Below the pieces are notes generated by a model. That model was not told where the DNA came from and did no database searches. It saw only the letters and a program-made list of their open reading frames with translations. Below are positions 1 through 56,981 of a DNA stretch of 56,981 nucleotides, piece after piece. Location: NCBI GenBank assembly GCA_001600815.1, contig BCKZ01000002.1:825454-882434 (forward strand), in the 5' to 3' direction. Positions within the stretch are counted from its first letter, which is position 1. Each line of letters begins with the position of its first letter. The DNA is from Alloascoidea hylecoeti (taxonomy: Eukaryota). A program made the translations under genes and the position numbers.

Positions 1-1284
1 ATTGTCGTGACTCTAAGTAAATATAGAAATAAAAATGAACAGACCAAAAGCCAGCCTCCACAGAAAATCTAGGGAATTGGTAATTACCCTTAACCTCTAA
101 TCGGATTAATCAATTAATGGTCTCTTAAACTCAGATACGCAACCTTCTATCACACTCAAGTCAGGAGGGAATGCCAACCAGAGTAAGACCTTAAAGCCAC
201 CCAAAATAATAATTCTAGTTTTTTACTAACAAAAGGGCATAGTTGTATACTAAAAGAATGAGTTCCATTCGAGATATCATGAAGTGTTTCTTTCCCTGAA
301 CTTTCCAATGATATATCAAAGTTTTGGTAGCAGCTTAATAGTATTCGGCCACTGTGTATTTATTCATCGCGTGGCCGAAATTAAGTGCAATAACTGCATA
401 AATTCCTAAGGAAATATAATATTGAAAATTCCAAGAGCCACCTAATCTACGTAGCTACTACTATAAAATATACTGATCTGTCTGTTCCATAATACATGTT
501 ATCTAAAATATTCGTAACTACACATTATAATCCCAAAATTTAAACATCTAGATCGATATCATGAACTCAGCTCGAGTAAAAATCTATAATATTGTTATTA
601 TTCTTTTATGGTACTTACGAACGTTCGTACATGTTAGATAAATAATATATCTGCCCTTTATTGGATCGAAGGATAGAAAATCAGATTAAACCTTTGTAAT
701 CAATATGATACTTATCTAATATAAAATATAAGCGAACAAATAATCTAAATAGACACCGGTTTCGTTAAGAAAACGGTATAATACAGAGACACCTCAATAT
801 ATATATACTATATAGTCTATTATACATAATTATTTTTACTACCCTCATGGCCATGGTAGGGGCGTAATAGAGTCTCATATAATAAGTAGTATAGTCATTA
901 TATTCATACTTTTATGTTTGATTGCTGTAAGCCTTATAGAATATAATTAATATGAGTTATTTATACTAAAGATGGTTTTTGTCTCTGTGTATTAGTTAAT
1001 TAAAATAGCACACATTTCTTTTTTTCATGTACCACAATTGCAATTTTTTATGATCATATTGGAAAATCGCTGTTGTTTTATATTATACCTCTTTCAATTC
1101 AGCGCAATTTTCCAGTAATCATATTTCTAGAATATTGTGGAATATATAAATTCTAACCACTTTAAATTTCACTGATTGAGAAGGTGCACTAGCAACGCTG
1201 CAGGTATAACAATAGGAAACTGCAGCCTACACATATTTATTTCAACTGAATTTTTTTTCTCTCTTTCACTAATAATACTATAAT

Positions 1285-2676
1285 ATGTCAGAATCGAATA
1301 ATCATCTCATAAAGGAAAGAGAAGGACAGTCACCATTTAATGCCTATTCAATTCATCAATGTATTTTTATTGATGGGTATTATATGGCATGTAAAACAGA
1401 AGGTGGTGCATCCAATTTATTGCACTTAAAAGGCTTGGATTTCAAAAATTTTACTTATTATCTAACTCAAATTCATGTGAATAAATTAAAGCTAAATAAG
1501 CAAAATGTTCGCATTCACTTGGAAATTGCTGTTTTTATATATGGAGCTATAGAAAGTACCAGAGAACCTGGTTGGACCAAAATCACTACAGATAATCATA
1601 ATAAATGGATTAAAGAAGTATTAGATAACCAGTCTCAATATCACAGTTGCAAGTTGTTAATAATGACCAAGAAGTATGAAGAATCTGAAATTACTACTCG
1701 CCAACCAATACAGGATAAATTGGATAACTTTTCCAAAATTGCCCTCTCAAATGCCGACGACTTCTTGTTATCAGCAAAAGCATGCAGCAAAAGACTCGGC
1801 AAGCAGTTCATGTCAAATAGTACCATTTTGGCTAATAATATTGCAAACTCAGTCCCCATAGTTGAATTAAAAGGTAAATGTAAAATGTTGAAGGGGTTAA
1901 TTGCTGAAACCTTCGATGCTGAAGCAAAAAATACGAAAGCTTGTTTAGACGAAATTAGAAAAAAAGTGGAAGAACAAAATTTTTTCTTTTCTGATACATC
2001 TTATAATGCCAAACCAGTTGAAGAAAATGCGGAATCAAGTACTAGAACAGTTGTAAATAATACAGATGATCACCCTCAAACTTTGAACCAGAATGAAACT
2101 TCATTTGCACTTGAACAAAGTTCCAATATTAATTCCTCAACAAATTTTAATTTTCGAACACCATTAAAGGTGATTGAACCGGAAGTTAATCATGTCAGAC
2201 CAGATATTACTGAAATAGTTCTCGAAAAAGAACAGAAAATTGTTGAATCAGAAAATAGTCTACCGTTATTCAAGACAAGCTTTGCCATTGTAGATTCTGA
2301 ACACAATATGAAAGCCAATTCAACACCAAATATCTCTAGCTCAAGTACAGAATTTCCTAATTCAATTAATCATAAAGATATGTTATGTAAAGCTGAGGAA
2401 GTCATTGTCGGATATCGCTCAATCAAGACTGGTACTAATTGTACAAATAATATTGGGGATGATTCCGAGGCTTCTGCTTCAGACTCTAAAACCAACAATT
2501 TTGAAAGCGAGATAAATGTAGAGTTTATTCCATCAGAAGGGGCTATAACAATCAACGATGAAATACATCCAAATACTAGCACACCATTGTACTCAGCTCC
2601 ACCCAGCCCGGAGATTCGTGTTACAAGCCCTCTGACTGAATATGTTGAAGATGATGATCTTACGATTGTCTATTAG
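1285..2676 (+). CDS. Hypothetical 463-aa protein; helical-looking N-terminal half, S/T/N/E-rich low-complexity C-terminal half
   Basis: Uninterrupted 1.4-kb ORF in AT-rich DNA; ATG in an A-rich context (tataatATG); TATATAAA ~140 bp upstream; no family motif recognised. Confidence 0.7.
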   Translation: MSESNNHLIKEREGQSPFNAYSIHQCIFIDGYYMACKTEGGASNLLHLKGLDFKNFTYYLTQIHVNKLKLNKQNVRIHLEIAVFIYGAIESTREPGWTKITTDNHNKWIKEVLDNQSQYHSCKLLIMTKKYEESEITTRQPIQDKLDNFSKIALSNADDFLLSAKACSKRLGKQFMSNSTILANNIANSVPIVELKGKCKMLKGLIAETFDAEAKNTKACLDEIRKKVEEQNFFFSDTSYNAKPVEENAESSTRTVVNNTDDHPQTLNQNETSFALEQSSNINSSTNFNFRTPLKVIEPEVNHVRPDITEIVLEKEQKIVESENSLPLFKTSFAIVDSEHNMKANSTPNISSSSTEFPNSINHKDMLCKAEEVIVGYRSIKTGTNCTNNIGDDSEASASDSKTNNFESEINVEFIPSEGAITINDEIHPNTSTPLYSAPPSPEIRVTSPLTEYVEDDDLTIVY

Positions 2677-4201
2677 CTTTATTAAATATTTTATTAACTT
2701 TTGTTTAAAATAATCTCAGCATAAATATCGTATTTTATATGTTTAAAATCGATTATTATATATTTGGGTTTAGCAATAATTACGCGGAAATTCTAAATTA
2801 TTTGTTTTGATTTTATCCATTTTTAGACCCTAGATGATGTTGTAGTCGTACTAATTTTCATGATGTCAAGATATAGTGTAATGTTCAAAGTTTTCATGAC
2901 CACTACAGTATTAATTGAAAAATCAAATTTGAAGGCAATAACTGAAATCCAACACAGTAATTAATATTAATTAAATAAAAAATAAATGGCATTATATGTT
3001 CTATCAACACTCTTGCCATAGATAATCCTTTCTGATAACGAAAATATGCCTAATATTTATATAATATCTGTTCATCATTTTCCAACATATTAGCGAATCT
3101 TAACGTGGAATGTGATCATACGTACTATTTAGTTATTATACAGATAATTTGTCTCTAAGTATAAGGGATAAAGAATTTTATCTTGATGTCGAAATTAACC
3201 AGGAAACACCTGTGTATTTCAATAGCTTATCATGAAAATCGTACATATGTATCTCTGATATAGATTCAAAAGTATCAGATTTATTATTAACTTTATATAC
3301 ACGCGTATATACCACTTTAATAACCGTTATCATAAATCGATACATCAAGATCAAGAAACTAAATAAATGTTATTTCTCAAATTAAATTTATAAATAACTT
3401 ATCAGAATATCTGATATTAATATTAAATACTATTATTAATGAAGATCTTTTATTTGGTATCATCAACACTTACAAATAGCAATTCAAAATAAATTTAAAA
3501 AGATTTTTTGGAAATGATCGGATTTGTATAATGAAATAAGACATAGGGCGTAACTCCTTCCATCTTAAACTTCTGGCTAGAACGTCGTATATACGCTTTT
3601 CAAAACGTTATGTTTTATATAATTAAAAACATTAAAAAAACACTTTTCAATAAGCTAAGTTATTCAATTGAGTGGGCCAAAACAATGGTATCCATTTTTA
3701 GTAATAGTATATGGCCCGTGGCCACGACAATCTTAATTATAATGCAACATTAACGATAATTTATAGGGACCATATGCAGAATACCTTGTTTCCGCAGTTC
3801 AGCCTCTTGGGATTATAATTATGTTATATACTAAAAATGGTAATGGCATCTGAAAGACGCTCCATTCTTCCGGACCTAATATTAATTATGTCACTCTCTA
3901 ACCAGTAGTCTTTATTCGTTTATACTGTTATATATACTCCGTTCGGTAATATGGATGCACGGCTGAGTGGAACGCTACATATGATTACCATAACTAGTAG
4001 TAATTAATTATATAATTAATTATAAGATATGAGCGATGAGTTTCAATCTCCATTAATGTATCCATCTTCTCTAACATCTTATCATTACAATTAGAATGCA
4101 TTAATAATCTGAATGTATTTCCTAGGGTATAAATACTACTCGGATTTCCTGTTTTCTGATTATTAAAGTCAACTTGAAAACCTCTTAAACTCAAATTTAT
4201 C

Positions 4202-5245
4202 ATGATTCTCTCTTCAAAGTTTGTCGTAAGCCCTATTTGTCAATTTAAACCCCTTTTACTCCCTACTTCATTTGGATTACAAGTGATCCCTTGGTCAATT
4301 CGTTGTTCTTCTACTTCGTCAACTCTCTATGGAAAAGCAGAGTTGAAAAAAGAATCGGCTAGAACCGATGACAATGACACTCTAACTTTAACGGACACAG
4401 ATCAAAAAAACAAGTACTATCTAAGTAAATCATGGGCCCATCCAACTTTCACAAAAGATCAAATGGAGTCAATTAAAGTCGAACATAAAGAGCCTCAAAC
4501 AATCTCAGATAAAATTGCATTTAAAACAATGAGACTGTTCCGTACATCTTTTGATACACTCACTGGTTATATCCATCCACCAATAGGCGAAGAATTAAAT
4601 CCAAGATATAGAATGAATCATAAAAAATGGTTAATCCGGTTTATATTTCTAGAAAGTGTAGCTGGGGTACCTGGTATGGTTGGTGGTACGCTACGCCATT
4701 TACATTCATTACGGGCTTTAAAACACGATAGAGCATGGATGGAAACATTATTAGAAGAAGCCTATAATGAAAGAATGCATTTATTAACCTTTCTAAAATT
4801 ATCAAAGCCCGGTATATTTATGAGGTTGATGTTATTTGGAGCTCAAGGTGTTTTCTTCAATTTGTTCTTTCTCTGTTATTTGACTTCTCCAAAAACATGT
4901 CATAGATTTGTTGGTTACCTAGAAGAAGAGGCTGTTGTCACTTATTCAAGATGTCTTGAAGATATTGACAATGGTTTGTTACCGGAATGGGATAATCTGA
5001 AGGTCCCTAGTCTTGCCATTGAATATTGGAAAATGGGCCCAAATGCAACAATGAGAGATTTAATCATGTACATTAGAGCAGATGAAGCAAAACATAGAGA
5101 GGTTAACCATACTTTGGGTAATTTAGACCAGAAGACTGATAGAAATCCCTTCGCTGAAAAGGTTGATAATGGTTTACCACAACCTTCAAAAGATTTATCA
5201 ACTCATAAAGGATGTGGATGGAAAAGAGATGAAATTTCATTATAG
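4202..5245 (+). CDS. AOX1: Mitochondrial alternative oxidase (cyanide-resistant ubiquinol oxidase)
   Basis: All di-iron motifs are present: LESVAGVPGMV, EEAYNERMHLLTF, HRFVGYLEEEAV, IRADEAKHREVNH. The basic, Ser-rich N-terminus resembles a presequence. Confidence 0.97.
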   Translation: MILSSKFVVSPICQFKPLLLPTSFGLQVIPWSIRCSSTSSTLYGKAELKKESARTDDNDTLTLTDTDQKNKYYLSKSWAHPTFTKDQMESIKVEHKEPQTISDKIAFKTMRLFRTSFDTLTGYIHPPIGEELNPRYRMNHKKWLIRFIFLESVAGVPGMVGGTLRHLHSLRALKHDRAWMETLLEEAYNERMHLLTFLKLSKPGIFMRLMLFGAQGVFFNLFFLCYLTSPKTCHRFVGYLEEEAVVTYSRCLEDIDNGLLPEWDNLKVPSLAIEYWKMGPNATMRDLIMYIRADEAKHREVNHTLGNLDQKTDRNPFAEKVDNGLPQPSKDLSTHKGCGWKRDEISL

Positions 5246-7619
5246 TTTTTGAGGGGCTTTCAGTGGTGATTTTTGTTTTGAATTTATAGTAATATAATAA
5301 TATTGATTATAAACTTTGGGTGATATTAGGTCTTCTGCATTACAATTGATCTTTTTGTAATTTATCTATATATTCGAACTCAGGTTTGAGTTTATACAGT
5401 TTTATATATAATTTTCAGGTTTAGGAAGGTGAAGTTTTATAAATTATATACGGTACATATGAAACATGACTTTAAGATTTTGTGGTTAAATTACTATTAC
5501 TATTACTATTAATATTAATATTATATATAAATACTTCAATTTATACTTATGTAATTTTTATGTTGTGTCCCACTCAAAATGAACAACATTTTTTTCTCAT
5601 GAGAAATGTTGGTCTTCAGAAGTATGCATGCAACTGTACATGCTACGCTATGAGGAAATATCTAAGCATATATATGCACTCCTCCATATAATGTAAGGTT
5701 AATTGCTGTTCACCTGATTATATAACTATTTGTATGACTTTGGAGTATAAATAGTTGTTTAAGTAATATGCATAGGAACAAATAATTTGACAGAGAATTG
5801 GGCACACCGTATAACCAGTGGAAATTAAATTATTGTGTGAAAGATATATACTAATAGTTTCAATTAAAATAGAGAATTATGTGAATGTTTATATTAATTT
5901 CAAGTCTTCGACATACGTATACTGGTACATATATATAGCTAACACATCTTTTAAGGGTATAACAACTATTACATCCGGATATCCTAAAATAACTTATATC
6001 TAACATAAGATTATTAGCTAAATAAATTACACGTTTTTGCAATTTACAATCAATTAATTATTGTTTAATAGTAAGTTAATATTAATACTAGTAATATCAA
6101 GCTTAGGACCCAATCAAAACTACCTATACCTCTATTGTATTCGTTTTAATGGCGGATGTTTATCCAATCTATACCATGGATCTACAATATTTAAGTTATA
6201 CCGGTATATGATGATTGTCATTAAAGCTAAAACTATACAGTCATATGTAAGCTTATAGGTATAGATGGCTTAACTAGTACGTTTAAGAGAAGGTGGAGAA
6301 ATTTAAATAATTAGCATTTGATAAAAAATTAAAGATAATTAATTGAACCATGGCGGTGTTGTAACTAATAATATTTGACACGTATTATGAATATTTCTAT
6401 TATTAAGATGAGTCAAATATATAAAACTCCCTTTAAAGCTTTGATCTTAATGGTTATGTTCACTAGATAGCCTATAAGTTATAAGACTTATACTTATAAC
6501 ATTTATTATCGACATCGATATCATAATATCAATCACGTGTAAGTGCACCAATTTGGAAACCGTTTAGTTTCATATAAATTGATCGCTTCTAAGATCTTGC
6601 AGTTGTTATACCGGTATATTCATTATTAACAAATTTGTGTTGTAATATTAAACTATAAATTAACTGAGCTGATATGTAATAATGATAAGTTTTAACTAAT
6701 TTAAATTAATTTTGTGTAAGTACTTTGGTTGTAATTTCGAATTATAATTATGGTTTTGTTAAATTACTTTCGAATTCAATTCTGTTAAGAATATCTTCTT
6801 AAATAGAAGAAATGGCTTGTCTTGAAATGTTTAATAATAGTAACTTAATAATATGAAATAAAAAGATTTATATAAAAACATTAAAACAGCATAGACACAT
6901 TAATTAAACAACAAACAATATATAACGATAACATGTAATAGGTGATAATTATGTGAATTTTTTTGATAATTAACTTAATGAATAACTTTTTTTTTTTTCA
7001 TTCTTTAATAATATTGGCATTTGTAAGTGATGAAATAGAGAACACGTAAATAATATCAGAATAATTTTTGGGGAGATCAGGTCAGATAAAACAAAACAGA
7101 ATAAAAACTAAAAAGGAATATAAAATAAAAAAGGAAATTAAAATTAAAAAGGTGGGATTAAAAATGTGTGGAATTAAAAAACAAAATTGTATAACATTAA
7201 ATACAATAAAATATTAAGAACAATTAATAATAATATTTGATAGGAATTTCAAAACGAGGGTAAAGAAGGCTAGTAGAGGGTGAGTTAATTAAAAAAAAAC
7301 AGACAATTTAATCTATTGGGGGGTTTTATATCATAAGTCAAATGTATGGGTGATACAGATAATGGACCAGTAGACGTTCTGTATATTAATATTGTGATGA
7401 AGACAAGGGATTGATTGAAGCATGAGAGGAGAATAATTAATGATTATGACCCGTGTCGTATTGTATTGTTGAATAGGGTGAACCTAATAAGTATAAAAGA
7501 AAGTGAGGCGGAAAATTGTTTATATTTGTTTTTCTATCTTGATTCTGTTTATTTTTTATTTGTTTATATCACCTTCTTCTTTCTTTTTTGTTCATTTCAG
7601 ATTTGATAGTAATTTTTAA

Positions 7620-8990
7620 TTATATCGTAACATCAAGTACCACACTAACATCATCAACTTGCTGTTTTGCTAAATCCTTTAAAATTGGTAAGATATCACC
7701 TAGCTCACAATCATGCATATCGCTGAACCAACTACTGATTGGGACAGCATGTTGTGGATGAAATACATAACTTGCTGGTGAATTATCAAGAATAATTATA
7801 TCTTTTAGGGGTCGTCCTAATTGTGATAAATTTTTAATATAATTGCCCTGATATGTGTAGCATGATTCTCTAAATAATCGATGATGAATTGAAGAATGTG
7901 TATCCAAAATATCTAGTAATGGATCACCGTATCTTGAAACTGATGCTGTAAACACAACCACTTCGAATAATTTACCAACTGTTTCAATAAATTCATCAAC
8001 TCCTGGGCGTTTTATAACATAAACCGTATGAACTTGTCCATCAATTTCAACAGGTATAACGAAATCAGCTTGTCTTAAATATTTGAAAGATGAATGCACC
8101 AAAGTTTCATCAAGATCCAAAACTAAACATTTTCTACCAGATAAATCTAGTGTTAAAGCTGGTAATAAATAACCAGATTCTTGAATCACTTGGCCTGGTT
8201 GAATATCATTAAATGCAAAGTCCTCAGTATCAGCTGCACCCGGTAATATTTGCTCCATTTTTGGAACCTCCTCACCTTCAGTTCTATCATCATTTTCATG
8301 CTCATGATCAGTTTCAACACCTGGTAATGAAGGTTCAGGTATTGGTTCTTCGGCATCATTCGAGCTTGCAACATCAGCATAGGTCTTATGTTCATTTGAT
8401 TCGCGATTATTATCAGTATCGTTAGTAGTATCCAACTGTATTGAATTTGTTGATTTATCTTGAGTGTCTTCTGCTTGTACTGATGCATCCACTTGAACTT
8501 TACTAACATTCTGTGTTTTAGATATTTCAGAGTCGGATTTTGCTTTTGGTTTTGCTATTGAAGATTTAGTTTCAGATTGGGATTTTTCTTGTGTAGTAAC
8601 ATTATTAATATTTTTTTCGAGTAGAATATTTTCTTGATCAATGGTATCATCCAAAAGATTAGACTTATTAACATTCCCAAGGCTGTACAGTTTATCATTG
8701 TCGGTTTCCGGCTTTATTGTATCCGATTCATCGTTAAATTGAACGGCTGTTTTTGAGGTTGATTGTTCCAACCGTTTCCTTGGATCTAAAGTATGGGGTT
8801 CCTTCGGGTGGATCTGAGTATTTGAAGAACGAGACGACTCGTCTTTTGAGGGATCCTTCGAAGGTTCAACCGAAGCACCAGCCGAGGGGGCAACAGAGGG
8901 CTCTTTTGAAGGTTTCCGGATGGGTCTGTGATGGTGTGGACGGTTCAGCTGAGGCCGACAAAAGATGGTGGAAACTATACGGGATAACAT
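7620..8990 (-). CDS. PSR1: Psr1/Psr2-type FCP/SCP-family HAD phosphatase
   Basis: C-terminal domain [16 protein letters not shown]...[11 protein letters not shown]...[15 protein letters not shown]...[10 protein letters not shown]. Long acidic linker and an N-terminal Cys (STIFC) as in membrane-targeted Psr proteins. Confidence 0.92.
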
Positions 8991-9125
8991 TTAGGTCGAA
9001 GTGGAGAAAAGAAGGACTTTTGGCTGAAAATATATTTGAAATATCCCAAACCACGGGTGCACGGATGTTTACATTCTTTTATGTTGTTTTGACTGTTTCC
9101 CAACACCATCACCAAAAAAGAGAAG

Positions 9126-10031
9126 ATGCTCGGCCCGCCAAATGCCCAGAAACCCCACGCCCCCTCCGTCGTGCCAACCGGATCGTGGTCCCATCCGGTA
9201 ATTGACAAAATCAGGAAATCACAACCGAACATAGAGCTGGAAGTTAGAAGGATATTCACGAATGGCATAGTGTGGTCCTCGCTAGCTCTTTTGAAGAAAA
9301 TAATATACGACTCGTTTATAGGCAGTTCTGATTCCGAATGGTGGGTTCATGAAGAGGAAGATGGGAGCTTCGATGTTGCAAAATGGTCTTCTTACGCATG
9401 GCTCGTGTTTCAAGCGCTGTTCTTGTGGAATATATTATCAAGTATTTTACGACTTTTGGCGGCTGGAACTGGAAACGATGTCACTGACAATATTGGTGAT
9501 ATGCCTTTAACGGCAGTGCAAAGACAACTAATGGGTCTTGATGATGATTCAATCAGTACTAGTGATAAGAAGAAAGTGCCATTAACCCCACCAAAATATA
9601 CCAAGAATTCTCCATCAGGTAGATTGAGTTTGATTCCCAATTCTTTTCTATCTTCATCTTCATCTCCATCATCATCAAATAAACAGTCAGATACAAGTAC
9701 ATTTAGATCCTCTCCATTGAAGTTGACAACTAAATCAACTCTACCCCCAGCCCCAAATTCTGCTTCAATTAGTTCTCATTCTCACTTTTCTCCTGGTGGG
9801 GGAGCCCAATCAAAGAGCTTACCATTTGCAGCGAAAACTTCATCCTCATCTTCAGCTTCAGTTTCAAAAAAGCAACCTACATCTTCAATTACCACACCTA
9901 ATAGTAAATCATTAGCTACTAGTTCTATTCCCGCTTCTTCTGCTCCTGTTACTGTTACTCCAACTTTCACTCCTACTGGAAGATATTTATATATGACAGA
10001 CTCTCCAAGTAGAAATAAGAAAAGATACTAA
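9126..10031 (+). CDS. POM34: Pom34-like nuclear pore membrane protein
   Basis: PTGSWSHPVIDKI motif, two hydrophobic segments, DMPLTAVQRQLMGL motif and a Ser/Pro-rich tail, matching the fungal NPCC/Pom34 family pattern. Confidence 0.75.
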   Translation: MLGPPNAQKPHAPSVVPTGSWSHPVIDKIRKSQPNIELEVRRIFTNGIVWSSLALLKKIIYDSFIGSSDSEWWVHEEEDGSFDVAKWSSYAWLVFQALFLWNILSSILRLLAAGTGNDVTDNIGDMPLTAVQRQLMGLDDDSISTSDKKKVPLTPPKYTKNSPSGRLSLIPNSFLSSSSSPSSSNKQSDTSTFRSSPLKLTTKSTLPPAPNSASISSHSHFSPGGGAQSKSLPFAAKTSSSSSASVSKKQPTSSITTPNSKSLATSSIPASSAPVTVTPTFTPTGRYLYMTDSPSRNKKRY

Positions 10032-10109
10032 TTCATCATTACCATCTTTTATAATTAATCTATTTTCTATACTGTGCACTTTTTTGTAAGATGTTAAGAT
10101 TTTTGGATG

Positions 10110-10117
10110 ATCACGTG
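10110..10117 (+). promoter_or_regulatory. Cbf1-type E-box (ATCACGTG) upstream of MEU1
   Basis: Exact RTCACGTG about 95 bp before the MEU1 ATG, in a 179-bp intergenic gap. Cbf1 sites are typical of yeast methionine/sulfur genes. Confidence 0.5.
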
Positions 10118-10210
10118 TCATGAGAATATTTATCATATTTTTGGATTACAAATGTCAAACTTTTCCTCAGCTTCCTTTTAATTTTCAGGGATATAAACCA
10201 TAAAATAAAG

Positions 10211-11179
10211 ATGTCGGTTCATCGTGAAAAGTTGGATATCAAGGAGCTTCCATCAACATATAACAAACCCGTTCTTTTAGCAATAATTGGTGGAACAGGC
10301 CTTTATCAATTGGATTCCCTAACACCAGTCGCAAGATTAACAATCTCAACGCCATGGGGGTTCCCGTCATCTCCAATTACAATCTCAACTACATCAACTG
10401 GATTCCCGATTGCATTTTTAGCCCGTCATGGTGAACATCATGATTTATTACCTACAGATGTCCCAAATTGTGCAAATATCGCTGCCCTTAAATCTTTGGG
10501 TGTCAAATCAATTGTCGCTTTTAGTGCGGTGGGATCACTCCGTGAAGAAATTAGACCAAGAGATTTCGTTATACCAAATCAAATTATTGATAGAACAAAA
10601 GGTATTAGAAAGCATACTTTTTTTGAAAAAGGTTTCGTTGCTCATGCTGGATTTGGTGAACCTTTTGATCCGAAATTGGCCGCAATTATTAATAAACACT
10701 CCGATGTTTTAGAAAAGAATGGATATCATTTACATTCAAGAGCAACTTTAAAAGAAGATGTTACCTTAATCTGTATGGAAGGCCCTGCTTTCTCAACACG
10801 TGCTGAATCGAGATTGTATAGATCATGGGGTGCTCATGTTATTAATATGAGTTGTGTTCCTGAATCAAAATTGGCAAGAGAAGCTGAAATTGCTTATCAG
10901 ATGATCTGCATGTCTACTGATTATGATGCTTGGAAAGAAGAAGAAGAACCTGTTACCGTTGAAACCGTTGTTGGAAACTTGAAAAATAACTCAGCGAATG
11001 CGGCAGCTTTAGCTTTGTCCTTTTTACAAGATTTAGCAATTGAACTAGAAGCTGGTAATGTTGGCAATGATTTAGCAGGTTCGATGAAAATGGCTGTTAG
11101 TACTGCTCCAAATGGTGTTAAGAAAGAATTATTGGAGAAAATGCACTATTTATTCCCTGGTTATTGGCCATTACATTAA
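10211..11179 (+). CDS. MEU1: 5'-methylthioadenosine phosphorylase (methionine salvage)
   Basis: IIGGTGLY, TPWGFPS, FLARHG, ANIAALK, SAVGSLREEI, CMEGPAFSTRAES, INMS..PESKLARE and STDYD motifs. Confidence 0.96.
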   Translation: MSVHREKLDIKELPSTYNKPVLLAIIGGTGLYQLDSLTPVARLTISTPWGFPSSPITISTTSTGFPIAFLARHGEHHDLLPTDVPNCANIAALKSLGVKSIVAFSAVGSLREEIRPRDFVIPNQIIDRTKGIRKHTFFEKGFVAHAGFGEPFDPKLAAIINKHSDVLEKNGYHLHSRATLKEDVTLICMEGPAFSTRAESRLYRSWGAHVINMSCVPESKLAREAEIAYQMICMSTDYDAWKEEEEPVTVETVVGNLKNNSANAAALALSFLQDLAIELEAGNVGNDLAGSMKMAVSTAPNGVKKELLEKMHYLFPGYWPLH

Positions 11180-11986
11180 GTTGAATGTGAGCTTATTCAT
11201 TTATTCATTTATGTATTTATTTTTTATAATAATATTAATATAAACTAAATATAAAATTGTTTAAAATTCAATCTCTTAACAGATTAAAACAAAAAACAAT
11301 CTTTTCTATACTCATTTCTTACTATAACGTTAACGTTAACAACATTACTTCATTCAATAACTCGTACAATATTATTAATATTAATATCACGTTTATATAG
11401 TGTGATGAGACCATTTCTTCTTCTTCTTCTTCTTCTCCCATCATATTTGAGTCAAATGAAACCCGATTTATCGTTTGATCTTTACGTATGTCAGAAAGGT
11501 TTAGCGCTAAATTTTTTTTATTTTTTCGATCCCCAATTAATACATTAGTGTACTGTATTTCCAACGACTATTAATTTTGTGACTGATTTTAACTTCCCTT
11601 CAAAGATATTTTGAATTATACTTGATGGTAGTTATGAAGTGTTATTGCTGCAATAACCAGGCAAAAAAGGAAATTTGATCTGTTGATTCATATGTAAGCT
11701 TCCCATTAATACCAGTTCTAGACACATTTCTGTCATCTCTAATATTAGCCTTATACTTATATGGTGAGATGTGTGACTTGAACGCTTTAAAACTCCATAT
11801 CTCAGCAATTAGAATACCAGCTCGTTTTGGAAATATATGATAGAAAATTGCATTTGTCCTGATTGGCTAAGCAAACCAATATATAATACCTTATACGTGT
11901 GCACTAGCATTTTAATGATCTGCACTGGTTTAACCTTCAAATTCCATTCATAACCAACACACTCTCATTTAAATATCCCAACCCAG

Positions 11987-12802
11987 ATGGTTATACCTAC
12001 ACTTATGGCAAGACCCAAAATAGTTCAAGACAAATTTGTCTTGTTTGGTGATTCTATCACTGAATTCAGCAGTTCTTATCCTCATGGAATCTTAACACCT
12101 AGATTAACCGATCTTTATATTCGCAAATTAGACATTATTTGCCGAGGATTCTCTGGTTATAATACTGAACAAGCTATATTAATGCTACCTGAGATTCTCA
12201 AAGCAGAAAATAGTGGAGTTGCAAAGATTAAATTAATGACCCTCTTCTTTGGTTCTAATGATGCAGCAGATAAGATACAAGATGTCCCTCTCGATATATT
12301 TGCAAAAAATATGGAATTATTGATTGAAATGATACTAAAGCTCGGAATTAAGCTAATATTAATAACTCCCGGATTGCATGGGATTCAGAAATGGGCATCT
12401 AATAAACCTAAAACAAACGAAAAACGATCCAATAAAACTAATGCAAAATATGCGGATATCATCATTAAATTGGGCGATAAGTTTAACTTACCGGTTGTTC
12501 AATTAATACCTCTATTTGCTTGTGATATAAATTACACTGTCAGAAATGGAGACTGGGTTGGAGAAATAGGAGAAGATATACCTGGAACTGAATTATTATT
12601 AGCAGATGGCATTCATTTTACAGAGAGAGGGTATAATATTTTACTTTCAGGTGTCCTGAGCGCCATTGAAACCCATTATCCCGAATATTCTCATCATAAT
12701 ATGAATCGGGTTTTGAATTATTGGCAAGAGCTTGATAGAAATAATTTAGAAGAGACTATGTTTGTATCTGCTCCTCCTAATGAAATCAAGGCTAATTCAT
12801 GA
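11987..12802 (+). CDS. IAH1: SGNH/GDSL esterase, isoamyl-acetate hydrolase type
   Basis: SGNH blocks FGDSITE, RGFSGYNT, FFGSNDA and DGIHF (catalytic S, D, H). Confidence 0.9.
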   Translation: MVIPTLMARPKIVQDKFVLFGDSITEFSSSYPHGILTPRLTDLYIRKLDIICRGFSGYNTEQAILMLPEILKAENSGVAKIKLMTLFFGSNDAADKIQDVPLDIFAKNMELLIEMILKLGIKLILITPGLHGIQKWASNKPKTNEKRSNKTNAKYADIIIKLGDKFNLPVVQLIPLFACDINYTVRNGDWVGEIGEDIPGTELLLADGIHFTERGYNILLSGVLSAIETHYPEYSHHNMNRVLNYWQELDRNNLEETMFVSAPPNEIKANS

Positions 12803-13527
12803 TATGTATTTAAGTAGAATTTTACATATAGATATAAATACATATTGTTACATCTTTCGAATTTTATTGCTCAAGAGCCAAGACATTCTCCGAAAATAGT
12901 ATATCTCTCTTTAATTTTGTTTCAAAATTTTACCACTAAAATCTCTCTCAACTCAATCTTTCTTATTTCCAAAAATAATGAATTAAATAAATATGTTTAA
13001 ATCAACTACTTCTCCTAATAGATTCTCCTGTAAACTTTCCACGCGTTCCTTTTTCTTTAATTAAAAGTTAGAGAGTTTATTTTAGCCTGTGATCGTGTAT
13101 CACTAAAAACATATTTCAACATCGGATTAAACGACCAAATTCCAGTTTTCTCGAACTCTGATATGATATCTGAATACTTCAATCCTTTACTCCTTGATTA
13201 GTATCATCGCAGGCACAAATCATTTTTTGGCGGGCGATTCTGGTACGTACATTTTTCTTGGGGGTAACCGACACGTATGTTATATAGCTGTTTATTATGA
13301 CAATATTCATGGCTTTTTTCAATTTGAATATCAACCATTCAGCAGTAAAAATTAAGTTTCTGTAATCCATTGTTAATAATATCACTTTAATTTATCGATA
13401 GCCCTGGCAATAAACTCTTAGTTTGCAATTGCAATCGTCGTTACACAGCTACTTAAATAGATTTAAGTTCAAATATGAAAGTTTGTAAATATTTATAAAG
13501 TATTGATTGTATAGTTATTCAGCATTA

Positions 13528-14268
13528 TTATGCCATAATCTCAACTTTTATCCTGTTAATTTGATAATGATCAACAATTTCAAAATACATATCTGATCTA
13601 TCATCGATTAAATTATTCTTACGAAGAAATCCAACTACTTCTTTTGAAATTGATGTATTTTTAGTCACAGAATCAATACCATCATTAACTATTTCTAAGT
13701 CGTGAAGTGATGATTCCTTATCGATAGTGATTGAATGTGAGTAATTAGATGGTTTAGAAACCAATTTTAATCCTGGTTCTAAAATATCTTCCCAATCATT
13801 GAGAAATAAATGTGGAAAATTTTCGACCACTTCAAAGGCGGTTTTAATCCCCTTCAACTCGATTAAATCATTTAAAAGTAATAAGAAATTAGATTCGTAA
13901 TCAGTATTATTAAAAACAGTATGAATATTTCTTTTCTTTGAGCCAATATACATAATTTTTAATAAATGAATTGTTTCTTTAGTAGATTCGAAATGTCTAC
14001 GACTGATAATAGGATAATGAGAATCCAGTGTACAAGTAAATGCATATAATTCATAACCAGATTTACCGAAGATATTGTTAATGGGAAGATTGGAAACAAT
14101 AGTGAATGGCTTGTCAAAAAAAGCTAAAGCCATGGAGAATGATTCGGCATGAACATCGGGATATTTATGAATAATGGTAAATGGTTTGGCATAAACATTG
14201 GGGTATTTAAGAGTCATGGTGAATGGTTTAGCCTTAATGTTTGGGAAATTAGAAGTCATGATAAACAT
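13528..14268 (-). CDS. Hypothetical ~246-aa orphan protein with N-terminal 14-aa repeats
   Basis: The ORF-track start at 14373 is TTG; the first in-frame ATGs are at 14268 and 14259. Repeats FPNIKAKPFTMTLK / YPNVYAKPFTIIHK / YPDVHAESFSMALA / FFDKPFTIVSNLP. Confidence 0.6.
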   Translation of the reverse strand: MFIMTSNFPNIKAKPFTMTLKYPNVYAKPFTIIHKYPDVHAESFSMALAFFDKPFTIVSNLPINNIFGKSGYELYAFTCTLDSHYPIISRRHFESTKETIHLLKIMYIGSKKRNIHTVFNNTDYESNFLLLLNDLIELKGIKTAFEVVENFPHLFLNDWEDILEPGLKLVSKPSNYSHSITIDKESSLHDLEIVNDGIDSVTKNTSISKEVVGFLRKNNLIDDRSDMYFEIVDHYQINRIKVEIMA

Positions 14269-15319
14269 TGATATTGATCGATATGTTTTTATAATTTGAG
14301 AAATGGTATTAATACTATAGATTTTTTTATAAGACAAGCTTCGGTTGAATATGGCAAGATAGAAAAAATACAAAGAGAGGAGAAAACAAGAGAAACCTCT
14401 TCTTTTATTTGACTAACCAATGGCAGTCCGAATAAGAAATAGGGTCCTATATTTTTGTTATCTGAAAAAAACTACCTGTTTTGATCACGACGTCTAAATA
14501 AGGAATACCAGAGGAAATATTTTCACTAATTGGAATGTCTTCAAATTTGAAATAAAATATAGTGATTATTTTATTAATAATCTCAGTTTTATGAAATGAT
14601 TCTATAGATGGTGGGATTGATGTTTGTGTTGCAACTGAACGGCTGAGATATGCATGCATCAAACTGCAATAGGCAATTAAACATGTACGAAATTACTAAT
14701 ACAGAAAATTCAATATTGTGCTCCTCAAAAAATAGATATGCCTTTACAATGAATCAACAAATTTCCTATACAAAACGTTTGCAACTAATACTTATACGAG
14801 AGACCAGGGTTTGACAGAACTGGAATACAGGTATGAGTCAACTTTAGGACTGAATTTCATGTTGTTTTATAAATTATAGTGTAGTAAGTGAGTAGGAATA
14901 ATTCTTCAATTATCATCACCTATCTTCATCAGCCATTTTAGAGCTGGAATTGAGACACCATTCAACTGGTATTCCTGTAATAATATATCATTGTTAGTGA
15001 CTCCTCAACAACGAAACTTTGAGATGGAATTCTGATGGGATTAATTAATACTGTAAATCAGGGAAACTTCCCAAATGTCTATTTTAGTATAAGGCTCACT
15101 CATCTAAATATCTATAAAATATCATTATAATTAGAGGCATTATATAAGATAAAAATTAATTAAGGGGTTAAATAGAATTACTAGATACATGATATAATTA
15201 GTATTAATGCTATAATAATGAATAATTTTGAGCAAAACAACTCTCTATTTTCTGAAAATGAGTTGGGACCAGAAATAAAAATAAGAAAATTTCTACTAGT
15301 TGCTCGCCATTCGTGAGAG

Positions 15320-18300
15320 TTATATTTCTGCCTCTGCTTTGTCGTCTTTCGAGGTATCTATCAACTGCCCATTAGGTTTTTCTTCAGAATTACCGTGATC
15401 TTTATCAATCTCCAAATCATTTTTAGGTTGATTTTTTATTTCGCGTTCCGGCATTTTTGTTGACCCTTCGTTATCTAGGGCATTAGAGCCTACGTTACTT
15501 TTTTCATCTTTTGAGTTGCCTAAGGTCTTTCCTAACGTTAGTTGTTCATTAGATTGGTCAGATTCTTTTACGAGGGAATCTTTTATTTCTGCTTTCTGTT
15601 CGGTTTGTTCATTTTTATCTTCGATTATCGATAGTTTCTTATCAGCCTTGATTTGTTTTTCATTTTCCGTTTCATCATCTTCCTTATCATTTTCCTTTAC
15701 ATCTTCTTTCGCATCTTCCTTTGGTTCTTCTTTTTCATCTTCCTTTGGTTCTTCTTCTTTCACTGGTTCTGGTTCCTCGACAGGCATTGCATTCATATTT
15801 TCCCATAAGACCTCAGGGGTATTTCCAGAACCTTGAATGGAACTCAAAGTATCTTTGAAATAATTTATATCAGATAACACGCTAATAAGATTAGTTAGAT
15901 ATATATTTAGCAGTAAAAATCTTCAATTTCACATACCTATCTTTTTCAATTTGAGATTTGAATACGATTCTCGTGTAATAATCTAAAAGTGACCGTTTGT
16001 AGTTTTCGAATACTTTGGTTAAGATCATCTAAAAAATATATTGTTAGAATTCACCAACTTCAATGATTATAAAATAAATCAACATACTAAAGCCTGAGGT
16101 TCTGATAAATATTTTCCAAGTACTTTTGATAACGTAGAAGTTTCTTTTGCTAAAGCTTCCATATATTGATGACATTGTTTACCTTCTGGTAATGGCGCAC
16201 TCCAATCAATTTTTGAAATATCAACACAATGTGCCTTTATCCTATCACCCATAATATTTATAAGTTTTGAATAAATTTCATTTTGATGATCTTGATATAA
16301 TCGACGCGTTTTGTCAAATTCAGCAAGAGCAGATTTACGAATATCTCTCTCTGGTTCATTACTACCACCATAATGTCTTCTATAACATTCTCTTACATGT
16401 GGAATTAGATTGATTATTAAATCTAATGATTGTGATGAAACTGCCAAATGTCGAGCAGTGATATGTTTTAATCCAGCATATTGAGTAGCTTGGGCTCCAA
16501 GAACAAGATCATGAACTCTAGAATTAAAACTCCGCAGTATTTCTAAAAGCAAACTAATAATACTGTCAGCAGATTGTGTGAAAGTGATAGTTAATATAAG
16601 ATATTGTCTGATGAGACCTATCAATTCAGCAGTTGTGGAGGAGATGGCACATGTTTGGAATTCGTTGACATTAATTCTTTTACCAATCACATTATCTTTA
16701 TCTTCAGAATTATTTGAACTACCACCTGTTTTCATACCACTTAGATAAGAGCGACCTGTCCATTTTTCAGGATCTTGAATTGAAGATTGAACAATTTCAT
16801 CTACAGTATCTTGTAATAATTGTGTAATATTAACATCTCTCCATTGATCTTTTTCAACTCTAATCATAAAATATTTCATATTATTTAAATGAAATTGATT
16901 AGGATATTGTTTCATATGGCCTATCAAAACATTATGTAAATCATTACCCATTGTACCTGAAATGGCTTCACATTCAGATAAAAATAATCCAGTCATGAAA
17001 TAAAAACGCATAAAAAATTCAAATGGTAAGGAAAAATTTTGATCTTTTCTAGTATTAATAACTTTAGACATTCTTCTTTGAGTTGCTGATATTCCCTTAT
17101 TAATTGTTAATCTAATATCAACATGAACTATATCAAAATCATCATCTTGATTTGGTCTATTTGCATTTGCTTCAGCAGCTGTAAGAGCCAAATCTAAAAG
17201 TAATCTTTGTTGAATTGATAAACGTCTAAAAGTTTCTGAAAGTTTTGTATAAATAAAAATTAACATATCTTCAAATTCTCTAGGGGTTTGAGCTTTAAGC
17301 AAATTCGCCAAATCTGTTGTTCTGTCAACAGTAGACCTATTTGAGCCGGATGATATCCCTGAATTCATTGAAGTTGCATCATCAATAGGTAAACCAACTT
17401 TAGTTAAACCTTTTACTTCTTTTAAAATAAGAGCTTCATATGATTTAAAACCTGTCATTATTTCCTGACATTTGTATAGAGCGTCCAACAATTCAAGTAA
17501 CTCTTCACGAAAAGACTTTGTAACATTTTGAAATGAATTATTCACGGGTTCATCTTTCCTAGCAGATGGTGCTTCCAATATACGTGCCATTCTTTTAATG
17601 GTATCAGTTTCTGGAATTAAATTATAATGATCTCTTAAATCCTTTAATAATCGATCATTAAAAACAGTCATATAATTACCACCAACATCATTTCTAGAAA
17701 CACGTAATTGTTCACGTAAAACTGTTAATGCTTTAGCAGATCTTAAATCAGAAACAGGTGTTGGCCAATCTTTTGTTATTTGTTTAACAAAATTATTACT
17801 TAAATCACCAGATATTAAAGCTTCAACAGAATCAATTTGTTTCAAACAATTTTTTAATTTTTTTTCGTTAAAAAAAACATTTATCTTTTTAGATTCATTT
17901 AAAATTATATCAATTTGAACTAAAACTTGTTCCATTTTTTCAACTTTTGAACGTTTTTTAATTAATTTTAACATTTCAATTCCTTTTGTTGCTTGTAATC
18001 TATCAACATCTTCTAAAAAAAATTTAAATCTATCAAGTTTTTCAATACATTTATAAGCATTTGTATCAATTGCATGTAAATCACTTAAAGCAGAAAAGAA
18101 TGAATCTGAAGCATTTGAAATTTCATTAACAAGGTGAATTTCAACCGTATCTAAATACCATGATAGTTTTTCTTGTAAAATTGTATTATTTGCAAGTACT
18201 TTACGAGATGAAGAAGGACTTGTTGGTGATAATAATCCATCAGGAGGAATTCCAAGACCATCGGGTACGGAATAACCAGGGGAACTAAGTGTTGATATAT

Positions 18301-19180
18301 TTGGGGTGTTATTATTTGATTGCCGAACAATATCAGCCCTTTCACTAACAATATCAAAAGTTCTTGGATTATCTAAACTGAATGGTTCTTCAAAGAAAAC
18401 AGAAGGGACATTATCCAAAGAAGGTATTGAAGTTTGTAAAGAAGATAAAGATTTCCAAAGAAGATTGCTTGTAGTTCCTTCACTTATAACCGAGGCTGAA
18501 TCTTTTACACTTGAAGTGTCACTAGAATCATCTCTACTTGAAACAAAAGCACCAGCAGCTTTTTTCATGGCTTGATATTTACTGTATTCATCTGATATAG
18601 AAGATAGATAACCCATAACTTCTGTTTTTTTGACTCTTCGTATTTTAGGTAGTTCTACTGGTGTAATTTCCTTTGTGGTTGGGTTTCGATGATGAACAGA
18701 GGAAGAAGTAGGTACAGGAGGATTACTTGATACTGAACCTCTTTTTTGTCTAGGACTACTAGAGCTTGCTAGAGAAGAGGAAGTCATAGGAGACATTTGT
18801 GGAGATCTAAAAGGGTCATTTTGATTATCTCCGTTCAAGATTTGAAATATGGGATTAGGACCAAGAGGAGAAAACGGTGTAGTTTGCAATGTATTAAGAC
18901 CAAAGGAATAATTACTTCCTTCATCAAGGCTTGGCCGTAAAGAATAAGAATAAGAAGATTTTGAATTGAGGCTTGAAGCTCTTTTGTGACCGAATTTTGG
19001 GATGGTTGTAGAATCCGCTATTATGGAGCTGGCATATTCGGCAGTGGTGGAAGTTCCAACAGTTGAGGAAGAACCGACCTCGGAAGGCAATTTATAGAAA
19101 CCGCCTGGTCCATTTTTGTCCCCGTCTCTGTCCGTGGCCTGATCCAAGGAGATACGCAGTTTTTTGTTGGTGTAGGCCAT
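15320..19180 (-). CDS. VPS54: GARP complex subunit Vps54 (~1248 aa, 3 exons)
   Basis: Motifs FSLDNPRTFDIVSE, LQEKLSWYLDTVEIHLVNEIS, LVLGAQATQYAGLKHITARHLA. Exons 19180-16088, 16028-15937 and 15881-15320 are joined in frame by GTATGT...CTAAC...AG introns of 59 and 55 nt. Confidence 0.93.
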
Positions 19181-20189
19181 TTGTGCCGACAGGAGAGGAG
19201 GTTAAGTTCAAGTTGAATTGGTGTATGAAATGTGGTGGTGAACTAAACACCCATCAAACTTATTACACAAACATCAATATCGGAATATAACTTATATCTT
19301 TGACTTTAAAGGTTGTTATTGATTTTTAAATGTTATATTACTATAAAGCAAAATATCATATTTATATTATATAGTGGTAAAGAACTACACTTTCATATAT
19401 TAAAAACTACATGATATTCATGGTCATACTAGTATTCTATCTTTGATTTGATATCTAGACAATTCAATTCAAATAACAACTGATTAAGTAATATTCACAA
19501 GAAACGATATATAGAATATAATATTATTTATTATCATCATGGAACAAGTTATGCCTAAAAATGAAAATATACAAAAGTAAAAAAAAAATTGAAAACAAAG
19601 AATAAAAAAAACCAAAAAAATAATAATAATAATAATAAGCATTCTATTCATTTTTAAAAGAAAATCCAATTATGAATTATATTATCAAAGACTTCTCTTT
19701 TCTTAGAAAGATGTCATAACATGAAATTTTTCCATTGATGGGGGTAGGGACAAGGAATAACTGCAAAAAGGGGACAAAAAGGGGACAAAAAGACAAAAAA
19801 AAACAAGGCATTATCTTAATTATAAGCAAAAATATTATGTACCCCAGTAAATCATTAATTAGAAGAATTTTCTTTTTAATAAATTTTAAGATCTTCTGTT
19901 GTAATTGAAAGTGAGTTTTAGCTTGGAGCTGTGAACAAATATAAAAAAAATGTAATTAAGTCATAAAAAATTTAGTAAATGATTGAGATGATTATGCGTA
20001 TAAAGGCTAAAACTTTTAGTATTTTTCTTTTTTAATCATCAACAAACTATTTTGAGAAAGAGTTAAAAAAAATTCTATAGATTATAAAAAAAATGATATA
20101 AATATAAAATGTGAATTGTGGAAATAAAAAAATGAATGAATAAGTACAAAAAAAAAAGGAAAATAAACATAACATAATCTTTCTCTTGT

Positions 20190-20278
20190 TTTCATTTCAT
20201 TTCATCTCATCTACTCTAATCTCATTTCATTTCATGATTCGTTGCATTTCGTTTCGTTTCGTTTCATTTCATTCATTC
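20190..20278. repeat. Imperfect pentanucleotide microsatellite (CATTT/CGTTT/CATCT)n just downstream of REG1
   Basis: ttcatttcatttcatctcat ... catttcgtttcgtttcgtttcatttcattc seen directly. Confidence 0.8.
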
Positions 20279-20316
20279 TCCCCTCATCAATAATCAACAA
20301 ATAAAACCAAAAGATA

Positions 20317-22263
20317 TTATTTTTTCCCTTTCCCTTTCTTTTTATCATTATTATTAGTTGAATCATTTGGTATCAAACTATCAATTAAAGGACAATCAAC
20401 AATTTCTAAATCATTAGAAATTCCATTATTAATATTATTTGATATTATTGAATGATTTTTCTTATTATTACTATCATTAAAATTTGAGTAACTATAATTA
20501 TAATTATAAGTACCATTTGGATAAGTTGAATTTTTAGGAGATGAATAAACTGAATTATAATCATAACGATAATCATAACCTCTACTTGTATTTGTATTAT
20601 GACTTAATGCATTTGAAAAATAATCATCATAATTTTCAGAATCATCATTTACATTTTCATTTTCAGAATCATCATTTTCTTCATCATCATCATTTTCAGA
20701 ATCTAATAAATATCTTAGTGTAGTTGCTGGAAGTGGAGCAACAGTTGGAGCTTGTAGATTTTTTGAATTTGATATTAATGGTGCTTCTTGTAATAAAGTA
20801 TCATTATGTTGTAATGTTTGTAATGACTGCAACGGAGCAACTGTTCCATATTTATGTGATGATGAAGTTGAAGGATTCGTAACGTTTAAAAAAAACCCAC
20901 CAGCTTCAGAATCAGAATCAGAATCAGAGTCAGAATTGGAATCCGAGTTTGAATCCGAGTTTGAATCAGAATCTAAAGTTAAAATAGATTTTTTCTTTTT
21001 AATTGCTAAAATTGATGAATTATCAACAATATTGTTAGTTTCATAAATTTGGTTTAAATTTGCTTCATGATGAATTTTAAAATCTTCATCATCAGGGTAA
21101 TGCTCATATTCTAAAGAAATACATTGTTCTACACGATCATTAAAGTGTATATGTCTTGTATTTGTATTTGTATTTGTATTTGAATTTGTATTTGTATTTG
21201 TATTTATTGAATTGATTGAATTTACTGTAGTTTTATCAGGTAAACCTAATATCTCAGCACTTTTTAATAAATACGCAGTAGTATTAGGATATTGATTCAG
21301 CTGTTGTTGTGATTGTCGTTGTTTACACAGTTGAATAGAACTGGAACCTTGTGATAACAAATTTTGAGCACTACCGATTCTACGACGGTACACGTGGTGT
21401 CGTTCATAACTTGATTGGCGTGGAGGAGAGACGTCACCTTTTAAAACGCTGGAGACATTGGATAGTAGACGTTCAGTAGCTGTATGTTTTTTCAGGATTG
21501 GTTTTGTTGGATATGCGATTTGACGATGGAAATATGAAGTATTTGGAGAAGTTGAATTTAAAGAGGTTTGTGAGGGAGCCTTTGAAGCGATTCTAGACCC
21601 AGCTTGAGAATGGACATCCAACAATTCAATAATGGTAGGTTCGTCCAATAAAGGGCCGTATAACCAGGTGACGTCTGAATCTTTCAACCAATTGACGGAT
21701 TCTGGGGAAACAGTAGAAAGATTGAATTTCTGTTTTATCCACAAACGCCATGAAATGTTTTCGAGTCTGGCAGCATCGGTGACTGTTTTTCTGTTGTTAA
21801 CTACGTAACGCCAGGATAGTTGGATTTGTCGTTCGCTCCAGTTGTGACTCAGATAGTCCACCCGTTCATCAGGCTGTTTTGCAGTGAGAAGAGTGTCGTC
21901 CAGAGGTGCAACATCCATATTACTTGTAACTTCCAAAGTATTTGTAACGGAAACAGAATCCTCGCTGGTATCGGAGTCGGAATCTGAATCTGAATCTGAA
22001 TCGGAGGTTTGGACGACCTCAGCATTCGCATTCTTTTGGGGTTTCCATTTTGCAGCGAGTTCCGCCAGCTGGTCTTGGGTGTAGTCGCGGGAGGAGTTTT
22101 CGGTTTGGCCTACAATGAAATCGTCGAGGAGCCCCAGCGAACGGGTACGTTTCAGAGCGAAGGAGTTTCTGTGGAAGGACTCGATATCGTCAGCCTCGGT
22201 GGCCTGGGAGGTTGATGGCCACGAGACGTCCGCAGCAGCAGGCAAAGATGACTTCGGAGGCAT
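20317..22263 (-). CDS. REG1: Reg1-type PP1 (Glc7) regulatory subunit, glucose repression (~648 aa)
   Basis: VDYLSHNW, RLENISWRLW, VSPESVNWLKDSDVTWLYGP and the PP1-docking RHIHFNDRVEQCI motif. The ORF-track start at 22290 is TTG; the first ATG is at 22263. Contains coding microsatellites (SD)n and (NT)n. Confidence 0.9.
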   Translation of the reverse strand: MPPKSSLPAAADVSWPSTSQATEADDIESFHRNSFALKRTRSLGLLDDFIVGQTENSSRDYTQDQLAELAAKWKPQKNANAEVVQTSDSDSDSDSDSDTSEDSVSVTNTLEVTSNMDVAPLDDTLLTAKQPDERVDYLSHNWSERQIQLSWRYVVNNRKTVTDAARLENISWRLWIKQKFNLSTVSPESVNWLKDSDVTWLYGPLLDEPTIIELLDVHSQAGSRIASKAPSQTSLNSTSPNTSYFHRQIAYPTKPILKKHTATERLLSNVSSVLKGDVSPPRQSSYERHHVYRRRIGSAQNLLSQGSSSIQLCKQRQSQQQLNQYPNTTAYLLKSAEILGLPDKTTVNSINSINTNTNTNSNTNTNTNTRHIHFNDRVEQCISLEYEHYPDDEDFKIHHEANLNQIYETNNIVDNSSILAIKKKKSILTLDSDSNSDSNSDSNSDSDSDSDSEAGGFFLNVTNPSTSSSHKYGTVAPLQSLQTLQHNDTLLQEAPLISNSKNLQAPTVAPLPATTLRYLLDSENDDDEENDDSENENVNDDSENYDDYFSNALSHNTNTSRGYDYRYDYNSVYSSPKNSTYPNGTYNYNYSYSNFNDSNNKKNHSIISNNINNGISNDLEIVDCPLIDSLIPNDSTNNNDKKKGKGKK

Positions 22264-22336
22264 GACAGAATGTTGGAAGGAAAGAGACAAACAATCTGGT
22301 TAAAACTATACAAACACCCACACATTGGCGCACGTT

Positions 22337-22987
22337 TCAGTCCCACGCAACTGCCTCCAAGGCCTCCAATGCACGTCCCACCCCCAGTCGCTCCCCAAAC
22401 TGGTTCCATCCCACGTCCCCGTAGCGCACCACTTCCACCGCAGACTCGAACCCTTCCACGTCCACGTCTTCCCCACCGCCGTCAGGAACCATCACGGCAA
22501 GACACACCCCGTCCCACTGAACCAACTTATCGCCACTCCCGCCCTCCCCCTCCACCTCGTCTTTGTTAAACTGCTGCAGCAGCTCCTCCAGCAACTGTAA
22601 ATAAACCTCCACTTTATCCCTGCCACTCTCATTGAAGGTGAAAATTATCCCTCCTATAACCTCTCTTGCTTCTTTGGCTTCCTCGCTACTAAACGTTTCA
22701 ACCCACTTTTTAAAACTATCAACTAGTGACTCTTCTGTATCTCCTTTCTCTCCAAACTCATCTATCCACAGTACAAGATCTGTTCTGTAATACTTGGTGC
22801 TTAATTCTACTTGATGGATTATTCCAGCGTGACATTCTGGGATACTACTTGGTAATGATCCAAACAGATCTGTATATTTAATGATTAGTGACTAATGATT
22901 AGTAACTGTTTGTAATTAAAACTCACCGTTAATAATCCGTAGCTTTCCTGAATGAGAAGCTCCTACAATCAAGACTCGATTCTTCAT
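22337..22987 (-). CDS. IRC6: Irc6 / alpha-gamma-adaptin-binding p34 homolog (197 aa, 2 exons)
   Basis: Exon 1 22987-22927 (MKNRVLIVGASHSGKLRIIN), 57-nt GTGAGT...ACTAAT...CAG intron at 22926-22870, exon 2 22869-22337 with HAGIIH, STKYY...LWIDE, AKEAREVIGGIIF and NQFGERLGVGRALEALEAVAW. Confidence 0.88.
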
Positions 22988-23217
22988 AATAATGTTAAAG
23001 ATATTCTCAAATTACAAGATTTATGGTGAAAACCAAATTAAACAACCAAACACTTTTACAGATTACAGACTACAATTGAGAAAAAGTATTCATCATACAA
23101 TATCATGTTATTCCGATGTATTACATGAACCCAAAAAACATAAAACTATAATACATAACTCAATAAAACAAAGGGTAATATAGCACTGATAAACCATTAA
23201 ATATTTTATCAATTTAA

Positions 23218-23616
23218 TCACAATTCTTGAGAAGCTTTTCCTTTGGCACTCTTCTTGGGCAACAAATTTTGATGAATATTTGGTAAAACACCACCTTGAG
23301 CAATTGTAACATGTCCCAACAATTTGTTTAATTCTTCATCATTTCTAATGGCTAATTGTAAATGACGTGGAATGATACGTGATTTCTTGTTATCTCTTGC
23401 TGCATTACCTGCTAATTCCAAAATTTCAGCGGCCAAATATTCCAAAACAGCGGTTAAATAAACTGGAGCACCAGCACCAACTCTTTGGGCGTAATTTCCT
23501 TTTCTTAAGAGTCTATGAACACGACCAACTGGGAATGTAAGACCAGCTTTTGATGATCTTGATTGAGATGCTTTTGGGGCTGTAGCAGCTTTTCCTCCTG
23601 ATTTTCCACCGGACAT
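23218..23616 (-). CDS. HTA1: Histone H2A
   Basis: Canonical fungal H2A ([24 protein letters not shown]...) ending in the SQEL gamma-H2A motif. Confidence 0.99.
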
Positions 23617-24073
23617 TATTGATTATAGAGTATAAATTAGTTTGAAAGTTGAAGTTAAGAAATTAATAAACTTGTTGTGTTTATATTAAATCAAGAGGGT
23701 AAAAATAAAAGGAAAGATCTCTATCTTTTTATACCCGCGATCTCGGGTGTTTTGTGGTCATTATCCAGGTCCTGGAAAATTAAAAATTCCCTCAATTGCT
23801 CCTAACAAATAAACTCCTGGATAATGGTCAGGGGTTATTGGATGCACATTCTCATAAATACGCCGAGTTGTCAAAATGCAGCACGCAAACTAGCAATGCC
23901 ACGTTGTACACCCCCTGTGTAAGTTCTGGAATGGTCATATCTAAACATCCGTTGGTCTGATTATTAACGAGTATAAATAAACGCGATTTCCCCTGTAATT
24001 AATTTGTTCTTTTCTGTTTGTAACAAAATCTACTTTTACTTTAACTTATTTTTAACACTAAATTATATTAACA
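23617..24073. promoter_or_regulatory. Bidirectional H2A-H2B promoter
   Basis: 457-bp head-to-head gap with a TATA-like element facing each gene (~23727 on -, ~23972 on +) and an 11-bp inverted repeat CATTATCCAGG / CCTGGATAATG. Confidence 0.8.
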
Positions 24074-24475
24074 ATGGCCCCAAAAGCTGAAAAGAAACCT
24101 GCCTCAAAAGCCCCAGCTGAGAAGAAGCCTTCCACCGCCGGAAAGAAGACCGCCGCTCCAGTCGCAGACAAAAAGAAGAGAACCAAGGCCAGAAAGGAAA
24201 CCTATTCTTCTTATATTTACAAGGTACTTAAACAAACACATCCAGATACTGGTATTACAACCAAAGCTATGTCTATTATGAATTCTTTTGTTAATGATAT
24301 TTTTGAACGTGTTGCTACTGAAGCTTCAAAATTGGCTGCATATAATAAGAAATCAACCATTTCTTCAAGAGAAATTCAAACAGCTGTTCGTCTTATTTTA
24401 CCAGGTGAATTGGCAAAACATGCTGTTTCTGAAGGAACAAGAGCTGTTACAAAATATACTTCATCAACCGATTAG
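24074..24475 (+). CDS. HTB1: Histone H2B
   Basis: [14 protein letters not shown]...[22 protein letters not shown]...[13 protein letters not shown]. Confidence 0.99.
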
Positions 24476-25246
24476 ATTTATTATTTGACTGGTAATATTC
24501 ATTACATTTTTGGGTTCATGAATCTTTACTGTATTGGTTTTGATTATGCTATGATTTGTCTTATATAATTTGTATTATAACTAATGGAAAACAATTTTTA
24601 TGTTGGATAAATTTTCGTGTAATATCATTTGTGTCTTGTAAAATGCATTCGAATTTAGATCTTTAAGTTTTAAGGACAAAGCTTAGAATTAAGTTGTAAG
24701 AATAAGTAAAATAGAAAAAATGTAATTTAAATAAACCTACGGCTGTGATTGATATGATGGTTTTTCAGTTATCATATTGTTCACCTTTGGGCAATTGTTA
24801 GATACTTGCCAGTCATCGAGTCGAGTCGAATTATTTTAGTTGAACTGTATTTCTCCGTCTAGATCTGGTGTCACCACTGTAGAGCTCGTAGCCTTTTACG
24901 GGTTTAGTAAGTAAGTTCTTTACGGAAGTAATTTTACCAACCACAATCTTCGCCAGATGCCCAACCCCAATTCTACAAGAGTTATTTAGCATATCATTAC
25001 ACTTGTTTGTATGCTTCATATTTTAGTGTGTGGAAGTGTTTTGTTTTGTTTGATAAATCTAAAGTTTCCAGAAATGAATGGACAAAAGCGTTGTACAAAA
25101 CATTTCCCACTAGCGATAAACATGTTTCCGTAATGCGTACTAGCTTCTCGAACTTTACATCAGCAACCATCGCTTCTAATGTCTTTAAGGACGAGAAGCA
25201 CTTAAATTTAGACGAATTAGATGAGAAAATTGGTGAACGGGTGTAT

Positions 25247-25270
25247 TCACGTGATAATACTTTGACCAAT
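25247..25270 (+). promoter_or_regulatory. Cbf1 E-box (TCACGTGA) plus CCAAT (Hap2/3/4/5) box upstream of QCR7
   Basis: TCACGTGA at 25247-25254 and CCAAT at 25266-25270, about 95-120 bp before the ATG. This pairing is typical of yeast respiratory-gene promoters. Confidence 0.55.
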
Positions 25271-25364
25271 TAGAAGAGGTGAAATAATTACTGCTCTGAC
25301 ATTTTGATTCTCAAAACATTATTTTCAGCTTTCTACATTTTAACAACACCAACGGGAAAAGAAA

Positions 25365-25822
25365 ATGTCCAGAGTCACTGATGTTAAGAAAATGGCTGAC
25401 TTCATTTTGAAGACGCCTGTTTTAGCCAAAGTTTTCGTTCCTTTTAGTAATTGGTATTGTGATTTGGCTGGTTATAGAAAACTTGGGTTGAAGTAAGTAA
25501 ATCTTTCAATTTTGAAAAAAAATTATTGTTTAATTGATATATTAACTTTTTTCTTTTCTATTCTAGATTCGATGATTTGATCTCTGAAGAATCCCCAGTT
25601 GTTCAAAAGGCTCTTAGCCGACTTCCAGCAGATGCAAGTTATGCTAGAATTTATCGTATACAAACATCTCATCAATGTGCTGTTGCTCATCAATTATTAC
25701 CAAAGAATCAACAATTACCTCCAAAAGAAGATACTCATTATTTAATCCCTTATATCTTGGAAGCTGAAGCTGAAGCTGCTGAAAGGAAAGAACTGAACAA
25801 CATTGTCTTTTCAAAGAAATAA
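25365..25822 (+). CDS. QCR7: Cytochrome bc1 complex subunit 7 (127 aa, 2 exons)
   Basis: Exon 1 25365-25492 (...LAGYRKLGL), 74-nt GTAAGT...TAG intron, exon 2 25567-25822 (FDDLISEESPVVQKALSRLP...YLIPYILEAEAEAAERKEL). Confidence 0.95.
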
Positions 25823-28699
25823 TTTGATTGAATTGTTAATAAACTATGAATTTTGTGTATATCAATAAACAAACTATTTTACAAAATTGAATCTGGGTAT
25901 AAAAAGAATATATTTTAAACAATACTTATAGCATGAATTATATCATTATTCTATATAAATATATATATTGTATGGTTTTCTCAAAAGCCCAATTGCAATT
26001 TAATTCACAAATCTTTCACATATGATACAAAAACATTTTTCTAAGACTTAAATGATCAATCACATATCTCATATGTTTATACCTATAATAAGGCTGATAT
26101 TTTGCGTAACTTTAGGACTATCAGTATCAGGATGTTTCAATATTTCCATGGTTTATATAAATTATGACCGACTTTGTGATTGTATAAATCATATTATACT
26201 TGTGAGTTCAATTCCTTTTATTTCTTTTCCTTTCACTTATTATCAGTAGTTTCTTGTATGATATACCATACTATGTTTTCAAAGGCCGATATCGATATAT
26301 GCCTGTTTTTTGATTTCAATATATATTAAATTCGAATTCAATACTTCTATACAACTAAAGATAAATCTTACTCACAGCTAAAGTTTAAGCCTTAAAACTG
26401 ATATATCTAATTATAGCATTTGTAGAGGATCGTGAATTATTGGTGTATTATGCTCAACTCCAAAGAAAAGTTTTAAAAAAGAAATACTAATGATTTTAGC
26501 CCTATAATTATCTTATACACGTGTATTAGACTATTAGTAATTGTAATTGATTTATTAACTGGAGGAGGACACTCAATATCCGTATAATTTTATGTTGGCA
26601 GGATTTCATTAGCTTCTTCTGCGTTCAGTCTATTATTTTGTCCTTGTTGATCATAGACTCTGGAGCTGCTGTCAATACATCGGTATATGTCTTTGTTTTA
26701 TCACTGTTGTTGAAGCTGTAGTTTACGTCTCACTCTCGTTGTTGTAGCTAGTTTAGGGTGTTATTTGGTAACTCTATGGGTTAGTCACTACCATTAAAAT
26801 CTAATTGATTACGTTTTTTATTTTGATTTCACAATACATGATACTTAAGCAAAGGGATCCTTAATGGATTCATACTTTGTTGTTTTAACATCTTCATCAG
26901 TCTCGTTGAGCTTGTTGTTATCTTTATCAACACCAGTTTTATTACTCATATCAATTAATATATTAAACTTATTACATATGTATTGGTATTGAATATTGAT
27001 GGACTCGAACTTGTCACAAGTCATTTATGACTCGTTTATTGTTAAATCTTTTCTCAAGATTGAAAGCAGAAATTGTCTGGGAAAGCATCCCTACTATCAT
27101 TGATTTGAAAGAATTACTTTCGAAATAGGCGAACATTCAAGCTATTTAAATGGGGGTTAAACTTTAAAACACGCTTACAATACACGACTCTTGTGACAAT
27201 ACCTATTAATGTCATTATTGAGGTATTCAAAATGTAAAGTAATCAAATATTTCTGGTTTCATTAATTGAGATACTGTTGCTATCATCAGGCTATTGTAAT
27301 AATGTATACAATATAGGCGCTATTCTTTCTTTCTGCTTTTTAAAAATATATAAGTGAGCTTAAGAAAGTACTTAATTTAACACTGAATATATAAAACCGC
27401 AGCCTATACACTTTTTTTACGGTGTAGGTTTTTCATTGAAAAGTCGTGTAATTTTATATTGATTTCCTAAGATTCTATTTTTTGCCGTGATAATTAAGAT
27501 TGTAACAAATTTTAATAGAAAAAACTAGTATTAATTATAATCAGGGGCGAAATTCCAGCAGAAATATCGTTACTTTAACGTTAAATTTAACATTTCTTGA
27601 TAACTCATGTATATTTCATTTGGAAGAAGATATTTGGAAAGTAAATAGCCATGTAATATTTGACTAATGTTATACACTTTGGATTAATTAATGAATATTA
27701 ATGGCTTTGAATCAGCTCCGATTTTAATATGCTTGTGATAGTTTCGGAAGAAACAAGCCTTTAGTGTGAATCTTAACATCAAACATCCTAGCTTTTAACT
27801 GTAGTATTCATAATAATATATTTTCGTTGGTTCTATACAAAGTGGTTGCAACATGACAATGTTGTGGTATCCGAATATATACTAATGTTAACTTATCCAA
27901 GTAGTATGCATATGACGTCTACGGTACATGAATACAGGCATATGGTGTAAATACGAATCAATTGGAGGTTTATATATTTATTTAAAACTACTCAACATGG
28001 GGGTCGAGCCAGGAGGTTGTAAAGGCCCATGATATATTACAATTTAGTGATAACATCGACGCCAACAAAGGTGAAAAACTCTACGAAGGCAGAGAGTCCT
28101 GTGATCTGACTAATAGAAGTGGGGCAAACGTCGAAACCGTTATCATCACGACATGACATACAACCTGGATGATTTTGTCTTTTTATTTGGGTAAGTTTTT
28201 TCAACTGCGTCACTCAGATCACCTCAAGGCTCACTCTCTCCCTTCGTAGTCCAAAACTGTGACATTTCAGCCACGAATTGCAAGACCAGCAACAGATATA
28301 AGTTTATAATTAACAATTACTAAAATTAATCTACTTAGTCCAATAATTTTGATAATATATGTTCTATATTTATTTTTGTAAATATTGCTGTGGTGTGAGC
28401 CTTATTCTACAATTGATCGTAATGATCACACCAGTTCCAAGCTTCCAGCACACATCTCTCTTTGTTGCGGATAATTGTGTGTAATTAGTGCATTTCCCTC
28501 TAAGAAGTCTGAATTCGACTACGAATAGATTTTAGAAGATCTTCAAGCATTACCGTGTGGTGAATATTAGAGTTTATAGGTAAAGTTTCCTCCAAGATAT
28601 TTGTCCAAATGCGGAAATCAACCTCAGATATCTTACCATATTTTCAAATTTGCCAACCACGCCTCTTAAACTTCTTTTACAAATTTAAACTTAGAGGAT

Positions 28700-29020
28700 T
28701 TACATTCCAGGCAAATCCTCATATACCGGTAGAATGAAAATTTTTCTCAATCTTTTTGTTACCTCTTTTCGCAAACCTCTCCGAACTTACCTTCTAGTAT
28801 ATTGTAATGGAATCCTTTTTGTAGCCGGTGGTTGGTAGAATTTGTTACTCTCATTGTAAATACTTTTTAATTTCCTTTTAAGTGGTCCGAAGCACAATAT
28901 ATCAATGGCATGTATGAGCTGGTAGGATGAAGAGTCTAATACCATTGTAAATAAATGCGCTTACCCAAGTCAAGAAACCCAGGTATTGGATGCATCGTGC
29001 TTTGGACCACTCAAGACGAG
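28700..29020. mobile_element. Decayed pogo/Fot1 (DDE_1, Tc1-mariner superfamily) transposase fragments in both orientations
   Basis: The minus strand (~28950 to 28700) reads YNGIRLFILPAHTCH / DILCFGPLKRKLK / KKDSITIY* ... IEKNFHSTGI*. The plus strand (28977-29015) reads TQVLDASCFGPLK. Both match the pogo/Fot1 LPPHTSHxxQPLDxxxFGPLK motif, and the minus copy also matches the downstream F..TGIWP motif; stops and frameshifts are present. Confidence 0.7.
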
Positions 29021-29485
29021 AAGCTAGCACAAATCTCAGCAACCTCTGACCTCAATAATGTATTTCATCATCACCCAACTTCCGCTTTATCCAACAAGAG
29101 AGAAGAAGTATAAGCTTATATTTTTGAACTCGAGGGGATTCACATTATGTTAGCTTTGCTATAATAATTACTTCACTAAAACAACGTTCGATTCCTTGTT
29201 ACTATTGTTAACTCTATCTTTTTTTAGAACTTTTAATATGTATTATATGTATAAATGGAAAAGAAAACATTGCTGTACGTACTAATATTATGTTTGCTCT
29301 AGCTAGATTTTATGAACAAAATTATGCTTAAGGCTAAATCAATTTTTGGTTATTACTTTTTAAATGTGGGGTTAATTAACGTTGAATTATGTGTTTATAA
29401 TATTATAATAATAAATATCCAACGAGATAACTCATAATTATAATATTCTCATTATATATGAAATATACTTAAGATTTGAAGTATT

Positions 29486-30454
29486 TTATATTGTAACCGA
29501 TTCTGATTGTGTTTTTATAACTTCAGATATATTCCCAACAACATTTTCCTTATCTAGGGATGTTGGAGTTGTTGATTCCTCTAAATCATGTAATAATAAT
29601 AAATCATCATCATTAAGTTTTGGTTTAAAATCAGGATGTTCTTCTTTATATATTTCAATAATTGCTTTTAACATTCTACTTCTTGTTAATTTTAATAAAT
29701 CATTAACATCATCTTTTGTTTTACCTTTTGTTTCAATTGGTTCTAATACTTTAATAATGATTTTACCAGAATTAAAATTTTTTGATTTAAAATTAAAAAT
29801 ATCTGAATAATTTCCTGAAACATAAGGAACAATAGGAAGTTGAGATTGAACAGCTAGATGAAAAGCACCTTTTTTAAAAGGTAAAAACATTGGCATATTA
29901 CTGTATGATCTTGTACCTTCAGGGAATAGAAAAACACTTTGTTTGTCGTTTTTCATTTTTTCACATGCTGAAGCAAACGTTTTTAAAGCATTATCACGAT
30001 GTGCTCTATCAACAAACACAGAACCACTTAATTGCATGAACCAACCAAGGAAAGGGTAGTGTTTAAGCGCTTCCTTTGCTGTCACGCTACACCATTTAGG
30101 GAAAGTTTTAGCAAGAATTAGGATATCCAATTCAGTTTGATGGTTTGAAATAAAAACAGCGGGTCTAATAGAGTCCAGACCTTCTTGATTCCGCACTTCA
30201 ACGGAAATGTTGAGGACAGGTCTAGCAATCATATAAAAAAACCTGGCAACACTATGCTGGGCCAGGCCACGTTTACCTATAAAAGAGAGTATGATTGATA
30301 TTATGACACCGTATGAGGCAGCAACCGCCAGGAGAAAGACATAACAGATGAGTCCCGAGTAGAATTTTGCGGTCCTTCCAAGAAAACCCAGCCGAGCAGA
30401 TAAGAATGATGTTAAGAGGGCAACCAGTGCTGCTATTTTTGTGTGGTTTGGCAT
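29486..30454 (-). CDS. SLC1: 1-acyl-sn-glycerol-3-phosphate acyltransferase (PlsC family), 322 aa
   Basis: SNHQTELD (NHx4D), VFVDR, FLFPEGTRS and PFKKGAFHLA motifs; N-terminal hydrophobic helices. The ORF-track start at 30538 is GTG; the first ATG is at 30454. Confidence 0.95.
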   Translation of the reverse strand: MPNHTKIAALVALLTSFLSARLGFLGRTAKFYSGLICYVFLLAVAASYGVIISIILSFIGKRGLAQHSVARFFYMIARPVLNISVEVRNQEGLDSIRPAVFISNHQTELDILILAKTFPKWCSVTAKEALKHYPFLGWFMQLSGSVFVDRAHRDNALKTFASACEKMKNDKQSVFLFPEGTRSYSNMPMFLPFKKGAFHLAVQSQLPIVPYVSGNYSDIFNFKSKNFNSGKIIIKVLEPIETKGKTKDDVNDLLKLTRSRMLKAIIEIYKEEHPDFKPKLNDDDLLLLHDLEESTTPTSLDKENVVGNISEVIKTQSESVTI

Positions 30455-30559
30455 TTTGGAGGTTTGAACAAGTTTGAAGATCCGAAATGTTGGTTTGTCA
30501 TTGATCCATGCCGAGTGGGATGTGACACTTGTGCTCACACTTTTTGCAAACCACCAAAA

Positions 30560-30928
30560 ATGTCTGCCAGTTTCGCCGCCGAATGCACAGAATCAAAGAA
30601 ACAGTACGATGATTGTTTTAACAAATGGTACTCAGAGGTGTTTTTGAAAGGAGGAGATAACAAAGATTCATGTGTGGATTCCTGGTTAACATACAACCAT
30701 TGTGTAAAGGTATGAATTTTGCACTTTTATTCGATATTGATGTATTTTATCGATCTAATTGTTGAAATGAATTAGAAAGCATTGGTTGACAGGAAAATAC
30801 AGCCAATGCTTGATGATGCCAGAAACGATGCCCCCTTTGCGGATGCTGGTGTTGTAAAGGGAACTGAAAATGATGGAACATTAGAACAAGAATTAAAGGA
30901 ATATAGAGCTAAGCAACTTAAAAGGTGA
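30560..30928 (+). CDS. MDM35: Mdm35/TRIAP1 twin CX9C intermembrane-space lipid-transfer partner (100 aa, 2 exons)
   Basis: Exon 1 30560-30709 MSASFAAECTESKKQYDDCFNKWYSEVFLKG...C...CVK, 66-nt GTATGA...CTAAT...TAG intron, exon 2 30776-30928 KALVDRKIQPMLDDARNDAPF...KR*. Confidence 0.93.
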
Positions 30929-30929
30929 A

Positions 30930-31976
30930 TTAATGTCGCCATATTCCTTCAAAATCTTTATTTAACTGCATTGACAGAAGTGTATCAGAAGGGAAAGCAA
31001 CAACAAATAAAATAGATGAAAGGCTTATTAAAGAACTATCAAATGATATTAAATATACTTCTTTTGATATTATAAACCCATTACTACCTTGTGCATATTC
31101 AATTGCTCTAAATATATTTCTAACCATTACAACTAATGATGTTATGATAAGTAATAAATTCAATGTTCTCCAATTGTTTGTTTTTGAAGGAAGATTTTTC
31201 ATTGCTTTTGATTTTGTGGTTGGATTAATTCTTGAAAGATAAACATATCTTAATTCAACAATTAAAAATAATCCAAAACAAATTATCTGTATTATTAAAC
31301 CTGACATGATTATCCATCTTGATGCTTTTATCATGTTTTTATGACCGGATACAGCGGCACCTGTTCCTTGTAGTAGAAAGCTTATAACATCTCCTGTAAC
31401 GAAACATGTAGTAAGGTACTTGGTCTTAATTAAGGAATAACTTTCGCTATCCAATAAATTAACTAATCTACCAAAAATCATATAGATTGTTGCTGTTATG
31501 AAAGCAGGAGATACTAAAATCAATATATTTTGTAAGATATAAAAACTTTGAGTTGTGATATTACTGTGAGATTTTATTCTACCGATGTATCCCAATGCTT
31601 CACATATATTTCCGATAATTAAGGGATAAAAACATAAAACTTGATATCTTAATTTTGTTCTTATTGTCATTAAAGATTTATAACTATTTCTTGCACCTTC
31701 ACTATCTTCAGGATTTGTTGAATTTCTTAATAATTGAGTTTTTTTACGATTTTGATGTATTCTTTCAAACATTGAAGATTCAGGGTCATCATATTGAGTA
31801 AAAACCAAATTTTTTGCAATTTTCCAAAATTTCATATAACTTTTGAAGATCCAAAGGAATTGGACAATTGCAAGAAATAAGAAAATGGTTGTAAACGTTA
31901 TTGATACACCAAGTTTTGGTGTGTAGTGATAAGCGGTCCAATTTTGTTTGTTTGGTATAGGGTTTGAGCTATTCAT
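30930..31976 (-). CDS. RTA1: RTA1/Rsb1-family 7-TM lipid-translocating exporter
   Basis: YHYTP, GNICEALGYIGR, ILVSPAFITATIYMIFGRLV, FVTGDVISFLLQGTG, RNIFRAIEY and EVYLISFD motifs. Confidence 0.88.
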   Translation of the reverse strand: MNSSNPIPNKQNWTAYHYTPKLGVSITFTTIFLFLAIVQFLWIFKSYMKFWKIAKNLVFTQYDDPESSMFERIHQNRKKTQLLRNSTNPEDSEGARNSYKSLMTIRTKLRYQVLCFYPLIIGNICEALGYIGRIKSHSNITTQSFYILQNILILVSPAFITATIYMIFGRLVNLLDSESYSLIKTKYLTTCFVTGDVISFLLQGTGAAVSGHKNMIKASRWIIMSGLIIQIICFGLFLIVELRYVYLSRINPTTKSKAMKNLPSKTNNWRTLNLLLIITSLVVMVRNIFRAIEYAQGSNGFIISKEVYLISFDSSLISLSSILFVVAFPSDTLLSMQLNKDFEGIWRH

Positions 31977-32932
31977 AGTACTTACTAGCCATAGTACTTG
32001 TAAAAAGGTGAATATCGTGACTATATGACTTTTGAAAGCTTTAGGTGGTCAATATATAGTTGGGTAGAGCACAAACGGCATTGTGATTAGAGATAATATC
32101 GTGTATTCCAATGGGCGAAGGATGATTATGATTTTTTTGATATTGCCATTGGTTAGTAATTATATAATTATATATTCCCATGTGAAGTATAATATAATAG
32201 TAGACATATGAATCTTACTGAAATGACGGCCATTGATGATGGATCATAGAACAAATACATGTGTTTATATTAATTATTACGTGTATAACAGTTTTCAACA
32301 GTTCTGAGCTAACAGTTTGAGCCGGAATCAACCAGCGGGGCCATGTAACGTTGGTAACAATTTTAATATATCAGCTACAACTACAGTTTTGGTTATTTTT
32401 GCAGGCACAAATTATGAATTCGTTTGGTGGCGAAAGACAGAATGACAACCTGTTTCGAGACTCAAATTATGAACGGCCTCTATTTATAGTTTCATTTATA
32501 GTTAACTTGTGGGTTTAAATAACTAGCTGTTACTAGCTATCTATTATAGTGTGAAACTTCACAATATTTTTATGGTTGATTCAGGAACAAAATCCACCAG
32601 CGCATGCACTCGGGCGTATTTTCTTTTATTTTGCTTTTTTGTTCATTTTAATTTGTTTGATCTTTTTGTTTATTTGATTATTTTTTTCAACCCGCTTAAA
32701 ATTTATAATTATTTTACTCAGAATTCTGTTTAATTTATTTCATTTCATTTGTTATAATTAACTCTTTTAATTTATCTTGTCTGATAATATGCAAGGCGCA
32801 GAAGCAAGCTACATATTAAATGTAAAAGTTAAAGGTTAATTATATAATTAAACCATCGACCAACCATTAGTACTGTATATTTATCTAACGGGATCCCCCA
32901 AAACTCTTCAAACCGTATATTTCTACTTCACG

Positions 32933-35107
32933 ATGATCATTTCGGGCCCTCTCACTGCCCAAGTCTCCAGACACCAAATGTTTCAACCACAGCCACAATC
33001 TCGCTCAAGGTCCCAGTTGCAAATGCTTAGGTCCTCCCCCGCCAAAAAAATGATCCCAATCCCTGAAAATCAACCTTCAACCCCGTCAACTTCACTACGT
33101 TCCTGGCAGACTTCCCGCAGTCGTGGCCGTAGCTCCACCCGTACCCAAATCTTCGTCCAAAACACGCTCACCACCATGCCTTGCGAGGTCCAATTTATGG
33201 TTTTTGAGTATCTCGATTTTCTGGACCTTATCCATCTGTCGCAATCATGTACTTCCCTGCGATATTGGCTCACATCACAGCATTCAGAAACTTTATATCA
33301 ACATGCCGTTTTTAAAATGGATCCATTTATCATCCCAAAAATATCTTCAACAAATTATGAAAATCCATGGCGTGATACTGGAATTCAATATTGTAAAATG
33401 TTTCATACACTTTATACTCCAAGTCGAAAATTGACTTATCTAGATTTAACCCATATTAATAATGTTAAATCTCCTTTAAAGAATAATAATTTAACTTCAA
33501 TTGCAAGAAGACGTTCATCTTCTTCTGCTAGTTCTTTATCGATTTCAAATTTAAGTCCTACTAATAATAATTATAACTCTATTAATATTTCTAGATCTGG
33601 AACCATAACTTATAATAATCGAAAACAACAACAACAACAAATATGTTCAAACAAATTATTAGAGCCAATAATGGCTCTTGGTGATTATACTTCTTTAGAA
33701 ATCTCAAATAGAAGTAAAAAACAATCTGTTTATATCGGTTCAAGATTATCTACAAATTTTTTATACATGAACTATTTAAACGATGAGTCATTGACTGTTC
33801 CAAATTATCTTTATAATAATACAACAAATATTAATGATTATGAATTATTTGAAATTACTGCTGGCAGTGGTTCAATAAAATTAATCGTTTCTCATATTAC
33901 AGAACCATCAAAAGAAAATCATTTAATTGATATTAATGATGATAATTCACTTTCTGTTTCTTTAAATACTGTTTCTTCGAATTCAAATTCAAATTTAAAC
34001 CCAAATCCAAGGATTATTACTTATTATAATTTACATGAAATTCATTCCCCAATTGATGATACCTTTTTTTGGAAATTACATAATCTACCTAAAATAATGA
34101 AAATTGGATTTAGAGAACCAACAATATTAATAAATGAAAACATTTTATATATTACAACACTTGATAAAAATGATTCATTAAATTTAGAAGCTTACAATAA
34201 ATTTAGTAAATTATTATTTAAAGTTTCTATTTCAAATAATCTTGTACATAATAATGAAACTGAAGAAGATAATGATGATGATAATGATAATGATAATGAT
34301 AATTTATTTATAACACAAATTTTAACAAATCATTATTTTATTTTCTTACTTGTTTGGAAATCAAATATTCCAAGTATAGTTATATTATTAAAAGAAAATG
34401 GTAAATTTATAACTGAATGGAACTTATATAAAATATCAACAACAACATCAAATTATCAAGGTGATTATAATGCAAAATTAGCTGTTACTGATACTCATAT
34501 TTTTATCGTTAGAGATTCAAAATTCGAATTTATTGAAATTAAAAATATAATTACATATAATGCAAAAAATTTAACAATTGATAACGATAATGATAAAAAT
34601 AATGAAACAACAGATTTAAATTATGGTTCTGCATCAGAAGCTTTAAAAATTATAAATTATTTAAATAAACAAAGAGAATCAGGAGGTTTCGTTAGGAAAT
34701 TATCATGGAGTTCAATGGTTACAAATTTTTTATCACCAAGACCAATCCTTGAAAAGAAAAAAGAGAGAAAAACTGTTGTAGGTGGATTATTTAAAAAATG
34801 GGGTGATAGAAGAACAAAAAGTATTAATAGGCAAAAAAGAATAACAAAACAACATCATTCTCATTCATCTTCTGAAAATCAAGTTATAATAAATCATTCA
34901 TCAATATTTGTTGAAGTATCACAATGTCAAAGATATATTGCTTATGCAAATAATATATCGGATTTATTAATCATTGATCTTTTAGGTGGAAGAAGTAAAT
35001 GGTATAATATTAAAAAAGATGAATTCATTGGAGAAGTTAATTGGGTTGTTTTTAAAGATTTATCTGTACATATTTATAATGAGGAGGTTATTGAAACGTT
35101 AATGTAA
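32933..35107 (+). CDS. F-box protein with Asn-rich low-complexity inserts
   Basis: F-box pattern LTTMPCEVQFMVFEYLDFLDLIHLSQSCTSLRYW in a 724-aa ORF with a beta-strand-rich C-terminal part. Confidence 0.75.
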   Translation: MIISGPLTAQVSRHQMFQPQPQSRSRSQLQMLRSSPAKKMIPIPENQPSTPSTSLRSWQTSRSRGRSSTRTQIFVQNTLTTMPCEVQFMVFEYLDFLDLIHLSQSCTSLRYWLTSQHSETLYQHAVFKMDPFIIPKISSTNYENPWRDTGIQYCKMFHTLYTPSRKLTYLDLTHINNVKSPLKNNNLTSIARRRSSSSASSLSISNLSPTNNNYNSINISRSGTITYNNRKQQQQQICSNKLLEPIMALGDYTSLEISNRSKKQSVYIGSRLSTNFLYMNYLNDESLTVPNYLYNNTTNINDYELFEITAGSGSIKLIVSHITEPSKENHLIDINDDNSLSVSLNTVSSNSNSNLNPNPRIITYYNLHEIHSPIDDTFFWKLHNLPKIMKIGFREPTILINENILYITTLDKNDSLNLEAYNKFSKLLFKVSISNNLVHNNETEEDNDDDNDNDNDNLFITQILTNHYFIFLLVWKSNIPSIVILLKENGKFITEWNLYKISTTTSNYQGDYNAKLAVTDTHIFIVRDSKFEFIEIKNIITYNAKNLTIDNDNDKNNETTDLNYGSASEALKIINYLNKQRESGGFVRKLSWSSMVTNFLSPRPILEKKKERKTVVGGLFKKWGDRRTKSINRQKRITKQHHSHSSSENQVIINHSSIFVEVSQCQRYIAYANNISDLLIIDLLGGRSKWYNIKKDEFIGEVNWVVFKDLSVHIYNEEVIETLM

Positions 35108-38100
35108 AATAACATTTTTTCAATTTGGATTATGATTGGCTTATTGATTTTCGGGAACTCAAATGTAAGAGTACAAAAGAATACAAAAAATATATATGAT
35201 ATAATATATATGTATATCATTTTGGTGTTATTCTTAAGGTGGGGTTTAAATTTTTTTTTCTTTCAATATAGCAGTTTTTTTTAATTAAGTATATTAGATC
35301 TTTACATTCTTCTGCAACTGGAGTTTGCATTTGCTTCATATTTTATTTTTACTTATTTATTTTTTCTTATTTTTTCTATAGTTATATATTATCTATATAC
35401 ATGTTCTATAATTATAAGTTTAAATGTATACTGGTATATTTCAAATTCTATTCTTTTATAATTCTAAGTAATATTCTATTCATGTATCAGCCAGCGCTGT
35501 AAGATAGGGCAATAAGAAAAATTTGATCACATGCATACTATATTAATATCCTTCTAATTTACTTACTTCATAATTACTGGAGATACTGTATTATTTGGTT
35601 ATTACTGTACGTTAAAGCCAATGAACTACACATATCTATATATAGAAAACTTAATTACAATGAAGTAATACATCCTTTTAAATTTGGATATGTTTATTAT
35701 AACATAAGAGCTTAATCTGGTATATAGATTAGTTTAATTACAGTAGATCTAAAGGCGATGTTTTTAATTAACATTAATTAAGTTATAACCCACGAATCGT
35801 TTAAGGGAAGGACTAACTAACGCCGCTCAACTATACAAAAATACTAAGTAAAATATCCTATTTAAGATGGGTATTGTTTTTCGACTTTTTATGAGCCTTT
35901 CATCCTTGGAAGAAGGAGTAGTCAAAAATATTCTTAACATGATTGTCAAGGCTTATATTGCATTTGTGCTGCCATTATCATCAACGGAGATGCAGTTATA
36001 TTTGTGTAATTAATGCCTTCGATTCGAAAATCTTCTCGCGATACTTGTAGATTTGAAACTCACTCTTTGTTTTCAAGCTACTCAACTATGCATTGTTATT
36101 ACAATTTTACAAGAGTATTTGTATCTTGTTGTTGTGATGTCAATTGATTTTTCTTGGAATCTGGGTTGGTTGTTATTACCACTCGGTCATACAAGATCGA
36201 AAATATATCAAGCGCTTTGGTAAATTATTATTCATTCAGTTCTGATGACTATGCTATGTGACACTAATAAAGCTTAAAGAGAGTCTGAAAGGATATATTG
36301 AACAAAACACCAATGGTCATACTGCGTCTACCACACCTTCAAATTTCTCTCAAATAACTTTCAAGGTAGAAGAGAAATCCGAAAAAACTTGATCTCCAGA
36401 AAGCAGCATTTTCTAAGCAGTGAAGCAATTACAATTCATACGAGAAGTTTGTTAAAGTTCGCTTCCCGATATTTACTCTTCACAAACGATGTCGCGTTAT
36501 AGCTGATCGGCAAGTGTACCTTACAACAATGAACAGTCTCTGTCAGCTGAGAAAGAGCAATATAGTTGGAAAGGGTAGTTATTTTCTTAGCTAAATCTAT
36601 ATTTATTGCCTATTTGATACTTAATGGCTGACGAACCTGTTGAGGAACCCGTCGCAAAAACACCAGGCACGAGAAACTATTAGTAGTGACAGAATGATGA
36701 ACTATAGCTAGCAATAATTTTGTAGAAGTTTCAATTGTGGATTCTACCGCAAATTTCTTCTCGGAGTTCGGCACTTGTTAGATCGAAGTGTTCGGTGTGT
36801 GTTTGGATATTATTTCAGCACACCGTGGAATTGTAGTTCGGTGTATGGTTTTATATATAGTGGTTCATTTGAGTAGAGGTTTGGCTATTGTAGAAGATAT
36901 TAATTCGCCATTTTTTAATATGACAATGGGCATGTTTCTGAGATAACAGTGGGGTGATTAACTGAAATAATCCAATTACGTACTAGCTATAGAGGTTCAA
37001 AAAAGGTTCGTTCTCGGTAGTAGTAGTCGTACCTTGATTACATATATGATTTGACCGTTGTAAAAGAAAAATGTTGCCATCGGTGATGTTTGTGAATTCA
37101 AAAAACGAAAAATATGAAAACCTGAATAATTGTTAACGTTAATAGGATTCCGAAATGAATAGTGGATTTATTCATTCACAATTAATGGAGTCTTTGCTAA
37201 TTCAAACCATAGCACCATACAGACTCTCTACTAAATGATCTTCAAATGCTACCATGACCATATATCCATAGACACAGTAATATACAGAGTATATCAAATT
37301 CAGTATATCAATTAAATAATTATGCCAACATTACTAGGAAGTTTAGTAGGAATAACCAAAGATTATTATAGCCAATCACTCAACCGTTTTATGTCAAAAA
37401 CATGCCAAACATTTGTGTATAAAATGAATGTTACCATATTTAAAAGTATCGAATTAATGTTTTCTATAGTGACTAAATTCAAACTCAATTGGGTCACTAA
37501 ATTAAGCGGGACAAAATACTCAAATAGTAACCCAAACAAATATCTTTTGTCCCTGAGAACGAACCTTTAATTCCACCTTGCGCCGAAATACCCCCACACG
37601 CTGACTATATTCCTATCCAACAGGTACCGAACTCCGAGTGGAAATGCTCTCCAAATATGGGACAGTGGCTGTTGTGAAAATCTAAAGATGCCTTCACTTA
37701 ATAACTAAATAAGAACTCCTATCAATCGTGTAAAACCTATATGTATCTTTAACTACATATATATATATATATATCAATTTATATTTTAAAAATTCGAACA
37801 ACATAAGCATATATAAAAAATACTCGAAGGCCACCATTTCAATCTATGCTCACATTGCAATTAAATTACATAGTGAGCTTTGCGAGTACAATTTGATGAG
37901 CTTGAGGGTTTTACTTTGAGGGAAAAAGTTGTGACACGCTCCGCTAACTTCAAGATCTAAAATCCTTTTTCATCTATCTGTATTACAAATTTGATATGGA
38001 AGATGGGCGTTAGCACTATATCGTATCGTTACATCCCATATCCCAGGGTTCTTAAAACTATTAATATTATCAATTTATTATGGTATACACTTATGGAAGA

Positions 38101-38494
38101 CTCCAAAAACGATCCTTCTTTTGTACAGGGTAATATCGTCCTTCTAGGTGATAGTATTCTGGGTCTAGAATACTAGCCATATAGTCTGTTATTGAGATTG
38201 GAAAGTTTAACACCTACTCGTGGACTGAATATTAAGTTTTATATTTCAATAACTTCAGAATGATTCTTTTAAACAGTTTATAATTATAGTTAGGTTGCCT
38301 TACGGTAGCCCAGAATGAGCTTGAAAACCCAAGTTAACATCTTATTCCAAGTAGTCAGTAATATTGAAGAAGAACCCTCAAGAGAATAACGTAACTCTCT
38401 TCGTTTAGCTTGTTTAAACTTAATTAATCCATGGTCCGGACATATGCAATAGTGCAGCGTTATACCACATTTGGTAGAACAGTAGAATGTATAT

Positions 38495-38590
38495 GCATAT
38501 GCTCATAAATCTAACAAGAAATCCACTTGCGAATCCTGTGGAATTGCAGGCCACTCGAGAAAATCATCCATATGCGTATATATGCATTAG
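38495..38590 (+). mobile_element. Possible transposon remnant: CCHC zinc-knuckle fragment
   Basis: Reads AYAHKSNKKSTCESCGIAGHSRKSSICVYMH* (C-x2-C-x4-H-x6-C) in a broken frame, like the C-terminal knuckles of fungal pogo/Mutator transposases. Confidence 0.4.
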
Positions 38591-39366
38591 TAAAATATTC
38601 TAAAATTACTCAAAAAGTCAAAATGAAGTTGATGAAAGAAAGAGTCTTAAATATGTTCAGGGGATTTCTGCTGAGGATATTTGAACTTGTCACATTTGAA
38701 TAATTTTCCGATTGTGAATTAGATTCTGATTTGTCACATGAAGCTGGGTCTTTGGAGAAAATGTCTTTTGATACCTTTTTGGAACCATTTCCTTGAGAAC
38801 AATGAATTTAATTCAATAAGCAACCAAACACTATTACTGACCAGTGACCATTAACATCATTAACAGGTTATTTACTAGCTTCTGCGGTCACATGATCTCC
38901 TAAATGTTTGGCGATTGCTATCAGCCGCCCTCCCCATTCTTTTATTAGAGTATCGTAATTCGTGACAACATAAAATAATGTCAGTGTTTTACTGTGCAGC
39001 TACAGATGTAATTTATTATGTAAATTCCAAGCCTGTTATTCAACCATTATATTGTTATATGTATTATAATAGAATATTCTACAAGGACCATACTTTAATT
39101 TATGGCTCTTTCGAGGATAATAATACTTTGCTTGCCATTTCCATTTCCAATTCCATTTATCTTTTGATATTGTTTATTATAACTAAGTTTTTTCGAATTC
39201 ATTAGCCAGATTCGTCAAGAACACAAAGGAAAACATCCTTTCGCCCGTCTATCTTTTTTTTTTTGATCTTCTTTTGAATTTATACCATTATTCATCTATT
39301 TATTTGTATTGTTATATCGATTTTTATTTATACTTCTTTGTGTTACGTTTCATAAAGAAATACAGT

Positions 39367-42300
39367 ATGAGGAAACCGGCTAAAGGTATTTTTGATGCTT
39401 TTCTCAGGTCAAATTTAAAGTCAGGAAAGGCCGATACAAATATTACTGTAAGCACAATTGTACCAACACTTTATGGTCGGCGTTACTAACTAACATGTCT
39501 ATCTAAAAGGCTAGCTCTACTTTCTCTTTGAAAGATAAACCAACAAAAGACAGGTATAAATCACTAAAGGTAAATATAAATCATCTCACTTTTTCGATAC
39601 GAAACATTAACCTAATAAATACTTATTCATTCAGTCCAAAATATCGAAACACCTAGGAGATAATCTCCATATTTCTGATGATATCCTTTTAGCTGCTTTA
39701 CATTCAGATTACGCAAACGGTGATTCCGAACTTACTTATGAGTTCACGCGTTTCATTCAGCTAGCTATGAATGGCTTTGTAGTTAGTACCAACCCAACAG
39801 ATAAACGTGGTAATAAAATAAAACTTTCAGGTGCTGATAATTGGAATTCAGTCTCATGTTATATCGACTCGGTCTTATTTGCAATGTTTGCAACTCTAAA
39901 CTCATTTGAACCGATTATGGCTAATGTTCAGGAATCTTCGATAACTGAAGGAACTTCTGAGGATGATCTTGAAATTATAACCAATAGGAATATGCTCATC
40001 AATATACTGCGACTATATGTGAGTCTACTACGATCTGGGAAAAAAATAACAACTGACATTACTGAAGCTCTTTGCAACGTCCTGGCCAAAGCTGGATACC
40101 CTGACGCTATATCAAATCAACAACAAGATGCCGCTGATTTATTTAATTTTTTAACGGAAATTCTTCAAATGCCACTATTGACGCTTAAACTTAACATTGA
40201 ACATGGTGGTAAAGAGGAAGAAATGGTTGATCATAAAACTGTGAAAGAACGACTATTGTACGTTCCGATACCTGAGGATAAGGATGAAGAAGGTCCTATT
40301 TTACTTGAAGACTGTTTAGAAACTTATTTTTCTGATAAAATTCAGGTTAAAAGACACCTTAGAAGAGGAACTATTGATTCAAATATGACAATTCCTACTT
40401 GGATAAAGCACTTGAAGGGTTTAGATCCTGAAAACCAATTTACAGATTATGAAAAACCTTCAGTCAATACAGAAGAGAACTGTGATGACTTAACAGCAAA
40501 TACAGAAACAAATAACGCCCAAGATGAAGCTGATGTAAGGACACTACTTTCTAATTCTGATATAAATAGACGACATTCAAATACAGAGAAACAGATTTTC
40601 TCGGATGACTCTTCTGTTTCAGAAATATATTTAGGGATAGCTCAAAACCTCGAGCAACCACAATCAAAACCTCGATCTGACTCAATTGAAGGAACATATT
40701 CTAGTGCTAATATGCACGAACTTAACAAACAACTAACATTCATTGCACCAGAAAAAGAGTTCGACACTGGATCTGGATCCGGATCTGGATTTAATTCTCA
40801 AATTGTCGATAGTAAGGAGGATACCAATGAGACCTATATGAAAAAAATTGAACCTCAATCTCAACCTGACCCAGCTGTAACCCAAGAAGTGTATTTTGGT
40901 AACCATGAAGTTAGCAAGCATTTAAAATTTTCTGTACTAGAAAAGGATTCCGACACTGAAACAAAGTCTGGGACTTTAGATAGTAAGGAAGATACTCTTA
41001 CATCAAAATCAAAAAGTCGTCTCTCCAAAGAAGTAACTCTACAAGCCTGGTCCTTTATGCAACTTTTACCATTTTACACTGACATTGATAATGAAGTATC
41101 TTCAGCTAAACATTTTGCTTCCAAAAATCCAATTATCGTGATTTGTTTGAAACGTTATGTCTGGTCAGGTGAAGAATTTAAACGCAATGCGAGGAAAGTT
41201 TTAATTCCAAGTGAGATAAACTTTTCCAATTTTATTGCTGAAGATGGAATTCATTCCGAAAACAGTTACGAATCTTTGATGGTAACGGATTTTAAACTTG
41301 TGCTTGAAAGTGCAATCTGTCATCGTGGCCAGAGCATGAAAAGTGGCCATTTTATCTCTCTAGTTGCAGATAGAAGCAAAGGAACAGAGATATGCTGGTT
41401 AAAATATGATGACTTAACTAAGCGTGGTGATAAAGTCGAAGGAGTTGATTATGATAAATTTATGAATGAAGAAATGCCATACCTATTATTTTACAGGTTA
41501 GTTGGTGACACACAATTAAACGGCGCCAACTTAAGCTCAAATGATCCTAGTGATTCTAAATTTTTGTTCGATGATGAGAATGAAATTCCTGCTTTTTATC
41601 AGGCTGATACTACGGATCCCCCCAATCCAAAAGTGAATGAAGAGATAACAGTGGATAATAACTCTAGCCCATTAACTCATTGTATGGAACCAAAACACTC
41701 TAAAGAAATAGACCCTTTGGGTATATCAGTTCAGACAGTATCGGATCCAACTTCCGATCCAACCAAAAAATCAAAAGAATTCAAAATTTCTAGATTTTTT
41801 GGAAAAGATAGAAGAAAGTCATCAGATAAACTAGCTATAGAGGAAGAAATAGATCCTGTTGAAAATTTTTGGTGGAATTCATGGAATGAAGATGGAGAAT
41901 TTGCAACTGGAAATGAAGGTTTACAATTGATCAAAAATAAATGTTCAAAACGTGCTGAGCATGGACAGAATTTATTCATGGATGAGAAAAGAAAGTCTAA
42001 CGAAGGAAATATTTCTTCTGATTTGGGGATGTCTCCAAATAGTGATGATACATTGGTGAATGAAGTTGAAAAGACTTCATTGGTCACTAATTTTTTTAAT
42101 TCCTTTAATATAAAGGGGAAACCTAGTATAGCTAAAGATTTGTCAATTACAACCAAAACAGACAACAAATCTAACGACAATTGGAGTATCTCCTCAAACG
42201 ATTCTATTCGAATTGCTAAACCGACGAAAACAGCAACCAGAAAGAAGAGCACTACATTTTTATCAAAACTTGGTATAACGAAATCCAAACCACAATTACA

Positions 42301-42667
42301 GGAGTCTGTACACAAAGTTGAACCATACGAACTTACGCTTCCTGTTTATAACCAACAGCCTGAGTTTATTGTTGAACAGAATAATCTGGGAAGCTCAATT
42401 CCCACTTGCAGCCTGAACAATAGCGCACACTCATACGAATCAGCTTCGAACTCATCGCAAAATTCACCGAGTTGTAATACCAATGGCAGTTCACATAACA
42501 TTAACTGTACAGATAGTCCACCAACTACTATAACTAGCAATCTAGAAGGATCGTCAGGTACGTATCCAAATAAACATGAGACATCAGACCCTTACAGTGA
42601 ACTATTGCAAGGAGAAAATACAAAAAAAGGAGAAAAGTATAGACAGGATAAGTGTATTATTGTTTAA
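39367..42667 (+). CDS. USP-family (peptidase C19, CYLD-like) deubiquitinase with C-terminal CaaX (~1057 aa, 3 exons)
   Basis: Cys box NSVSCYIDSVLFAMF, QQQDAADLF, His box LESAICHRGQSMKSGHFISLV and WLKYDD; ends CIIV*. Exons 39367-39447, 39510-39569 and 39635-42667 join in frame via GTAAGC and GTAAAT...AG introns. Confidence 0.85.
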
Positions 42668-42874
42668 GGGGGTTAAAATTTATTTTATGTTTCATTTATT
42701 AGTATTTTATATTTTTATTTTCATTTATGTTCTAATTATTTATTTTTATGTATGATAAATAAATCAAACGGATGGGAGGATGTTTTGTGCTTTTTAAATT
42801 AAATTTCCGTTTCCTCCATCACCATTAATTAATATTTACACGGTGTTTAAAATTCAAGATTTATAATTGAAGAA

Positions 42875-44016
42875 ATGTCTGATTTCCAACAGTATGCTCA
42901 TTTTATTTATTTATCCTCCTGAATGAATAGAAACTGACTCATTCATTATAGGTTCCTGATGCAGATTCCACACATAACCAGATCACTGGTTATCGGATCA
43001 GTAGGCATCAAGGCAACTTCTGCATTACATTTGACGAGCGATTATCAAATGATGTGCTACTGGCCAGATGTTGTTTCGAAACTTCATATTTGGCGACCGC
43101 GTAAGTTGACAATTGCAAGAGTATATATCTTTTAAACTGGAAACTAATCATATCGATACACAGTAACTGCCTTTCTTTTACCATTATCACAACCTTTACA
43201 AGCACTAATGGAAATTTATATGAGTAAGTATATTCTAATTATGATAACGACCGCAGCGTATCTAATTATTCATTGCTAGTGTATTCATACAGTAAGGGAC
43301 TTGAAGAAAGCAAATTTCAAAATGTGACGGCAGATTATGCGAACTACTTGTTAATTGTTGGTTCTTTTATACACTCATTAACATATCTTCTCTCTAAATT
43401 GGAGGCATTTCAAGCCATCACGTTATCCTTATTTACACCTTTAACTTCTGCGTTAACATATACATGGTCAAGGGAAAATCCAGAGGCAAATGTTGTGTTT
43501 TATTTCCTTCAAATTAAGGCGAAATATTTACCTTTTGTTATTTTATTTTTCAGATTAGTTGTCGAAGGACAAACAAATACCGCTGCTTGCTTGATAGGGA
43601 TGTTGGCTGCTGTGTTTTACCAATGGTTAGATTTGGGCGGTGCCAATCCATTCACAACTGCTCCTCAAGCTAGGGCATCTTCTGGATATCGTGTTTACCA
43701 TAGATTGAATGAATCATCTGGAACACCAGTATCTACTACTACTGCAAGTGCACGCGGCTCTTGGATAAAAACACCGGATTTTTTATACAAGTTGCTTCCT
43801 TGGGGATCGACTTACGATAACAACTATAACTCATCTCGGGGCCAGGCGAGATCATTTGGGACTGCTTTTAAACCTGCAAGTGCTAACAGTAGTACTAGTG
43901 GATCAAAATCAAGGTTTGGTGGTACCCGAGCGAATCAATCAACTTCAACGTCTTCAGGTTCAAGTTTTGGTTCAAGTTTTAGATGGGGGAAAGGCCATAA
44001 ACTTGGTGATAAATAG
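42875..44016 (+). CDS. DFM1: Derlin (rhomboid pseudoprotease), Dfm1 type (320 aa, 4 exons)
   Basis: Exons 42875-42891, 42952-43100, 43164-43223 and 43280-44016 give QIPHITR, HIWRPL (WR motif), YSYSKGLE, YTWSRENP, IKAKYLP and a C-terminal SHP box FRWGKGHKLG. Confidence 0.88.
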
Positions 44017-44383
44017 TGAAATCGATTATGGTAATAATGTTAATTTGAAATTTATAAATATATGTATGCGTATGTTTTATATAACAATTGAAAACTTATT
44101 TTCCCTTTTCCTTTCATACCTTATTTTGGATATAATCATAAAAATCAAATGGAAATTAAGCGATAAAATAAATAGAAAGCAGACTTATAACTAATATAAA
44201 ATAATAAAGGTAATGAATATGTTTTTTATGCAGAATTTTCAAAGCCAGAAATAATAATAAAAGAAGGACAAAAACATTTCACAACCAAATTATATTATCA
44301 ATTTTATTTTTTTTTATCAACTATTACAATTTAATACAATAGCTGGAGCAGTGTGTATTCTTATTAGGCAAGTGTATCAATCT

Positions 44384-46840
44384 TTAAGAGATTGGTTTAC
44401 TCCTTTCATCAATGCTAACATCTGTCTTCAATTCCTCGTCAATATTGTCATTATTTTCTTCTTCAATCGAGAATTGTAAGAAAAATTGTTTATCGACAAC
44501 CCAAGTCATCCATTCGTCGATCCAACATCGAACAATCCACCATGCTCCGAATCCACTGCCTCCACTAAGGCTTATCTCTCTTAAAATGCTTGTTATTAGA
44601 TTATTTATGTGTAGCAAGACAACTTTAACATGAATTTTGGGGAATTTTAAAGGTATTGATGTCAAGAATTTCCCCCAATGAAGAACAACATCTTCTTGGA
44701 ATGAGAAATCTGGGGCTCGTTCCTCAGTTTTTATCCGGGAGTTATTTAATGAATTTGAATCAACTTCAGTTAATGCAGAACTAGTATTTTTTTTCTTCGG
44801 TGATGGTGTACTTGGAAGTAAATTTTTATTTCCAGCTGAAGGTAGTGTTTCGCTACCTTCATTTTCTTTGCCTATAGATAAATTCGAATCTATGCCAATT
44901 GTAATTTCATCCTTTTCAGGTGTTTTAATTCCACTTTTTAATATATTAATGACATCTTCTTGTAAAAGATGTAAAACCAACTGTCTTTTTTGACCTCCAT
45001 ATTTAAAACAAGAAAGTTCTCTTGATAATAATAAATTAAAATCAACAAGTTTTGTCCAATCATTAATCATTGATGCAACATCGGTTTCATTACTTAGAAT
45101 TTTACCAGCTGCTTGTGCTGTCTCATTAACTCTTATTAGACCGGTTACAAGATTTACAAAATCTTCAGCTAATTGTAATTTCTTTGTTTTAATTTTTTTA
45201 ATGATAGCTGGGGTTATTAAAGGATTCTGTTTTTGCAATTGATTAAATGTTGTTGTAAATATTTTTTCCAAATTGTCCATTTGACATCCAGCCATACTTT
45301 GTAAGGCACTAATTACATTTCCTGGTACGATCTGTAAAGCTAATGGTGATAACATTTGAAGCATTTCTTTATACATTTGTAAATCTGCTGTTAGAATCCA
45401 ATCATCAATCCTATTTTCTTTTTCTTTTTCTTTTTTATTGCTATCATCATTATCTTTCAATAGAATAAGGAGTAATTCTTTTAAAACCTCAATAAATGGC
45501 GAGTCAATCTGATAGAAAGATTCAATATTCTGGAAAAACTTTTTAATATGTAAAAACCTCATTGATTCTATTAATTCTTTACAATGTTGTGAATAGATTT
45601 CATAGATAGTTTTTAAAGATTCTTTACTTGCCGATTCTAACAGGTTTTGTGAGAGGAAATCTTCAATTGGGGTTAATGATATTGGATGAATAATATATGG
45701 TTTTATAGTAACTTCTGTAAAGTCTTCCGATAGTTCAACTTTTGGTGTCATATCTATTATATGCGAATAAAATGGTTGTATATCTTCGTCATCTTCAACA
45801 TGATCATGAGGAGATTGTGGATTTTTCCCTTCCGAAGATGATTGCTCAAATATCGAATCAAAATTTTGGCTTGTATAATCATAAGGTAAATCAACTAAAG
45901 GTGTAGCATTCCGTGATTTCGATTGCTCTTCTGTTTGATTAAAATATGGAATATTATTGTCTATTAATTTAATACCACAATAATGATACTTTGATTGTCC
46001 CCTTGTACCTAATCTACGTGTAGTAATAGTTGGAAATAAACCCTTCACAAGTTTCCCAAAAGCAGCCTGACCAAGTGGTTTTAAAAGATTATTTGCACAA
46101 ACAGAAGCATACTTTGCAAATATCCGATTTCGTGGAACTGCTGCATCAGGATCATATACACAAGTTTGTAAAATGACTATTACTCCTATTAATTGTTTTG
46201 TACGTTCTTCTTGATTTCGGAGTTCCTCTTTATCTGATAATAGCTCTTCAAGTGGTGTGTTGACTAAAGATAATGCCATCTTTTTAAGATTATCCATTAT
46301 AGACTCTGATTTTGAACCACTACCATCCATTTTAAATCGTTTACCCCGATGAGGAGGAAGCGGAGAAGAAACACTTGTGTTATTTTTCACTATATTATTA
46401 GAATTGTTGTTTGAGTAATTTGGGACAGGTCCACTACCTCCAACATTTACATAATTTGGAGAGTTTGTAGTACTGATAGGCGAGCCTAAATACGAAGACT
46501 GGTTTTGGAAAGAAGCTTTCTCTTGGACCTGTTGGATCTGACGGGCAACATTTTGTCTATTGTCCATAGGGATTTGTAGTATATTTTGAGAAGAAGGGCC
46601 GGACTGGATTCTAGCCAGATTTTCATGAGCATACTCCAAACGTGCGCGGGGATTTTTCGTCCTACTGGTTGAGTGTGGAGTGATTACCTGGTTAATCCCA
46701 TAATTATAAGAAGTCAGAGTTGCGTTTTGATTTGTAGAACTTGATGGTGAATAAGTATTCCTGTCGTTATAAATTTCATTTCTCGTACCTTGCCTTAGAG
46801 CTGGATCTATGACGACTCCATTCTGCATGACTTGGTCCAT
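44384..46840 (-). CDS. RFX1: RFX-family winged-helix transcription factor
   Basis: RFX DNA-binding domain AVPRNRIFAKYASVC...GQAAFGKLVKGLFPTITTRRLGTRGQSKYHYCGIKL and the C-terminal REISLSGGSGFGAWWIVRCWIDEW motif. Confidence 0.93.
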   Translation of the reverse strand: MDQVMQNGVVIDPALRQGTRNEIYNDRNTYSPSSSTNQNATLTSYNYGINQVITPHSTSRTKNPRARLEYAHENLARIQSGPSSQNILQIPMDNRQNVARQIQQVQEKASFQNQSSYLGSPISTTNSPNYVNVGGSGPVPNYSNNNSNNIVKNNTSVSSPLPPHRGKRFKMDGSGSKSESIMDNLKKMALSLVNTPLEELLSDKEELRNQEERTKQLIGVIVILQTCVYDPDAAVPRNRIFAKYASVCANNLLKPLGQAAFGKLVKGLFPTITTRRLGTRGQSKYHYCGIKLIDNNIPYFNQTEEQSKSRNATPLVDLPYDYTSQNFDSIFEQSSSEGKNPQSPHDHVEDDEDIQPFYSHIIDMTPKVELSEDFTEVTIKPYIIHPISLTPIEDFLSQNLLESASKESLKTIYEIYSQHCKELIESMRFLHIKKFFQNIESFYQIDSPFIEVLKELLLILLKDNDDSNKKEKEKENRIDDWILTADLQMYKEMLQMLSPLALQIVPGNVISALQSMAGCQMDNLEKIFTTTFNQLQKQNPLITPAIIKKIKTKKLQLAEDFVNLVTGLIRVNETAQAAGKILSNETDVASMINDWTKLVDFNLLLSRELSCFKYGGQKRQLVLHLLQEDVINILKSGIKTPEKDEITIGIDSNLSIGKENEGSETLPSAGNKNLLPSTPSPKKKNTSSALTEVDSNSLNNSRIKTEERAPDFSFQEDVVLHWGKFLTSIPLKFPKIHVKVVLLHINNLITSILREISLSGGSGFGAWWIVRCWIDEWMTWVVDKQFFLQFSIEEENNDNIDEELKTDVSIDERSKPIS

Positions 46841-47648
46841 TTGGTAGTTAAAGTGAATAGAATCAGTAATGAGACATGAAATGATTAGTACCGTAATCGA
46901 GTTCCCGTGATATATATAGTATCTTGGTTATTCCGGGATTTCTTGATTGTGGAAAATTAGGAGGTTCTAATTTATTACTGAAAAAAAAAAATTGGGATTC
47001 ACAGGGCGTAGTCCAAAAGAACGAATTTGAATTAGTTGTTGATCGCGTTATAAAAGTGAGGAATGAATAAAACGGCGGAGGTCTGATTGTGGTCTAGTGT
47101 TAATAACTCCGGTTAGTTGATAAATTTTAGGATGTCTAAAAAAAAGTTCAAGAAAGAGAGACAGATGCAGATTATTCAGGAGAAACAGACAGAGCAGAGC
47201 CAATACGATGATACCATCAAATCACCATCCAACCCGGTCGGGTGTGAGACCAGCCTAGAAACCTCCACAATCTCGAGCCGAGCATCACCAACTGTGCCAG
47301 ATTATGAATGAGTCAATTGGGCAGGGGAGATAATTCTACTTACGGAAATCTTTTAGAAAAGGTTTGTGTTTGGGTAAGCACCTGGAGGTGTGAAGTTTGG
47401 AAAACCAAAACAGAAAAAGGAAAAAAGTTGTTGTCACACAGCTAATCTGGAACATCATTTATCACTATCATTAATACATAATAAACATAAAATAAATATA
47501 TTAAAAATATTGAGTATAATTACAAATTAAACAACTATTTAAATACAATTATATCATTAAAAAAAAAAAAATTAACGTAAAATAACAAAAAAAAATAAAA
47601 ACGTTTACTAAAATAGAAAATATAATATAAATATGCCAGGATTAATAA

Positions 47649-50600
47649 TCATAACTTGCTTAGTTTGTAGTTTTGAACAGGTTTCAATATACCATCTGCT
47701 ACCATGTCCTTAACACTGCTTTTACTGACATGAGAGCTCAATTGCCGGCTTTTAACCATATCTGCCCCAATCCGACAAATCTCCATATTATGGAAAATAT
47801 CCCATCCCAAACCACTTCGGGGTTCGCTTATGAAAGCAAGTGCCTTTTTGAAGTGGGCCGTTGCTTCTTCAAATCGTCCTTCTAAAGCACGGTAATAACC
47901 AAGATGCGAGTAAACAACAGGATTGTCTTCATCAATTGAAAGAAACGTGTGCATAATGCTTTCCAATTGTGATTTCGGGACACGATTGATTTGCCTACCA
48001 GCAGCTGTAAGGATTCCCCAAAGAATATCATTAACTACATATATCAATTTAGGCTTGCTTTTAACAAACCCGACCAACTCTTGTGCTTTGCTGAAAGCTT
48101 TCAGAGCCTCAATATCTCTCATATTTGTGTATAAAACCTCTCCAAAGAGAATCTGATACATTGGGTCAATTTTAGCCGCTGGTGCTTTTAAACTTCTTTC
48201 AACAATTTCTATTCTGTTTGATGTTCTCCACCTGCTGACTTGAACAAATAACGTTAAATACAAAGACTCATTTGGCTCCTGTCTTATCAATCTCTCGAGA
48301 ATATCACATGCTTTATCATATTGTTCATTTTCATAATAGAAAATAGCCAAATATGCTTCAATCTTAATACCATCTTCTGTTCGGTCATAAATTTGGGCAA
48401 AAGCCTCTAACCGTTTTGCCCTTTTGTCCCATCTTTCTTTCAACGTACCTTTAAATATACTTTCCCTATATTTATTATCTTTGATATATTGAATAGCAAG
48501 AAATCGTTGATGACCATCTAATTCATTTATTTCATTGACCATCGTAACTGGATCTGGGAGTTCTTTGGGAAACAAATGTTTTTCTAATTTCCTGGTCTTT
48601 CTGTTTAATACCCCCCATTCTTTAAACGGAGATTCACCGAGTTTCTTATAGTATGATTCTAAAGTTTCCGTCAACATATTCTTAATGATACTGGATATTC
48701 GACTATGTTCACTTCTATAATTGAGAACCGCTGATTTCTCTAAATCTAAAAGGCCTTCATCTTGTTGTCCATTAAAGATATTTGCAGCACCTCTATAATC
48801 ATAAGCAATATATGAATATTTAGTATTCAATTGAATTGCACTTGTGAAATATTCAATAGCTTTTTGAAGATATTTTCCTTCACATCTCTCTAAAAGATCA
48901 ATTCCAAGCTTTAAATAATATCCTACCGTTCCAGCCTTAAGTTCTTCACCAACTAAAGATCTTGGTAGCCTAATAAAGGGCCAAAAATCCATACGGAATG
49001 CAATCTGGTACTTAGGCATTGGTTTTGTTTTAATTCCATGTTGTTTAGTTTCTTCTGTAAGTTTCACAAAGTAATCTTGAACTAATTTAACCCTTACAGA
49101 TTTTAATCGCGAAACAATGTCTCGATTTTTACTATCTAAGAAATATGCTGTACTAATATCATTGAATGCATCCCGATAATCATTTTTCCTAGCATACAAT
49201 GTAAAGCTTCTGATATAATTTTTGACCTTAGCAGGATCAATTTCAATAGACTTTATGGTGTCCTGTAATGCATCATCATACCGTCTCAAATAATTATAAC
49301 AAATGGATCTATTAGCGTAAAGAGATGCTGTTGGATAATAACGAAGACCATTTGTGTATTTTTGAATAGCTTGTGCATACCTTTTCTGTTTAACTAACAC
49401 CGTGCCTTCCATTTTATATCTGAATGACAAACTTTGTCTCTCATTATCATTTAATAAAGCAATCTCTTCATCTGTTCTAACATCCTCTAGGGAATGTTTT
49501 AGACGATCTCCATAAACCAAATAGGGAAGAATTGAAACTTCACTTGGCGCCTCATCTGGACTTTCTGAGTAATGATCAAATGGATTATCTAACGGGAACG
49601 CATTTATATCATCTGAAGCTACATCATCATAAATCACAAAATCTCTTGAATTGGATTGCAGAATGTTATTCTCTTGAACATATTTTGTTAAGAAACTAGA
49701 CGAAAATTGATAATCACAATCAGAATCATAAAAATCACTTTCAGTATCACTAGTTTCAGAATCAATGCTAATATTTTGATAAGTTCCTCTTAAATTACGT
49801 AAACTTTCAATGCTTTGCTTTGGCTTACCGATATTTTTTGGTTTAGAAAAGGAATTATGAAGTTGTAGTTGTGGTTGAACAAATGATGCTTTAGATGAAC
49901 TATCATCACTCGAATATATAAAAGTCTTATCTGTTTTATATCGTCTTTCTTTAATTGTTATTCCACCAAAAATTCCATCCCCATGACCATCTTCTGATGA
50001 AGCATCGTTAATGCCAATGTATAAAGAATCTGCAGAAGACATAGAACCTACAGATGATTTTCTAAAATGCGGTCGACCACTATGTAAAGAACTAGTTCTT
50101 CGGGGTCGTCCGAATTCCATACCAATAGGCGATTGACTTGGTGTTTCGGCATTGGATGATGATACTGATGATGATAATCCAGAAAGAGATACTAATGAGG
50201 GTGTTTTTATCCCAAAATTACCTCTTAATGGAGACGCTCTCAGTGGGGACTCCGGAATTTCCATAGACATTTTAGTTTCATAAACTTCTTCAATAATTAA
50301 ACCATTTTTTAAATGTTCCCCTGATGTTAGTGCTCCTCTATTTGAACTCTCCCCGACTGGTTTAATTGTCATCACATTTCTAAGAGGTGATGGACTTCTT
50401 CTCATCCTCCTGGGCGATTCTCCTGTTATTGGTATACTTGACGAGCTTTCAGTTTGGGTCAGCTTAGGACCCCCTAATATAGTCTTATGAGTAGCATTTT
50501 TACTAATAGGAATTCCCTTTAGTTTTTGCAGAGCTGGATGATCAACTATTTATTGAACATTAGTAACTCCCTTCTAATAAACATCAAAGAAAAAAAAACA

Positions 50601-53600
50601 TACTCTTTTCAGGTGTCGTTGACTCTGAATCAAGAACTGTTGTAGTGATAGTATGCGATTCCGATTCCATTATATTTAATCCAAGGTTCACTAATTAATT
50701 TATGTTAGTTAAAGATCATATATACATGAATAGAAAGTTAAAATTCGAAAAGCTCACATTTAGAAGAAGTTGGTTTTAAATTAATCCCCGAGTTGAGAAT
50801 AAGAGGCAACTTCGATGGTATTTTATTCGGCCCTTCTTTTTGGCGTATTGTATTTTCCAATTCAACTGATATAAGAGGTTAGAATAGAGAAGTTTCCAAA
50901 AATACTTTTAAAAAATATGAAACATACCATTTGAAGAAGAGGGATTATAAGTAGGAGTCTTATCATCATCAATATCAGATGATACTTTAGGAGGTTTTGG
51001 TGTAACATTAGAGATTGCTAAATTGATCGTTAGAACTAAATTTAACAAATTCATTTTAGTAATAATAGTTAACAAACCTGGTTGATATAAATCATCATCA
51101 CTATCCTCTGATGTATCTCGATTAAACTCTGTATGTGTAGAGGTCTTTAACTCATTTCCATGGATAGTGTAGAGCGATTGAGGCTGTTTGACAGGCTCAA
51201 ATATCACATTGTGATAAATCTCAGATTCCGAACTCAAACTATCTTCTAATTGATCATTTCCAAAAGAAATTTTGATCGGTTCTAATTCATTTTTCTTATT
51301 AGCAGTTGATTTCTGTGTAAGAGGACTTTCAAAGAAAAAGATGTTCTTTTCATCCGATTGAGATTCTTCCGCGCTACTATGAATATCCGGTTTAATAGGC
51401 GTTCTAATAAGATGTGTTTCGGATATGTTATGCGGCAACAGTGTGACTGGCGAGGTTGATTCATCTAAATCATTTGTTAGTAAGTTTATCCCCCTCCCAA
51501 AAAATGAAATGTAACACTTACCTTTGAAAGTTTCGTAGTCATCTGCATTATTTAAGGATACTTGTGATCTCCTTGACATTTCCGAGATGAAATCTTTTAT
51601 GCTATCAAAACTATCTGTAGTATTCACATCTGATTGATATCCTATATTTAATTTGATAAGTTTAGGTTGTTCTGACTCCGATTCTTCAATTAAAACGGGA
51701 GACGTTTGTAGTTGTTCGTCTTTTAAAGAATTAGAGAACGGAATATTTTCATCTTGTGGATTTTCTCTTAAATCTTGATCGTGATCAGCAAAACTTATAC
51801 TTTCGCTTGAACTATTTTCTTCCGAGCTTATCTTAGATGACTGAGTGGAGCTCTCAGGGATAGATTGATATATCCTGTGCCTAGTGTCTACTAGCCCTCC
51901 CAAAATAGACTCTGAGCTGCCTGAACTGAATTGGACAGCGGGACCTTCAACGGTAATATTTTGCTTAGGTACTGATTCTTCGCTTAACTGTGAGGCTGGT
52001 GAGATTATTGGAGCTTTTGGTGGATCTGAAGTCACTTTAGGAGCATTTAAACCTTCTCTCCTATCTTCATCAGTGACAGATTGATAATCGGAAACTAGTT
52101 ATAATTAATAACAATATTACGTTATAAAAGAAAAATAATTACATACCATTAGAGTCAGATAGCTTATCGGCAGAGCCCTGTTTATCTTTTCGTGAAATTA
52201 AATCTTCTAATATCGCAGATTCATCTTCGTATACATTCCTTTCAACAGAATCATAGATGATAGGCTGAATAACCATAGTATTTCCAACCGGGACTAAAAT
52301 ATATATTTTATTGTTAGTATAAATTGAAGCCTAAAGTCGGTAATATATCGCTTACCTGTTTCTTTCTGTGAAGGGCCTACAATTTGTATTTGATTCTCAT
52401 TACTTTGGTCAATTGTATCATTTAACGGTGAGTTATCAAAAACTTCGTTTTTCGTGGAATGCTGAATATGTGCAGAAGGTTTCGGAGACAGCTGTAAATC
52501 CTCTTTAACATCTAGTAATCTATTCAATTCATTCTCTTCTGTAGGTTCAATTCGCTCATTTACACGATTTATTTTGTCTCTTCTGGTTGTTTCTTCCGTG
52601 AAAACTATCGGTGGTTGTAATTTATTTATTTGTTTGGATTTCTTTGCTTCATTAGGCGATGGTAACGGATCCTTACTTGGCAAATTCATTTGACCTTCAG
52701 AGACAAAATAACTACCTTTATTCTCATTATTCCAATCCAAAGCTGGGACGGTTTTGATATCCTCTAGATCTTTTTCGGGAAAAGGCAGTAATTTTGGCTT
52801 TACGGTCGATCTCTGGCTTTCAGCTAATGTCGTTCTATTATCAGGAGTTTCATTGGGTTCGTTTTTCTTGATAAAACTATTAGAAGGAGGGTGCCCCTCA
52901 GTCATGAGAGGTAATTGTGATTGTATGTGTGGAATTATATCTTCTGGAGTAGAGCCTGTCCCTGGTATGGCTGGATTCAGTCTCTCATTCAGCTTATCAC
53001 TAGCAGCAGAATTTGACTTGTTTTCTTTAAAATCATCAGCTAGGTTAAAAAAAAAAAGTTAGTAATAAAGATAAATAATAGTAGGTTGTACACGTACTGT
53101 CATATTTTATTTTCTCATTAGGAATCTGATAACTTATATCACTTGGAATAATATCCTGGCTAGAGACAATTAATTCATGCTCCGATTTTGACGACGCAAT
53201 TTTATTCGTCTGAGAAGCATCTTCAATTTGCGGGGCAGTTTGTGAGGGAGTCAGTCTTCGATTATTTGAATTTGAAATAGGAGATGATCCCTTCCTGTCA
53301 GCTTTAAAATCATCGGTGCCAGATTGCGAATGTCGACCTGTTGGAATTCCTGGTATCGAATACAAAGGAGTGCTACTTGATCCGTCATCTTTTTGTTGCA
53401 CTGCTGCGTTTTGGCCTGAATTTTCAATCCTAGGAGATAAGTTTGTATCTACTTGGTTAAAGGCTTCAAAACTAAAGTAATCTGCGGCTGGATTCACATT
53501 TTCTGGGGCAAGGTCATGTCCAGAACTTGAAATATCATCCTCACATTCAAAGAATTCGTCCGAACTTTCCTCCGAAGATATAGAAGGTTCAGGTTGCGCA

Positions 53601-56600
53601 TATCCTACTAATTCAATACTACCAAGACCAGCGCCATTTTTAGCGGCTTCTATAACTGATGATTCTGTCGATTTAGATAATGGTACTATTGGACCATGAG
53701 CTGGTTCGTGTATGCTATTTTCACGAACATAATCTAGCAAAGTATCTTGCAATTGTGGAGACATTTTTTCTTGATTTATTAATAATTTGGAGCCGTTTGA
53801 GTCTTCTGTAAGAGGTACCGATTCGCTTATATTTTTATCGACATTCTGTGAAATTATAAGGGACGGCTGCCTAGGTAATTTTATTCTTGAAAGAGTGTCA
53901 TTTTCGGTATTATTGAAGGCGACAGAAACACCTTCTTTTGTGGCAGATACCTGAGGTATTCCATTTTTGCTAGACGATTCTGCATCTTGTGACAAATAAA
54001 GATTACTGTTTCTCAAATTATCATCATCATCAAAATTCGAAGAAGATTCGTGCAATCTGTTAATCTCAGTGATTAAACTGTCAGCAATTGACGTGTCGCT
54101 AACATTTAATTCGCTATCCACATTCAGTGAAACTGCTCCTGAACCAATTAAAAACGTGTCTAGTTCAGATGGAGGGAGGGATGATAACTCTTCATGTTTA
54201 TCTCTTTGATTTAAAGGTGTACCAGAACTTGTTGCAGGTTCATAATTGATAATTGCGTCTTTATAGTTTCCAATTTCTTCTTCTTTATCAATATCATCTT
54301 CGTTGGATACCGGAAACTTCTCTCTTTGCAGCCTCAATGATTCTGGTCTTTGGCTTTTATTAACATCTAAAAAATCATCATTTGAACTGGAGTAGGATTC
54401 ATTAAAACCTAGGGTAGAAGATGGTTTAGAATTGGGCAGCTTAGCTTTAATAGTTTCATCATTCTTCTCTTCATACTTGTCTGATGAAATATCAATATTT
54501 GGTGTTGATACCGATTGAGGATGAGATCCTATTGAGTCTGATAATTTGCTCTCGACTATTGAGCCCCCTTCACTTATAATATATCTATGTTGATCAATGT
54601 TGACATCTTCAGTGGCCGGTAAATGTATGGATGTGGCGATGGAAGAGTTTCTGGATGAATTCAATTTCAAATTAAGTGGCATTGAACTATCCGTATCTCC
54701 AACACCAGCTGATAAAATAGAAGTGGTGGTGTCTTCGGCATTCACTACTGGATTAATACCAGGAACATGGTCGCTTGCTGGTGATGAGGATATCATGCCG
54801 TCATTCGGATATCGAGTGTCATCGAAAGATGTATCCGATTCTAGTGTAACAGGAAGAGTCTTATTAAAAGAATGATCTTTGGAACTTTCACTAGAACTAG
54901 GCTGTATCAATTCATTCGTATATATATCATTATTATGATCACTAACCAACTCTTCACGACCAACCATTGATGTTACATCATCAATCGACTTTTCTAACGA
55001 AATCAGTGAAGAAATATCTTCTAAGCTTTCTTGCTTGCTAGATTCAGATTGAATACCCTGATCAATTGGAGTTTTTCCATCATCATGGTGTTTAACAACT
55101 GATTGATCCTTAGTAGAGCTTCCCTTAGAATTTTGTAGAGTAATTGTGTGCTCATTTAAACTATCTATTTTACTATCTCCATTTTCATCTTCATTTTTTG
55201 TATTATCATCATCATAGTCAAGACCAGAAACAGAACCTTTTGAGGAGATCGGAAGAGGAATATGTAAAGCAAGATCCTGCAAAGTATCAATTTTGTCATC
55301 AATAATAATTCCAGACTGAAAATTATTATATTCTTCATTAGTATAACTCTTAGAAGCATTGTCTATAGGTAATGTTTCATGACAGCCAATAGACGCATCC
55401 TGTGAATTTGGAAGAGAAATATTTAAATCAAGATCTTTCAAGCCACCAAGTTTATCATGTGTAGTACATATAGGCCGAAGATCGCAATGTTCTTTTTTAG
55501 AGAGTTCCTCGAGAGAACTTTCTCTGGGTGGTATTTGATCACCAGGAATATATTCAATCCATTCTGGAAGATTGGTATTTGAGCCAATGTCTTTCAAATC
55601 TGAACTTTCCATAATTGATGATTCAAAACCATTTGTATAACTTTTCTCTGACTCTGGGAAGGAAGTTGCTAAATCATCATTCAGGTTTTCAATTTCAATT
55701 CCAACGTCAGGTTGAATATCAATTGGGTTTTCTATAATTGGTGATTCAACACCGTCGGAAGAACTTTTGTGTAACTTTAGGGGGTGAGTTTTTAATACAA
55801 CATTATTCACATCTTCAATTTCAGTGTAAACCTCAGGTTGAATATTATGATGCTCTTCCTTACATTCTTTCTCAACTGGACTTTCTATAATTAGGGATTC
55901 ACGCCTATCGGTGGAACTTTCCTCTGAGTTTAGAAGGGGAGTGGTTAATGCAATATCATTTTGGTCCTCAAATTCAATACCAACCTCGGGTTGAATATCA
56001 AGTTTTTGTTCCTTATATTCTTTCTCAATTGGCGATTCAAGACCATCAATGGAACTTTCATCTGAGTTTGGAAGGGGAGCTATTAATGCAACATTACTCA
56101 CATCTTCAATTTCAGAACCATCATCAGGTTGGATACTATGACGTTCTTCATATTCTCTCTTAACTAGGCTTTCTGTACTTGGTGATTGAAGACCAGTAGA
56201 ACTCTCATCGGAATCTGGGAGTGGAGTTCTTAATTCATAATTATTCACGTCTTTGATTTCAGTATCAGCTTTAGGTTGAGTATTATGATATTCTTCTTTA
56301 TATTTTTTCCCAATTGGTGATTCAAGACCTTTAGTAGAACTTTCATCTGAATCTCTTTCAACTGGATCTGGAAGGAGAGTCTCTGATGGAATATCATTCA
56401 CGTTTTCCATTTCAGTATCAACTTCAGGTAGAATATTATGATCTATTTCTTTGTATACTCTTTCACCCGGACTTTCGATAATTGGTGCTTCAAGACCATC
56501 AGTAGAACTTTCATATGAATCTGGGAGTGGAGTTGTTAAATTATAATCATTTTGGTCACCAATTACAACACCAACTCCGGGTAGTATATCAAGATGTCCT

Positions 56601-56981
56601 TCCTTATATTCTTTCTCAATTGGCGTTTCAAGTTCATCAGTAGAACTTTCATTTGAGCTTGGAAGGGGAGCTATTAATGCAACACTACTCATATCTTCAA
56701 TTGCAACTTCAGGTTGAATATTAAGATGTTTTCCCTTATATTCTATCTCATTTGGTGATTCGAGACCATCAGTAGAACTCTCATCGGAATCTGGAAGTGG
56801 AGTTGTTAAATCATAATCATTTTGGTCTTCAACTCTAATACCAACTTTGGGTCGAATATTAAGATGTTCTCCCTTATATTCTCTCTCGTTTGGTGATTCA
56901 AGACCATCAGTAGAACTTTCATTTGAGTCTGGGAGTGGAGTAGTTAAAGCATAATCATTCAGGTTTTCTATTTCGGTATCA
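47649..56981 (-). CDS. Giant (>=2970 aa, 5' end outside the window) acidic-repeat protein with a C-terminal Tom70-like TPR domain; >=8 exons
   Basis: Exons >56980-53098, 53039-52356, 52293-52147, 52094-51078, 51017-50928, 50865-50758, 50690-50604 and 50545-47649 splice in frame through GT...AG introns of 58, 62, 52, 60, 62, 67 and 58 nt. TPR motifs span ~49450-47750. Confidence 0.8.
55620..56981 (-). repeat. Coding tandem repeat, >=10 units of ~44-51 aa (consensus ~ DY.LTTPLPDSDESSTDGLESPIEKEYKEEH.NIQPEV..EIED.N)
   Basis: Units are visible in protein and DNA (recurring ggtgattcaagaccatcagtagaactttc on +). The frame stays open to the window edge. Confidence 0.9.

Follow-up and report, generated by a model that had tools for sequence, protein, structure and literature searches.

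What kind of protein is encoded by a giant, intron-rich locus of Alloascoidea hylecoeti, in which acidic repetitive sequence runs into a region resembling the import receptor Tom70, is the question addressed here. Tom70 is viewed as a conserved, always N-terminally anchored receptor some 600 residues long, and a full-text literature search found no published description of an architecture such as the present one, which lies at one end of a 56,981-nucleotide stretch of genomic DNA (the window, on the minus strand of which all features described below are located). Taken as one joint reading, it appears moderately probable that a single intron-rich fungal gene, with predicted splice junctions, encodes at least 2,335 residues of a polyanionic, Ser/Glu/Asp-rich, repeat-bearing and putatively disordered chain, that the 616-residue, all-helical tetratricopeptide repeat (TPR) domain following it descends from Tom70 and is strongly diverged, and that this lineage-restricted Tom70 derivative would form the binding head of an adaptor that is long and flexible, instead of working as a standard import receptor. 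If true, a Tom70-derived domain with a partly dismantled chaperone clamp ends a disordered chain of at least 2,300 residues; it would demonstrate that this receptor fold is open to recruitment into another job, and would offer a natural experiment for telling which features of Tom70 serve which function.

The gene is assembled from four long open reading frames (ORFs), at 53045-56980 (1311 aa, still open where the window ends), 52294-53058 (254 aa), 50908-52098 (396 aa) and 47649-50549 (966 aa), which join with short exons into a single frame of 2,951-2,990 codons through six obligatory and two optional in-frame introns. Removal of eight introns leaves 2951 codons plus the stop, removal of six 2990, and removal of seven 2970 or 2971, the last of which reproduces the proposal of the initial annotation that four ORFs and three short exons are joined through 7 introns into at least 2970 codons. 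At the local composition, a stop codon has a probability of 0.074 per codon, and the probability of encountering none in 2951 codons is about 1e-99. Between 50546 and 53097 (2.6 kb), a strict intron pattern matches seven times on this strand, corresponding to six distinct introns, compared with about 0.4 matches expected from composition shuffles (about 0.15 per kb per strand). Owing to these two results, the continuous spliced frame is beyond chance. The introns contain 15-32% G+C and the exons 33-37%, and the DNA of the locus recurs with 0-1 differences in contigs of an independent run carrying the same organism label and of a wood-decay metagenome. Two metatranscriptome runs belonging to the study of one metagenome with this DNA gave 0 contigs for it. 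Scans of the window for tRNAs and for Rfam families returned zero matches each. The frame continues past the edge of the window, so that the true N-terminus lies outside it.

The visible portion of exon 1 (53098..56980, 1294 codons) is acidic, rich in Ser, Glu and Asp, and open at the edge. It is followed by the obligatory introns 1 (53040..53097; 58 nt, GTACGT...TACTAAC...TAG) and 2 (52294..52355; 62 nt, GTAAGC...TACTAAC...TAG), which enclose exon 2 (52356..53039, 684 nt), and then by the short exon 3 (52147..52293, 147 nt) and the equally obligatory intron 3 (52095..52146; 52 nt, GTATGT...TAG), which has 15% G+C and lacks a canonical CTAAY branch point. Exon 4 (51522..52094, 573 nt) and exon 5 (51078..51464, 387 nt) are separated by intron 4 (51465..51521; 57 nt, GTAAGT...TACTAAC...TAG), which is in frame, free of stops and optional, and which is probably spliced out. 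Intron 5 (51018..51077, 60 nt) is likewise in frame and optional, with a weak GTTTGT donor, a TTCTAAC branch point and 20% G+C; its retention would add a moderately hydrophobic 19-mer (Kyte-Doolittle 1.56), and its removal defines exon 6 (50928..51017, 90 nt). The remaining introns are all obligatory, namely intron 6 (50866..50927; 62 nt, GTATGT...TTCTAAC...CAG), intron 7 (50691..50757; 67 nt, GTGAGC...AACTAAC...TAG) and intron 8 (50546..50603; 58 nt, GTATGT...TACTAAT...TAG), and they delimit exon 7 (50758..50865, 108 nt), exon 8 (50604..50690, 87 nt), whose in-frame ATG is a possible start of a shorter product, and the last exon (47649..50545), with its stop codon at 47649-47651.

The visible upstream part comprises 2335 residues with a net charge of -217 and, at a mean hydropathy of 0.41, falls below the charge-hydropathy boundary (0.447). 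Towards the window edge (55631..56980), about nine degenerate tandem repeats of 46-50 aa follow the pattern PLPDSxESSTDG-LESPxEKEYKEE-xNIQPEVGxEIEDxN, with a DNA period of 138 nt at 56482-56959, and in two sequencing runs the summed contig depth over the tandem-repeat region is 4-20 times that of the flank. Pfam families were found in none of the three upstream ORFs, and residues 450-1311 of the acidic ORF, its unique portion, had zero matches among proteins of 721-2295 aa. A hydrophobic anchor is likewise absent from the 2335 visible residues, where the highest 19-residue Kyte-Doolittle mean is 0.95, while in a control Tom70, P0107, the anchor is detected at a hydropathy of 1.6-2.1. The claim that no anchor precedes the TPRs therefore holds for the visible part; an anchor may lie further upstream, the N-terminus being outside the window.

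The last 616 residues contain a Tom70-like TPR domain (47826..49481, domain residues 7-558) that, by profile alignment, runs in parallel with fungal Tom70 over its entire cytosolic region and includes three clamp-type TPRs (49110..49427) matching Pfam TPR_1 and TPR_2. In hhalign, the family aligned with 35 Tom70s over 444 columns (probability 99.7, E 1e-25), with query residues 7-558 placed on positions 155-609 of 657, in contrast to 116 columns for Hop and 108 for SPAG1, which cover the clamp repeats only. BLASTP of the domain against P0107, a true Tom70 that matches yeast Tom70 2gw1 over residues 168-639 with an E-value of 6e-55, gave a segment at query residues 6-276 (E 2e-22) and a colinear one at 452-553 (E 0.003), and a second Tom70, P0067, gave E-values of 1e-21 and 3e-6. 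The earlier observation that the last ~600 aa follow Tom70 in order is thus borne out by both methods, and all the peptide strings then quoted were located in the translation of 47649-50549. Identity to Tom70s is approximately 22-26%, and relative to them the domain carries two insertions, one of about 55 residues (around residues 290-345) and one of about 30 (around residues 411-442). The median Tom70 alignment extends to about query residue 261. A language-model search with residues 140-616 ranked TOM70 first (0.94), but a sequence search with the same residues alone returned nothing below E 0.01, and residues 441-616 score 11.9 bits on the Tom70 HMM in HMMER, out of register.

Tom70 folds into 26 helices and 11 TPRs, arranged in two domains packed head to head (PMC7583919). 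Two AlphaFold2 models were built from three-sequence alignments, and both are all-helical, with 29 helices, at low confidence (pLDDT 44.6 and 35.1). In Foldseek, a low-confidence model retrieved Tom70 chains at ranks 1-3 (E 8.5e-7), but with TM-scores of 0.22-0.33 and an rmsd above 25 Å. In a second structural comparison, the first model matched generic TPR proteins (APC/C subunits, designed TPRs, CHIP and LGN), tied at Z 13-15, and no Tom70 chain was among the best 50 matches listed, a comparison for which the pLDDT of the model is too low to be decisive.

Relatives of the protein are very scarce. Among the best 150 of 12,114 matches from a search of 1.84 billion representatives, only P0002, a 747-aa database model from the same species, and P0003, a protein of 1352 aa, cover the domain beyond residue 272, and P0003 is the only relative with the full domain. 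A scan of metagenome contigs with the family alignment gave 488 pattern matches and two confirmed loci, both generic clamp TPRs (28-29% identity). The family may be pictured as a fast-evolving Tom70 offshoot that is limited to a small set of yeast-like fungi. As the N-terminal 516 residues of P0003 are unrelated to the window protein and slightly basic (+18), neither the giant size nor the acidity need be a conserved or functional feature.

Whether the acidic chain and the TPR domain belong to one product, and whether the domain stems from Tom70 at all, has to be weighed against other readings. The locus could hold two or more genes, that is, an upstream acidic repeat protein and a separate Tom70-like protein of ~920-990 residues starting from the ATG in exon 8 or from Met48 of the last exon, which we regard as unlikely. 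P0002 does begin at this Met48, and the 735 residues that P0003 has ahead of its TPR domain do not resemble the upstream ORFs, the match starting only within the last exon, at residue 2134 of the spliced product. P0002 is, however, a poor model taken from an 8.9-kb contig that is broken, and the window does not encode its final 12 residues; moreover, the 380 nt between the ORFs contain three canonical introns, every join preserves one frame, and, with intron 7 left unspliced, the upstream stop would fall at ~50738, only about 70 nt from the exon 8 ATG, which leaves no space for a terminator and a promoter. It is very improbable that the domain derives from a generic clamp-type, co-chaperone-like TPR protein of the SPAG1, Hop or RPAP3 kind joined to unrelated TPRs, its colinearity with Tom70 being a coincidence of repeats aligning on repeats. 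A sequence search of solved structures does place SPAG1 (1.6e-23), Hop (1e-12), RPAP3, SGT and PP5 above Tom70 (2.5e-8), all on the clamp only; in a reverse test with the Tom70 HMM, the best-domain scores of 7 of 168 non-Tom70 TPR proteins equal or exceed the 98.3 bits of the window protein, and long TPR proteins align over 330-378 columns. Nevertheless, the matches to SPAG1, Hop/Sti1, RPAP3, SGT2, PP5 and CHIP, which are the best among solved structures for the first three TPRs, end after ~110-130 residues, and Pfam finds none of the other domains of these proteins. When 259 proteins were each scored singly in the profile comparison, ranks 1-28 were all Tom70s, and alignments of at least 400 columns were obtained for 12 of 91 Tom70s and for none of the 168 others. 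Taken by itself, the non-repeat, Tom70-specific linker with TPR4-5 (residues 140-280) reaches 29.6 bits against the Tom70 HMM, aligned where expected at positions 270-352, versus 11.6 against Hop, 0.1 against SPAG1 and a maximum of 2.7 among 300 shuffles, and the second BLASTP segments near the C-terminus are colinear with two different Tom70s.

A further possibility, to which we assign a low probability, is that the protein is a working, membrane-anchored Tom70, possibly the sole one of the organism, in which the linker between anchor and TPRs, originally of ~60 residues, has grown beyond 2,300 and the signal-anchor is encoded further upstream, outside the window. With Tom70/Tom71 (2gw1, 3fp2) it shares the three-repeat clamp-type TPR unit, the Tom70-specific linker and, as the profile alignment suggests, the further TPRs, in the same order and C-terminal to a long unstructured part, and the frame open at the edge would accommodate the Tom70 sequence of anchor, linker and TPR domain. 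In contrast to the membrane segment and short linker of Tom70, the 2,335 visible upstream residues are devoid of an anchor, and the window protein also differs in the loss of a clamp Asn, the two insertions in its core domain and a conserved 58-residue tail ending in SKL. P0003 has a non-hydrophobic N-terminus with no 19-mer above 1.4, though its model may be incomplete. The clamp residues K, N, N, K and R occur in 77, 77, 77, 77 and 76 of 77 fungal Tom70s, respectively, and the window protein keeps four of these five (near-)invariant residues (K29, T33, N63, K93 and R97), so that the complete carboxylate clamp is lacking through an Asn to Thr replacement. The Arg that it keeps is the equivalent of Arg171 of yeast Tom70, which is described as chaperone-binding (PMC7583919), and the retention of four clamp residues speaks for a working receptor. 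In P0003, the corresponding residues are R, C, N, N and R, with the clamp Lys also gone. The suggestion in the initial annotation of a chaperone-docking scaffold is weakened by these losses, and, because the clamp is partly gone, the role of an Hsp70/Hsp90-docking import receptor would appear to be lost. In a quick-search tree, the branch carrying the window protein and its relative lies outside 32 Tom70s and is 3.56 changes per site long, compared with a median of 0.35 for the end branches of the Tom70s; this length argues against an ordinary receptor, and the tree is uninformative on the origin of the lineage and the timing of its split.

In the preferred reading, that of a diverged Tom70 derivative heading an adaptor, the module would no longer act as a standard Hsp70/Hsp90-docking import receptor; it would be the head of an adaptor or tether of great length and flexibility and would bind peptides or partners, and the disordered chain would supply reach and multivalent acidic sites that are probably phosphorylatable. 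Leashin and Num1 are giant repeat-rich or disordered organelle tethers, and the window protein resembles them, as an architectural analogy only, in that a folded binding module sits at one end of a very long chain of low complexity. Only one Tom70 paralogue, Tom71, which originated in the yeast whole-genome duplication, is discussed in the above source (PMC7583919).

A more specific form of the tether idea, which must be considered rather improbable, is that a Tom70 domain has come off the mitochondrial membrane and been reused to head a giant, polyanionic tether between organelles, with a FFAT-like motif binding VAP/Scs2 and the groove or the SKL tail binding a mitochondrial or peroxisomal partner. 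The FFAT core follows an EFFDAxE-like consensus within an acidic tract, and the window protein has one such candidate, EFFECED (53537..53557, spliced residues 1142-1148), preceded by the acidic tract SSEESSD. This motif was spotted post hoc, and when the 2335-aa region was shuffled 5000 times at constant composition, at least one match arose in 31 cases. Proteins with FFAT motifs bind VAP/Scs2 at contact sites of the endoplasmic reticulum (PMC7738843). Such binding is only predicted for the window protein, which differs from them in that its single motif is not conserved, P0003 having zero matches. If the tether reading is true, an import receptor would have given rise to a new class of contact-site protein with a long reach.

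The conserved C-terminal tail of 58 aa (47652..47825) ends in ...LKPVQNYKLSKL, and its final SKL (47652-47660) fits the PTS1 consensus, which is a C-terminal [SAC][KRH][LM], and would be a candidate peroxisomal import signal, the counterpart in P0003 being NKL. A PTS1-like terminal tripeptide is found in 0 of 77 Tom70s and in 1 of 259 comparison proteins.

On the other side of the domain, the pre-TPR segment (49500..50105) is disordered, with a coil conformation and a pLDDT of 20-30 in the model, yet it can be aligned with P0003. A language-model search with the pre-TPR part gave no usable match. Within the segment, at 49953-50036, lies the conserved motif S-x-[DE]-S-[LI]-Y-I-G...G-I-F-x-G-I, which is present in two copies in P0003.

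The giant minus-strand gene would be assembled from four stop-to-stop open reading frames (ORFs), of which the first, 53045-56980 (1311 aa), is still open at the window edge; the others are 52294-53058 (254 aa), 50908-52098 (396 aa) and 47649-50549 (966 aa). Short introns with TACTAAC-type branch points would join them. In a minus-strand reading of 50350-53200, scanned for GT..AG introns and branch points, six introns are needed to keep the frame (53097-53040, 52355-52294, 52146-52095, 50927-50866, 50757-50691 and 50603-50546). Two more on the same strand are in frame and without a stop: intron 4 (51521-51465), which has textbook signals, and intron 5 (51077-51018), which has a weak GTTTGT donor. 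Reading through these two gives Ile/Leu/Asn/Phe-rich stretches that are unlike the acidic flanking sequence, and G+C is 15-32% in introns and 33-37% in exons. The open frame has 2951 codons plus the stop with eight introns removed and 2990 with six removed; removal of seven gives 2970 or 2971 codons, in agreement with the at least 2970 codons of the initial annotation.

Both the single open frame and its introns are far beyond chance. At this composition, the stop probability per codon is 0.074 and that of 2951 codons remaining open is ~1e-99. A strict intron pattern has seven matches (six distinct introns) on the minus strand at 50546-53097, where shuffles, at ~0.15 per kb per strand, predict ~0.4; over the whole window, the same pattern shows no enrichment (18 matches versus a shuffle mean of 17). 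Every peptide string that the initial annotation quoted is found in the translation, and its observation of a giant spliced gene with a Tom70-like end is confirmed at the level of sequence.

The acidic ORFs and the TPR domain probably belong to a single gene: every join preserves one frame, three canonical introns fall within the 380 nt that separate ORFs three and four, and leaving intron 7 unspliced would lead to a stop only ~70 nt before the next in-frame ATG. If the acidic and TPR parts were instead separate genes, this would accord with P0003, the only relative with the full domain (1352 aa), to which similarity starts only at spliced residue 2134, within the last exon, and whose annotated N-terminal part (516 residues) is rich in Ser and Pro and weakly basic (+18 versus -206 for the first 2133 residues of the window gene). 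P0002, a 747 aa database model from the same species, also begins inside the last exon, but it derives from a broken contig.

The DNA is no product of misassembly, since the same sequence is present in contigs from a second run and from a wood-decay metagenome. The second run, which bears the same organism label, has contigs over 47286-53556 and 53715-56038 whose sole difference from the window is a plus-strand C>G at 51936 (V1625L in the spliced product), and the metagenome contig has zero differences over 48200-56038. Past ~56000, the contigs from short reads break up, and their summed depth climbs to 4-20 times that of the flank; these breaks and the raised depth fit a longer, collapsed repeat array. 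Across the two runs, short-read contigs break at ~48200 and 56038-56981, and one contig links 56815 back to 55676.

The visible chain upstream of the TPR domain comprises 2,335 residues in the eight-intron model, and Pfam finds zero families in the three upstream ORFs. About nine degenerate repeats of 46-50 aa each (DNA period 138 nt) fill the first ~450 visible residues, and the remainder of the first ORF, outside the repeats, has no match among proteins of 721-2295 aa. Segments of the chain contain 11-18% Ser and 13-24% Glu+Asp, four successive ones carry net charges of -97, -64, -50 and -6, and there are 98 Ser/Thr-x-x-Asp/Glu sites. With a mean hydropathy of 0.41, the chain falls below the charge-hydropathy boundary (0.447), among disordered sequences. 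No hydrophobic anchor is seen in these residues, where the maximum 19-residue hydropathy is 0.95, against 1.6-2.1 for the anchor of a control Tom70 in the same test; retention of intron 5 would add a 19-mer of 1.56. A short conserved motif, S-x-D/E-S-L/I-Y-I-G ... G-I-F-x-G-I, occurs once in the disordered pre-TPR segment (49953-50036, minus strand) and twice in P0003 (residues about 470-500 and 535-565), and matches no known family.

Within the last 616 residues, Pfam detects TPR_1, TPR_2, TPR_19 and TPR_14. The best-matching solved structures are SPAG1 (1.6e-23) and Hop (1e-12), followed by RPAP3, SGT2, PP5 and Cns1, with human TOM70 at 2.5e-8 and Tom71 at 2e-4. All these matches are confined to residues ~4-140, a profile search agrees with this, and residues 140-616 as a separate query return nothing below E 0.01; Tom70 is thus not singled out by sequence searches alone. 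Searched exhaustively with HMMER, 1.84 billion representatives yielded 12,114 matches at E up to 1e-3, and among the best 150 of these, the best stretch passes residue 272 only in P0002 and P0003, the others being generic clamp matches. P0003 shares 54% identity with the domain over residues 7-616, up to the very C-terminus. P0002 is a 99% identical, truncated model, and the window does not encode its final 12 residues; it departs from the window sequence near 48200.

Two comparison proteins among the HMMER matches, P0107 and P0067, align to about residue 260. P0107 is, by its sequence, a true Tom70: it aligns with yeast Tom70 2gw1 over residues 168-639 (E 6e-55) and carries an N-terminal anchor, and the annotation of its closest named relative points to S. 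cerevisiae TOM70 by similarity. In BLASTP, it aligns with domain residues 6-276 (25% identity, E 2e-22) and, in a second colinear segment, with 452-553 (subject 510-604, E 0.003); P0067 behaves alike (1e-21 and 3e-6).

The proposed kinship is supported by comparison of a profile of the two-sequence family with one of 35 Tom70s (probability 99.7, E 1e-25, score 202, 444 columns), query 7-558 aligning with Tom70 155-609 of 657; profiles of Hop (16 sequences) and SPAG1 (5 sequences) scored 110 over 116 columns and 80 over 108. Against 259 other proteins taken singly, Tom70-family members hold ranks 1-28 and the top non-Tom70 is at rank 29 (score 93.8, 105 columns), while at least 400 columns are aligned in 12 of 91 Tom70s and 0 of 168 others (maximum 378). 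This control is conservative because the 168 were picked as the best HMMER matches to the domain itself. The post-clamp residues 140-280 score 29.6 bits on the Tom70 HMM, at the expected positions 270-352, with 11.6 bits on Hop, 0.1 on SPAG1 and a maximum of 2.7 in 300 shuffles. A language-model search with residues 140-616 places TOM70 at the top (0.94), TTC34 and other TPR clusters following at 0.92-0.94; this ranking is a lead and no test.

On the Tom70 HMM, residues 281-440 barely match (3.3 bits) and residues 441-616 are out of register (11.9 bits); the kinship is thus solid over the first ~270 domain residues and, past these, rests on colinearity, without strong scores. In the reverse test, the domain's best-domain score of 98.3 bits is equalled or exceeded by 7 of 168 non-Tom70 TPR proteins, and the relative's 87.5 bits is reached by 25, with the same HMM stretch spanned by one domain in only 1 of the 168. 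A quick tree is uninformative on origin, as the pair sits on a long branch (3.56 changes/site) outside all 32 Tom70s included. Two structure predictions of low confidence (pLDDT 44.6 and 35.1) render the domain all-helical and the preceding 335 residues as coil. With such a model, Foldseek ranks human/yeast Tom70 first (E down to 8.5e-7; Tom70 or Tom71 in 9 of the first 14 rows), but the predicted superposition, at TM 0.22-0.33 and rmsd 25-30 A, is short of fold-level confirmation.

The domain differs from Tom70 in several respects. All 77 full-length fungal Tom70s have K, N, N and K at the first four carboxylate-clamp positions, and 76 have R at the fifth; the window gene reads K, T, N, K, R and P0003 reads R, C, N, N, R. 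The second Arg of an RR pair (76/77 Tom70s) is replaced by Ser or Ala in the two proteins, and two insertions lie at about residues 290-345 and 411-442. A 58-residue C-terminal tail is conserved between the two species, ending, after a conserved LKPVxNYK, in SKL in the window gene (47652-47660, minus strand) and in NKL in the relative. SKL fits the peroxisomal PTS1 consensus, and an ending [SAC][KRH][LM] occurs in 0 of 77 Tom70s and 1 of 259 proteins compared. An FFAT-like (ER VAP protein) candidate, SSEESSD-EFFECED, lies in the disordered chain at 53537-53557 (minus strand); found after the fact, it has at least one match in 31 of 5000 composition shuffles and is not in P0003. This putative motif and the C-terminal SKL are no more than leads.

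In the predicted product, a very long, polyanionic and disordered chain, with no anchor in the visible part, leads into a C-terminal Tom70-derived TPR solenoid whose chaperone clamp is weakened. The earlier interpretation, a neofunctionalised Tom70 paralog acting as a tether or chaperone-docking scaffold, is partly supported, namely in the Tom70-derived domain and the lack of an anchor in view. The TPR module may bind partners as the head of a long, flexible adaptor instead of acting as a standard import receptor. A binding role without import is plausible, since contact-site proteins such as Lam6 are known to dock on Tom70 and Tom71 (PMC4518459, PMC7583919). Among the papers listed by full-text literature searches, no title or abstract describes a fungal Tom70 relative that is giant or lacks an anchor.

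Most of the window is AT-rich (G+C ~29-38% per kb), and its long ORFs have matches in common fungal nuclear families: alternative oxidase (AOX, 4178-5245), NIF phosphatase, Vps54 (16079-19201), an AreA-type GATA factor, RTA1 (30930-32048), a Der1-like protein, a ubiquitin hydrolase (UCH, 39611-42667) and an RFX factor. Together with the short introns and their TACTAAC-type branch points, these families suggest a fungal source. The RFX factor, a DNA-binding protein of the RFX type (44384-46927, minus strand; RFX_DNA_binding 2e-28, BCD_RFX 1e-18), is the same-strand downstream neighbour of the giant gene. A local G+C maximum of 0.485 lies at 22001-23000, just past the AreA-like GATA ORF, in surroundings of ~0.3.
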